Shown: piece by piece, positions 1 to 64,000 of the stretch
How the letters are laid out: each line of letters opens with the position of its first letter
How positions within the stretch are numbered: position 1 is the first letter of the stretch
DNA from: Okamejei kenojei
Taxonomy: Eukaryota
NCBI GenBank assembly: GCA_035221665.1
Contig: CM069132.1
Location: forward strand, 32,426,001-32,490,000
Direction of reading: 5' to 3'
Length of the DNA stretch: 64,000 nt
Notes under the pieces: model-generated
Databases searched by the model: none
Seen by the model: only the letters and a program-made list of their open reading frames with translations
What the model was told of the DNA's origin: nothing
Made by a program: the position numbers and the translations under genes

Positions 1-410
1 ACCTTTAACGACCCACATCTCCTTCCTTTCTCCCCCACACGCTGCCCCACTTTTACCCCACCTTCCCTCCCCGGGCCCCACTTGGACTCCCACCTATTTC
101 TCCCCTTTACCAACCCCTCCTCCCTCTGGCTTCACAATCTTCAACTCTTCAAACCTACTGTTTATATCTCTGACCTTTGTTCCAACCATCTGTCTATCTA
201 AAGTCTCCTTTACCTGCGTTGAATTACTACTGTAGTGCTTTGTCCTGCTTCGCCCCTTTTCCAGCTATCTTCTCCCCACTGCTACAATGTCTCAAGAAGG
301 GTCTCGACCCGAAATGTCACCATGTTCTCCAAAAATACTGCCTGACCTGAGCTACTCCAGCATTTTGTGTTATTTTGTGTAAGATTCAGCATTTGCATTT
401 CTATGTTTCT
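1..410 (+). mobile_element. Degraded Penelope-like element 3' end / pLTR with decayed hammerhead motif
   Basis: ctcaagaagggtctcgacccgaaatgtcacc...ctactccagcattttgtgt matches the pLTR end at 22319-22445. Confidence 0.7.
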
Positions 411-699
411 TAATGGTTTTATTGATCTTGGTCACTGTAGTTAGTTGAAGTTGGTCAGCATCCAGGAATTGGGAACATTGGTCAATTTTTTAAATAATGT
501 TTATTATTAGTTCTGTACCTGTCACCTCTCTGTGACCACTTACAATCAGAATTGTTTGTGTTTAAAGGGCCATGGCATGGGTATGTATTAGTTTTTATTA
601 AGTCCCAAAAATCGTGAAATGTACTTGATTTAAGGAATGAAAGATTAAAATACTGATCAACTTGTACTCTGAAAACAACTTGTTTCTTCTACTTCCCAG

Positions 700-876
700 A
701 TTTGGCAGTGTGGGGGTTCCTTAGAAATACATCCTTGTTCTCATGTGGGGCATGTTTTCCCTAAACAAGCTCCTTACTCAAGGAGTAAAGCGCTGGCAAA
801 CAGTGTACGGGCTGCGGAAGTCTGGATGGATGAATATAAAACTCTGTACTACCACAGGAATCCACATGCTCGTTTG
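700..876 (+). CDS. GALNT12: GALNT12 internal exon, catalytic Gal/GalNAc-T region ([59 protein letters not shown])
   Basis: AG at 698-699 after a pyrimidine tract, GTGAGT donor at 877; 177 nt, phase 0; peptide closely matches vertebrate GALNT12 as I recall it. Confidence 0.95.
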
Positions 877-1229
877 GTGAGTCATAATCATCAGCAGAAT
901 TCCAAAGTGAATAATGCAATATGTAATTAAAAAAAAACAAAGCATTGTACTATTATTTGTTCAGAGAACTACTTTCTGATTTTGGATGTTAATTTCATCT
1001 TTAAAATACAGAAACAAGGGTCAACACTGATCAACAAGGGAATATTTTGGTTTACTACACCATACTTTGAAAGGTGTGTTGTCAGCATTAATTAATGAAT
1101 CGGTGGTTAAGATTAAGAAGCTTAAAACCGAAAAAGCAAATCTCAACACAAAACTGAGTTTGCTGTGTATGTGCCTTCCCTGGCAGTGTGCTCCAGGCAC
1201 CTACTAATCTGTAAGTTTAAAAAAATTGT

Positions 1230-2055
1230 AAGCGGAAACCTGGGATGAACTGCGAGGTCCATTCACAGGTTAAGGCCAGGTCCGCTGCATATGTCAAACG
1301 CTCCCAAGTGGTACAAGTAGGCCCGCGATGATGTACACAATGCTATCAAGGATGCCAAGAGACAATACCGGGTCAAACTTGAGTCCCAATATAATCACTC
1401 GTACACACACGGAGAATGTGACAAGTTCAAAATTCGATAACTGGCTGTAGAGCAAGGTCAGGGAACATCACCCCACCTGATGAACTGAATGCTTTCTATG
1501 CTCACTTCAAGCAGAAGGCCACCAGGCCGGTGTCACCTGGCTCTTCAGACTCGAGTGTGCCTCTCCCCAGGGTTAGAGGTTAGATCAGCCTTCCTGAGGG
1601 AATACCCACAAAAAGCAACTGGACCAGACTGTATTCCTCACCCTGTCCTTAGTAGCTACGCGGACCAGCTAGCGGGCCTATTCGCGGACATTTATAATTT
1701 ATCCCAACTCCGTTCTGAGGTACCCATCTGCTTCAAGAAGACTACCAACATCCTGGTGCTGAAGAAAAGCTAGATCTCATGCCTAAATGACTACCATCCA
1801 GTGGCTTTGACATCCACCATCAAATGTTTTGAGAGGCTAGTTATGGAATGCATTAAATCAATTCTACCACGTTGCCTTGACCCACTGTAGTTAGTCCACT
1901 GCCACAACTGTTCCAAGGACAATGCCATCGGCCTAGTCCTGCACTCATTCCTGGAACACCTGGATAAGAGAGACACCTACCTCAAATCCCTATTCACAAA
2001 CTACATCTCTGCTTTTAACACCATTATGCCAGCCAAGCTTATTACCAAACTCTAC
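1230..2055 (+). mobile_element. Rex1/Babar-type non-LTR retrotransposon RT fragment
   Basis: KATGPDCIP...ADQLAGLFADIYNLS...VPICFKKTT followed by LNDYxPVALT; frameshifted. Confidence 0.8.
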
Positions 2056-2559
2056 GCTCGTCCCACTTGCCAGTGTATGGCCCATATCCCTTTAAACCTT
2101 TAATATTCATGTACCTGCTCAAATGTATTTTTCTGGTTGCTCATTCCCGATACTCACCACCCTCTATGGGAAAAGGTGCTCCTTGGGTTCCTATTAAATC
2201 TTTCTCTGAACTTAAACCTATGCAGAACTGCCAAGTAGTACGGATTTTCCGTATTTTGTACGGAAATGCGATAAGAATATGGGTGTACGGATTTGCTTTG
2301 TAAAATACTGACTTCTTAGACTTCCTGTTTCATCTTGCTGCTTAAAAAATGCAAGGATATGAAAAGTCATACTGTAACTTTAAAATTATAGCAGATTAAA
2401 TCTATTAGTATTTTAAATTTCAAGATCTGGATGATTATTTTTGTAAGCTTTGATCTGCCTGTCCTGCTACACGTTTAAACAGTGCTGTCAGTTTAGCGTG
2501 TGGGAATTTAAACGAACAGCGCTATTGCCTTTACACATAGCGCTATGGGCTTGACACAT

Positions 2560-3945
2560 TACATTGTCCCCTCCTCGTGCCACTCTGCTGTCTGCAGGGA
2601 CCCCTCACTGTGACTCCCTGTTTTGCTCATCACTCCCTTCCACTTCCCCCTGCAAACGTACGAATGATAAAACCTGAAGTAGACACACAATGCTGGAGTA
2701 ACTCAGCGGGTCGGCAGCATTTCTGGAGAGAAGGAATGGGTGATGTTTTGGGTCGAGACCCTTCTTCAGACTGATGTCAGGGGAGGAGGCGGGACAAAGA
2801 TAAAATGTAGTCGGAGACAGTAAGACTGGTGGGAGAACTGGAAGGGGGAGGTGATAGAGATGGAAAGCAAGAGCTATCTGAAGTTAGAGAAGTCAATGTA
2901 CATTCTGCTGGTGTGAAAAATACCTAAGCGAAATATGAGGTGCTGTTCCTCCAATTTCTGCTGGGCCTCACTCTGAGAATGGAGGAGGCCCAGGACAGAA
3001 AGGTCAGATTGGGAATCGGAGGGGGAGTTGAAGTGCTGAGCCACGGAGAGATCAGGTAGGTTAAAACGGACTGAGCGGAGGTGTTCAGCAAAATAATCAT
3101 CGAGCCTGTGCTTGGTCTTGCCGTTGTAGAGAAGTTGAAACTTGTCTGTTCACCATCTCCCTCTCCTATATCCAGAGACTTAAACGCCCCTTCCAGGTTA
3201 GACAGAAATTCACCCACACCACCTCTAACCTCGTCTACTGCATTTGGTGTCCTCTCCTCTACATCAGTGAGTCTAAACACAGTTGTGGTGTTTGCTTTGC
3301 CGATCACCTTTGCTCTATCTGCCAGGCTACCTGGAGTTCCTGGTTGTCAGTTGCCAATCGCCCTACTCATTCTCATACCGACTGGTCTGTCATCGGTCTT
3401 CTCGATTGCTAGGGTGAGGCCAAACACATATGAGAGGAACAGCATTTTATATTCTGCCTTCCTAGTCTACATTCCAATGGCATGATCATTTAATTTTCCC
3501 ACTTCGGGTAACCTACAGCCCCTTTGTCCTTTTCTTTCTCCGATACCTTACTCTCAATTTTTCCGTCTCCGCAGTAACTGCTCCCAAGATTAGTTTTTCC
3601 ACTACAGGAAAAACGAGAAGCCCTCTTTCTTCAGTAAAAGTGGTTTTCTCCCCATGGATGGATCCTCACTGTGTTTCCTGTCCTTTAGTTCTGGTCTCGC
3701 TTCCTCTCCCCTCCCCTAGATGGAACAAGGATAGAATTCCCTGGACCTCACCTTCCATGTCACCTTTCATGTCACCTGATTCTGCATCCAACACATCATT
3801 TTCTGACTTTTCCGACATGATTCCACCAGTTACATTTTCCCGTCTCTGCCACTTTCTGCAGAGACGACTCCCTTGGTTCAGTCATCCTTTCCCTCCCTTC
3901 CTGACGTACTTTCCCCTGCAACTGTAGGAAATGTAATACCTGCAA
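2560..3945. mobile_element. Cluster of Penelope-like fragments in both orientations (younger minus copy ~2670-3140, older plus pieces)
   Basis: Similarity to GIY-YIG region and pLTR of the 21570-22445 copy; decayed hammerhead on minus strand ~2740-2772. Confidence 0.7.
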
Positions 3946-4053
3946 TCTGAGTGAACTAGTTAAAAATAAGTTATAGAACAGATTTTGATTTCAGTGAAAC
4001 TTCTCTTACTTTGAAATGGTTTTAGTTTTCTTTCAACTTTTGCTTGTTTACAG

Positions 4054-4185
4054 GAGGCATATGGTGATGTAACAGAGAGAAGAAAACTAAAAGAGAAACT
4101 GCAGTGTAAAAACTTCAAATGGTTTTTGGAAAATATTTACCCAGATATACATGTACCTGAAGACCGGGCAGGTTTCTTTGGAATG
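4054..4185 (+). CDS. GALNT12: GALNT12 exon ([44 protein letters not shown])
   Basis: CAG acceptor, GTAAAT donor, 132 nt phase 0; conserved LxCKxFKWFLENxYP motif. Confidence 0.95.
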
Positions 4186-4649
4186 GTAAATATGTCGTGC
4201 TATATTTGAGATAACTCCATCACTAAATACCAGATGGTTTTCACCATCTGCTGGTTGTTCTATGTGAATCCCAACTCCTCACTTTTTTTAGTGAAATATT
4301 TTCAAGGATGAACTACATCATACTCTGATGGAGACTTTTGTCAACATTTACTCAGCTGGGGCTGCACTGTCCAAGCTAAGATATTTGTGTACGTCATTTA
4401 GTGCTGAGATAGGCCAGAAATGCCTTTATTTCGGGCAATCTAAGTTGTGAATTCAGGTGACCACAATTTTGATTGAATTTTACTGAAATGTGATTATTTG
4501 ATAACGATGCTCCCCTAAAAACCCTATTCCACATCTGAAATATCCTTCCAATGCCATTTTTTGATTACTGTTAATTGATTTGGTGGAATTAGGGATAAAA
4601 TAAACTGGCACAGTGGTAGAGTTGCTGCCTTATGGCACAGTATGAAACT

Positions 4650-5870
4650 TGATACATCACACACCAAGACCATGGTAAGTAAATGTAGCGCTATCGTGTA
4701 CCGTTTTGACATAATTTCAGGAACCCCGCACAGACACACAGACACAATAACAAACAAGATGAGAGTTTTCGTAATATATAGATATTACTAGATTAAGTGG
4801 GACATGTTCACACGGGAGGGTAGGTCCCCAACGCAATATTCCACCTCTCCACCAATTCCAATATTGGGGAGGGGGGGGGGCTTTCTGGAGAGCTAGTATG
4901 GGTGTTGTTGGTGAAGGGACTGGTTTTCATAGGGCTAGTATGGACATTGTGGGCCGAATTGATTCTTGGGCTGGCAGCTCGGGCACTCAGGCCTGGTGGG
5001 CTGGCAGCTCGGTCACTCAGTTCTGGTGGGCTGGCAGCTCAATCACTCAGGTCTGGTGGGCTGGCAGCTCAGTCACTTGGGCCTGGTGGGCTAGCAGCTC
5101 AGTCACTCAGGCCTGGTGGACCGGCAGCTCAGTCACTCAGGGCTAGTGGGCTGGCAGCTCAGTCACTCGGGTCTGGTGGGCTGGCAGCTCAGTCACTTAG
5201 GCCTGGTGGGCTGGCAGTTCGTCACTCAGGCCTGGTGGGCTGGCAGCTCAGTTACTCAGGGCTAGTGGGCTGGCAGTTCGTCACTCAGGCCTGGTGGGCT
5301 GGCAGCTCAGTTACTCAGGGCTAGTGGGCTGGCAGCTCAGTCACTCAGGGCTAGTGGGCTGGCAGCTCAGTCACTCAGGGTCGGTGGGCTGGCAGTTCAC
5401 TCGTGGCTATTCTTTGAAATTCCATTTCAGGCAGAGTGCAGGCCACCAAATTCAATGTCATAGCATTTCAAGCAGAGTGCACTCACTCTCTCACTCCGTC
5501 CCTTCATAACTCCTTCTCCCTCTATCCCCTCCTCTCCCCCACTCTCCCTCCCCAGGATCTCGAGGTTGCTGATACTCTCCCTTCTTGCGTGACCCGGAGC
5601 AACATCGGCTGTCGACGCTGTTCCTCTGCTCGGCCTGGAAGCACCAGCAATTATGTCCACGCCGGCATGTGGGCGGGGGGATGGGGGGTTGTGTGGGGGC
5701 GGGGAAGTGCCCTGAGAAAAGACAGGGGAAGAGCCATGGAGGAGAGGGGGGTATCACAGCGGAGGGGGAGCAGGAGCCAGCGAGGGGGACCAGAAGGGAA
5801 GGGGCTGGAGCTGCTGGGTGTTGTGATGGCGGTGCCTTTGGGACACATCTTTTTGACTGGAGATGCGATT
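4650..5870 (-). mobile_element. Helitron-like non-autonomous element ends arranged head-to-tail
   Basis: On minus strand: GGGAC/GTCCC hairpin (~4798-4829) shortly before CTAG|T end at 4788, then A|TC start at 4782 of a second unit with CAGACA-type repeats; outer limits uncertain. Confidence 0.55.
4965..5405. repeat. 30-bp GC-rich minisatellite, about 14 units (gggctggcagctcagtcactcaggcctggt)
   Basis: Directly visible tandem units; gives periodic ORFs in all three frames. Confidence 0.95.
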
Positions 5871-6018
5871 AAACATCAACCTAACAAAGAACATTGTACA
5901 TTTTCATTGCAATAGACAAGTTTTCTCTGAAAAGATCTGTTATCAATGTAGGATGCTTAATTTTAATATCTAGTATCCGCTGCAATATAATATAATGGCT
6001 ATGTTTTGTTTTCTTCAG

Positions 6019-6132
6019 CTGAAGAACAAGGGGATGTCGAAGTATTGCTTTGATTACAATCCACCAAATGAACACAATGTTGCAGGAGAGAAAATCATCC
6101 TGTACCAGTGTCATGGTATGGGACAAAATCAA
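6019..6132 (+). CDS. GALNT12: GALNT12 exon, ricin-type lectin alpha repeat (LKNKGMSKYCFDYNPPNEHNVAGEKIILYQCHGMGQNQ)
   Basis: ttcttcAG acceptor, GTATGT donor, 114 nt; CHGxGxNQ lectin motif. Confidence 0.95.
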
Positions 6133-6589
6133 GTATGTATTCTGCGATGAAGGGTTTTAGCCTGAAATGTTTTGGGGTTTTTTTTTCCTCCCCGCAGATG
6201 TGGTCTGACCTGTGTATTTTCAGTGTGTTTTTCTTTCATATGTAATAGCTGACTTTGTTCATTTACTGGGTAGGTGGATGGATTTGATTATTGTCCACCC
6301 AACAGTCTAAGGCCCTGGCATTGTACCCTTTAGGGAAATGTGCATACAAGCATATGAATCTCCAGTGGTTCAAATATAATGTTATTCAGAGTCTTATGGT
6401 TTATATATGTGGATTACGGAATGTTGGACCGCATGCAGGCTTTTTATTTTTATTTGAATATGATAAAGTCTGCTTCATTTATAGATTATTTAATTTTTAA
6501 ATGAAGATTTTACTTTTTTTTGATGGTAAGTACTAGGTCAGGAGAGTATTCTGCATATGATGAGGATTTTTAATTCAAAGCTGGGAGCA

Positions 6590-7145
6590 TGATTGGAGAT
6601 AAGCAAGCCAGTGAGAAGAAGGGTGAAGAACAAGCAGACTCTTGTGGTTTCAAAGAGAAATTGGTGCACTGCTTTATGATCTACAGAAAGTCAAAATACA
6701 GTCAGCAATTAAGTAAGCACATCCTATTTGTACATTGACCTGTAATGCAAAGAGGGTAAACAGAGATTGTACAGAGATTTGATGAAACCACATTTGGAAT
6801 ACTATGCATAGTTTTATTATGTGTTACAAAAGAAGGATATTATGATTTGTAGTCAGGATAGTGTTGATTCCAGGGATGATAGTTGATCCATGGGATGATG
6901 TTGGCCAATGATTTACATTTCAGTTTAGAAGATTAGGAGATGGTGTAATTGAAGCATAAGACTTAGAAAAGGATTGATAGGGGAGATATCAAAAGATTGT
7001 TTTATTCAGTTGCAGAGTGCGGAATTAGTATGCAGATAATGGAGCGATATGGATCATGTGCAGGCAGATGAGCTTGGTTTACCTGGCATCATGCTTGGTT
7101 GTGGGTCAAAGAGCCTGTTCCTGTGCTGTACTTTTCAATGTTCTA
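6590..7145 (+). mobile_element. Old degraded CR1-type LINE 3' fragment
   Basis: Decayed PHLEYCxQF region and CR1 3' tail (gagcctgttcctgtgctgtac...ttctat). Confidence 0.6.
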
Positions 7146-7519
7146 TCATATGTGACAAATATATGGATATGCGGTCTGTCATTTGGGACAGCTAAAAAAA
7201 AATTGTGTTCAGACAGTTACTAATCTTTTATCATTGCCAATCTGTCTTGAGAACTCGTTCACAAATTATATTCAAGTTGAGATAAGTAGATTTTTTGCCA
7301 CATATGATATAATATTGAAAAGTAGAGCACAGGAATAAGCTGCTTGGCCCACGATGCCAATGCCTAAAATTATGTCAAGGTAAACTAATCTCATCTGCCT
7401 GCATGTGATCCATATCTCTCCATTCCGTACATATTAGGATCATGCAGGTAAGTTGTTTCTTGCATTTGTGGTCTAGGTGGTTATTTGCTATGGTGAGCCT
7501 ATGCTGTCATAGATCCTAG

Positions 7520-9080
7520 TCATAAATTCATGCAGTGTGGAAACATGCCCTTCGGCCCAACTTGCCCACGCTGACCAACATGCCCCATCTACAATAATCC
7601 CACGTGCGTGTGCTTGGCCCATAACCTTCTAAACCTGTGCTGTCCATGTACCGGTCCAATTGTCTCTTGGTGTTATGATAATACCTGCCTCAACTGCCTC
7701 CTCTGGCAGCTCATTCCATATATCCACTATCAGTTGTGTGGAAAAAAAAAAGTTACTCTTCAGCTTTCTATTAATCTTTCTCCCCACACCTTGAACCTAT
7801 GTCCTCTGGTTCTTGATTCCCCTACTCTGGGCAAAAGACTCTGCGTTTACCCGATCTATTCCTCTTGTATTTTTGTATACCTCTGCATGATCACACCTCT
7901 TCCTCCTGTGCTCCAAGGAATGAAGTCCTACCCTGCTCAACCTCTCCCTATAGCTCAGGCCCTCGAGTCCTGGCAACTTCCTTGTAAATCTTCTCTGCAC
8001 CCTTTCCAGCTTTCCAACATCTTTCATATAACATGGTGATTAAAACTGAACACAGTACTCTTAAGTGTGGCCTCGCGAATGCCTTGCGCAACTGTGACAT
8101 GACCACCCAGTTTCTATGCTCAATACTGTCACTGAAGAAGACCAATATACCAAAAGCCTTTTTGACCATCCCATTCTACCTGTGAGGCCACTTTCAAGGA
8201 GCTATGTACTCTCCTTGTATCTCTCTGTTCTACAATGACTGGGCTTTTATTCACTGGAATTTAGAAGGATGAGAAGGGATCTTATAGAAACATTTAAAAC
8301 AAAGTTTATTGGACAAGCTAGATGCAGGAAAATTGTTCACGGTGTTGGGGGAGTCCAGAACCAAGGGTCAAAATTTAAGAATAAGGGGTAGGCCATTTAG
8401 GACTGAGATGAGGAAACACTTCTTCATTAAGTTTGTGAATCTGTGGAATTCTGTGCCACAGAAGGCAGTGGAGGCCAATTTGCTACATGTCTTCAAGAAA
8501 GAGTTAGATTTAGCTCTTGGGGCTAAAGGGATATGGGGGGAAAAAGCAGGAACTGATTTTAGATGATCAGCCATGATCATATTGAATGGTGGTGCTGGCT
8601 TGAAAGGCCGGATGGTCTACTCCTGCACCTATTTTTTAATCTTTCTAACACTACACAGAGCCCTACCAGTCACAGTGTACATTCTGACCTTGCTAGGCTG
8701 CCCAAAATGCAACACCTCATATTTGTCTGTATTAAATTTAATCAAGCATTCCTCAGTCCAGCTGGCCAACCGATCAAGGTACTGCTGCAATGTCTGACGA
8801 CCATCTTCACGATCCACAATATCACCCACTTTAGTGTCTTGTGCAAACTTGCTAATCATGTCCCGTACATTCTCATCCACATCATTGATATAGATTACAA
8901 ACAGCAATGGGCCACACCACTAGTCACTGGCCTCCAGTCCAACAACCTTCAGCAACCTTCCACCATCACCCTCTGCTTCCTTCCATGAAGCTAATATTCT
9001 TTCAATTCAGCTATATCTCCTTGGATCAGATGCGATCTAACCTTCCAGAGCAGTCTACCTTGTGGAACCTTGTCAAATGC
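7520..9080 (-). mobile_element. CR1 RT/3' fragment (minus) interrupted by a plus-strand CR1 3' fragment at ~8235-8645
   Basis: ORFs LFVIYINDVDE...ISKFAQDTK and LERVQRRFTR on minus; GESRTKG...NLWNSVPQKAVEA on plus. Confidence 0.85.
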
Positions 9081-9209
9081 ATGTGGGCCACAATGAAGTG
9101 GAATTTAGTTCCCTAGACGAAAGCTGCGCAGGATTTTAATTGAAGAAAGTGATGGAGGTTTCAGGATGCTGTTGACTTGGGGAAAGTGGAAGATGTGACC
9201 ATTCAGCTT

Positions 9210-9512
9210 GTCCATGGAAATACAGCAGTAGAGTTGTTGCCTTACAGCGTTTGCAGCGCCGGAGGCGCAGGTTCGATCTCGACTGCAGGTGCTGTCTGTA
9301 AGGAGTTTGTACAATCGCCACTTTACCGCGTGGGTTTTCTCCGACATCTCGGTTCCTTCCCAAACTACAAGACGTACAGGTATGTAGGTAAATTGGCTTG
9401 GTATAATTGTCCCTAGTGTGTAGGATAGTGTTAGTGCGGGTATCGCTGGTCGGTGCAGACTTGGTGGGCTGAAGGGTCTGTCTTGGTGCTGTGTCTCAAA
9501 ACTATACTAAAA
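9210..9512 (+). mobile_element. tRNA-derived HE1-like SINE with CR1-type tail
   Basis: A-box-like cagcagtagag, B-box ggttcgatc, conserved body shared by many copies in the window. Confidence 0.8.
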
Positions 9513-9677
9513 TGGCAATTCAATCCTTTGTGTTTTGGGTACTGACTTCTCTCTTCGATCATTTTTGAATGGAATTATTTGGGACTATTTGACTATTCTA
9601 AAGCTTTTAGTGCACATTGAGACAGATTACATTGTATGGGCTTTCTTTACAATAAGGTATGATTTACCTTTACCAGG

Positions 9678-10003
9678 TTTAGTTTAGAGATACAGCACGG
9701 AAACAGCCCCTTCGGCCCACCAAGTTTGCACCGCCCAATGATCGCCGCACTAACACAAGCCTACACACACTAGGGACAATTTACACATATACCAAGTTTC
9801 CAAACGGAAGCCAATTAACCTACAAACCTGTACATCTTTGGAGTGTGGGAGAAAACCGAAGATCTTGGAAAAAACCCAGGCAGTCACGGGGAGAGCGTAC
9901 AAACACTGTACAGACAGCACCCGTATTCGGGATCGAACCCCGGTCTCTGGCGCTGCAAGAACTGTAGTGCATCAACTCTACCGCTGCACCACCGTGCTGC
10001 CCA
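9678..10003 (-). mobile_element. HE1-like SINE (inverted relative to 9210-9512)
   Basis: Reverse complement of the same family; gggatcgaaccc B box. Confidence 0.8.
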
Positions 10004-10363
10004 TAAAAGGTGATAAGAGTTTTATCAGTGAATTTAAGTGTCAGTCAAGGCAGTGCGATTCTTATTGGCATTCCAGTGTGTTTTTTTTTAATTGCATTTC
10101 TTTTTACTGGTTGCATATTTGCATTATTTAAAATATTTTTTCCAAACAATTTGATGAAAAAATAATAATTTACAAATTTACATGTGTTTTGGTTCATTAT
10201 GACTTGTCATAGTCCTTGAATGGGAAGGTACTAATTAATTGAAGAACCCCTACCTTGAACAATCATTGACAGCAGTTTAAATTTCTGCAGTGTCATCCAA
10301 GAATAGCTGTGAACTTCCTTGTTATCACAAATTAGCTGAGTCTTTTTCTTATTGTGTTACTAG

Positions 10364-10519
10364 TTTTTTGAATACTCTTCACACAATGAATTTCGTTATA
10401 ATACTCGTCAGCCTGAGGCCTGTATTGCAGCAGATGCTGGCAGTGACTTCCTGACAATGTACCTTTGCCGAGAGAATAACCAGCCTGTGCCTGAAAACCA
10501 GCAATTCATTTTTAAAGAG
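10364..10519 (+). CDS. GALNT12: GALNT12 exon, lectin beta repeat (FFEYSSHNEFRYNTRQPEACIAADAGSDFLTMYLCRENNQPVPENQQFIFKE)
   Basis: TAG acceptor, GTAATG donor, 156 nt phase 0; continues NQ/FFEY. Confidence 0.93.
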
Positions 10520-10969
10520 GTAATGTTTGTAAAGTACTATTAGTGCTTATTTTTGTAAGTATAAATTTGGAAGATGCAGTTATATAATTCATGGCGCATC
10601 TTCAAAATTATAATCGCCCATTTATTTTCATTTATAAAACCTGTTACGTAAATTACAGGTGTGTGTATAATACATGTTAAATAAACTGAGAGTAACTGAA
10701 ATCTTAAAATGTGACTCTTAAAAGTCAAAGACTGATAAAAGATTGTTGTATTCCAGGAGAAAGACCTGCAGCACATTATTCTGCACTATATATATATTCT
10801 GTATAGAAATAGAAAACCATAACCCAAAGAAATATATCATCATAAACTTTGGATTACATAGTAGAGTTATGACTTTTGAGTATTTCCAGTGTAAGACTGT
10901 ATTTTGTCTGAACTATTTTAATTAGCTTGTGATCTTGATTATTTTTGTTTTTAAATGTTCTTTTGTCAG

Positions 10970-11110
10970 GATGGTTCGATCTACCATGTCCTTTCGCAGA
11001 AGTGTATAGAGGCTGTAGCCAATGGATTCAATAATGGTCGGCCAGGACCATTACTACGGCCATGTTCTGATATCGATCATCAGAAATGGTACTTTCAAGA
11101 AAGAAAATGA
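10970..11110 (+). CDS. GALNT12: GALNT12 terminal coding exon (DGSIYHVLSQKCIEAVANGFNNGRPGPLLRPCSDIDHQKWYFQERK*)
   Basis: ttttgtcAG acceptor, 141 nt to TGA; QxW motif and HQKWxFxER C-terminus typical of GALNT12. Confidence 0.93.
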   Translation, partial: DGSIYHVLSQKCIEAVANGFNNGRPGPLLRPCSDIDHQKWYFQERK

Positions 11111-14100
11111 TCGCTCCACGTTTACAGAAATCTTTTAACAGCCAGATGAACGACTCCATTGTCTTCTCGTATTTTCAGAGAGCAACCGTGACCAAAAATC
11201 TAGCAGATTTTTCATATGAAAAATGGGATCTTAATGTTTTGTACATTGACTTTAGAATATTTAGTGTTGGCATGATATCATGGTGTCATTGTACCATTTT
11301 TTTCACTGGGCAGTTTAACTTTAATGATAATGCCTCAAATTTATATATTTAAAAAAAAACCCTCTAATTTTTCAATGGATAATTTTAAGTGTGGACTTGA
11401 TAAGGTACCAGATTGTAAATGTTTGTGTTGAATTTATAAGATGAAGAAGCTCTTGGGTTTGGACTCTACATTGTGGAAGGCTTCAATGAAATAAGGTTTG
11501 AAAACTACATTTGGACTTAATACATGCTATTGCTGTTAGTGATTTGTGACGTCACAGCTACACGAAGAGAGCGAATTGATACTGACTCAGTTAGAATATG
11601 ACCAGAAAACATTTCTTCCACCAGCGACGAAGATAAGTAAAGAGTAAGAATTTTAGGTGGTTTATACTAAAATTTGCAGTTTTAATCCTTTCACCTTTGA
11701 TTGGTGCACTTTAGGGAATATTATATTTTTTGATGTGGGTTTCCTTTTTTTTCTTCCGCAACATTGCCTATTATTATTGCCTTGTGTTATTAAAACTGAC
11801 GCAGACTGTAAACAATGTTAAGCCTAAAAGGATGTATATTCTGAAAGTTCATGCAAGATTTATTTAAAAGGATGACCTGAAGCAATAAACATATCATGAA
11901 AATATACATGAGGTATACAAGGGAGTGTCAGGAGAAAGAAAAATCTGATTTCTAAATGGTGCGGACGTTTTTACATCTAAATTTAACTGTGGGTGGGGGG
12001 GGATGGGCGGGCAAGATTTGTCTTTTTACATGAGTAAAAAAATTGAGGCCATGTAATCAGGTATGGGACCAAAGTGAGCCTAGGAAATATTTGATCTGGT
12101 TTTGTACGCTGGGTGAAAGTTACATTTATATTTTTATATTGTGCCTCATGATGAGAATTATTCAAGCATGAGAGTTGGATGACCTCTTTGTTTTGTAACG
12201 GAGTGGAAGATAAAAATTGGTCAGGGTGTTGGGAAAACTGCCAATCTCTTCCAAACAGCCCAGTGGTTCATTAATCTCCAGCTAAACAGGTAGTTAAGGC
12301 TTTGATTAGATGCCTTGTCTGAAAGTAGTGTTTTTTGTTGCACACAAATTTCAGCGTAAATTTCATGTTCTGTTGAAACAAACCAGCACTCCTGCCTGCA
12401 TGCATGGGACTGAGCAATGCTAATTGTTAACCCTTTGAAATAGAGGATCCTAAACTAAATTATGGTGGGACCCAGTTAGCAGAGATGCTACCTCAGTTTT
12501 AGCAACCTAGATTCTATTTCCACCTGTGTTTTCTGTGTGCAGCTTATATGTGCTCGCTTTGACTGCGGTTTTCCCCTGGGTGCTCCAGTTTCCTCCCACA
12601 TTTCCAGTTAGTAGATTAAATGACCACTAATAATTGCTGTTGGAAATGCTGATGAGTGATAGAATTTGGGAGAGATGATGAAAATATGGGCAGAATAAAA
12701 TGCATTGGGGTAAGTATAGTGTCAATGGTTGATTGGTGTGGAATGGTAGGCCAGAGGTCATGTTTCCATGCTGTGTGAGTTTGAGTCCTTCAGATATTAG
12801 ATTGGGACATGATATGTAATCATTATCTTTGTTTTCCCATAAATTACTAAATTCTACTCCACCAATGTGTCCTTGATTTAGAACTGACTATGCACATTGG
12901 CACAGTGCCAACAGTGCCACAACAGTAGAAAAACGAATGAAGAACTTAAATGTTATATTTTTAAATGATTCTATACCCAATTGTGGATATAGAATATGAT
13001 TTACCAGATGTGAACACATCTTTTTTAAATGCTTTGAAAAATATTTGGACAATGAGTCAAGGTTGTTTTAAAATCGTATTGGGTTAAGTTCTTTCTATGC
13101 CCTCTCCTTTTGTATTGGCTCATTCCTGCCAATGTAGCTGTGCTATCCTATGTTGGAAATGAAAAGCAAATGTACAATGGATCACTTGAATACAGAAGTC
13201 TTTTATTTTTATATAAGATTTGAAGGCACTCTATTTTTGCACCCCAATTGCAAAATGTGATTATCTTGTAGCATTTTGGTGTTGAGGATCACAATGTAGA
13301 AAGTATGGTCTGCTTTCTTTTCTTCCTATTGAAAAATAACCACAGGATGTGTATAATATTTGCAAATGCTGCATATATGTCTACATTCACCTAACTATAG
13401 CAATACAGAAAATAGATGAGCTAGATGGTTTGATGGCTTCCCTCATCTGTAAATTGGACATGAATCCTGAATGTTGGGGAATGTAATGTATAATTTAAAA
13501 TTATTTTTGTAGATCCAGGCAGCTAATCACTGGAAATGACTAAAGGGCTTTGACTTGTATAAATATAATTATCTCTGGGCTTCCATAATGTGTAATATTT
13601 TGATTTAAACTATTTTTGCATTCATATTGAGGTAACATTTTTAATCGTTCATGGTCATGCACTGACTTGACTTTATAAGCAATTTTAAGTGGTTTCTGAT
13701 GTTGAGGTGAAAGATTGTAAATCAATTTGGTTGTTCCTTATACTAAGCAGTTATGTCAACATTGGAATTGCATATGATCCCAGTAGTTGAGATATGACTG
13801 CTAAAGAAAAAACAACTTTGGATATCAACTCAAATGTATAATGATTTGTTTTCTAAAATTAAAAAAGGGTATTATTTTTGACTAACAAACTAATTTTCTA
13901 ATTAACCTTTTTGTAAAATATTGCAGCATTGCTGTTCTCCAGCTTCTTTTCTGAGTCTCAACATAGTGAATGAATAGCCTGTTAGAGGTGAATTGTATAT
14001 TGCCTAGTTGCCCGCAGAAGCTGTAACATCAGTGCAATGAAACAGGATATTTTTTGTTCTCCAGTTGCTAGCTCGCTGGCGGGCTAGCCATCGTTAAAAG

Positions 14101-14440
14101 CTACTCAGAGGAAAAACATTGATTGACATTGATTTCTTAAAACAAGATTTTTTAGTAACTTTGTGAGCAGTCACAACACCATTATCTGCTTCACGTATGT
14201 TGGTGAGATTCAAGAGAGGACACTTGGATTTTTTTCTACCTACATTTGTTTTTCAATAATGTATTGCATGCACTTTACAAAATCCGATACTCCTGAATCT
14301 ATTCTTTGTGGTGCTTTTAGGTATTTCTGTTGGACATTGTTATGGAAATTATTGTAATCAACTTGTGTAAACTCCTTATTGTAATAACCTCCTAGTGTTT
14401 TTCATCAGCAATAAAAGTATTGCAGGGAATTGCATCAAAT
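11111..14440 (+). other. GALNT12: Probable GALNT12 3' UTR with candidate polyA signals (AATAAA at 11884 and 14410)
   Basis: AT-rich, largely TE-poor stretch after the stop; distal AATAAA followed by GT/T-rich sequence. End point is inferred. Confidence 0.5.
12470..12790 (+). mobile_element. Older SINE copy in the putative 3' UTR
   Basis: gggtgctccagtttcctcccacat core and CR1-like tail. Confidence 0.6.
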
Positions 14441-15169
14441 CTTCAAAGTTGTGAGTTTTCTTATTTACCTGGATTGTTGTGTGATCATGGGGATGCATTG
14501 ATGAACTTGTATTAAGACCTTTGGTTAACCATAGCTTAAATGCACTGAGCAAGTTTGAACTACGGGGAAATTGACCCTGGGCAATCTTGCATACCAGTAG
14601 AACTGAAGTCTAAGGGTTAGCTGAAGAATAAGCGAGTGCAGTATTCTGAAAAACGCAAGGAATCATGGGATTTGTCAAAGGTCAATCCCTATAAAGAAAA
14701 CGTATGGGAGAGCGGGGCGTGACAGTGAGATAAAGGGGGCAGATGCGAGTGGGAGACGGGGGGGGGGGGGGGGGGGGCGCGGGGTAGGACTGGCGGAGAG
14801 ACATCCTTGGCAGCTGCACGCACACAGACCAGCGCCTGATCGGTAACCAGGATTGAACCCGGGTCCCAAGCGCTGCAAGCGCTGAGAATCCACCACTGGA
14901 CTGTTTCCCCCCCCCCCCCCCCCCCGTCTGGGGGGTGGCCAGATTTCTCTGGACCGATGGGACACAGGTCTGGAGCAGCGGCCCACAGGCCAGTGCAGAG
15001 AAGAATCGCCAACTTCAGGCACAGCCAAGCTGGAGCCAGCGCCTCCCTCCATCCCGCGCAAGCCCAAGGCCACCTCGCACACCCCAAACGGGGATGGCCC
15101 AGCAGGAACTCAACAGCGCCGGAGACCTGGGCACGACCCCGACCAAGGACAAAAAGCAGGCCAACACAC

Positions 15170-15660
15170 AACGATGCACCTCAGCTGCCGAGAATGTTTA
15201 TAGTGAGTGACCTATGACCTGGGCATGCACAGTCGGAATACCGAACTCACTTATTACAAACATTGATTTGGCAAAGAAATTAGGCTTTCATGTTAAAAAG
15301 GCTTCAAGGAATTCCCAAAGCAAAAGGCTCTGTCACCGGGAAAATATTAAAGGATGTTCTCAAAACCTTGTTGAAAAAGTGCAGCACCCCCACTAATCAG
15401 TAAATCCGTGAGCATGACTAAGTATGTGGAGAAGGAACATTCAGAATGGCATTGAGAACCTTGCATCCGTGTGACTGGAAAACACTGAAGCCTTGCATAA
15501 ATAGTGGAAGGTGTGTACACCCTCCTACTAAAACAATTTATCCTGTACTTCCTGGGGTACAGGGGGTACCTCATTGGTCACAGCTGGAGCACCTTCCGTC
15601 CCATCTATGGTTGTGGTTGATGTTGAAATTCCTATATTAGTTGCATAACCCACATATATG
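15170..15660 (+). mobile_element. Degraded RTE-type LINE C-terminal/3' fragment
   Basis: Broken frames read KDVLKTLLKKC...WRRNIQNGIENL, similar to the RTE C-terminus at 52050-52350. Confidence 0.5.
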
Positions 15661-16095
15661 GAGTGGAAGGACAAGAGGATTTCAAGTTCAAGTGAGTTTA
15701 TTGTCATGTGTCCCTGATAGGACAGTGAAATTCTTGCTTTGCTTCAGCACAACAGAACATAGTAGGCATTGACTAAACAGATCAGTGTGTCCATATATCA
15801 TTAGATATATATACACACACAAGAATAAATAAACATTTATTCCCATTGATGGAAAATAAAAGAGTTATTAGTGTTTTAAAAATGCTGAGATTCTCTCTCC
15901 TGAAGGCCACTCCCCTTCCTGAGGGATTATAAAATCCGAAGTGTTGAGTGCCTCAGTCAGTCTCTGCAAGATGGGGGAAGTGAGAGGGTCACGTCTCTCA
16001 GCCTGAGCTGTGAATAACACTGAACACATGTCTACTAAACTGTGAGTGTGTTTTTACGAACCTTGAGTGCCCTTAATATGGTTTGAAAATGAAAA

Positions 16096-17270
16096 TGTGG
16101 TTGGTTTGAAATGAAGCACAGCAAAAGGGTGGTGGTGGTTGGTTTGAAATAAAGCACAGCAAATGGTTGGTGGTGGTTGGTTTGAAATGAAGCACAGCAA
16201 ATGGTTGGTGGTGGTTGGTTTGAAATGAAGCACAATTCCTTTGTCTAAATCGTTAATATATATTGTAAATAACTGGGGTCCTTTGTTCTTTGGTTGCTTT
16301 GTTCCTTTAGGTACAGGTTTGGAAGATCTTGTTTATGAAGCCCTAATGAGTGGACAGAATGCATCCTGAACTTGATCCAGACTGCAGCTAAGTTGTTTCA
16401 GAAATGGAACAAATTAATATTCAATTAGATGGATGTGGTGCTAACTAATCTGATGTTTAGTGCTGGATTGTATTAACAGCTTTAGCATTGAAACAATACT
16501 CATTCAAGCAACTGGAGCATATTTCTTCACATGCCTGATTTGTGTCTTGTAGATAATGGAAGAGTTTGCGGAAATTGCTTGTCAATGACAAGGCATTTAT
16601 TATTGATAGCATTCTCTTCTATTTACATTTGGTCATACACAAAGCAGTTTTCACCCAGATGCACCAACATCTGTACAACATAAAGGCTGAGATGAATATT
16701 AATTTCAGCTGTTTTAAGAGCTTACTTTCAACAATGAAAAGGCTCAGCCGTCTAAGACAAAACAGCCTTGTTCTCTTGGCAACCTATTTTAAGCCATTCA
16801 TTCCCTCCTGGGTAAAAAAATCTCAGGCCCTGGAAATCTGTAGTAAAAGCAGTTATCTTTCCATAGATGCTGACTGACCTGTTTTTTTTTTTTATTCAGC
16901 ACTTTCTGCAAGTGCTCCCTACTGCTTGACCACAATGTGGCTGCGGTGTGTACCAAATACAAGGTCATAGAACTCCATCAGACCCACTGAATGCCTTGTT
17001 AACCTCCATATCTCTATCACCAAATCAAACAAGGGCAGCAGGTACATGAGTCATCACATTTCCCTTATAGACACACACACCTGCTGACGTGGAACTATGT
17101 TGCCACTCATTCATTGCCACGGAGTCAAAATCCAGCAATTTGCAACCTGCAGAAATGATGGGAGGAACTTGACTGCAAGTACGGAAGTGGTTGAAAAAGG
17201 TGGCATTGCATAGTTAATTCTAATTAGGGACAAGCAATAAATGTAGACTTAAACGTGAATTATTAAAAAT
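16096..17270 (+). repeat. Copy 1 of ~1.15-kb direct duplication (starts in a ~35-bp tandem repeat)
   Basis: Colinear with 20413-21553, about 30 differences counted by eye. Confidence 0.95.
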
Positions 17271-20200
17271 ATATATTTTTTCCCTATTATCAAAAAGAAA
17301 TCCAAGAAATGTCTTTGGTTTACTGTTTATATTAAATTTGAATCTGGAACTCCTAATATTATTAATTTTGGATCTGGGTCCAGTTTAATTTTAAGAACTT
17401 CAGAGATAACTCAAGATTTCTGTCCAATAATAATTGAGTTTTATACTTGTTACAAAACTATGCGTTAAATTAGCTTCCAAGTTCTGACATTTATCACAAA
17501 TAGGAGAAATGTTAGAATAAATTCTATTTAATTTCGTTTTTGAATAATGTAATCTGTGTAATACCTTAAATTGTATCAATATATGTCTAGCATTTAATGA
17601 GCAACGATGTTGGCTTTCTTCCCAAGTTTCCTTCGTTATAGATAAACCTATTTCATTTTCCCATGTTTGTCGATATATTTCCGGTTGGGATTTCCCTATC
17701 CAAGATAGTATTGTATATATACGCTATTAATTTTTCCGTATTTGGGTGTTTATTAAACAATTCATCTAATAATCCTGGTTTTCTATTTTTAGTCTTGCGT
17801 ATTTGACTTAATATAGTTTCTAATTTGTAAATACCTAAAAATGTTATATGATTGCAATCCATAGATATCCTGTAACTCTTGAAATGAAATATATTTTCCT
17901 TTCTTATAAAGGTGTTCTATCCTTTTAATTCCTAAATCATTTCAGTGTCTAAACCCCTTGTCCAATACAGAGGGCTTAAACAAAGGATTATTCATAATTG
18001 GCAAACAAAGTGACAAATTATCCATATGTAGGGTTTTAACTATTTGTTTCCAAATACGTCTATTGCTATGAATTATAGGGTTATCACCATACTTTTTTTT
18101 TGTACTTCCCTTGGTGCAAAAAGAATCGAACCTACATCAAAAGGCAAACAGTCTTCCTTTTCCATCTTTAGCCAGCTTGGTTCATAATCTAAATTTACCA
18201 ACCAAAAATTCATATTCTTAATCTGAACTGCCCAGAAATAATATAAGAAATTTGGTAGTGCTAGTCCACCATTTATTTTAGATTTGCATAGATGTTTTTT
18301 ACTTATTCGATGATTTTTATAGTCCCAAATAAAACTATTAACCAAAGTATCTATTTAAAAAATAAAAACATTTTAGGGAGATATAAAGGGATGGCTTGAA
18401 ATAAATATAACATTTGTGGCAAAAAAATCATTTTTATAGCATTTATTCTACCGATCATTGAAATAGGTAGTGTTTTCCAATATAAAATATTTTTTTTAGT
18501 TTATTTAACAATTGAGGGTAATTGTATTTAAATAGACAGTTATAGAATTTAGATACATTAATTCCTAGATATTTAAATTTGTCCGTGACTATTTTAAGTG
18601 GGAATTGTTCTAGTATATTTATTTTATTCCAGTTATAGGCATAATTTCACTTTTATTCCAGTTAATTCTATACCCAGAAAATGTGCCAAACTTAGTTATA
18701 ACATTGGGAATACTAATATTGGGAATATAGATTCGGAATACTAATCTCCGGTTTTGTGATATAAATTAAGATGTCATCTGCGTATAGAGATATTTTATTA
18801 TTTGTAGTTTTGGTATTATATCCATATATTTCTGGTTCTGATCTAATCATTTTGGCTAATGGTTCTATTACCAGAGCAAATAGTAATGGTGATAACGGGC
18901 ATCCTTGTCTACAACCCCTAAAGAGATTACATTTTGCTGATAACATTTGATTTGTTAATATTCTTGCAGTTGGATTTGAGTATATGATTTTTACCCATTT
19001 GGAAAATCTATCCCCCGTTGAAATTTCTGCATTATTTTAAATAAATATGGCCAATCAACCTGGTCAAATGCTTTTTCAGCATCTAAGGATAATGACAGCT
19101 AGTTCAATATCATTCATTCTTTTTGAGTATATGATATTGAATAGACGTCTCAGATTATAAGATGAATAGTGTTTTGGTGTAAAACCTGTTTGGTCATGAT
19201 GTATTAAGTTATTAATCACTAAACTTAACCTCCAAGATAAAATTTTAGTTAGTATTTTTTGATCAGTATTTAAAAGAGCTATTGCTCTGTATGACCCAGG
19301 GTCTTCCAAATCTTTATCAGCTTTAGGGATAAGTGTAATTGTAGATTCATTTAATGATTCTGGTAACTTTCCTTGTTCATAAGCATGTTTATATATTATA
19401 TGTACACGTGGAGAGATCAGATCATAAAACCTCTTATAAAATTCAACACTTAAGCCATCAGGGCCTGCGGCTTTTCCGTTATTTAATGATCCAATTGATT
19501 CTTCAATATCTTTTACTGATATATCAGCATTTAACAAGTCTCTACCTTCCTGATCCAAACTATTAATATGACATTCTTGTAGGAAAGTTTCCATTCCATC
19601 TGGTTGTCCTGCTAGTTTAGATGGGTAAAGATGTTGATAATATTGTAAAAATGTATCATTGATATCTTTTAGTAAAGTCAATATTTCTCCTTGTTCAGAT
19701 CTAATTTTATGTATCATTTTCTCCTCATCTAATTTTCTAAGCTGGCGTGCCAGTAATTTTTGTGGTTTATCCCCAAATTCAAAGTGTACTTGTTTAGTCT
19801 GTTGAAAACGTTTAATAATCTGATTTGAATATATTTTATTTAGCTTATATTTTAATGATGCAATTTTATTACTTAGCCCCTTTGAAGGGGATATTGCATT
19901 TTCAATATCTAATTGTTTTATTTCATTTTCCAACTTTTGTTGAGTCTATCGATTTTCCTTATTAAAGTATGCGTGTGCTGATATTATCGCACCACGCATA
20001 AATGCTTTAAATGTATCCCAAAGCAGTGATGGTGAAATTCCAGGTTTGTCACTAGTTTAAAAAAATAATTTAATCTGTTTTACCAAGTAATCATAACAAG
20101 CCTTATCTTTTAATATTTGGGGGTTGAGTCTCCAGTTAGAGGTTTTAATAGTTATGTCTTTTAATTTTATCTTAAATGTTAATGGAGCATGATCTGAGAT

Positions 20201-20412
20201 AATAATATTATGATATTTTGAGTCATACGTAAATGGGATTAGTTTTGAATCTATTAAAAAATAGTCTATCCTTGAATAGGTTCCGAATACAGGGGAAAAA
20301 AATGAATATTCTCGATCAGATGGGTTATCTGTTCTCCAAATATCCTTAACATTTGCTGTGTTAATAAAATAATTTATAAGTGTACTTGACTTAGAAGTGG
20401 TTTTCCTTTTCA
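17271..20412 (-). mobile_element. L1/Tx1-type LINE ORF2 fragment (end of APE endonuclease, RT, C-terminal Cys region), truncated at both ends
   Basis: YSRIDYF...SDHAP, GKAAGPDG, RQGCPLSPLLF, LYADD, CDKC motifs on minus strand. Confidence 0.92.
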
Positions 20413-21553
20413 TGTGGTTGGTTTGAAAAAGCACAGCAAATGGTTGGTGGTGGTTGGTTTGAAATGAAGCACATTGAAAGGGTAGTGGTGGTTAGTTTGA
20501 AATGAAGCACAATTCCTTTGTCTAAATCGTTAATATGTATTGTAAATAACTGGGGTCCTTTGTTCTTTGGTTGCTTTGTTCCTTTAGGTAACAGGTTTGG
20601 AAGATCTTGTTTATGAAGCCCTAATGAGTGGACAGAATGCATCCTGAACTTGATCCAGACTGCAGCTAAGTTGTTTCAGAAATGGAACAAATTAATATTC
20701 AAGTAGATGGATGTGGTGCCAACTAATCTGATGTTTAGTGCTGGATTGTATTAAACAGCTTTAGCATTGAAACAATGCTCATTCAAGCAACTGGAGCATA
20801 TTTCTTCACATGCCTGATTTGTGTCTTGTAGATAATGGGAAGAGTTTGTGGAAATTGCTTGTCAATGGCAAGGCATTTATTATTGATAGCATTCTCTTCT
20901 ATTTACATTTGGTCATACATGAAGCAGTTTTCACCCACATGCACCAACATCTGTACAACACAAAGGCTGAGATGAATATTAATTTCAGCTGTTTTAAGAG
21001 CTTACTTTCAACAATGAAAAGGCTCAGCCGTCTAAGACAAAACAGCCTCGTTCTCTTGGCAACCTATTTTAAGCCATTCATTCCCTCCTGGGTAAAAAAA
21101 ATCGCAGGCCCTGGAAATCTGTAGTAAAAGCAGTTATCTTTCCATAGATGCTGACTGGCCTGTTTTTTTTAATTTTTATTCAGCATTTTCTGCAAGTGCT
21201 CCCTACTGCTTGACCACAATGTGGCTGCGGTGTGTACCAAATACAAGGTCATAGAACTCCATCAGACCACTGAATGCCTTGTTAACCTCCATATCTCTAT
21301 CACCAAATCAAACAAGGGCAGCTGGTACATGAGTCATCACATTCCCCTTATAGACACACACACCTACTGACGTGGAACTATGTTGCCACTCATTCATTGC
21401 CACGGAGTCAAAATCCAGCAATTTGCAACCTGCTGAAATGATGGGAGGAACTTGACTGCAAGTACGGAAGTGGTTGAAAAAGATGGCATTGCATAGTTAA
21501 TTCTAATTAAGGATGAGCAATAAATGTTGACCTAAACATGAATTATTAAAAAT
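20413..21553 (+). repeat. Copy 2 of ~1.15-kb direct duplication
   Basis: Colinear with 16096-17270. Confidence 0.95.
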
Positions 21554-21569
21554 AAACACCCATATTCTG

Positions 21570-22445
21570 CTGGATGCAAGGAAATGCTGTTGCTGGTTTA
21601 CAAAAAAAGACACAAAGTGCTGGAGTAACCCTGTGGGAGATTTCAGTCTATATATGATTCCAGACCATACCAATGTACTCTTCACCCCCTCCCCAGGTAC
21701 CTTCCCTTGCAATGGCAGGAGATGCGTCACCTGTCCCTATACCTCCTCCTTCGACTCCAGGGAGTCCTTTCAGGTTAGGCAGTGGTTTCCTTGCACCTCT
21801 TCCAACCTCATCTACTGTATCCGTTGTTCAAGGTGTGGACTCATACACATCGGCGAGACTGTACGATCGTTTTGATGAACACCTTTGCTCAGTTTGCCTG
21901 GACCTACCAGATCTCCAGGCTGGTTGCCAAACACTTTAATTATCCTTCCCATTTCCACACTGACCTTTCTGTCCTTGGCCTCCCCCATTGTCAGAGTGAG
22001 GCCAAATGCAAATTGGAGGAGCAGCATGTCACATTTCGCTTGGGCAGCATACAACCCAGTGCTATGACTTTTGATTTCTCTAACTTCAAGTAACCCTTGC
22101 ATCCCTCTTCTCTCTTCATCCCTCCCCCATCCAAGTTGTACTAGCTTCAAAGTTGTATTGTTGAGTCTCATTGTCTGTAACTCATTCTCACCTAACACAC
22201 AGCTAACAATGGCCTTTTTCCTTTATCATCGTTACCTTTTTTGCATATCTTTCATTCATTTGTTCTATATCTACATCACCATCTATATCTCTCGTTTCCC
22301 TTTCCCCTGACTTTCAGTCTGAAGAAGGGGCTTGAACCGAAACGTCACCTATTCCTTTTCCCCAGAGATGCTGTCTGACCTGCTGAGTTACTCCAGCTTT
22401 TTGTGACTATGTTTGGTGCAAACCAGCATCTGTTGTTTCTTTCAA
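21570..22445 (+). mobile_element. Penelope-like element 3' part: GIY-YIG endonuclease remnant plus pLTR, with short inverted copy of the terminus at its 5' end
   Basis: PGTFPCNGRRCVTC...SSNLIYCIRCSRCGLIHIGET; 21585-21630 is the reverse complement of ~22385-22430. Confidence 0.88.
22319..22346 (+). ncRNA. Minimal type I hammerhead-like motif in Penelope pLTR (stem II partly decayed)
   Basis: CTGAAGA-A-ggggcttgaacc-GAAAC-GTC. Confidence 0.55.
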
Positions 22446-23029
22446 CATTACTCTTCACTGCTCCTTAGCTCAAGGGTAATGAGGATAGGGCAATGGCCAC
22501 ATCATGTGAATTAATAACTTTTCAAATATACAAAAGGATACGAAGTGCTGGAGGTTTGAAGAAAGGTCTCGATCTGAAACGTCATGTAGCTATGTTTTCC
22601 AGAGATGCTGTGTGACCTGCTAAATTACTCGAGCAATTTGTGTATTTTTCTTTATCTCTTTTTGGCTGTTTTGGATTTATTTAGTGGGCTAGTTTGAAAA
22701 GTTAGTTATTTGTTTGAAACAAAGCATGACAATTGAATCTAATCTGCCCCTCATGATCTAATCAAGAGTAGGCAGATTGAATGCACATCCACTGCAGGAA
22801 CTCAAGTCTAATTTATTTTAGTACTAACGGTAGCACTTTTGTCAACCGTTGAGCTCAATGCGGACTAAAGCAACCTGCAACTGAGCTCCTTTGTTTTAAG
22901 ATGCTTCAAATACATCCAATGAATGGTGAAGCCATGCGGGTTGAATGTGCTTTGGACACAGTTCCTGGTCTCCACAGAGTAGTTAACTGATAACAGCTGG
23001 CATTGCAGCTCTGCACTTGATCTGCATTG

Positions 23030-23410
23030 AATTGAATTGAATTTAATACATTTTTTTAGCTGAATATGTATACATACAAGGAATTTGCTTTGGTGCTTTG
23101 CTTGCATGTTATACAGCAGACAATTAAAGATAAAACATTATGATTTATTCAATCATGTGAAGAATGAAAAAAAAATACCAGAGCAAACGGAGGCAACAGA
23201 CTTTTGGTTGTTAAGTAGAGCTACTGCTCGTGTAAATAAGCTGTTTTTATGTCTGGCTGTGGCTGCTTTAACAGTCCTGAGTCGCCTTCCAGACGGAAGT
23301 GCTTCAAAGAATTTGTGGCTAGGGTGAGAGGGGTCAGAGATAATCTTACCTGCCCGCTTTCTGGCCCTTGCAGTGTACAGTTTGTCGATGGAGGGAAGGT
23401 TGCAGCCAAT
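23030..23410 (-). mobile_element. LINE 3' end (Rex/Babar or L2-like) with (TTCAA)n tail
   Basis: attgaattgaattgaa tail on plus; LPSGRRLR motif on minus. Confidence 0.6.
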
Positions 23411-23542
23411 AAACTTGGTGTAGAGAGAGTTATGCCTTGGTTGAACATAAGAGAAGGAAAAGCTTCGTTCCTGTTGATTTCAGTGACTATACAGGGACCC
23501 CTGCTGGAGATGTATATGTTCATGATAGATAAAGATTGGAGT

Positions 23543-23570
23543 CTGAAGAAGGGTTTCAGCCCGAAACGTT
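23543..23570 (+). ncRNA. Minimal hammerhead motif in ~95-bp solo Penelope-derived mini-element (23541-23635)
   Basis: CTGAAGA-A-GGGT-ttca-GCCC-GAAAC-GTT, core intact. Confidence 0.65.
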
Positions 23571-25321
23571 GCCTATCTCCTTCGCTCCTGAGATGCTGCT
23601 GCACCCGCTGAGTTTCTCCAGCCTTTTGTATACCCAAGATTGGCATGGTTGTTTATTGTAATGAAACAGTATAACGATGTTAACTTGGCAAAAAGATTTG
23701 ACTAGGATTCTGAAAGTAAACTACATTTTAGCCTCAAGTAAATGTGACAGCATCCAATTGCAAAAACCCCTCACTAGTTATTGTTATTATTGAAAGATTG
23801 CCTTCTGAGTGTCTTAAGTGTGACTATTGCAATTCCATTTAAAATACTTGAATTTTCAGAGGGATTATTTTCTGTGACTGGTACAATGCAGCATTTTTGC
23901 ACATAGCTATAACAAAAATAACTTTGTCTAGTAAATCATCATGTTTAATCTGCAGACCAGGTGACTTGCATATATGTTAAGATATTAAAAGCATGGCCGT
24001 GACCTGAATATTGAGGAGTCATTCATTTTCTGTTGATTGATATATTGCTGTTGCGGATGTTCTAGAATTGCTATCAGCTAGTTTCTTTGCAAAGGCTTTT
24101 AAATGAATACACCTTCATTTAAGCGAAGGTCACATTGGTAAGGCATTTCACTAATAAGACAGTCACTTAATATACTTCTGTGAGTAGCTTTGGCATTTCA
24201 GCAGCTTAGCGGAAACTGGAAGCTGCCTTGTCTCAGTGCTCAGTTCTGATGTCCTGTTATTTTGGAGCTCAAAGCTCCAGCTAATACCCTGTCTCATTCT
24301 CACACAGATGAACATATTTTCAGAAGAAGGAATCGCTGAGTGCTATTTGAAGGTATCATCAACTACATGATTAACACCTGATTAGAATCTACTGGCTATT
24401 TCTAAAGGTCTGCAAGCTCTCTTTAAATTAGCTAAAATCTGCAGCAAGTGAGACTGCAGGTGCTGAAGGGAATTTATTTTAAGGCCTTTGTGTAAGCCAG
24501 CATCTCCCAAGCGTACACGTTTTCCTTGGAGCACCTCGTGAAAATGTAACCTTTCATAATGACCTTTCTGTGCTTCCCAGGTCAGAAAGATCGTTCTGAG
24601 AATTAAAATGGTTAGCAACCAGGAGAGCAATGGTTAGCAACTAAGCCTTAGGACCAAGCAAAAGTGTTCGCAAAACGGTTGACGAGTTTACACTTGGTCT
24701 CACTGATGTACAGGAGACCACATTGGCTCGTTACTAGATAAGAGGATATAGGTTTAAGGTGAGAGGGAAAAAAATTAATAGAAGCACAAGGGACAACTTC
24801 TGCGTAGTGGTATTCAAAATGAAGAGAGGCCCACAAGAGAGGCCCACAGGAGCCGTTGGAAGAGGAGGAGGGGGAGGAGCGACACCCGACCGGTAAGCTA
24901 TAAAATCTAGCGCGGGGCTTGTTTTTTTCAGAGGCCCACAGGAGCCGTTGGAAGAGGAGGAGGGGGAGGAGCGACACCCGACCGGTAAGCTATAAAATCA
25001 AGCGCGGGGCTTGTTTTTACCCAAATCCATAACATTCCATTTGGAGAAGTGGTTTTTTTTGAGGAAACCGCTGATTGGTGGAAGAGGACCCGAGGAAGCA
25101 GCTGATTGGGTGCAACCCCGGGTTTACAATTTTACATTTCTGCCTTCTGGGAGTTAGGGATTCTGGGAGTTAGGGATTCTGGGAGTTAGGGATTCTGGGA
25201 GTTAGGGACTCTGGGAGTTAGGGATTCTGGGAGTTAAGGATTCAGTATTTAGTAGTAAAGTTTAAAGGATAAGTTTTTGTGTTTTTTTAATATTTAATAC
25301 AGAGTAATTTGGGAGTAAGGT

Positions 25322-26268
25322 ATGGCAGTAGAGATTGGCCCCGTGGTTTGTTCAGCCTGCAACATGTGGGAGATCAGGGAGATGGTCGGTGTCCCTGGTG
25401 ACTACGTTTGCAGGAAGTGTGTCCAGCTGCAGCTCCTGGCAGACCGCATTGAACGATTGGAACTGCGGCTGGATTCATACTGGAGCATCCACGATGCGGA
25501 GAAAGTCGTGGATAGCACGTACAGTGAGTTGGTCACACCGCAGGCAAAAGGTAAGAGGACAAAAAGGGAACGGGTGGCCAATAGCCAGCAAAGCAGTAGG
25601 CAGGTAGTGCAGGAGTCCCCTGCGGTCATCTCCCTCCTAAACAGGTATACCATTTTGGATACTGTTGAGGGAGATGGCTCATCAGGGGAATGCAGCAGCA
25701 GCCAGGTTCATGGCACCATGGGTGGCTCTGCAGCACATGAGGGGGGAAAAAAGAGGGGAAGGGCAATAGTAATAGGGGATTCAATTGTCAGGGGAATAGA
25801 TAGGCGTTTCTGCGGCCGCAAACGAGACTCCAGGATGGTATGTTGCCTCCCTGGTGCAAAGGTCAGGGATGTCACTGAACGGCTGCAGAACATTCTGGAG
25901 GGGGAGGGTGAACAGCCAGTTGTCGTGGTGCATGTTGGCACCAACGATATAGGTAAAAAAAGGATGAGGTCCTACAAGTGAATTTAGGGAGCTAGGAGAT
26001 AAACTTAAAAGTAGGACCTCAAAGGTAGTAATCTCCGGATTACTACCAGTACCACGGGCCAGTCAGAGTAGAAATAGGAGGATAATGCAAATGAATACGT
26101 GGCTTGAAAAGTGGTGCAAGGGGGAGGGATTCAAATTTTTAGGGCACTGGGACCAGTTCTGGGGGAGGTGGGACCGGTACAAACAGGACGGTTTTGCACC
26201 TGGAATGGAATGGAACCAATGTTCTTGGGGGAGTGTTTGCTAGTGCTGTCGGGGAGGATTTAAACTAA
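25322..26268 (+). pseudogene. CR1 ORF1: CxxC-CxxC zinc finger, leucine zipper, SGNH/GDSL esterase (frameshifted)
   Basis: CSAC...CRKC, VIGDSIVRG, HVGTND; frameshifts near 25960 and 26195; ends GEDLN*. Confidence 0.9.
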
Positions 26269-29251
26269 TGTGGCAGGGGGATGGGTACAAGAGCAGAGAG
26301 GCAGGTGGGTGTAAAATGAGGGTAGAAGCATTAGGTAGCAAGGTGAAAAGTAAAAGTGGCAGGCAGACAAAACCAGGGCAAAAATCAAAAAGGGCCACTT
26401 TTCAGCAAAATTGTATAAGGGGTAAGTGCGTTGTAAAGCCAAGCTTGAAGGCTTTGTGTCTCAATGCAAGGAGTATTCGTAATAAGGTGGACGAGTTGAA
26501 CGTGCAGATAGATATTAATGATTATGATATAGTTGGGATCACGGAGACATGGCTCCAGGGTGACGTAGGCTGGGAGCTGAACATCCAGGGATATTCAATA
26601 TTCAGGAGGGATAGAGAGAAAGGAAAAGGAGGTGGGGTAGCGTTGCTGGTTAGAGAGGAGATTAACGCAATGGAAAGGAAGGACATTAGCTTGGAGGATG
26701 TGGAATCGGTATGGGTAGAGCTACAAAACACTAAGGGGCAGAAAACGCTGGTGGGTGTTGTGTACAGGCCACCTAACAGTAGCAGAGAAGTTGGGGATGG
26801 TATCAAACAGGAAATTAGAAATGCGTGCGACAAAGGCAAAACAGTTATAATGGGTGACTTCAATCTACATATAGATTAGGTTAATCAAATTGGCAGGGGT
26901 GCTGAGGAAGAGGATTTTTTGGAATGTATGCGGGATAGTTATCTAAATCAACATGTAGAGGAACCAACGAGAGAGCAGGCTATTTTAGACTGGGTTTTGA
27001 GTAATGAGGAAGGGGTAGTTAGCCGTCTTGTTGTACGTGCCCCCTTGGGCAAGAGTGACCATAATATGGTTGAGTTCTTCATTAGGATGGAGAGTGACAT
27101 TGTTAATTCAGAAACAATGGTTCTGAACTTAAAGAAAGGTAACTTTGAGGGTATGAGACGTGAATTGGCCAAGATTGACTGGCAATTAATTCTAAAAGGG
27201 TTGACGGTGGATATACAATGGAAGACATTTAAAGACTGCATGGATGAACTACAAAAATTGTTCATCCCAGTTTGGCAAAAGAATAAATCGGGGAAGGTAG
27301 TGCATCCGTGGATAACAAGGGAAATCAGGGATAGTATCAAAGCAAAGGATGATGCGTACAAAGTAGCCAGAAAAAGCAGCATACCAGAGGACTGGGAGAA
27401 ATTCAGAGACCAGCAGAGGAGGACAAAGGGCTTAATTAGGAAAGGAAAAATAGATTATGAAAGAAAACTGGCAGGGAACATAAAAACTGACTGCAAAAGT
27501 TTTTATAGATATGTGAAGAGAAAGAGGTTAGTTAAAACAAATGTAGGTCCCTTGCAGTCAGAAACAGGTGAGTTGATCATGGGGAACAAGGATATGGCGG
27601 ACCAATTGAATAACTATGTAGTTATGTGGTTCCGTCTTCACTAAGGAAGACATAAATAATCTGCCGGAAATAGCAGGGGACTGTAGGTCAAAGGAGGAAT
27701 TGAGAGAAATCCAGGTCAGTCGGGAAGTGGTGTTGGGTAAATTGAATAGATTAAAGGCCGATAAATCCCCAGGGCCAGATAGGCTACATCCCAGAGTACT
27801 TAAGGAAGTAGCTCAGGAAATAGTGGATGCATTAGTGATAATCTTTCAAAACTCTTTAGATTCTGGAGTAGTTCCTGAGGATTGGCGGGTAGCAAATGTA
27901 ACCCCTCTTTTTAAGAAGGGAGGGAGAGAGAAAACGGGGAATTACAGACCAGTTAGTCTAACATCGGTAGTGGGGAAACTGCTAGAGTCAGTTATTAAAG
28001 ATGGGATAGCAGCACATTTGGAAAGTGGTGAAATCATTGGACAAAGTCAGCATGGATTTACGAAGGGTAAATCATGTCTGACGAATCTTGTGGAATCTTT
28101 CGAGGATGTAACTAGTAGCGTGGATAAGGAGAACCAGTGGATGTGGTATATCTGGACTTCCAGAAGGCTTTCGACAAGGTCCCACATAAGAGATTAGTAT
28201 ACAAACTTAAAGCATACGGTATTAGGGGTTCAGTATTGATGTGGATAGAGAACTGGCTGGCAAACAGGAAGCAAAGAGTAGGAGTAAACGGGTCCTTTTC
28301 ACAATGGCAGGCTGTGACTAGTGGGGTACCGCAGGGCTCAGTGCTGGGACCCCAGCTATTTACAATATATATTAATGATCTGGATGAGGGAATTGAAGGC
28401 AATATCTCCAAGTTTGCGGATGACACTAAGCTGGGGGGCAGTGTTCGCTGTGAGGAGGATGCTAGGAGACAGCAAGGTGACTTGGATAGGCTGGGTGAGT
28501 GGGCAAATGTTTGGCAGATGCAGTATAATGTGGATAAATGTGAGGTTATCCACTTTGGTGGCAAAAACAGGAAAGCAGACTATTATTTAAATGGTGGCCG
28601 ATTAGGAAAAGGGGAGATGCAGCGAGACCTGGGTGTCATGGTACACCAGTCATTGAAAGTAGGCATGCAGGTGCAGCAGGCAGTGAAAAAAGCGAATGGT
28701 ATGTTAGCTTTCATAGCAAAAGGATTTGAGTACAGGAGCAGGGAGGTTCTACTTCAGTTGTACAGGGTCTTGGTGAGACCACACCTGGAGTATTGCGTAC
28801 AGTTTTGGTCTCCAAATCTGAGGAAGGACATTATTGCCATAGAGGGAGTGCAGAGAAGGTTCACCAGACTGATTCCTGGGATGTCAGGACTGTCTTATGA
28901 AGAAAGACTGGATAGACTCGGTTTATACTCTCTGGAATTTAGGAGATTGAGAGGGGATCTTATAGAAACTTACAAAATTCTTAAGGGTTGGACAGGCTAG
29001 ATGCAGGAAGATTGTTCCCGATGTTGGGGAAGTCCAGGACGAGGGGTCACAGCTTAAGGATAAGGGGGAAATCCTTTAAGACCGAGATGAGAAAGACTTT
29101 TTTCACACAGAGAGTGGTGAGTCTCTGGAACTCTCTGCCACAGAGGGTAGTTGAGGCCAGTTCATTGGCTATATTTAAGAGTGAGTTGGATGTGGCCCTT
29201 GTGGCTAAGGGGATCAGAGGGTATGGAGAGAAGGCAGGTACGGGATACTGA
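26268..29251 (+). pseudogene. CR1 ORF2: APE endonuclease + reverse transcriptase with a few stops/frameshifts
   Basis: LNARSI, ITETW, GDFN, SDHN, KSPGPD, GVPQGSVLGP, FADDTK motifs across ORFs 26268-29251. Confidence 0.93.
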
Positions 29252-30423
29252 GTTGGATGATCAGCCATGATCATATTGAATGGCGGTGCAGGCTCGAAGG
29301 GCTGAATGGCCTACTCCTGCACCTAATTTCTATGTTTCTATGTTTCTATGAGCTGCCAGAGGGGGTAGTTGCAGCGGGCACCATAACAATATTTAAAAGT
29401 CACTTGGACATGCACATGAACAGGAAGGTTTAGAATGTTATGGACCAAAAGTAGGCAAATGGAACTAGTTTAGATGGGGCGATCAGGTGCTGTCTGGCCG
29501 GCTGAGTTACTCCAGCATTTTGTGTCTATCTCAGATGTAAACCAGCATCTGCAATTTCTTCCAACATTTTACTCCCATAGTGTCTAGTGCTGTCTAGTGC
29601 AAAAATATGATCGTATTCCATACAGAACTCAGGAATCTCACCGCAGAGAGTTGAATATTACAAATCCTTTACTGTACATGTTTGAAGTATTGGGTGATCA
29701 AGAGCTAATATGTGCCTGCAGGTGCAGGAATCTTGAGTGAAAAACAAAACCTAACAGTGAGTTACAAATGAATGTCATAGGCGAAGGAGAGTTTTGAATT
29801 AATAGAATTTTGAGACCTTTAAAAACAGCATTAAAAGCATATCAGTTGGTGGGACAGATGAAAATATGAAAATATTGAAGTATTATTTGTTCCCCAAGTA
29901 TTGTTAGACATATATAGAATGATTTTTCAATATATCCTGATGACAAAGAAGCCGAAAGTGTCTATGCCAATTCACAGAGCAATCTCTTTCTCCCACTTAT
30001 TTTATGTCCTGTAACCTTCCATTCCCTTCAACTCCTGATGCCATCCTGCATCAATTCTACCCCTCACTGAAATGCTTGGGCCCGTTTACTGTGCCAATTT
30101 AGTCTACAAACGTGCAGGGCTTTGCAAAGTGGGAGGAAACCCACATGGTCTATGTGACGTTTGTGCATTCAACCCGTGACCATGTGGGCATCAAAGGTTA
30201 GGTTTGAACTTGGGTTGCAGGAGCTGTGAGGCAGCGGCTCGTCTAGCTGCTGACTATAAATGATGCCACTCTGCCACTATCATATGCCACTGTGGTCTTT
30301 CCAAAAGTCACCCTTCTGTTCACAGGTCAGAAACTGACAGATGATCCAGGAGAATCTGAAACTAAAGCTGCAGCTTCTAAATTTCCTACTGCAGCTAAAG
30401 GTCCTGACACTTTAAAAGCATGA

Positions 30424-30622
30424 AGGGCCTGTCCCACCTGGCGATTTTTTCGGCGACTGCCGGCATCATATCAGTCTAGCGACGGCAAAAAAAAACGTTG
30501 CGACACTTGAAAAAAAAACACCACGCGTCATATGTCATCACGCCGTTAATTTTTCGGTGACCTGATACGTCAGTCATTGATGCTGGCAGTTGCCGAAAAA
30601 ATCGCCAAGTGGGACTGGCCCT
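30424..30622. mobile_element. ~200-bp MITE with AGGGCCTGTCCCAC-type TIRs
   Basis: agggcctgtcccacctggcgattttttcggcgactgcc ... ggcagttgccgaaaaaatcgccaagtgggactggccct; ATGA on both flanks. Confidence 0.85.
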
Positions 30623-30867
30623 ATGAGCTCTTTCACAGAACCAGATCATTTGAAAACAATTAATTCTTCTCGTCATATTTTTTTTCAGTCATAAATATAA
30701 TTTCTCATCTTTCTTTTTATTTAATTTAATTCATTTTTCCGGTAATGGAAATGTTTTGTGTATGTGTGTTTATCACATTTATGGTACAAAGCTGATTGTT
30801 CATTCATTATATTTCTCAGAATCCCTTCAAAAGATTGCTCCATGCTCTGTTCTGTTGCTCAGCCTTT

Positions 30868-31345
30868 GGTAGTTTAGAGGGACAGCGCGGAAACATGCCC
30901 TTTGGCCCACCGAANNNNNNNNNNNNNNNNNNNNNNNNNNNNNNNNNNNNNNNNNNNNNNNNNNNNNNNNNNNNNNNNNNNNNNNNNNNNNNNNNNNNNN
31001 NNNNNNNNNNNNNNNNNNNNNNNNNNNNNNNNNNNNNNNNNNNNNNNNNNNNNNNNNNNNNNNNNNNNNNNNNNNNNNNNNNNNNNNNNNNNNNNNNNNN
31101 NNNNNNNNNNNNNNNNNNNNNNNNNNNNNNNNNNNNNNNNNNNNNNNNNNNNNNNNNCAATTTTACCAAAGCCAATTAACCTACAAACCTATACGTCTTT
31201 GGAGTGTGGAAAGAAACCGGAGCACCTAGAGAAAACCCATGTGGTCACGGGGAGAATGTACAAACTCTGTGCAGACAGCACCTTTGGTCAGGATCAAACC
31301 CGGGTGTCTGGCGCTGTAAGGCAGCAACTCTATCACTGTGCCACC
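30868..31345 (-). mobile_element. HE1-like SINE spanning an N gap (30915-31157)
   Basis: Tail left of gap and body right of gap match copies at 9678 and 46170. Confidence 0.75.
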
Positions 31346-33823
31346 AGATTCTGATGATTGGGATTCTGCTATGCACATTGTATGTGTAGTTTCCCTCTGG
31401 TATTTTCTTCATGATTCACATACAAAGCCTATAATTAAAATAACTTTAAGCGACAGCTGAGCTAATATGCTGTGAAAGATCTTGAATATGATCATCAAAG
31501 TTTTATTAATCTCAATTTATATCAGTCAAAAGTCATGCACTCAAACAAATGAATCATTTCTTAGTGTAAAATATTGTATTTGCTCAAGGCTAAAATATTA
31601 AATCATTTTTTAATACTAATAGTGAAAAGTTGTTTCGAATAATGTAATTTTCACAAAATGTACATGCTTTTAACACTGACAACGTAATATAAATGGTTGG
31701 CAGATGAATAATCCAATAACAAAGAGACACAATTATCTTAAAAAGATGGGATTGTGGAGGTAGATTCATTACACTGGAAACGTCCTTGCAAAATAACACT
31801 TAAGGGTGACACAGTGGTGCAGCTGGTAGAACTGCTGCCTCACACTGCCAGAGACCTGGGTCTGATCTTAACCACAGCTACTGCCTGTGTGAGATTTGCA
31901 TGTTTTCTCTATGACTGCATGGGATTCCTCTGGGTGCTCTGGTTTCCTTCCACATCCCAAAGATGTGCGGGCGAGTTAATGCTTTAGCTCCAGAATCTTT
32001 CACCTGAGTAGGCTTTGAAATTCACTCATTGTTGCTCTGTAAGTAACGACAACAGTTGATCAGATGGGGAAAGAGGTCCCACAGGGGCAATTAAATGATA
32101 ACCCAGATAATTCCCTTTCATGTTGCTACTTGCAGGGAGTTTGCCAGGAGTCCTCTTCCATTATAATGTTTACAGACTTAAAAAGAAGGATTAAGAGGAT
32201 TGAGCAGAGTATATAGAGATAATGTCCTCTTTTATTACATTATATGAAAGTAAAGCGGATTGTGCGGTTACTTTGTACAACATCTCTTGTTGCAGGGATG
32301 ACCCTGAACTTCTAGGTGCTGTTTCTTTAAATCTCCCTCCCACTCACACTATGATCTCTCTGCATTTGACCTCCTGTATTCTTCAAATTCAGCTCAACAT
32401 AAGGCCAAGGAACAGCTTAGATAGGTGAATGCACAGTTTTTCCCAAGGTTGGGGAACTAGAAGGTATAAGTGTTGGGTGAAAGAGGAAATATTTAATAGG
32501 GATCTGAGGGGTATGTTTTCCCACAGAGAAGGTGCTACAAACAGCAAAAAAGAAGTGTTTGAAGCAGGTACAATAAAATAATTTAAAATACATTTGGACA
32601 GGCACATGGATAGGAAAGGTTTAGTGGGATATGGGCCAAATGCAGGTAAATAGGACTAGAGTATTTGGGCATATTGGTCTGCATGGACAAACTGGGTCAT
32701 TTCTGGTGGTGCATAACTCTGTAACAGCACCTATCCTTATGACTGGCACTGTGCAGATTGGAATGTAATTTTGAATGCAATAATATTAGTTGATCATTTG
32801 TTTAAGTCTTGCAATTTCAGCTTTCTTTATTTTATCTCTCTTCTAGTATTTCTTTCTTTCATCTTTTCCATTTACACTGTGTCCACTCATACCTTGATCA
32901 CCTTATTTCACCTTATTTCACCTGATTTTCTGATCATCCCAACAGACATCCTACCTTTTTCTTCCCTTTTTCTTCACCTTGTCCTTTCTGTCTTTAGTGC
33001 AGCTTAAAACCTGTTTCATTTATCTACTTTCCCAGTAGAGAATAAGGTGACTCAATTTGTATTTCAGATTTATGGCTGCTTTTGGGTTGCAGTTGATTTT
33101 GCCCATATGACTGTGGGGTATTTCCAAAGAGAAGTGAAAGTATGGCATTCACTGTGCTCCATTAGTGCACTTCCCTGGTCAGCAACTTATGGTGGCAGAT
33201 ACATTCACTTTTCCAGATTGTCATAGATAACTCCATAGGTGTGGACTTCATGCTCAAATATGTGATTCATCCTATGATATTTCCTATGAGCTTTCCAATA
33301 AAAGCACTGTAGCAACATTCATATTGATATCGGCTTGCATGATTAGATTTAGTAATATTATTTATATTCCACAAGCAGCAGTTAAGTAAAATACTCTCAG
33401 CAAAAATGGATCTGTTTCTTCCCAAGAAAGATTTGGTTGATTTGGCTTCTATTTTCTGAAGTTTAGAATAGTAAAAGGGGATTTCATGGCAAAAAAAACC
33501 TACAAAAAACTAACAAGACTGGGCAGACCAAATAATGAGAGTGACTTGTGTGCAAGAAGGAACAGTAGAAAGGGTCTTGACCCAAAACGTCATCCATTCC
33601 TTCTCTCCAGAGATGCTGCCTGTCTCGTTGAGTTACTCCAGCTTTTTGTGTCTATCTTCAAGGAGAATGTCTTGATGGTTGGGAAAGAAAGAAGGGTTAT
33701 TGTCTAAAAACTATGTAGGACTGAGATGAGGAGAAATGTCTTCATCCTGAAAGTGGTGAATCTAACTGTCATGTAAAGCATTTTTATGTCAAATAATTAA
33801 TTATATTCAAGAATTAATTATAT

Positions 33824-36120
33824 TGAGAATGAGGAGGTCATAGAGAGGAGCTACAGGGAGGTAGTCACTCCCAAACCACAGGAGGCAGACAAGTGGGTCA
33901 CAGTTAGGAAGGGCAAGGGGCAGAGGCAGGGGCTAGAGAGTACCCCTGTGACCGTACACCTGGAAAATAGGTACTCGGGTTTGTGTACGATTGGAGGGGA
34001 CAGCCTAGCTGGGGGCAGCAACAGCGGCCGGGCCTCCGGCACAGAGACCAGCCCTGATGCTCAGAAGGGTAACAAAAAAAGGAGGGCAATTGTAATAGGG
34101 GACTCTATAGTTAGGGGGTCGGATAGACGATTCTGTGGACGCAGTCGGGAGACCCGGATGGTAGTTTGCCTCCCTGGTGCCAGGGTCTCGCATGTGTCAG
34201 AACGTGTCCAAAAGATTCTGATAAGGGAGGGAAAGGAGCCTGATGTTGTGGTACACATAGGTACCAATGACATAGGCAGAAAAAGTGACGAGGTCCTGAA
34301 GGGAGAATTTAGGGAGTTGGGGGGAAAGTTAAGGAGAAGGACCAAAAGGGTAACAATTTCAGGATTACTGCCTGTGCCACGTGACAGTGATAGTAGGAAT
34401 GAAATGAGGTGGAGGATAAATGCGTGGCTGAGGGACTGGTGCAGTGGGCAGGGATTCAAGTTTCTTGATCACTGGGACCTCTTTTGGGGAAGGCATGATC
34501 TGTACACAAAGGACGGGTTGCACTTGAGCCCGAGGGGGACCAATATCCTGGCAGGGAGATTTGCAAAGGCTACTGGGGAGACTTTATACTAGAAAGGCTG
34601 GGGGGAGGGACTCGGGTAGAGGGGGCTAGGGGTCAGGGTGTGGGACAAGAGGCAGAGAAGGGAAGCACTCAGATCCAAAATGTAGGCGTGAAAGATGAAA
34701 AAGATAATAGACAGAGAATAAGGGATGGTGGGTTTCTAAAATGTGTATATTTTAATGCTAGGACCATTGTAAGTAAGGTGGATGAACTTAGAGCCTGGAT
34801 TGACACCTGGAAATATGATGTTGTGGCAATCAGTGAAACATGGTTGCAGGAGGGCTGTGATTGGAAACTAAATATTCCAGGATTTCGTTGCTTCAGGTGT
34901 GATAGAATTGGAGGGACCAGAGGGGGAGGTGTTGCATTGCTTGTCAGAGAAGATATTACAGCAGTGCTTTGGCAGGATAGATTAGAGGGCTCGTCTAGGG
35001 AGGCTATTTGGGTGGAACTGAGAAGTGGGAACGGTGTAGCAACACTTTTAGGGGTATATTGTAGACCGCCAAATGGGGAGCGTGAATTGGAAGAGCAAAT
35101 ATGTAAGGAGATAGCAGATATTAGTAGTAAGCACAAGGTAGTGATTGTGGGAGATTTCAATTTTCCAAAAATAGACTGGGAAGCACATTCTGTAAATGGG
35201 CTGGATGGTTTGGAGTTTGTAAAATGTGTGCAGGATAGTTTTTTGCAGCAGAACATCGAGGTATCGACCAGAGAAGGGGCAGTGCTGGACCTCCTGTTAG
35301 GAAATGAGGCCGGTCAGGTGACGGAGGTATGCGTTGGAGAGCACTTCGGGACCAGTGATCACAATACCATTAGTTTCAATATAATTATGGAGAGAGTCAG
35401 AACTGGACCTAGGGTGGAGATTTTTGATTGGAGAAAGGCTAACTTTGAGGGAATGCGTAAGGATTTTAAAGGAGTGAATTGGGACACTTTGTTTCATGGG
35501 AAGGATGTAGAAGAGAAATGGAGGACATTTAAAGGGGAAATTGTAAGAGTACAGAATCTTTATGTCCATGTTAGGTTGAAAGGAAATAGTAAAAATTGGA
35601 AAGAGCCATGGTTTTCAAGGGAAATTGGACACTTGTTTCGAAAAAAGAGAGATATCTACAATAATTATAGGAGGCATGGAGTAAATGAGGTGCTAGAGGA
35701 GTATAAAGAATGTAAAAAGAATCTTAAGAAAGAAATTAGGAAGGCTAAAAGAAGATATGAGGTTGCTTTGGCAAGAAAGGTGAAAGTAACCCCCAAGGGT
35801 TTCTACAGCTATATTAATATGAGAATGAGATGATAATTTGACATGAGAATTAAGGGACAGAGGTTTCGGGGTAACGTGAGGGGGAACTTCTTTACTCAGA
35901 GGGTGGTGGCTGTGTGGAATCGGCTTCCAGCAGAAGTGGTGGAGGCAGGATCGATTTTAACATTTAAGAGTAAAGTGGATAGGTATATGGACGTGAAGGG
36001 AATGGAGGGGTATGGTCTGAGTGCAGGTAGATGGGACTAGGGGAAAACAAATGGTCGGCACGGACTGGAAGGGCCGAGAGGGCCTGTTTCCGTGCTGTAA
36101 TTGTTATATGGTTATATGGT
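33824..36120 (+). mobile_element. Second CR1 family copy: ORF1 esterase, intact endonuclease, RT deleted, (TTATATGG)n tail
   Basis: ORFs 33948-34592 (GDSIVRG, HIGTND, DGLH) and 34640-35833; jumps to 3' end at ~35840. Confidence 0.9.
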
Positions 36121-37273
36121 TAAGAAGGAGTTAGATATAATTGGTTCAAGAAATATGGGAGTATGCAGGATATTGAATATGAATAAAAAGCCACAATCAC
36201 GTGCTGAAAGGCCAACTCATGATCTTATTTTCTATGCTCCTAATAATGCCATTCCTTCAGTTTTATATGTTCAATGTCCTTGAATTGCAAATACAACAAC
36301 ATTCCATAAATAGCTTCACCAAGTGGAATGTTATGATCAATGAAGGAGGTACACACATATTTTCTCTTGAGTGTTTAGAGATGGACAATAGAGTTAGCCT
36401 GATTTCTGTGGTGGGAAAGATGCTGGAGTCAATTATTAAAGAGGTATTAATGGGGCATTTGGATAGCAGTAGAATAATTAGGGGAAAATAAATCGTCGGC
36501 ACGGACTGGAAGGGCCGAGAGGGCCTGTTTCCGTGCTGTAATTGTTATATGGTTAATTAGTCCAAGTCAGCATGGATTTATGAAAGGAAAATCATGCTTG
36601 ACTAATCTTCTGGAATTTTTTGAGGATGTGACAAGTAAAATGGATGAAGGGGAGCCAGTGGATGTAGTGTATCTAGACTTCCAGAAAGCCTTTGATATGG
36701 TCCCGCATGGGAGATTAGTAACTAAAATTAAAGCGCATGGTATTGGGGTTAGGGTGTTGACATGGATAGAAAATTGGTTGGCAGACAGGAAGCAAAGAGT
36801 AGGAGTGAACGGGTCCTTTTCATAATGGCAGGCAGTGGCGAGTGGAGTGCCGCAAGGCTTGGTGTTGGGGCCGCAATTGTTTACCATATATATACAGTGG
36901 CTTGCAAAAGTTTTCATACCCTTTGAACTTTTCCACATTTTGTCACGTTACAACCATAAACGTAAATGCATTTTATTGGAATTTTATGTGATAGACCAAC
37001 ACAAAGTGGCGCATAATTGTGAAGTGGAAGGAAAATGATACATGGTTTTCAAATTTTTTTACAAATAAAAAACTGAAAAGTGTGGCGTGCAAAAGTATTC
37101 AGCCCCCTTTACACTGATACCCCTAAATAAAATCCAGTGCAACCAATTGCCTTCAGAAGTCACATAATTAGTAAATAGAGTCCACTTGTGTGTAATCTAA
37201 TCTCAGTATAAATACAGCTGTTCTGTGAAGACCTCAGAGGTTTGTTAGAGAACATTAGTGAACAAACAGCATT

Positions 37274-38298
37274 ATGAAGCCCAAGGAACACACCAGACAG
37301 GTCAGGGATAAAGTTGTGGAAAAGTTTAAAGCAGGGTTAGGTTATAAAAAAATATCCCAAGCTTTGAACATCTCACGGAGCACTGTTCAATCCATCACCA
37401 GAAAATGGAAAGAGTATGGCACAACTGCAAACCTACCAAGACATGGCCGTCCACCTAAACTGACAGGCCGGGCAAGGAGAGCATAGATCAGAGAAGCAGC
37501 CAAGAGGCCCATGGTAACTCTGGAGGAGCTGCAGAGATCCACAGCAAAGGTGGGAGAATCTGTCCACAGGTCAACTATTAGTTGTGTACTCCACAAATCG
37601 GGCCTTTATGGAAGAGTGGCAAGAAGAAAGCCATTGTTGAAACAAAGCCATAAGAAGTCCCGTTTGCAGTTTGCCACAAGTCATGTGGGGGACACAGCAA
37701 ACATGTGGAGGAAGGTGCTCTGGTCTGATGAGACCAAAATTGAAGTTTTTGGCCTAAATGCAAAACGGCATGTGTGGCGGAAAACTAACACTGCACATCA
37801 CCCTGAACACACCATCCCCACTGTGAAACATGGTGGTGGCAGCATCATGCTGTGGGGATGCTTTTCTTCAGCAGAGACAGGGAAGCTGGTCAGAGTTGAT
37901 GGGAAGATGGATGGAGCCAAATATAGGGCAATCTTGGAAGAAAACCTGTTAGAGTCTGCAAAAGACTTGAGACTGGGGCGGAGGTTCACCTTTCAGCAGG
38001 ACAACGACCCTAAACATACAGCCAGAGCTATAATGGTTTAGATCAAAGCATATTCTTGTGTTAGAATGGCCCAGTCAAAGTCCAGACCTAAATCCAATTG
38101 AGAATCTCTGGCAAGACTTGAAAATTGTTGTTCACAGACACTCTCCATCAGATTGGATGGAGATAGCTCGAGCTATTTTGCAAAGACGAATGGGCAAAAA
38201 TTTCAGTCTCTAGATGTGCAAAGCTGGTAGAGACGTACCCCAAAAGACTTGCAGCGGTAATTGCAGCGAAAGGTGGTTCTACAAAGTCAGGGGGGCTG
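37274..38298 (+). pseudogene. Tc1 DD34E transposase, disrupted
   Basis: MKPKEHTRQVRDKVVEK..GRPPKL, WSDETK, FQQDNDPKH, SPDLNPIENLW; stop at 37484-37486 and frameshift near 38035. Confidence 0.92.
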
Positions 38299-38353
38299 AA
38301 TACTTTTGCACGCCACACTTTTCAGTTTTCTATTTGTAATAAAATTTGGAAAC

Positions 38354-38527
38354 CATAGAAACATAGAAACATAGAAATTAGGTGCAGGAGTAGGCCATTC
38401 AGCCCTTCGAGCCTGCACCGCCATTCAGGCTGATCATCCAACTCAGTATCCCGTACCTGCCTTCTCTCCATACCCTCTGATCCCCTTAGCCACAAGGCCA
38501 CATCCAACTCACTCTAAATATAGCTTA
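38354..38527 (-). mobile_element. CR1 3'-tail insertion inside the right Tc1 TIR
   Basis: Reverse complement of ~29170-29350; flanked by GGAAACCAT duplication. Confidence 0.88.
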
Positions 38528-40649
38528 AAGGAAACCATGTATCATTTTCCTCCCACTTCACAATTATGCACCACTTTATGTTGGTCTATCACATAAAATC
38601 TCAATAAAATACATTTACGTTTGTGGTTGTAACGTGACAAAATGTGGAAAAATTCAAGGGGTATGAATACTTTTCAAGCCACTGTATTAATGATTTGGAA
38701 GAGGGAATTAGGAGCAACACTAGCACGTTTGTGGATGACACAAAGCTGGGTGGTAGTGTGAACTGTGAAGAGGATGTTAGGAGGTTGCAGGGTGACTTGG
38801 ACAGGTTGAGTGAGTGGGCAGATGTGTGGCAGATGCAGTATAATATAGATAAATGTGAGGTTATCCACTTTGGCGGCAAAAACAAGGGGGCAGATTATTA
38901 TCTCAATGGGGTTAGGTTAGGTAAAGGGGGGGGGATTCAACAAAGACCTGGGTGTCCTTGTACACCGGTCACTGAAAGTTGGCGTGCGGGTACAGCAGAT
39001 AGTGAAGAAAGCTAATGGAATGTTGTCCTTCATAACTAGAGGATTTCAGTATAGTAGTAAAGAGGTTCTTCTGCAGTTGTATAGGGCTCTGGTAAGACCC
39101 CATCTGGAGTATCGTGTGCAGTTTTGGTCTCCTAATTTGAGGAAGAACATCCTTGTGATTGAGGCAGTGCAGAATAGGTTCACGAGATTGATCCCTGGGA
39201 TGGAGAGACTGTCATATGAGGAAAGATTGAAAGGCCTAGGCTTGTATTCATTGGAATTTAGAAGGATGAGGGGGTATCTAATAGAAACATATAAAATTAT
39301 AAAAGGACTGGGCTAGCTGGATGCAGGAAAAATGTTTCCAAGGTTGGGCGAGTCCAGAACCAGGGACCACATTCATAGAATAAAGGGGAGGCCATTTAAG
39401 ACTGAGGTGAGAAAAAATGTTTTTCACCCAGAGAATTTGTGGAATTCCCTGCCACAGAGGGCAGTGGAGGCCAAATCACTGGATGGATTTAAGAGAGAGT
39501 TAGATAGAGCTCTAGGGGCTAGTGGAATCAAGGGATATGGGGAGAAGGCAGGCACGGGTTATTGATAGCGGACGATCAGCCATGATCACAATGAATGGCG
39601 GTGCTGGCTCGAAGGGCTGAATGGCCTCCTCCTGCACCTATTTTATATGTTTCTATGTAATAAAGGCAGCCTTGCATTCTGTTCTGAAATTAATCCTTTA
39701 TAAAGCAAGCTTGATTAAAAATAAATTCTTTAGGTCGCAGGCATCCCTGTATATTGCCCATCCCTAACTGCCCTTGAGAAAGTAGTAGTGGCCCCCAACT
39801 TGTGCCTTGCAACCGATGTTCATAAAATGATTCACTTGCTGCAAAATACCCACAGGCCTCTGAGCTGATCTGGTAGCTACAGTGCTTATATATTGATCCA
39901 GTTGAGTTTATGGTGAATGGTGACTCCCAGGATATTGATGGTGTGGGATTTGGGAAGGTTGTGAATCTATGGAATTCATTGCCACAGACAGCTGTGGAGG
40001 CCGTCACAGGTATTTGTAAAGCGGAGATTCATAATTTCTTGATTGGGAAAGGCATCAGAGGCTACGGGGAGAAGGCAGGAGAATAGAGTTGAGAGGGAAA
40101 ATAGGTCAGTCATGATTGAATGGCAGAGTACACACGATGGGCTGAATGGCCTAATTCTGCTCCTAGGTCTAATGGTCTTATTTACCAATGGTAATGCCAT
40201 TGAATGTCAGAGGTAGACGCTCTCTTGTTGTAGATCATCATCGCCTGACTCTTTTATAGCACCAATGCAGTTTTGATCTTGCCTACATGTATTTGTTGAG
40301 GAGTTATGAATGGAATTGAACAACAACAAGCATCTCCACTCTTAACTCAGTTTCCTGCTTCAATACATGCCCTGGTGTGGAGAAAAGTTCTAACGAGTTA
40401 TTTAACTGAGTGGTTAAAAATTGAATTTAATGATGTTTGCAAGTCTTCCTCCATTTGCATTCCCTGATGTCTGTGCCCTTTCAATTTGATCAGAGGCAAC
40501 TGCTTGGAGTCCCTGGATCACACAAGTGGATTTAAAGTTCAGATTTTAACCGAACATCAACATTGTTGTTCAATTGTACTTCTTTTGTACTTGTATTCAT
40601 CTAACAGCTAACTGTCCCTACCACTGCAGTGAAGACCACTGCACTGCAG

Positions 40650-41030
40650 TGGAGATTTGAATAGGAAGATAGGACAGATGCATGCATGGCTGACGAGTTT
40701 GTGTAGGGGGCAGCAATTTAGATTATTGGACCATCTGGATTTCTTCTAGGGCAGAGGCAACCCCTACATGACGGATAGGTTGTCACCTAAACTGAAGAGG
40801 GAACACGATCCTGGCAGGCAAGTTTGAAAGTGCTGCTAGGGAGGGTTTAAACCAGGATGGCAGCAGGAAGAGGATCCAGAGCAAGTGTGAGGCAGGTGGC
40901 AGGCTGAACATTGATATAGAAGTCAATGACAGCAAGTTCAGTAGACAGAACAGGTAGGAGCAGAGAAGGGAGGGAGGAAAGGTTGTTGGATTAAATTGCA
41001 ATTCTTTCAATGCTAGAGATCGGATGAATT
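40650..41030 (+). mobile_element. Old CR1 ORF1/ORF2 junction fragment
   Basis: FRLLDH..DRL.L..GNTILAGKFESAAREGLN resembles ORF1 C-termini at 26100-26268 and 34450-34592. Confidence 0.7.
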
Positions 41031-41042
41031 CAGGATCAGAGG

Positions 41043-41240
41043 GAGACACAAAATGCTGGAGTAACTCAGCGGGACAGGCAAGATCCCTGGAAAGAAGGAA
41101 TGGGTGACGTTTCGGGTCAAGACCCTTCTTCAGTCTGAAGAAGGGTCTCAACCTGAATTTGACCCTTCTTCAGTCTGAAGAAGGGTCTCAACCTGAATTT
41201 AAACCTTTGTGCAAAGTTACTCCAGCATTCTGTGTCTATC
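41043..41240. mobile_element. Fold-back Penelope-derived mini-element with head-to-head hammerhead motifs and 40-bp tandem duplication
   Basis: Outer inverted repeats gacacaaaatgctggagtaact/agttactccagcattctgtgtct; perfect palindrome centred on 41134; 41121-41160 = 41161-41200. Confidence 0.85.
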
Positions 41241-41879
41241 TATGAAGAGGACTGGCAGCTTAATGCTCATTAATGCGCATGAAAATGGTAGCAGGATCTT
41301 GATCGCAAGTGGGCTGAGGAATGGCTGCAAGGCGTTGTCAGACCAAAACAAGAGCTTCAGGGTGAATGGCAGGGCCCTGGAGAGTGTTATAGAGCAGAGT
41401 GAGTACAAGAATATAGTTCCGTGAAAGTGGTATTGCAGTTTAATAAAGTATGAAGAAGACTTTTGGCTGATCTTCATCAACCAAGGAATTGTGTACAGAT
41501 GGTAAAAGTAAAGTGAATAGGTATATGAACGGGAAGGGAATGGAGGGGTATGGTCTGAGTGCAGGTGGACGGGACTACGGGAAAACAAATGATCGGCATG
41601 GACTGGAAGGGCCGAGAGGGCCTGTTTCTGTGCTGTAATTGTTATATGGTTATATGGTTATATGGTATGTTACAGTTGTACAAGATATTACTAAAGGCCA
41701 TGGTTGGAATACTGTGTTCATTTTTGATCATCCTGCTGTAGGAAAGACACCATTATGCTGGAATTAATGCAAAAAAAGATTTACAAGGATTGAGGACCTG
41801 ATCTATCGGGAGAAATTGGGCAGGTTAGGATTATATTCCTGGGAGTGAGGGGTGATCTTAAAGAAGTGTATAAAATCAC

Positions 41880-42550
41880 CTTAGAAGCCTTAGAAAGTTT
41901 GGGATGTCTCCAACAACTCTCACCAACTTCTACATATGCGCCATAGAAAGCATTTTATCGGTATGCTTCACGGCTTGTTTTGGGAACAGCTCCATCCAAG
42001 ACCGCAAGAACTTGCAGCACATTGTGGACACAGTCCAGACCTCAGCAAGGCCAGCCGCATCATCAAGGACAAATTGTGCCCTGGCCACTCCCTCTTCTAT
42101 CCTCTCCCATCGGGCAAAAGGTGTATAAGTGTGAAAATGCACACCTCCAGATTAAGGGACAGTTTCTTCCCAGCTGTTATCAGGCAACTGAATCATCCTA
42201 CCACAACAACAGAGCAGTCCTGACAAGAGGGCAGCAACAAGAGGGCAGCACCTATGGAGCAAAGGAAATAGGCAACGTTTCGGAAGGGTTTCGGCCTGAA
42301 ATGTTGCCTATTTCCTTCGCTCCATAGATGCTGCTGCACCTGCTGAGTTTCTCCAGCACTTTGTCTACCTATCGTTGATCGGACTTTACTGGCTGTACCT
42401 AGCACTAAATTTTATTCCCTTGTCATGTATCTATACATTGTAAATGGCTCGATTATAATCATTTATAGTCTTTCAGCAGACTGGTTAGCACGCAATAAAA
42501 GCTTTTCACTTTACCTCAATACACATGACAATAGACTAAACTGAACTGAA
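41880..42550 (+). mobile_element. Rex1/Babar 3' end interrupted by a fold-back Penelope mini-element (~42240-42370)
   Basis: TLTNFYICAIESIL, LPSGKR...RLRDSFFPAVIRQLN; (CTGAA)n-like tail. Confidence 0.8.
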
Positions 42551-42989
42551 AATCATGACAGGAATAGATAGGGTGAATGCACAGTCTTTTTCCCAGGGTT
42601 GGGAATTCAAGAACTAAAGGGTATAGGTCTAATGTGAGCGGCAATTTTTAACATGGTGGGTGATGGGTATATGGAATGATCTGCCAATGGAAGTAGATGA
42701 GGCAAGTTTAATAACAACATTTGAAAGACATTTATGCAGATGTAAGGATGGGAAATATTTTATGGGTTATAGGCCACTCATGGGTAAATGGGACTAGCTT
42801 GGCTTGGGCGTCTTAATTGGTCATAACGTCAGAAGGTCATAAGTAGAGCCAGGATTTTGCCATAAATGCCATGTGCCTTTTCATGCCTTTTTAGATGATT
42901 TTAGGAAGATAATGCCTTTTTCACGATTGAGTGCCTAAATCAGTCTTAATTTGCCATTTTAACGTAACTTACAAGAAAATTTACAGCAC

Positions 42990-43278
42990 CAGGGCGAAAC
43001 CCGGCTGTAAGTGGGTGTTAAGTGGTGATTGGAGAGGGGTGCATGGGAAAGGGTCCAGTCTTTGCAGACTGGAGTCATGCTTTAAGTAGGTGTGAAGTGG
43101 TAATTGGGGAGGAGTAGGTGGGAAAGGATCTAGTCTTTTCAAACTGGAGTCAAGCTGTGAGTAGGTGTGAAGTGTTGGTTGGGGATGGGGTGTGGGGTAC
43201 CAGGGTTAAGTTTCTGTTTATTGAACCTGCAGTAGAACTTGTTCAGGTCATTGGTCAGCTGATGATTGCCCAAGAAGT

Positions 43279-43312
<34 letters not shown>

Positions 43313-43495
43313 GGTTCCACTTGTAGCTTGTGATTTCTTGCAAGCCCTTCCACACTGAAGAAGAGTCATTTGCTGAGAACTTGCTTCTCAACTTCTTAGA
43401 GTACTTTTCCTTGGCAGCTCTGATTCCTCTTCTCAGCTTGTATTTGGCCTGCCTGTAGAGGTCTGCATCCCTGCTCCTGTAGGATCTACCCCTGC
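42990..43495 (-). mobile_element. Rex/Babar-like LINE fragment nested in the hAT 5' region
   Basis: Minus strand reads SVWKGLQEITSYK and HQLTNDLNKFYCRF. Confidence 0.6.
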
Positions 43496-43505
43496 AAGCG
43501 TCAAA

Positions 43506-44975
43506 ATGCCTAAAGTCAAGTCAATGCCTTGTAAAAAACTGAACGATTTGGTGAGAGTGTACGGGAGTGATATATTCTCTACAGACAACTGTGTGCAGTT
43601 TTGCAAAGCATGTGAGAAAGCTGTGAATCATGAGAAGAAATATTTTGTCTCCCAGCATGTACAGACAGCTAAACACAAGTTGACGGCAGAGAAACTGAAG
43701 GTAGGAAATACACAAGCTTGTCTCCTCACAACATTTACCTCTGGCTCCAATCGCAAATCTGAGTTTTCGAGCGATCTGTGCAAAGAATTCATTGATGCTG
43801 GAATTCCACTGTGGAAATTGGAAAACAAATCTCTCATAGTTTTTTTTGGGAAATACACAAAGGAACCTATACTGAGCGAGTCATCAGTATAGAAAAATGA
43901 TATTGACAGCAACTTCAACATTGTTGTGCGGAAAATTAGAGATGAAGTTGCATGCAACAAAATATGGATCTCAATAGACGAGACAACCAATGCTGTGGGA
44001 AGATATGTTGCCAATGTGGTCATTGGTACACTGGAGGCAGGTCAATCATCAAAGGGTACACAAAAGGCTGGAGAAACTCAGCGGGTGCAGCAGCATCTAA
44101 GGAGCGAAGGAGATAGGCGACGTTTCGGGTCGAGACCCTTCTTCAGACTGGTCAGGGATCAGGGAAACGAGAGATATAGACGGTGATGTGGAGAGATAAA
44201 GAACAATGAATGAAAGATATGCAAAAAAGTATCGATGATAAAGGGAACAAGCCATTGTAAGCTGTTTGTGGTGTGAAAATGAGAAGCTAGTGCGACTAGG
44301 GTGGGGGAGAGAGAGAGAGGGAGGGAATGCCAGGGCCCGAGGGCTGAGGGAGAGGTGGGAAGGGGAGGAGACAGCAAGGGTTAACAGAATTGAGAAAATT
44401 CAATGTTCAAGCCCAAAGGATGCAGACTCCCCAAGCGGAATATGAGGTGCTGTTCCTCCAACTTGCGGTGTTGCTCACTCTGGCCGTGGAGGAGGCCCAG
44501 GACCGAGAGGTCGGATACGAAATGGGAGGGGGAGTTGAAGAGCTGAGCCACCGGGAGGTCGGCTTGGTTATTGCGGACTGAGCGGAGGTGTATTTTTTGA
44601 CATCGGAAGTATTGGAGAAGTCAAAGAGCTGAACTATTGCTCAGTTGTTTACATCTTCACTTGCTGAACTTTATACTTAAAGTTCCTGGTGATGTAGGTG
44701 AAGACATACAAGGAAAATGTAAGTGGGTGATTTTAGCTAACAAAGATCTTGAAGAATTACAAAACATAGCTAAATTTCTCAAAGGTAGTTGTAATGCACA
44801 AGATATCAACATGAATGTAGTTTGTAGCTTGTTTCAGGAATGCACCAGTGACCTCAGCTGGGGTAGAAATAAGTTTTTCACAACTGAAGCATATTCTGTC
44901 TGACAGACGGCATAGTTTGCCACCAGATAATTTGAAAAAAAAAAATGCTAGTAGTTATGTGCAACCATGCAATAA
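43506..44975 (+). pseudogene. hAT transposase remnant: BED-like zinc finger (CKAC...QH...H), WISIDETT first catalytic Asp, C-terminal hATC-like APVTSAGVEISFSQLKHILSDRRHSL
   Basis: ORFs 43506-43892 and 43926-44055 in one frame across a stop; C-terminal motif translated by hand at ~44820-44940. Confidence 0.8.
44057..44590 (-). mobile_element. Young Penelope 3' fragment/pLTR nested in the hAT transposase; intact hammerhead core 44146-44119
   Basis: Minus strand CTGAAGA-A-GGGT-ctcg-ACCC-GAAAC-GTC; GIY-YIG C-terminal RKLEEQHLIFRLGSL. Confidence 0.88.
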
Positions 44976-46169
44976 TGCAGTATACCTTTATAATTATCAT
45001 TGGTAACCATATTTTGGTGGAGGAAATACATGCCTTTTTATGCCTTTTTTAAAATCAATAAATGCCTTTTTCGTGCCTTTTTTGTAATTTTATTTTGCCT
45101 TTTTGCCTGCCTATTTCAGAGATTTTTAGCGCCTAAACATCCTGGCTCTGGTCATAAGGAATAGGAGTAGAATTAGGCCATTTGGCTCATCAAGTCGACT
45201 CCACCATTCAGTCATGGCTGATCTATCTCTTCATCCTAACCCCATTCTCCTGCCTTCTCCCGATAACCTCTGACACCTGTGCTATGTGGACACAGTACAC
45301 ATGGTGTGGACAAGTTGGGCCAAAGGGCTTGTTTTTATGCTGCGTGACTCGATGATTCTAACACAACCTTATGATCAGTACTGAGCAATTTAATATTGGA
45401 TATTAATAATTCCTTTCAATACCTGCCCTGATCTTTTTCTCCTGGCTGTGCACTAGATGGTGCTGCACCATGTTATAAAATTGGAACAATTTAGGGAGGC
45501 CTGAGGATTCATTTCAGGCATTGATGCTCGTGTGTACGTTCCTGTAAGCAATAGCAATTTCAAGTTTGCAATTCAATACACTTCCTTTTGTAGACGTTGC
45601 TGGCAGTATCAGGCATCAACACATTTTTTTTTCCTGGATGTATTTAGAAGGAGAAATCTACTGCACTTTAGAATGTCATTACCGCTTGACAAATTGTAAT
45701 ATTATAAAGAATGTAGCACTAAAATATTTAAATGGATGTGATCCATCTGCAGTCTCTTTGGGGAATTATACCTGACTCACATCCAATTGTTCCAGCTGAT
45801 CTACAGAAGGAAACTCTGAATCAATGAATGAAGTATATTTTGCTTCATTCTCAGTTTCTCCTCTCTGTTCTTGAAAGCGGTAACTCAAGCTGGTTTACTG
45901 TTCCAGCATTTTGGTACCTGGCCCAATTGAACATTTAAACTGAAACAAAATCGATAGCAAGTGTCAGCTGGCTGGTCATCAGGTCCTCAAGGTGTTTGTT
46001 GCCAAGCTCACCGCTGACCTCAGCAAACATCTAGTCTAATGCATTCTTCAGCATCATTTACTTCAACACAAACTCAAGTTTAACCCTGGCTGCTTTTGCT
46101 CCCTATTTCTCTTGGGTTATTGAAATCAGAGTTGGGTTCATTTTAACATTGTCTTTACATGTTTACTTG

Positions 46170-46468
46170 TAGTTTAGTTTAGAGATACAGCACGGAAACA
46201 GGCCCTTCTGCCCACTGTGTCCGCACTGACCAGTTGTCCCCGCACACTAACACTATCTTGCACGCTAGCGACAATTTACAATTTTACCAAAGCCATAGCT
46301 GCACATCTTTGGATTGTGGGAGTATACTGCCGCACCTGGAGAAAACTCACACGGTCCCAGGGAGAACGTACAAACTCTGTACAGACATCACGCATAGTCA
46401 GGCTCGAACCCGGGTTTCTGGCACTGTAAGGCAGCAACTCTAGCGCTGCACCCCGGTGTCGCCCCGTT
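46170..46468 (-). mobile_element. HE1-like SINE
   Basis: Family match to 9678-10003. Confidence 0.8.
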
Positions 46469-48114
46469 TAGGAGATAAGAAGCTTGAACGCTGAGAAATA
46501 TCCCACGGACTCTCAGCAACACAATCGCACACTCAGCACACAAATGAATTAATAAGAGGGGGCAACAGAAAGCTTGAGCAAAATGAAGGGTTTTGACAAG
46601 GAGTGTGAAGTTAGAGATACGCAGGGTTTTAGGAAAGGGATCCATGAGATGTGGTATAGGCAGCCAAAATCATTGATGCCAATGGTGGGGGCAAGGGAGG
46701 GATTATTGCATGGGTACAGAGTCAGAGGAGGAGGTGGAGGAAATTGCAGGCCATTATCTTCCTCACACTTTAACTTGAAGGTGTGGAAGATTCAGGAGGC
46801 AAAGCAAGTCAGTAAGGACAAAGATGAGATGATATACGGTCTTGGATAAGGAACACAAAACTTTGGCTTTGCTAAAGATTGGAATCAATCAGAAATCAAC
46901 AGGAATAATTCATTCTGTGAGTGACACAAGTCACAGTAAGTGGACTGAGACCACATGGAAAGTGTGATGTCATGTGTAGGAGCCATTAAGCTTGTCAGTA
47001 TATTATAGCCATGTCTAACATTTTTAATATTTTAGTTTTTATCGGTCTCTACTTTTGTAGGTGGGATTTGATACTTAGAAGCGGTGTGTCTATTTCTAGA
47101 GGAGACTAGCGCATTCATAGATTAGGAGCCAGTTGGGTCTCGGAAGGATGGTGAGAATACAGTTTTTTTATCATTCACACACATGTTAATGAGACGACAT
47201 ACTTTCATAAGAAGAAACTTTCATATGATTTATATGACATGAATGGAACAGTGATTAAAAACGGAAAGTGACGGATTATTTCTTTGCTATGTGCTACATT
47301 CAATAAAAGACCAATTAATCAAGAAACAACGTTTGGAAGATTTGTTTTTACTATCTTAAGTGTGTCGTGAGTGGGTAAAATATACCTCCTAACCATCCCT
47401 GAGGAGTAATGGCTATCAAAGTTGGACTTTGAGAATGTCGTAAAGACTGCCATTATATCATGGATATAGAATCTGCAAATACATTGATTTAAATTCATTA
47501 TTGCTTCAGGTGTTCTCAAGTCTGAGAATGAGCATGATAATATGAACATGGTTCTAAGGTGGCCTGCAACCAACTTGTACACGCTTTCAGGATTCCGGTC
47601 TCACTTCAATATTGAATATTCTGTTCTTGATGAAAGCTTTCGATCTGAAGCATTAATTTTTTTCCCTTTCCACAAATACTGTCTGACCTGCCGAGTGTAT
47701 CCATTTTTTTTTTTGATACTTATTTTTAAATATTCAATATTCAGCTCAGAAACTTAAATTGCTGGATGATTATAGTGGAGCTGGAAGGAGGCAAAGACAG
47801 TGGAGGGAGTCAGAGAATGAAAGGCGAGGAGAAGTAGGCAGAAGTAGGATTCTTACTAGAGAGTAGATTTAAGGGGATAATGTTAATCATATCATTTTAG
47901 AAACGTGTTGCACTGTGGTATCCATTACATGAATCAAATCAAAAGTAGGAACTGATCTGATGCTGAGGCTCAAATATGCAGATAATTAATCAGAGCTATC
48001 TGATTTCATACAGCTATAAGATTAAATAAACAGGATAAATTCAAAAAAGAGAGACATTTTTTTATTTCCCTAGCTGATACAGTGATAATGTAAGCAGGGA
48101 GAGTGCAGAGTAGA

Positions 48115-48555
48115 TTTACGAGGATTTTGCCAGGACATGAGGGGCTGAGCTATAGGGAGAGGTTGGGCAGGCTAGTACTTTATTCCTTGGAGCACAGGAA
48201 GGATGAGAGGTGATCTTATGGGGGTGTATAAGGTCATGAAGGGAATAGATAGGGTGAGTACACAGAGTCTTTTGCCCAGCGTAAGAGGAACAAAAACCAG
48301 AGGACATAGGTTTAAGGTGAGGGTGGAAAGATTTAGTAAGAACCTGCAGGGCAACCTTTTCACACACAGGGTGGTGGGCATATGGAATGAGCTGCCAGCA
48401 TTAAAAGGCATTTGGACAGGTACATGGATAGGAAAGTTTTTGAGGGATATGGGCCAAATGTGGGTTGGTGGGACCGGTGAAGATATAGCATCTTGGTTCA
48501 CATGGGCAAGTTGGGCCAAAGGGCCTGTTTCCATCCTGTATGACTCAATGACTCT
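48115..48555 (+). mobile_element. CR1 3' fragment
   Basis: RGDLMGVYKVMKG...TRGHRFKV...WNELP; tgactc tail. Confidence 0.85.
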
Positions 48556-50097
48556 AAAATCGCTTATCAAATTGGGCAAAGGGATTGTGGTATTTTTCGT
48601 AATCGTTGGACATATTTGTTGGTATTGAGGCTCAGATCAATGTTTACTGTTTTAATAAATAACCATTTGTTACAGGTAGCTATTACAAATTGTATTGGTC
48701 CAGAATGTGGAAAGTGAATTATCCCAGAGAAGCTTGTGGAAAATAACTGTTTACATTGCACTTTCGGTTCATGTACAAGAACACAAACAAAAATGAGTGA
48801 AATTGTGAAATATCTTTATTAGATAAATATGAGGATATTGAGATAAATATTGCTGCAATTGTTTGGTTGATGGACTTGGCTTGTTCGTAGCTCATGACCA
48901 TCCATCAATGATGTAGTGGTTTTGGCTACGGAATTAGGCAAGCCAACTACAAACTGGCATCTGCCCAGGCTACTTAAATAACAATTATACTCAATTCTGC
49001 TTATTATATTGCTTTTATGCAGCTTAATGACACAATTTAGTGTTAAAAATTTGCCACAACTAACTAAAGGGCTGAGTAAATGCAATCCCTGGATACATAT
49101 TTCTGGTTGGACGATTTCCTGAAATCTTAATCCCACGATTTGAACGTGACTGAAGTCAAGATCAATGAAGTCCAGCTGATCATGTGTCTTTGACAAACTT
49201 AAATAGATTTTCCTGACAATGGTTGCATCCAGGGGGGCGAGAATGTTCTATCCTGGTATTGCAGCAACAGCTGTTGTACAAAGTGGAACTTGTGCCATTA
49301 TGTTTGGGTTCTATATGCCTATAAATGTTGTGCATGGTTTATATGTTTAATCAGCGCTAATGGACATCTTTCCCTAAAGGCATGCAATAATGGCCAGTGA
49401 TTTCAGAAGTCTGCACACCTGTTGAAGTTATTCCCGCATCTCTTCCAGAGCAGCAGCTTGCCACATTCATCTTATTGAGGTCCTTGCTCAGCCTGAGCAT
49501 CTCTCAGAGGAACAATAGCTGACCACCTGTTCCCCTCTACTGAGAAGATCTTGAAATTCATATGGAGATGGTTGACATCAGTGCACTGAGGTTCAAGAAA
49601 TGACTCGGGCAACAATGGGAGAAGGTATCCAGCGAAATCAACGCCAGTGCTCCAAGAAGTGCTCAGAGTTAGTGAAACATAAATGTACCGCTCAATGTAC
49701 CACGTATCTAAGCCGATCCAATAAAAATATCAATTACTACCCCTGTAACATATGGATGCAAACAAACACACAAACACATATGCACATCTGCTGCTTCTCG
49801 AATCTTGGCAAGAAAGTCACCCAGACATATTGCAACATGCCTTCTGCTATTTTTCCTTCTCTCTAACGGAGATGATGGCACCAACTCCTCCTCCTGCAGG
49901 AACAGACTGCTCGGGCACCCTACCTTCTGCACAAGCATGGTTCATCCTGAGGAGAGGGTGCTGCCAACCCATGAGGTTAGTCACCATAAAGACTATGGCC
50001 AGTGGAGATTGTGGACTGTAAGCTCATTTCAAATCTGCCTTCTTCCTCTTTCCATATGTCCCAACTTTGCTCCTGTTCCTTTCCAATGCTCGACTGT

Positions 50098-52385
50098 TCC
50101 CGACTTGCCTGTGTTGGTTTGACTGATGGCCCACTTGATCTCTTCCAAAGATGAATGGAGGTCAAGTTCATCAAGTGTTGGCTTTTGTGGGATCTGGTCG
50201 AGAGCGACTGGTTCAACAGCAGAGGGTCTATTGAGGAGGTTGGCGAAGTGTTTCTTTCCATCTGTCTGAGATGCTGCTTTTATCCTTGAGCAGGGTTTGG
50301 CCGTCAGCTGCAAGGAGGGGGGAGGAGGTCAGCTTGGGTGGACCATACACAGCCTTGATCAAGCTGAAAAACTGCTTAGAGTTGTTCATGTCTGTGTAAT
50401 GTTGAACTTCGTCAGCTTTATTCGCCCACCAGCTGTCTTGCATCTCTCGTATTAGCTGACCCTGTCATCAGCTCTTTGAACTGATTCCACTTTTCAGTTG
50501 GGTCGCATGTCAATGGTCCATGAGCAGTCAGCTTGTTGTCCAACTGGCACTGATACTTCTCAGTGACGTCTGGTCGTTTGAGCATCTATGCAGGCGTGGA
50601 CGGAATCCCTATTGAACTCTACAAGGCAGCAGGTCCTGAGACACTAGACGCCTTCCACAACATCTTGTCCAGCATCTGGGAGACGGAAAGTATGCCCGAT
50701 GAATTCAGGGATGCCACTGTTGTCTCCTTGTTCAAAAACAAAGGTAGAAAAGCTGACTGTGGCAACTACTGAGGCTTCTCCTTGTTGTCTGTCGCTGGAA
50801 AGATACTGACCCGTGTCATCCTCAACCGCCTAATCAATAAGGTTGTGGAAGCAAGCTTGCCAGAGTCTCAGTGTGGTTTCAGACCTGATCGCAGCATGCT
50901 GTTATGATCTTCACGGTGAGACAGATACAGGAAAAATGCATCGAACAGAAGATGGACCTCTACGCAGTCTTCATCGACTTGACAAAGGCCTTTGACTTCA
51001 ACCAGGAGGCTCTGTGGTTGAGACTTCACAAGCTCGGCTGCCACAGAAAGTTCATCCAGATCATCCGCCTCTTCCATGATTGGAACAGTTCTGGTCCATG
51101 GCGAAACTCTGCACCTTTCGACATCTCCAGTGGAGTGAAGCAAGGTGGCGTTCTGGCCCCTGTACTCTTCAACCTCTTCTTCGGCTGCGTCCCGAGTTAC
51201 GCACTCCAGTACCTCGACCGTGGCGTGTACCTGAAGTACCGTCTGGTCAGATCTCTCTTTGACCTTTGACGACTGAATGCCAAAACCAAGATGCACGACC
51301 GGCTCATTCCGGAAGCCCTTTTGGCGGATGACTGCGCCCTCATGGCTCACGAGGAGTCTGAACTCCAGTTCATTGTGACCAAATTTGCGGAAGCAGCAAA
51401 GGCTTTTGGTCTCACAATCTGCCTCATCCACCAGCTGGCTCCAGACTCTGCTGCACCGCCCCAAGTGTGCATATTGACAGCTCACAGATGAAAGCTGCGG
51501 ACTCCTTCAAATACTTGGGAAGTGTAATGTCATCTGATGGTCACTGGACAAGGAAATCTCAACGAGAATCAGCAAAGCCAGTCAAGCACTTGGACGACTG
51601 TGTACACAAGTGTTGAACCACCACAGTATAACCATCTACCTGCACTCAGACCATACCCTTCCATTCCCTTCCTGTCCATATACCTATCCAATTTACTTTT
51701 AAATGTTAAAATCGATCAACATCAAGCTGTCAACGAAACTCAAAGTCTACAAAGCAGTTGTGCTTTCCATCCTGCTCTACGGCTGTGAAATGAGGACCTT
51801 GTATAGGAATCACATCCGTCAACTTGAGAAGTTCCATATGCGCTCGCTACGGTCCATCATGGGCATTCGCTGGCAGGACAAAGTGCCCAACCTAGAAGTA
51901 TTGGACAGATCCAGCTTCACAAGCATTGAGGCAATGATCATAAAAGCACAGATCAGAAGGACTGGGCATGTCATCAGGATGGATGAAACCCGCATGCCTC
52001 ACAGGTCTTCTACAGCGTGCTCTCCCAGGGACAAAGGAACTGGGGGCATCCCAGGAAGCGGCAAAAAAACATTGCGTCAAGGACCATCTCCACTACTGCG
52101 GTCTTGTGCCCAAGCAACTGGAAGCCTGCGCCAGTGACAGAACACGCTGGCGTGCAGCAGTGCGAACAGCAGCCAGCAGCTTCGAGGAGCACCGCAGAGA
52201 ACGACTTACCAAAGCCAGGGAGAGGAGGAAGGCTGCCGCCCAGAACCCGCCAGCAATGAGCTTCATCTGCCCCCACTGCCCTCGAGTGTGCAGTTCACGA
52301 ATTAGACTCGTGAGCCATGTCAGAACACACCAGAATGGAGACTTGACAACCCCTGCCATCATCGTTACCGACGGGCCACCACCAG
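50098..52385 (+). mobile_element. RTE-clade LINE, 5'-truncated with inverted 5' segment (50098-~50585 on minus)
   Basis: GVDGIPIELYK, QCGFRP, FIDLTKAFD, GVKQG, LADD, C-terminal CPHC...H...H finger, (CCA)n tail; CR1 scrap inserted ~51630-51715. Confidence 0.9.
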
Positions 52386-55300
52386 GTGCTTGTTCATAAA
52401 CTATGAGAAAGAAAAGAAGGCAACCTAACACCCCATCTAACCGACTCAGCTCAAATACTGACACACCATGGAAGAAGAGATAATGCTCCATCTGCTGGAA
52501 TGGATGGTAGCCAGGCCGAGGAGGGGCTTGTTCACATGCCAGCTCCTCAGAGGGTGAGGTCGCACTCAAATCTGCCCGCAAGGGATTCAGTTGAAAGCTG
52601 CAGTGGCACAGCCTACACATAAGAGGTGAGGTGTAAGGAGATGCTTGAGGATTTGCCAAGCCTAAAATGAAAAGCATGAAGGGTGGCCAGACCCAACCGT
52701 GCGCGGAATCTGCTGCTCATCCCCGGCAGTGGGCGCAGTGGTTAACTCCATGTCAGCTGTCACATGCCCAACCATTGCACGTTATGATGTCCTTGATATT
52801 CATTTGGCTACATGGCAGCAGAAATTTGAATTGCTGATTTCCTGGGCATTTTAGGAAGACAGGGGATTAATGGTTGCCTTTTCAGTCCTTTACAGAAACT
52901 TCAGAAGTTCCCCATGTCAAAACAAATACTATTTTTGCTTTCAATTGTCAGAACATTGGGTACTTGCTGAGTGATGACACCCTTTAATTTTACAAGCAAA
53001 TATCCAGCAAGGGAATAATCAGAGAGGTTTGTATCTCCAAAGCATAGAAAGCAATTTTAAATCATTCTCTTTCTTCATCTATAATGGTAATGTGTCACAG
53101 CTAGCAAACAAATTGAGCCAACCTTTCTCAAATCTGCATTTTAGTGTTTTAAGAGTGAATTACTTCCACCTTTTTGAGAGTAATACAAATAAACTATAAA
53201 TATTGGCTTTGCCAGCAACATCACAACTTGATAGAGAATGAAAGTAAAATCTGAAACATTTTATTTGGTAGATAGAACTGTACACACGGGAGCAGGCCGT
53301 TCGCTCATCATGTGTGTGCTGACCATACCAATCAACCTATTTTCTACCTGCCTACACGTGTCCATATCTATGTGTTCTTCTGGATCAACTAGAATGGCAT
53401 TGGAATTTATTTCAGATAAATGTGAGGCGTTGTATGTTGGTAGGGACAAACCAGGTGAGGATATGCATTATATTGGAATCAGTAGGAAATTCTGATTGGT
53501 ATAGGGAGGTATAGAATTCCTGAAAGGATTCATTAATTTCATCATGGTCTACAGTCAATCTACCATCCCGTTTACTCACTTTAGTAATTTTACATTTGTC
53601 CGACACCGCTTTCGACTGATTAGCGAGTAATTTACCAGATTTTTTGCCATGTATATAAAATTTACATTTGGTTTTAAGTAGCTGATTCTCAATCGGTGAT
53701 ACTAATAACAAATCATGTCTCAAATGAAGTTCAACTCTATTCTTATAGAGCTCTAAACTAGGAGCTTTTGAATATTTTTAATCAATATCTTTAATCTCAT
53801 CAGCCAATATTCGTATTTCATTTTGAGTTTGTTTTTTTTAATCCCGCGCAGTATGAAATAATATGCCTTAAAAGCATCCCAGACTACACCATTGGATATT
53901 TCTTCAATAGAATTTGTTAAGAAGAAAAAAGCAATCTAATCTTTAATAAAATTAACAAAATTTAGATCTTGAAGCAAAGTAGCATTAAATCGCCATTGGT
54001 TAGCACTAAAGTTGGAATCAGGTAGTTTGATTGAAAATTTCAGTGGTGCATGATCAGAAATAGCAATTGCATCATACTCACATGCAGTGACCAATGAAAC
54101 TAGCCAAGAATCTATTATAATGTAGTCAATCCTAGAGTAACTATGATATACATGTGAGAAAAAAGAAAATTCTTTGTCATTTGGGTGTAAGAATCTCCAG
54201 ACTTCTAAAATTCCAGAGTCAAGTAAAAAAGAATTGATAAAATTAGCTGATTCTCCACCCATAATTAAAAATGTTCATTTAAATTAGGAAAGGATGCGAT
54301 TAACTGTTTAAAAAACTCAGGGTGATCAATATTAGAAACATAGAAACATAGGTTATTAGGTGCATAAACATTCACCATAGCAACTTTTTGGTTATGAAGA
54401 ACACCAGTAATCACCAAAAATCTACCATATGGATCAGAAATTGTTTCATAATGAACAAACGGAATTGAGGAGTCAATAAAAATAGAGACTCCTTTCACCT
54501 TAGCCTCTGAATTTGAATGAAACTGCTGTCCTCTCCAAAACTTGAAAAATCGTTGATTGTCGTCTTGCCTTACATGAGTTTCCTGAACAAAGATAATCTG
54601 AGCAATTAGTCTACAAAGAACTTTAAAAAATGTTTTCCTCTTAATGGGTGGTTCAAACCATTCACATTCCTTGAAAGGAAGTTAATAACTTTATCCATAT
54701 TGTTTGTAAAAATCATGTGGAATGTAAAGGGTTAATTTCTTAAAGCATAATAGTTCATGATACTGGAAGGAGAAAAATCTAGGGCGGAGCCAGAAGTGAC
54801 GACATTTCAGACATTTTTGTAGTTCAGATTCTGCACAGATAGAAAAAACTAAGCTGGGAGCGAAAGAATGCAACCCCCCCCCACCCATGCAAAGCCCAAA
54901 ACTGACCAGTAGACAGTCAATGCATTACCTAATCCTTTCCCTACCCCCATCTCTCCTAACGACAGCACCCAACGTAAAAAGAAGGCATATTTACCACTCG
55001 TTAGCCAAAACAAAATTAATGTTATGGTTAAAAAGTACATGTTAACTGTGGAACACAAGAGCTACTTCATATTATTTATCCAAGGTCAAAATATGAAAAA
55101 CAAGAACTGCATTTATTTTGTTTGTCTAAAGACAGGGAAAAAATTCCTTCAATTTAAAAAATAGAAAAGCTAACAAAACAAATCTTAAAAATCAATATAT
55201 AATACCATTACATTAAATTAACAGTATATTAGAGAAGATAAAAGTTGTTGTTTGATACCATCATACTAAAATTCTAAAAAGCAAATTAAAAAAACCAACT

Positions 55301-55510
55301 CATCCAATTAAATTCTTAATCGTTACAAAACGATATATTGTCAAAATAGGAACAGTAAATCTCCAATTATAACTTAATCAGCTATCAGTAGCTCCCGGTC
55401 TCGGATTCATCCTCATAAGCCTCCAGAAAGCTGGAAGCGTCTTGAGGATTGTTAAAAAATCGAATGTTACCATTAAAGAGTCGTATACGCAGTCTAGCTG
55501 GATAAAGTAA

Positions 55511-57472
55511 AACCCCTGTCTCACTGTGCGAGTTGGCCCACGAGTGACCCCGAGTTTTCACTCGTGGTGATCACGTAGCGGGAACGTCGGAACTCGCGCG
55601 TTCAACTTGTCCACTCGTGGCGCTAACGGCAGGTACTCGGGAAACTTGTTAACTCGTGAAAAAAATCAAACATGTTTGATTTTTTCCACGAGTCAAATTA
55701 ACTGTTCAAGTTAAAAATGGAAACATTTAAACTCGTTGCAGTAACGTAATGGCCCGTGCGTTTACCATAGTGTCTCGTGAGTCTATCGTGGGAACTTTTT
55801 TATAATCTGAAAGGGACTGAACCAAAGTAGTATAATATGTATATACATATTATATATATTATATATATTTCAATTCCAACCCCGAAGCAATTGAGAGGCG
55901 ATTTCTTGGGACCATGTAATTTAACGTGTGTCTTTGCTTTTAAAAGTGAAGCTGTTTAATTGTTTACGCTGCGCTGTGTTTCGTGTTGGGGAGAGTGCTG
56001 CTGTACAATGCTTTCGATTTTATACTGCCCTCCCCCTTCCACAGAAAAATGCCTAAATTTTTCTTTGTCCCCGCTCTCCTGGGAGCAATCCAAACCAGGG
56101 GAACAATGAACCCTCAGAGGCTTCGCGTTCCTTGCTCCTATATATGGACCTCGCTCGCTCGCAACTGTATGAACGCTCGATCAACCAGACATCGGCCAAC
56201 ACGGAGGCCTGATTACTGAAAACAAAGTCAACTTGTACCAGACCTCATCATCTTCCTTCCGACAACCCGTAACCACGGCACCACACTTTCAACAGAAAAC
56301 TTAATATTTAAAGAATATATTATGGGACATTGGATTGTCTGAAGAAGGGNNNNNNNNNNNNNNNNNNNNNNNNNNNNNNNNNNNNNNNNNNNNNNNNNNN
56401 NNNNNNNNNNNNNNNNNNNNNNNNNNNNNNNNNNNNNNNNNNNNNNNNNNNNNNNNNNNNNNNNNNNNNNNNNNNNNNNNNNNNNNNNNNNNNNNNNNNN
56501 NNNNNNNNNNNNNNNNNNNNNNNNNNNNNNNNNNNNNNNCGGCCGCTCAAAGTCACCTGAGCTGCTTCCTTCCTCTGAAGTGNNNNNNNNNNNNNNNNNN
56601 NNNNNNNNNNNNNNNNNNNNNNNNNNNNNNNNNNNNNNNNNNNNNNNNNNNNNNNNNNNNNNNNNNNNNNNNNNNNNNNNNNNNNNNNNNNNNNNNNNNN
56701 NNNNNNNNNNNNNNNNNNNNCGGCCGCTCAAAGTCACCCGAGCTGCTTCCTTCCTCTGAAGTGNNNNNNNNNNNNNNNNNNNNNNNNNNNNNNNNNNNNN
56801 NNNNNNNNNNNNNNNNNNNNNNNNNNNNNNNNNNNNNNNNNNNNNNNNNNNNNNNNNNNNNNNNNNNNNNNNNNNNNNNNNNNNNNNNNNNNNNNNNNNN
56901 NNNNNNNNNNNNNNNNNNNNNNNNNNNNNNNCGGCCGCTCAAAGTCACCCGAGCTGCTTCCTTCCTCTGAAGTGGCGGCCAGTCCTGCTGTCTGTGTGTA
57001 TCTCTCTGTGTGTGTGTGTGTGTGTGTGTCTGCTGTCGGGTCCCGGCGGCCGCTCAATGTCAGTCACCCGAGCTGCTTCCTTTTTTAAAAATTATTTAAA
57101 ATAGAGATCCATTGCAAAAAAGTATTTAAAAACATAAAACAACAAGAAATGCTTGGTTACTGGAGGATGCGCATTTTCCCATTGTAGGTCATATCAATAG
57201 ATGCCGCCGCGCTGAAATAACTCAAAACCACAGGATGGAGATGTAATTTTAACATTGTTGCTTTATTAAAACATACCTTCATTCACGGTTGGCTCAAGGT
57301 TAACGGGAGAGGGAACTTGGTAACTCGGGAGAGGAACTTGGAACTTCGCAGCAATGACATACCCGTGGGAACTCGGTTACACATTTGATCATAAACTTGA
57401 AGTCTCGTGCACAGCCACGAGTCTGTCACTCGGGGTACCTCGTGGGTCAACTCGCACAGTGAGACAGGGCCA
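55511..57472. mobile_element. Non-autonomous TIR element (PIF/Harbinger-like) inserted in L1 ORF1
   Basis: ~45-bp TIRs ccctgtctcactgtgcgagttg.cccacgag; TAA on both flanks; removal restores the L1 ORF1 frame LHPALLYPARLR. Confidence 0.85.
56350..57082. repeat. Collapsed GC-rich tandem repeat (unit with cggccgctcaaagtcacccgagctgcttccttcctctgaagtg plus TG microsatellite) with three N gaps
   Basis: Same 43-mer at 56540, 56721, 56932, variant at ~57047; one full ~115-bp unit visible at 56932-57046. Confidence 0.8.
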
Positions 57473-58579
57473 TAAGGCTGGGTGTAACTTTTTCTTAAAC
57501 AACTCATTCATTACATTATGGAAAGACTTTCTTAATTCTAAAATTCTAATTCTAAAAGCTCATGGCTGTAATCAGGAACAAACTGAAACTTGCATCCTTC
57601 ATATTCAACCATGCCCAACTTTTTTGCTGCCTAGAGGATATTCTCCTTCATCTGCAAGAAGTGAAACGGAACAATCAAATTATCCTGGGGGCCAGATTTC
57701 TTCCCGATCCTATGTGCGGTATCCAAAATTGGAAGATTTTCATAGTGCTCGATGTTGAAAGTCTCCTTTATCATTTTAGAAGCCTATTTTATAACATTAT
57801 ATGACCTACTTGACCTTCCAGCAAACCAATAATTCGCAAATTCAGTCGACGGTTTCTGTTTTCCAGATCCATATTTTTAATCTTGTATTGCTGGAGTGCC
57901 CGAGTATTTTCATTCATTTTCCATTCCAGTTTTTCAATCTTCAAATCTCTCTCCTGGCCCAGGGTACGCAAGTTATCAATTTGTTCCTTCTGTTCACGAG
58001 ATTCATCTTGTAACATAATCAGCTTGTCTTGAACTTCCTTCAATTTGCTCGAAATTCCTTTCACCATTTCTTCCAAACTGCAAAATCTTGTTTTCATTTC
58101 ATTTTTCAGTTCATCGTTCATTTTCGATATTGCTTCTAGGATACCAGAGACAGAAGCTGTGCCTTTCCCATGCTCCTTCCTTGGAGAAGCTCCTTTCCCT
58201 CTTGTCTCCATCCTTTACATGATTAAAGCGTATAAAAGTGATCAACACTTTATGAAAAGTTAGATCGTGCCTTGAAATCAAGTAATAACAAGTAACATTG
58301 AAAGAGTGGTAAGCAAAAGTTAAAAGTTAAGGGAGCAAACGAATTTGCAACCTTACAGCATACCGCCACTAGGAGAGAGATTTGAGTACAAAAGTCAGGA
58401 CATCATACTCCAACTGACTACTTTTTCACCCAAGGGCTTACCAATTCTTATCCATAACTATGTTCAAATGTGCAAAATTATGGTCACTTGGGGGAGAAGA
58501 GGGAATGGCTGGAACAAAAAGGGTCCTTGATTATGTTGGTTGCTTTCCCAAGGCAGCGTGAAATGTAGATGGAGTCAGT

Positions 58580-59030
58580 GCACCCTAATACATCCCCAGC
58601 TCTGAGGTCACATTTGACTTTGTTGGACACAACGCAATGTTCCCATGCCTGATACCAGCCTCCCCAGCTTGACGCTCTATTCTGAGTTTGTTGGGAGAGG
58701 AGATTATCAGATAGATAGGGAAAATAGATTCAAGCATGTGCTCAAAGGTTCCTTGTAAAGGTGCAACATCCCCCTTAACTCCTGGGAACATCTGGCATGT
58801 GATCATATAAAATGGAGCATCCAACGCTGCAAAAGGTGTCCATCCCCTCACAAACTGCCCATCCACTGCCCCGTCAGGCACCTATTGTCCCACCTGCGGA
58901 AGAGTTTGCAGTTCCCATGTTGGTTGTATTGTACTTTCATGTTATTGTGCCACCGGTGTCATTAGTAACCGCAGTACCCACAGAGTCAGAGTGGAAGCAG
59001 GTTATCTTTGATTCTAAGGGTTCTCCTTGA
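58580..59030 (+). mobile_element. Degraded RTE-type 3' fragment
   Basis: Similar to 15170-15660; remnant CPTCGRVCSSHVG finger. Confidence 0.55.
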
Positions 59031-59766
59031 AGCACGGAAAGAATGCATTTGGCTTTGAATTTCCTTGTAAATTCACAAATAATTTTCAAGAAGTGCAACC
59101 AAAATAGTTAGATGCATGCTTTGGTGATCTAACCGTTAACCTTTTACTATGGAGCACAACAGATCTTCAGAGATTCTAAAATCTCTTGCTTAATTATCAT
59201 TGACACGTGCGCCAAGATATCAGCAGAAATGCTTTGTTTTACGTGCAATCAATGCAAATCACATCACACATGAATGCAGTCAAACCACAGCAAAAGTACA
59301 GCAGGTGCAAAAAGAGAAAGGAAAGATGGTGCAGAATTTAGTGTTGCTGCTGCAGAGAAAGTGCAGATTAATAAAATTGCAAGGGCTGCAACTAGGTAGA
59401 TTGGGAGATCATGAATATATCCTTAGTTTATCGGAGAATCAATAAACAGATGACAGTGGAGAAGTTGTTTTTGAATCTGGTGGCACATGTTGTCAAACTG
59501 TTGTATCTTCCGCCTGATGATAGAGGGGAGAAGTGGGAATGACTGAGGTGTAAGTGGCCCTTGACTATATTGGCAGGGTTATGTGGGGACAGTATATTTA
59601 AGAATATGTAGAAATGAAAACACTGGGAAGTAAGATTTAAAGATGAAGCAAACAAATGAGAACCAGAAAATGGAGCCCACCATAATTTGATCTCCTGGTG
59701 CCTACAATTAAGGTTGACTTCAATGTAGATTAAATTTAGTAGTGAATTACAATGTGAATCCATTAC

Positions 59767-60072
59767 TAGGGTGGCATAGTAATGCAGCAGTAGAGTTGCT
59801 GCCTTACAGCGCCAGGGACCAGGGTTCGTTCTTGACTATGGGTGCTGTCTGTACAGAGTTTAAACATTCTCCCTGTGACCAGGCGCGTTTTCTCCAAGTG
59901 TTCTGGTTTCCTCCCACACTCCAAAGATCTACAATTTTGTAATTTAAATGGTTTCGTAAAATTGTAAATTGTCCCTAGTGTGTAGGATAGTGCTAGTGTA
60001 CTGGTCAGCGCGGACTCGGTGAGTTGAAGGGCCTGGTTCCACGCTGTATCTCTAAAGTAAAGTAAACTAAAG
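59767..60072 (+). mobile_element. HE1-like SINE, full length
   Basis: A/B-box-like head, conserved body, (CTAAA/GTAAA)n tail. Confidence 0.82.
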
Positions 60073-61649
60073 TACCATGTAAAAGTAATAATTACAGAAA
60101 ATACTGAAAACACAAAACCGATCGGGCAGTATCCATGGCGAGAGTCAATGATCTATCATTGGAATTTGTAAAGTTTGGAAGTTAAACAAGTTTTAAGCTG
60201 TGGAAGAGGGTTGGAGTTGGTTGAAAAGAGGTGAGAGTAGAAGGAAAATTCTGTGCTGTTGGAAATCGAGCAGAGAAGAAATGAAACAAATGGTGGTTGT
60301 GATGGTAGCATAGTGTACAGGTGCTGAGCTTTGCAACCCATGATGAATTATACCAGCTTATTTTCCTCCTCTTGCAATTAAAAGCAAATTTATTAGGGAT
60401 AGTTATTTTGAATCTCTAATCATGCTGAAATAAGCTCCAGATTAATACATCATGCCTGGAATGTAGTTTGGCTCAATTTTCACTATAACAGCTGTATTTG
60501 CATTTGATAACTTGGATGTTATTTGATAACCTAGAATTTTTTACTTACCAGTTACCTTTAGCCGAATACATTTTAAACAAACAGAAGATGTTACTGCAGA
60601 TTGTGTTATGAATTGCTTTTTTTTTATTATTTGTTCGAACAGAGAACTGTTCTGCTTTCAAAACAATGACTGGATTGAAAAGCGGACGCAACATCAAAAT
60701 TTGCCAAAAACATCAGCCATCATATTTCATGCAATGTTGAAGATTCCTCCTCAATTTAACTAGAGTATTCCTTGTCCTTCTGGCCTCATGTGGCCCGTGG
60801 TCTAAAGAAGGATCCCGACCTGAAACATTGCCTGTCTATTCCCTCTACAGATGCTGTCTGATCTGCTCAGTTTCTCTATGCTTTGTGTTTTGCTCAAGAT
60901 CCCAGCATCTGCAGTTGCTTATGTCTCCGTTGAATTTGTCACCATGCTGGCTTTGCTTGGAAGCATGATGCTGCAGGTCCAATTATACATTCATTTCTGA
61001 CTAAAGTGCGGAATCAATGGAAATGGAGCAAGAAATAACATTGCTTTATTTTAATTTCTCCATGTTCCTTTCATTCAGTGGGAAATGTAACTTATTTGCT
61101 GCAGACCTGGTTATACCATCGCATGATAATCTGTTGAGTAATAATTGATCCACTACCTCGTTTTGTCAGAGGATATGTTTCATAATAACTTAAACAGATG
61201 AACAAGTTTTAAAATCAAGTATAATCTTAGTCTGACTAAATTTAATTAGCTTTGGGAATGATCCATAAAGCCTCACTTTCATATCATTCTAATCTGTTAA
61301 TAAATTGAACAATTTGCTTTTGGGAATTTCTCCCCTTCTCTTCCGTGAATGCTTTAAGAATGAATGTATTTAATATTAGCCTTTCAATTAATAATACATA
61401 CAGATTTTATAATGACTCTTTTGGTGTCGAATGAGATCAGGAGGAGCCTTAATTAAATCTCCTCACAATGGCAAGCAGACGGAATACAAGGTTTCACTTT
61501 AAAGAGGTGGAAACAGTCAGAGTGATAGCCAACATCGAGAAAGGCCTTTCAGCCCATCTCAATTCATCAGTCCAGAACATTACTTTCCTCCACCATAAGA
61601 ATATCAACTATTTTTTCCCAATTTATTTTGTGGATTTAGATACCACCAT

Positions 61650-62260
61650 TCAATTTAGTTCAAGAGTTCAAGTGAGTTTATATTCATGTGTCCCTGATAG
61701 GACAATGAAATTCTTGCTTTGCTTTAGCACACCAGAACATAGTAGACACGAATACAGAACAGATCAGTGTGTCCATATACCATTGTATAAATATATATAC
61801 ACATGAATAAATAAACTGATAAAGTGCAAACAAAGAGATTATGGGCTATTAATGTTCAGAGTTTTGTCTGAGCTGAGTTTAATAGCCTGATGGCTGTGGG
61901 GAAGTAGCTATTCCTGAACCTGGTCGTTGCAGTCTTCAGGCTCCTGTACCTTCTACATGAAGGTAGCGGGGAGATGAGTGTGTAGCCCGGATGGTGTGGG
62001 TCCTTGATGATGCTGCCAGCCTTTTTGAGGCAGTGACTGTGATAGATCCCCTCGATGGACGCGAGGTCAGAGCCGATGATGGACTGGGCAGTGTTTAGTA
62101 CTTTTTGTAGTCTTTTCCGCTCCAGGGCGCTCAGGTTTCCGAACCAAGCCACGATGCAACCAGTCTGTATGCTCTCTACTGTGCACCTGTAGAAGTTAGA
62201 GAGAATCCTCCTTGACATACCGACTCTCCGTAATCTTCTCAGGAAGTAGAGGCGCTGATG
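61650..62260 (-). mobile_element. Rex1/Babar 3' end
   Basis: ORF 61856-62218 ILSNFYRCTVESI...RFRNSYFPTAIRLLN; same tail as 15681-15835. Confidence 0.85.
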
Positions 62261-62967
62261 TTGATGTCTAAATTATTCCACACATCATTACAAAGAACTC
62301 ACAAAAATTAGACTTTTTGTTTTACATTTATGTTGTGGATTTGGGACATACGGTCGAGGATGCATTCATCCATTTGGTAGGGAAGGTTGTAAGGGGGCTT
62401 GTTCTTAATCCTCGGTGATCCCTCTGCAGAATTTCACTGCAGCATTTAACACTCCTTCGATTGATCTTCCAAAACTTGAGGACAAAACAGTGGGCACAAT
62501 GGAAGGTTCCAGTCAATCCTGATTTAGAGATGTATCACTGTTTCTTTATTGTTGCCGGATCAACATTCTCGGACTTTCTCCCCAACGTCACTGTGGGAGG
62601 CTTCCACCAGAGAGGCTGCAACCACTGCCTTCTGGTGAGTAGTTGCCATGAAATATTGGCATTTCCAGCAATGTCCACATCTTGTAAATGAACAAAATGA
62701 ATAGCATTTTGAAGGGGGGACTGGATGTGTTGATGCCACCACAGCACTTCCATCGTAAACTAAAGTAATGACAAAGGAATAACTAATCTCAGTGAGTAGT
62801 TTCAGAGCATCCTGTGATGTGGCGGGGCTGATAATGAGTTGACTTTTGGAGGATTCACTGAAGTGAACAGCACTGTAAAGGGTATAGTCCAAAGATACTA
62901 CGCTCTAGTATCTTTTGTATAGACAAAGCCTGGCAAATGACAGGTGAGGGTTTAAAAAAAAAAAGTA

Positions 62968-63260
62968 TAGTAAACCCCTTTTTATAACGGACCTCTTTAT
63001 AACAGATTTCAGTTTTAGCGGCCAGACCTACCGACGGCTGCACGCGCCATCCCTGGCTCACGTTGCATCCTCTGTCACTTGTTCCTTGTCACTGTCCTTC
63101 TGCCGCCACCGCCAGCCCACAGAGGTTCCTCGGCCAATTCCAGGCTGTGCCTGCCGCCGGCACCACTAACCCTTATCTGCACGCTGGCCGGTCGCGGGCC
63201 ACGGCCATTGACTCCGCTAATCCTCGCCTCTATCCCGGCCGGCAGCACATCAGGGCCGTC
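62968..63260 (+). mobile_element. Possible left end of a Tigger/pogo-like TIR element
   Basis: TA followed by (c>t)AGTAAACCCC..TTATAACGGAC..TTATAAC; CpG-rich interior; other end not in window. Confidence 0.4.
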
Positions 63261-63264
63261 AATT

Positions 63265-64000
63265 CACTTGGAGGCCCAGGAGCGGTTGGAGCGGCTGGTG
63301 CAGCGTCCGGGCGGTGGGTTTAAAAAACGAGCATGGGGCTTTGTTCTCACAGAGGCCCAGGAGCGGTTGGAGCGGCTAATGCAGCGTTTCCACTCTGCAA
63401 CGTTGCATCACACTTCAAAAGAAGTGATCTGGAGGAAGCCGCTGATTGGTGGAAGTGGACTAGAGGAAGCAGCTGATTGGGAGTAACCCCAGGTTTGTAT
63501 TTCTGGTTTCTGTTTGTACTTTTTAGTTAAGGGTTCAGTGAGTTAAGGGTACAGTGCGTTAAGGGTACAGTGCGTTAAGGGTACAGCGAGTTAAGGGTTC
63601 AGTGAGTTAAGGGTGCAGTGAGTTAAGGGTACAATGTTTTTTAGTAAAGCTACAGTTTAAAGGATTAAGATTTTTATAGTGGGAGTGAGTTGATTTAATT
63701 TGGGGGTAAGCCATGTCAGTTGAGATCGGCCCCGTGCTCATCCTGCAACATGTGGGAGATCAGGGATATTGTCGGTGTCCCTGGTGACTACGTGTGCAGG
63801 AAGTGTATCCAGCTGCAGCTCCTGGCAGACCGCATTGAGCGGTTGGAGCTGCGGTTGGATTCATACTGGAGCATCCACGATGCTGAGAAAGTCGTGAATA
63901 GCACGTACAGTGAGTTGGTCACACCACAGGTCAAAGTTAAGCGGCCAGAAAGGGAACGGGTGTCCACTAGCCATCATAGCAGTAGGCAGGTAGTGCAGGA
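63265..64000 (+). mobile_element. 5' end of another CR1 (5' UTR + ORF1 start at ~63713), runs off the window
   Basis: ORF1 start highly similar to 25322 onward; same 5' UTR architecture. Confidence 0.9.

Follow-up and report, generated by a model that had tools for sequence, protein, structure and literature searches.

Thirteen loci with a complete or partial minimal type I hammerhead of the type carried by Penelope-like elements (PLEs) were found in 63 kb of the window (the whole 64-kb stretch of DNA analyzed here). We consider it rather probable that these loci are the 3′ ends of a Neptune-like PLE family in batoid fish and that the short copies among them are PLE by-products. The Neptune-like placement is putative and draws on a linker motif that is also common to Nematis. 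A preliminary description of this DNA had reported a dense, dispersed family of ribozyme-bearing units of Penelope origin; the density was borne out, and an intact or decayed version of the motif was found at every position it listed, offset by a few bases at most. The copies and associated pieces, in order along the window, are:

1-400, plus strand: copy with tail, whose pyrimidine-rich upstream part extends past the edge of the window; the hammerhead at 288-320 is decayed
2677-3149, minus strand: 5′-truncated PLE in a galnt12 intron; GIY-YIG remnant at 3149-2877 (E 1e-23), UTR at 2876-2773, then hammerhead and 3′ part
3104-3923, plus strand: more decayed PLE coding remnants in opposite orientation, directly next to the 2677-3149 copy at its 5′ end; 3110-3505 with E 3e-23
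6143-6237, plus strand: old copy with U at position 7 (E 6e-4), just behind a galnt12 splice donor
21572-21645, minus strand: inverted, 5′-truncated 3′ part with tail (E 0.002), adjoining the 5′ end of the 21657-22440 insertion
21657-22093, plus strand: frameshifted PLE coding remnant, with a CX4CX2C linker motif and then a GIY-YIG domain through the stop (E 7e-34)
22094-22440, plus strand: 3′ UTR/pLTR (to 22315), hammerhead (22316-22348), 3′ part and tail
22553-22646, plus strand: older short copy with mutated core, on the strand of 22316 and 237 nt behind it
23532-23539, plus strand: 8-bp target-site duplication, of which this is the left copy and 23636-23643 the right; exact at both homology-defined boundaries
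23540-23635, plus strand: 96-nt short insertion; core at 23543-23570, then the ~64-nt 3′ part; upstream PLE sequence absent
29483-29568, plus strand: 3′ part with tail, hammerhead absent (E 6e-8)
33563-33658, plus strand: short copy with G12 changed to A and a 5′ core that is damaged or absent
41044-41245, both strands: head-to-head palindromic insertion centered on 41134; left arm complete, core intact
42240-42369, both strands: head-to-head insertion, asymmetric at its junction near 42283; 5′ part of the hammerhead missing
44054-44149, minus strand: hammerhead and 3′ part of a 5′-truncated PLE; second fully intact motif, core at 44146-44119
44150-44383, minus strand: pyrimidine-rich 3′ UTR/pLTR part (pyrimidine fraction 0.75), related to 22094-22315 (84% over 135 nt)
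44384-44593, minus strand: C-terminal remnant of a PLE GIY-YIG endonuclease, 59% identical over 68 aa to stingray protein P0004 (E 2e-18)
47626-47715, plus strand: old copy with U at position 7 (E 9e-6)
56337-56349, plus strand: start of a short copy, interrupted by an assembly gap
60799-60925, plus strand: older copy with tail and mutated core, found as a profile match

Nine of the 13 loci are short copies, and the total includes the gap-interrupted 13-nt stub at 56337; two further pieces (29485, plus strand; 21639, minus strand) consist of the 3′ part only. A degenerate 28-nt pattern allowing up to three mismatches matched the window six times and none of 100 shuffles, and a structure descriptor without stem I matched at three places (23543 on the plus strand, 41133 and 44146 on the minus strand), again against 0 of 100 shuffles. 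Searching the window with a profile gave 26 matches at E ≤ 10, 15 of them below 1e-3, where the seven window copies used to build the profile match by construction; the reversed window gave three, the best with an E of 1.4. Profile matches at 16857, 21138 and 60145 (E 0.03-0.23) were too weak and were left out of the copy count. The Rfam scan of the window returned no hammerhead family match and six unrelated sub-threshold matches; the motif is a variant outside the Rfam models. A motif scan of prokaryotic genomes gave 0 matches. Right behind the hammerhead stub, positions 56350-56974 contain three N-runs with near-identical 43-bp stretches between them, probably a collapsed or masked tandem repeat.

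The Penelope origin claimed in the preliminary description is carried by three copies that lie directly behind PLE endonuclease remnants. In these copies (2772, 22316 and 44149) the hammerhead begins 104-234 nt behind the stop codon of a frame remnant, and the remnants match P0004 with E-values of 1e-23, 7e-34 and 2e-18, respectively; the best protein matches of the coding remnant come from two skates and a stingray and, together with the ray match of galnt12 (below), make a skate or ray the probable host. P0004 itself has a weak GIY-YIG match. Among its relatives, seven of the ten scanned match both the RT and the GIY-YIG Pfam families, and 139 of 151 carry a CX2-5CxxC linker, the motif given for Neptune and Nematis (PMC8557442); the window frame at 21657-21857 carries CX4CX2C, which is of this type. 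Direct Pfam searches matched 0 of six remnant frames from the window, so that the identification came via the relatives, and the RT domain was seen only in these, the three window loci showing the endonuclease end. No full-length element, RT-core remnant or partial tandem (pLTRs around an ORF) was present within the 64-kb window, and the 5′ pLTR and start site are therefore not seen there. The unit frames were also compared with 72 long proteins at their N-termini, a set with no known cartilaginous-fish member; this yielded no ORF start and a single weak match (E 0.03). Behind the remnants at 3104-3923 no hammerhead unit was detected.

Read from the longer copies, the 3′ end of the element runs from the endonuclease stop through a pyrimidine-rich UTR and the minimal hammerhead to a ~64-nt 3′ part and an optional tail of ~30 nt, and the 95-nt block of the short copies is this same 3′ end. 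The earlier statement that the units lack coding sequence applies to the short copies, but not to those at 2770, 22319 and 44146, which are joined to PLE coding remnants. The stretch 44054-44383 (minus strand) looks mosaic, with a UTR resembling that of 22316, a ribozyme resembling 41136 and 2772 and a 3′ part resembling 23540 and 42275, a pattern that suggests recombination or template switching between subfamilies. A reading of the pair at 22316 and 22553 as a natural dimer was discarded, since both motifs carry damage and no PLE part matches the spacer. Short weak PLE endonuclease matches (E 0.003-0.008) without a hammerhead behind them also occur at 24660-24728 (minus strand) and 32326-32415 (plus strand).

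Several further features of the copies are ones described for PLEs, where truncation, inverted 5′ copies, junction palindromes, tails and 8-10-bp target duplications have been reported (PMC8557442, PMC3846280, PMC8969392). The ~30-nt tail, which in the 22316 copy spans about 22411-22440, was present in five pieces, absent in seven and ambiguous in one, in line with the optional 30-40-bp tail of PLEs (PMC8557442, PMC3846280, PMC11167929). Three inverted arrangements were found, namely the two head-to-head insertions at 41044-41245 and 42240-42369 and the piece at 21572-21645 relative to the 22316 insertion; inversions are frequent in PLEs (PMC8557442, PMC3846280). The right arm of the 41044-41245 palindrome is rearranged by a 40-bp duplication and a deletion. 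The exact 8-bp duplication around 23540-23635 fixes the start of that insert at the A of 23540; duplications of at least 8 bp were seen in only one of 14 intervals tested, at a null rate of 0.9% per test with the same slack.

Positions 697-11107 (plus strand) hold the last five coding exons of galnt12 (697-876, 4054-4188, 6019-6132, 10364-10519 and 10955-11107; best match a ray protein), and the copies at 2772 and 6143 are intronic, the latter beginning about 9 nt behind the splice donor, with the copy at 288 upstream of the first exon seen and the 23540 copy ~12 kb behind the last. One galnt12 intron also contains a 30-bp tandem array of 14.5 copies (4967-5399, plus strand) whose open frames match a decapeptide-repeat family. 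At 16097-21554, direct repeats of 1.14 kb, 96% identical and each starting in a 38-bp tandem array, enclose an L1-like coding region (about 17400-20490, minus strand) that matches RT and zf-RVT; such repeats would be unusual for an L1-type element and may be a tandem duplication or terminal repeats. LINE remnants at 25061-29480 and 33801-35830 (plus strand), which we take to be CR1/L2-like, have a GDSL/SGNH esterase frame followed by endonuclease frames and, in the former, RT frames. A Tc1/mariner-type transposase fragment (HTH_Tnp_Tc3_2, E 1.5e-22) lies at 37487-38038 (plus strand), and a frame with a single weak C2H2 zinc-finger match at 51944-52396 (plus strand).

In the aligned copies the unit reads as a hammerhead of type I; it has the standard core plus one extra A, and its cleavage site is GUC or GUU. 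The conserved boxes CUGANGA, GAAA and UH are present in type I order, stem II has 4 bp and is closed by G10.1-C11.1, the ACGU has no loop III, and the extra base after A9 and the palindromic 15.2-16.2 are present as well; in the 23540 unit cleavage is predicted after 23570. These features support the minimal type I hammerhead with palindromic ACGU and extra A proposed earlier and match the architecture in PMC4209133. Helix I is only 2 bp long, as had been noted with caution, and since published PLE hammerheads with a 2-bp helix I exist (PMC4209133) the short stem is not disqualifying. Of the three copies put forward as intact, 23543 and 44146 are so, and these loci (23540 and 44149) are the only two that combine a complete core, stem II, ACGU and stem I; the copy at 41133 (minus strand) has an intact core but an A-A mismatch in the first pair of stem I. 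Four of 15 aligned rows show no core change, the row at 33560 being out of register.

The variation in stem II had been described as compatible. It consists of a one-sided change, U-A versus U-G, in three of 11 copies; across helices I and II, the former of only 2 bp, 85% of 88 cells pair, and 171 of 500 shuffles reach the covariation score, which is not significant. The proposed comparison of core and flanking sequence came out in favor of the core: outside CpG sites the core differs from the majority in 10 of 124 cells, compared with 113 of 619 downstream (p = 0.005), for 12 related, non-independent copies that were partly found through the core. Because the copies are related, we read this signal as a probable trace of past selection on active elements, not on the copies in the window. 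Individual copies have decayed at CpG sites, with C11.1/G12 changed in seven of 12 copies and ACGU in six of 12; the 2677-3149 copy has G12 changed to A, and stem II of the hammerhead at 22316-22348 is down to 2 bp.

Secondary-structure modeling, which omits tertiary contacts, disfavors an active monomer. The predicted pair probability of stem I was 0.0 in all ten monomer folds and that of stem II at most 0.11 in nine of the ten; pairing of the purine core with the pyrimidine spacer that follows the cut site was frequent, a predicted hairpin spans unit positions 3-51, and the modeled active dimer lies ~18 kcal/mol above the minimum. Folding strength relative to background was not unusual (z 0.42 and −1.08). 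The low activity of published minimal motifs (PMC4209133) and the protein-assisted ribozyme of the Anolis element (PMC11167929) agree with these predictions.

The 5′ ends of the short copies cluster at about unit positions 1-9, most within ~10 nt of the 5′ edge of the ribozyme, and two pieces begin at about positions 50 and 65. Neither end of any window copy coincides with the cleavage site, which is unit position 32. The pyrimidine fraction in the 60 nt upstream was 0.32-0.63 for eight short pieces (0.43 for 23540) compared with 0.73-0.78 for four long copies, with 60799 and 47624 ambiguous, and the short copies truly lack the upstream UTR. In a test set of five young short copies, four long and two shorter ones, five of 11 starts fall within a 12-nt span (P ≤ 4e-4 in each of five exponential truncation models), a value that is indicative given that this span was chosen post hoc. 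An initiator-like match lies on the position-1 A in three of the four long copies and is lacking at the start in copy 288; this consensus is weak, with 4-5 matches per UTR, and TATAT occurs at −32 and −29 in two related copies. A TATA plus initiator-like pair is known from a rotifer pLTR (PMC3846280). The clustered ends may mark the start of the element RNA. The same site also reads as a splice acceptor, and Penelope of Drosophila virilis has its start site ~120 nt further upstream and an intron whose end is at helix I (PMC2377424, PMC4209133).

On the model of the Anolis PLE, the RT-endonuclease would nick target DNA and begin copying at one of two internal RNA sites, which would account for the two 3′ ends, at about 95 and 125 nt counted from the start of the unit. 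Copying that halted at variable points would leave the copies of 470-780 nt. It is quite possible, and close to an even call, that the ~96-nt copies are run-off cDNA from a transcript starting at unit position 1, the A three bases before C3, with the first internal site used. Two run-off cDNAs might then be joined via the self-complementary start: the arms of the palindrome centered on 41134 overlap by exactly five self-complementary bases (AG-N-CT) at the unit start. Self-priming, as proposed in PMC3846280, would be an alternative origin for this palindrome. The ribozyme would be a passenger in the short copies, needing a partner copy and probably PLE protein to fold and not setting the insert ends, and the genomic copies would decay neutrally. 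Taken as a whole, the scheme in which short units are PLE run-off cDNAs, bounded by the transcription start and internal RT starts and integrated singly or head-to-head, is tentative and by our estimate somewhat unlikely to hold in full.

A different origin of the ~96-nt units or palindromic dimers, which we regard as rather improbable, would be a separate non-autonomous family, in which a short PLE-end master has its own transcription and, because the reverse-transcription start sites are kept, is mobilized in trans by PLE protein. The clustered 5′ ends, the clean 96-bp insert with its 8-bp duplication and the preponderance of short loci would all suit such a master, pLTRs suffice for mobilization in trans (PMC3846280), and non-autonomous PLE derivatives are known from Chlamydomonas (PMC8557442). 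The U-G stem II variant, found in short copies only, fits it too, but the bias is not significant (three of seven short versus 0 of four long copies, p = 0.24). The 94% identity over 96 nt between 23540-23635 and the end of the long copy at 44054-44149 instead indicates subfamilies common to short and long copies, and since the short copies are of several sequence types and ages, several masters cut at the same base would be needed. Short copies do not include the TATA-like motif, which sits upstream of the unit, and no Pol III head was found in the window copies. There were 0 tRNAs in the window and no Rfam matches of tRNA, 5S or 7SL type, and at two mismatches a B box occurred in one of five copies and an A box in two of five, never in order.

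The run-off origin has also to be weighed against ends set by RNA processing at a 3′ splice site before helix I, or by stalling of the enzyme, both of which we think unlikely. A pyrimidine tract followed by CAG stands at the unit start in three of four long copies, with the first AG in more than 50 nt; in D. virilis the 5′ end of helix I is where the intron ends, and a U-rich stretch with AG just upstream is seen in several PLE hammerheads from the literature (PMC4209133). However, the 23540 insert retains the AG, its outward neighbor being the target duplication and not an exon, and the odd-length palindrome center at 41134 retains it as well; stalling at the predicted hairpin would be expected at its 3′ base, not at its 5′ base. 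It is very improbable that the units belong to a metazoan non-LTR retrozyme family, in which cleavage releases monomers that circularize and reinsert, even though the hammerhead is type I and of PLE origin and retrozymes linked to pLTRs are reported in one chondrichthyan genome (bioRxiv 10.64898/2026.07.22.740005). No copy is bounded by the cleavage site, and 0 tandem arrays of the unit occur among 22 tandem-repeat rows for the window, the sole overlapping row being the 40-bp duplication, which lacks the 3′ half of the core. The hammerhead is moreover minimal, the form that belongs to PLEs, whereas canonical ones belong to retrozymes (PMC7229834). The retrozyme/SINE-like label of the preliminary description is accordingly not supported: tandem arrays and a Pol III head are lacking in the window, and none of the copies has its start at the cleavage site.

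That PLE ends carry hammerheads, and that truncated copies disperse them, is already published; new here are a cartilaginous-fish example at an apparently very high density and the 5′-end cluster at the ribozyme edge. Extrapolated from this one window, 13 loci in 63 kb correspond to 1.1-3.5e5 per Gb and the three descriptor matches to 1e4-1.4e5 per Gb. No description of this PLE hammerhead family was found in the literature on skates, rays and sharks, though Repbase or Dfam may hold one, and the consulted text of the skate genome paper PMC12361510 has no mention of Penelope. PLE replication, the formation of head-to-head palindromes and the role of the hammerhead are open questions (PMC8557442, PMC3846280, PMC11167929). 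If the run-off scheme is true, skate genomes would preserve, throughout their length, a fossil record of where the PLE replication intermediate begins and ends, in what may be the densest family of ribozyme motifs reported from any vertebrate (a density extrapolated from one window), and some units may have become self-propagating mini-elements. So many copies would allow genome-scale tests of end positions and core conservation.

Among known systems, the non-LTR retrozymes share with the window units a short, non-coding, PLE-related sequence with a type I hammerhead (PMC7229834; bioRxiv 10.64898/2026.07.22.740005). In these two sources retrozymes are head-to-tail tandems of 150-450 bp with mostly canonical hammerheads and circular RNAs, and the latter defines them by tandems, whereas the window units carry a minimal hammerhead and are dispersed, either singly or paired head-to-head. 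The metazoan PLE hammerheads of PMC4209133 have the same core, extra base 9/10.1, G10.1-C11.1 pair, palindromic 15.2-16.2, missing loop III and U-rich upstream sequence. Helices I (2 bp) and II (4 bp) are here both at the short end of the published range, with a 2-bp helix I in Culex, D. virilis and Oikopleura and a 4-bp helix II also published. Most motifs in that study are single and probably derive from truncated PLEs, with some opposite-strand pairs; about 4,000 were counted in the coelacanth and 9,000 in the Xenopus genome, and the density here may be far higher. Cartilaginous fish were not found in the searched files of its supplement.

Neptune PLEs (PMC8557442) have the same C-terminal endonuclease, CX2-5CxxC linker, 5′ truncation, inverted 5′ copy, optional tail and hammerhead in the terminal repeat. 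They differ in that the window holds neither a partial tandem nor a full ORF, the likeness being one of motif, and in the sharp 5′-end cluster at the hammerhead, of which no published description was found in the sources consulted. Poseidon PAc of Anolis carolinensis (PMC11167929) belongs to a different clade, and its ORF starts in stem II, whereas an ORF start was not found here. The PAc ribozyme cuts only with protein and is dispensable for insertion in vitro. As in the window copies, the PAc hammerhead lies shortly upstream of two 3′ ends, and the insert ends are unrelated to the cleavage site.

Follow-up and report, generated by a model that had tools for sequence, protein, structure and literature searches.

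The window analyzed here, a 64,000-nt stretch of Okamejei kenojei DNA (contig CM069132.1 of assembly GCA_035221665.1), contains at about 25060–29350 a near full-length, decayed LINE with an esterase-type ORF1, an APE endonuclease (EN) and a reverse transcriptase (RT). Its features are collected in Table 1 together with the junctions of two further copies. The element combines an esterase ORF1 with an APE + RT ORF2, a trait of CR1-clade LINEs, and its 8-nt 3' tail is typical of CR1, which is a major LINE in birds, reptiles and cartilaginous fishes. We infer the CR1 label from this architecture and from the separation from the ZfL2-1 group described below, rather than from named RT references. 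The SGNH match in Pfam sits on the homologous ORF1 of copy 2, and a profile of the ORF1 relatives matched the ZfL2-1 esterase (PDB 4C1B) with an E value of 1.4e-40. Among named relatives of this ORF1, the closest belong to skates and rays, with 79% to a protein of Leucoraja erinacea, and snake and swallow proteins of the same ORF1 family end in RALN.

Table 1. Features of CR1 copy 1 and ORF1/ORF2 junctions of copies 2 and 3 in the window.
Feature	Positions	Strand	Remarks
5' UTR, CR1 copy 1	25061–25321	+	78% match with a second 5' end at 63432–64000
Short tandem repeats inside the 5' UTR of copy 1	25146–25243	+	
ORF1, copy 1: Cys-rich N-terminus, SGNH esterase	25322–26268	+	Broken near 25961, 25977 and 26192–26195
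Slippery heptamer U UUA AAC	26259–26265	+	In the phase of the last two ORF1 codons; relatives keep it or switch its class
ORF1 stop TAA overlapping an ORF2-frame ATG (TAATG)	26266–26270	+	C at −3, T at +4
G5 run	26276–26280	+	Starts 11 nt after the heptamer (10-nt spacer); candidate stimulator
ORF2 (APE endonuclease, RT), −1 frame	26259–29251	+	PF03372, PF00078
3' tail (TTTCTATG)x3	29327–29350	+	Read from the sequence
Copy 2 junction: T TTA TAC (one mismatch), TAG, no ATG, G6 at +11	34583–34605	+	
Copy 3 (older) junction: T TTA AAC kept, CAG replaces the stop, no G-run	40846–40852	+	

Copy 1 is dead. The first two ORF1 lesions are 1-nt deletions and the third is a 1-nt insertion relative to the second window copy, while ORF2 is interrupted by a stop codon at 26877–26879 and by frame changes near 27622–27644 and 28128–28197. 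Neither protein can come from this copy, and the frameshift claim is one about the family; contigs from three other runs do not share the three ORF1 indels. Copy 2 belongs to another subfamily (71% identical across the 3' half of ORF1), has no Met before EN, and its close ORF1 relatives end in GETLN. In copy 3, the EN motif sits in the ORF1 frame, which is probably a result of decay.

The 3' end of ORF1 in copy 1 reads GAT TTA AAC TAA at 26257–26268 and continues TGT GG through 26273. These terminal codons are out of frame with the ORF1 ATG, because the frame is broken by the three 1-nt indels, and the phase of the heptamer was therefore set by homology, as related ORF1 proteins end in GEDLN. 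With the phase fixed in this way, the letters bear out the first-pass annotation, which had placed T TTA AAC in the correct X XXY YYZ phase at the end of ORF1 and had read a −1 slip straight into ORF2: the −1 frame runs TTT AAA CTA ATG TGG and has no stop for 206 codons, a stretch that includes the EN motif LNARS, whose Asn is codon 68. The stop codon also overlaps an ORF2 ATG as described, the ATG at 26268–26270 sharing its A with TAA in what we take, by the general rule, to be a poor Kozak context. A heptamer in a single copy, however, proves little, because such motifs recur by chance; TTTAAAC is found 24 times on the two strands of the window, and the 3,979-nt element has 10 cases of X XXY YYZ when all phases are counted. 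Among the best 40 of 53 variant rows for the family of copy 1, none falls at 26252–26285, which is a weak signal given that about 2.5 rows are expected there at the mean density (run X15 is probably DNA).

Is the heptamer itself conserved among relatives, or only the Leu-Asn that it encodes? A DNA pattern placed in mid-ORF1, and thus blind to the junction, found 64 metagenome loci, of which 31 had no esterase score. The other 33 comprised 18 readable junctions, 12 loci truncated or rearranged upstream of the junction, and 3 decayed ones (L086, L095 and L099); L039 and L048, with another ORF1 architecture, and the bacterial esterases L015–L017 were left out of the counts. The readable junctions fell into two groups, 8 CR1-like and 10 L2-like, and in an EN tree of the 18 rows with enough EN (including the window copies, L001 and L008) the heptamer group and the UGA-C group were split at 100/100. 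All eight CR1-like junctions carry an in-phase heptamer, which is TTTAAAC in L050, L101 and L110, GGGAAAC in L083, L089 and L106, and AAAAAAC in L091 and L108, and all six CR1-like survey contigs that reach EN have it in the −1 frame. When L001, L008 and window copies 1 and 2 are added, the resulting set of 12 junctions has 11 canonical in-phase heptamers and one, that of copy 2, with a single mismatch, and all 10 that reach EN have the EN Asn in the −1 frame. By comparison, only 2 in-phase heptamers occur upstream in the ORF1s of relatives, over 1,419 codons. According to Atkins 2016 (PMC5009743), UUUAAAC, GGGAAAC and AAAAAAC are three of the four shiftiest heptamers on mammalian ribosomes. 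The stop codon directly follows the heptamer in 9 of the 12 junctions; in L091, L101 and L108 the heptamer lies 9–12 codons upstream of it, and for two of these, L091 and L108, the heptamer is preceded by just 3 codons of open −1 frame.

The choice of silent bases speaks to the same question. The codon preceding the heptamer has X as its third base in 11 of 11 cases, so that the silent base tracks the heptamer class (Ala as GCT, GCG or GCA; Ser as TCT, TCG or TCA). Given the amino acids, the probability of the slippery codon choice is 0.02–0.21 per junction, and the product over 11 junctions, 10^-13.3, overstates the case because L001/L008 and L091/L108 are pairs. Judged from the sequences, this is the pattern that would be expected under selection for slipperiness, and not under selection for Leu-Asn.

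Further loci add to this picture. Host-derived contigs in three prokaryote assemblies yielded two families, about 33–38% identical to the skate-like ORF1, and both have T TTA AAC TAG with a −1 frame that reads FKLVSQGG or FKLVGQGG to EN without a Met. Among 18 copies from G001, TTTAAAC is present in 17 and TAG in all 18; a search for this family in 179 genomes matched one, G001 itself. The copies show 1 mismatch in 126 heptamer positions versus 75 in 1,620 upstream positions, a difference that we do not count as selection because the copies are related and decaying neutrally. In L124, ORF1 is open for 365 codons and an intact ORF2 for 962 codons from the heptamer. L123, from another esterase family, has a −1 overlap without a canonical heptamer, and the decayed, L2-like L086 ends in C CTG AAC TAG. 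A scan of viral contigs found no relatives.

The ORF1 proteins were also compared. A profile made from LN-ending proteins gave at least 150 matches among 1.84 billion representatives; among the matches listed, 102 have a tail of 20–45 residues after the DGLH motif, of which 58 end in LN, 10 in GN and 34 in neither, some of the latter having an internal KN or a terminal FF. The X XXY YYZ form demands that the codon preceding TTA end in T and the codon preceding GGA end in G. With identical tails removed, residues encoded only by pyrimidine-ending (T or C) codons outnumber those encoded only by purine-ending codons by 21:1 before a terminal LN (45 tails), whereas the ratio before a terminal GN is 0:9 (10 tails). 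The contrast is significant (Fisher p 5e-7; background at neighbouring positions, 49:50), with the qualification that kin are not independent and the 9 tails in QGN could stem from a single clade. In alignment A2, both the L and the N are invariant, but the ZfL2-1 esterase ends in RLLRTI and, consequently, LN is not needed for the esterase fold.

ATG codons do not show comparable conservation. Among the 10 junctions with EN in view, 7 have no −1-frame ATG either upstream of the site or between the site and the EN Asn; L124 has one CTG and no ATG before this Asn. The three exceptions are copy 1, L101 and L106, and the latter two have −1-frame ATGs upstream of the site and also a Met close before that Asn. 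Thus, the comparison of heptamer and ATG among relatives came out on the side of the frameshift: the heptamer is conserved at the nucleotide level, beyond Leu-Asn, and the ATG is mostly missing.

The L2-like loci appear to take another route to the same end. In 10 of 10 (about 8 families, as L063/L105 and L064/L076 are pairs), the ORF1 stop is a TGA with C as the next base and ORF2 lies in frame with ORF1; 6 of 9 have no Met before EN. L103 matches ZfL2-1 ORF1p with an E value of 1e-67, and ZfL2-1 is an L2 element (PMC4176376). UGA-CUA and UGA-CGG are given as type II readthrough contexts in PMC13517186; the former occurs in L103 only, and CAA, CCA, CAT or CGT follow the UGA in the others. From these sequences, readthrough at UGA-C in the L2-like loci seems somewhat probable.

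What could stimulate a slip in the CR1-like group? No stable 3' hairpin or other structure was found in the 10 folded junctions (z −0.93 to +1.10), by folding with ViennaRNA, which does not model pseudoknots, and in a region with few C to pair. The folds of copy 1 gave z values of −0.37 and +1.76, and the sole value below −1 was −1.43, in one fold of copy 2. In contrast to this lack of structure, a run of five or six G starts exactly at +11, after a 10-nt spacer, in 6 of the 12 junctions (copies 1 and 2, L001, L008, L050 and L110). It starts at +12 in L089 and at +13 in L106, and no G-run is found at +11 to +13 in the remaining four (L083, L091, L101 and L108). The per-junction shuffle P for its position is 0.0004–0.05. 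The run spans two silent positions of the −1 frame, and the amino acids vary there; a Gly-rich linker and the G bias of the strand could explain part of it.

A long-range partner for the G-run was rejected, as its energies were within the shuffled range: the best for copy 1 was −21.8 kcal/mol versus a shuffled mean of −18.5 (sd 1.8, best −22.2), and in four other loci the pairing was no better than about the shuffled level. A G-quadruplex was likewise rejected as a general stimulator, since it is predicted in 2 of the 10 folded junctions, both of them window copies (1 and 2). Stimulation of −1 shifts by synthetic quadruplexes is described in PMC3919603, and PMC5009743 states that a natural use of G-quadruplexes in frameshifting is not known. 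If frameshifting does occur, a protein bound to the G-run at its 10-nt spacer is a possible, though tentative, stimulator. That the adjacent stop codon and the heptamer would suffice alone is rather unlikely, and a G-quadruplex, or some other stimulator, must each be called improbable. The stimulator is the weakest step of the proposed mechanism.

Taken together, the junction sequences make it very probable that esterase-ORF1 CR1 LINEs, as a family, express ORF2 via programmed −1 ribosomal frameshifting. Most ribosomes would end at the ORF1 stop and free ORF1p, and a fraction would shift by −1 on the X XXY YYZ heptamer, which occupies the final two ORF1 codons or lies near them, to yield an ORF1-linker-EN-RT fusion. 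The size of this fraction would set a low ratio of enzyme to ORF1p, in the gag-pol style. Consequently, the esterase-EN-RT fusion suggested in the first-pass annotation gains support from a heptamer that is kept or switched in class, from the silent base that tracks it, and from the lack of an ATG in most relatives. Compared with canonical −1 frameshifting, the junctions have the in-phase heptamer (11 of 12) and the open −1 ORF but no detected 3' structure, and half of them (6 of 12) resemble the PRRSV type in having a short motif, free of structure, after a spacer of about 10 nt. Because the structure test for the canonical class failed, we set the CR1 case apart as a variant of gag-pol-type frameshifting. 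Counting against a frameshift are the missing 3' structure, the ATG kept in the family of copy 1 and those of L101 and L106, the mismatch of copy 2, the EN frame of copy 3, the heptamer-free overlap of L123 and the 34 of 102 tails with neither LN nor GN. A weak search among longer proteins found no in-frame fused family.

Two alternatives would let ORF2 start anew. By analogy with SART1, ribosomes might stop at UAA and then begin again at the AUG that overlaps it, making a separate ORF2p, with the heptamer being incidental. This stop-start mechanism has been demonstrated for SART1 (PMC3708506), the UAAUG is present in copy 1, and the family of copy 1 shows no variant there among the best rows considered above. 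SART1, however, requires a downstream structure (PMC3708506), and none was found at copy 1; the UAAUG occurs in 1 of the 12 junctions, the AUG is not kept across relatives (7 of 10 have no usable one), and the switching of heptamer classes would be left unexplained. Of the stop-start coupling proposed in the first-pass annotation, the presence in copy 1 thus stands, but the arrangement is absent from the relatives; as the sole explanation it is very unlikely, and it would be local to the family of copy 1 rather than a general CR1 route. In that family alone, the ATG may permit reinitiation as a second route beside frameshifting, which we consider possible but doubtful. The ribosome might instead reinitiate without any AUG after terminating ORF1, as has been proposed for the ORF2 of mammalian LINEs (PMC5009743), and for this reason a missing ATG alone proves nothing. 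AUG-independent reinitiation would explain the absent ATGs and fits with the failure to find an RNA stimulator, but it would not lead one to expect a constant −1 frame, or three canonical slippery classes whose upstream silent base varies along with them. Furthermore, the heptamers of L091, L101 and L108 precede the stop by many codons, and those of L091 and L108 closely follow the opening of the −1 frame. This alternative is also very improbable.

Two further explanations were weighed. Selection might act on the C-terminal Leu-Asn of ORF1p alone, with the heptamer as a by-product of codon choice; the 58 LN tails among the 102 listed and the invariance in alignment A2 agree with this. Slippery codons, on the other hand, were chosen every time, GN and KN can substitute for LN, the preceding residue obeys the third-base rule, and ZfL2-1 does without LN, so that this explanation is largely refuted. 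Finally, the TAG after the heptamer could be a splice acceptor, or the site a hotspot of DNA-level slippage that makes in-frame copies, as might be read from the single in-frame fused proteins P0047 and P0065. These have one member each, though, the contigs list no joint at this place, there is no upstream pyrimidine tract, and copy 1 has TAA; either process is exceedingly improbable as the explanation.

Returning to −1 frameshifting, the observations can be joined in a broader reading, which we offer tentatively. The G-run 10 nt behind the slip site might bind a host G-tract protein or ORF1p and thereby set the enzyme ratio, and esterase-ORF1 LINEs might reach the fusion by two interchangeable routes, slipping by −1 in CR1 and reading through UGA-C in ZfL2-1-like L2, with the fusion rather than the route being selected. 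If frameshifting is true of CR1, the CR1 enzyme is produced fused to an esterase, and ORF2 annotations that start at the first internal Met lose the first EN strand. If the shift occurs without an RNA structure and with the G-run at its constant spacing, this would amount to a cellular stimulator of a new kind.

According to PMC3708506, it is unclear by what means the second ORF of a two-ORF LINE mRNA is translated. No report of CR1 frameshifting was found in the literature searched; older CR1 papers and Repbase notes may hold the suggestion that the first-pass annotation mentions. CR1 is unmentioned in the accessible text of the 2016 frameshifting review (PMC5009743), and a term search found no 'frameshift' in PMC3905857, PMC4120745 or PMC4316615. 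In the accessible parts of PMC4255032 and PMC11835228, the word is used only for decay and only for ALV, respectively, and that of PMC4176376 is silent on how ORF2 starts.

How does the proposed CR1 mechanism compare with known systems? With retroviral and coronaviral −1 frameshifting (PMC5009743), it shares X XXY YYZ; the 'coronavirus-type' likeness drawn in the first-pass annotation thus holds for the heptamer but does not extend to a 3' pseudoknot or hairpin, as none was found. CR1 also differs in that the host is a non-LTR element and in that the stop adjoins the heptamer in most junctions. The −2/−1 frameshifting of PRRSV, which uses nsp1-beta and PCBP (PMC4937337), likewise has no obvious downstream structure and a short motif at a 10-nt spacer. 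The CR1 motif, in contrast, is G5–6 and not the C-rich CCCANCUCC, a protein that binds it is putative, and a third of the junctions (4 of 12) have no such run at +11 to +13. With SART1 (PMC3708506), the family of copy 1 has the UAAUG overlap in common, whereas this overlap is not conserved across CR1 families and is not followed by a detected structure. Among other non-LTR elements, TRE5-A and TRE3-A of Dictyostelium are stated in a review to need a −1 frameshift for ORF2 (PMC5911963); these are elements of social amoebae. The Penelope-like elements (PMC8557442) are non-viral retroelements with a predicted ORF1-to-RT frameshift, but they are of the GIY-YIG class and are drawn with a pseudoknot, while CR1 is of the APE class and none was found. 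In Paramecium, ORF1/ORF2 recoding is predicted for LINE groups 1–3 (PMC5405496); unlike CR1, these belong to a ciliate clade and, on prediction only, groups 1–2 would use a +1 frameshift or reinitiation, whereas in group 3 the ORF1 frame continues beyond its stop into ORF2, as in the L2-like loci described here.

The reverse transcriptase (RT) of CR1 copy 2, the LINE in the window that belongs to another subfamily than CR1 copy 1, is, as read from the sequence, hit by an internal deletion that joins the middle of ORF2 to the 3' end. A CR1 RT fragment is interrupted at ~36894, where a Tc1/mariner transposase starts, and its RT match continues from 38659. This break and resumption indicate that the fragment was probably the insertion target of the Tc1/mariner element. 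Furthermore, the window ends within another copy of the family of CR1 copy 1, whose 5' UTR tandem repeats differ from those of CR1 copy 1.

Repeats and transposon features in the window
Feature	Position	Remarks
CR1 copy 2	33822-36120	ORF1 start missing; mid-ORF2 fused straight to 3' end near 35820-35850
5' end of a further copy, same family as CR1 copy 1 (78%)	63432-64000	truncated by window end
89-nt direct duplication, 99%	24838-24926 and 24930-25018	immediately 5' of CR1 copy 1
Tc1/mariner transposase	36895-38041	PF01498

Animal-type LINE DNA was also present in three prokaryote genome records (L001–L014 in G001, L007 in G002 and L008 in G003). The 17.8 Mb size of G001, with its 28 ORF1 matches, points to host contamination as the origin of the LINE DNA in these records. 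Similarly, the shark-like ORF1 protein P0017 is entered in the database as a Pseudomonas aeruginosa SGNH hydrolase, an assignment that is probably due to contamination.

A locus in G001, L123 (G001:C886), represents a further esterase-ORF1 family, in which the ORFs overlap in −1 and the canonical heptamer is absent from this decayed copy. Some ORF1 proteins end in FFR or FFH, C-termini that would fit a U-rich heptamer class.

In all ten ZfL2-1-like L2 elements (L056, L062, L063, L064, L076, L079, L082, L092, L103 and L105), a single TGA-C separates ORF1 and ORF2, which lie in the same frame. A GCAGAG...CTCTG(C/T) stem was found ~22 nt 3' of the TGA-C in six of them, and a clear folding advantage over shuffles was observed only in L056 and L063.

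In the family of the CR1-like locus L101 (L101:905–945), an 8-bp stem begins 9 nt past the heptamer and takes the place of the G-run; its z of −0.63 is not significant. In L108 (525–565), a C-rich tract that recalls a poly(C)-binding site lies 3' of the AAAAAAC site.
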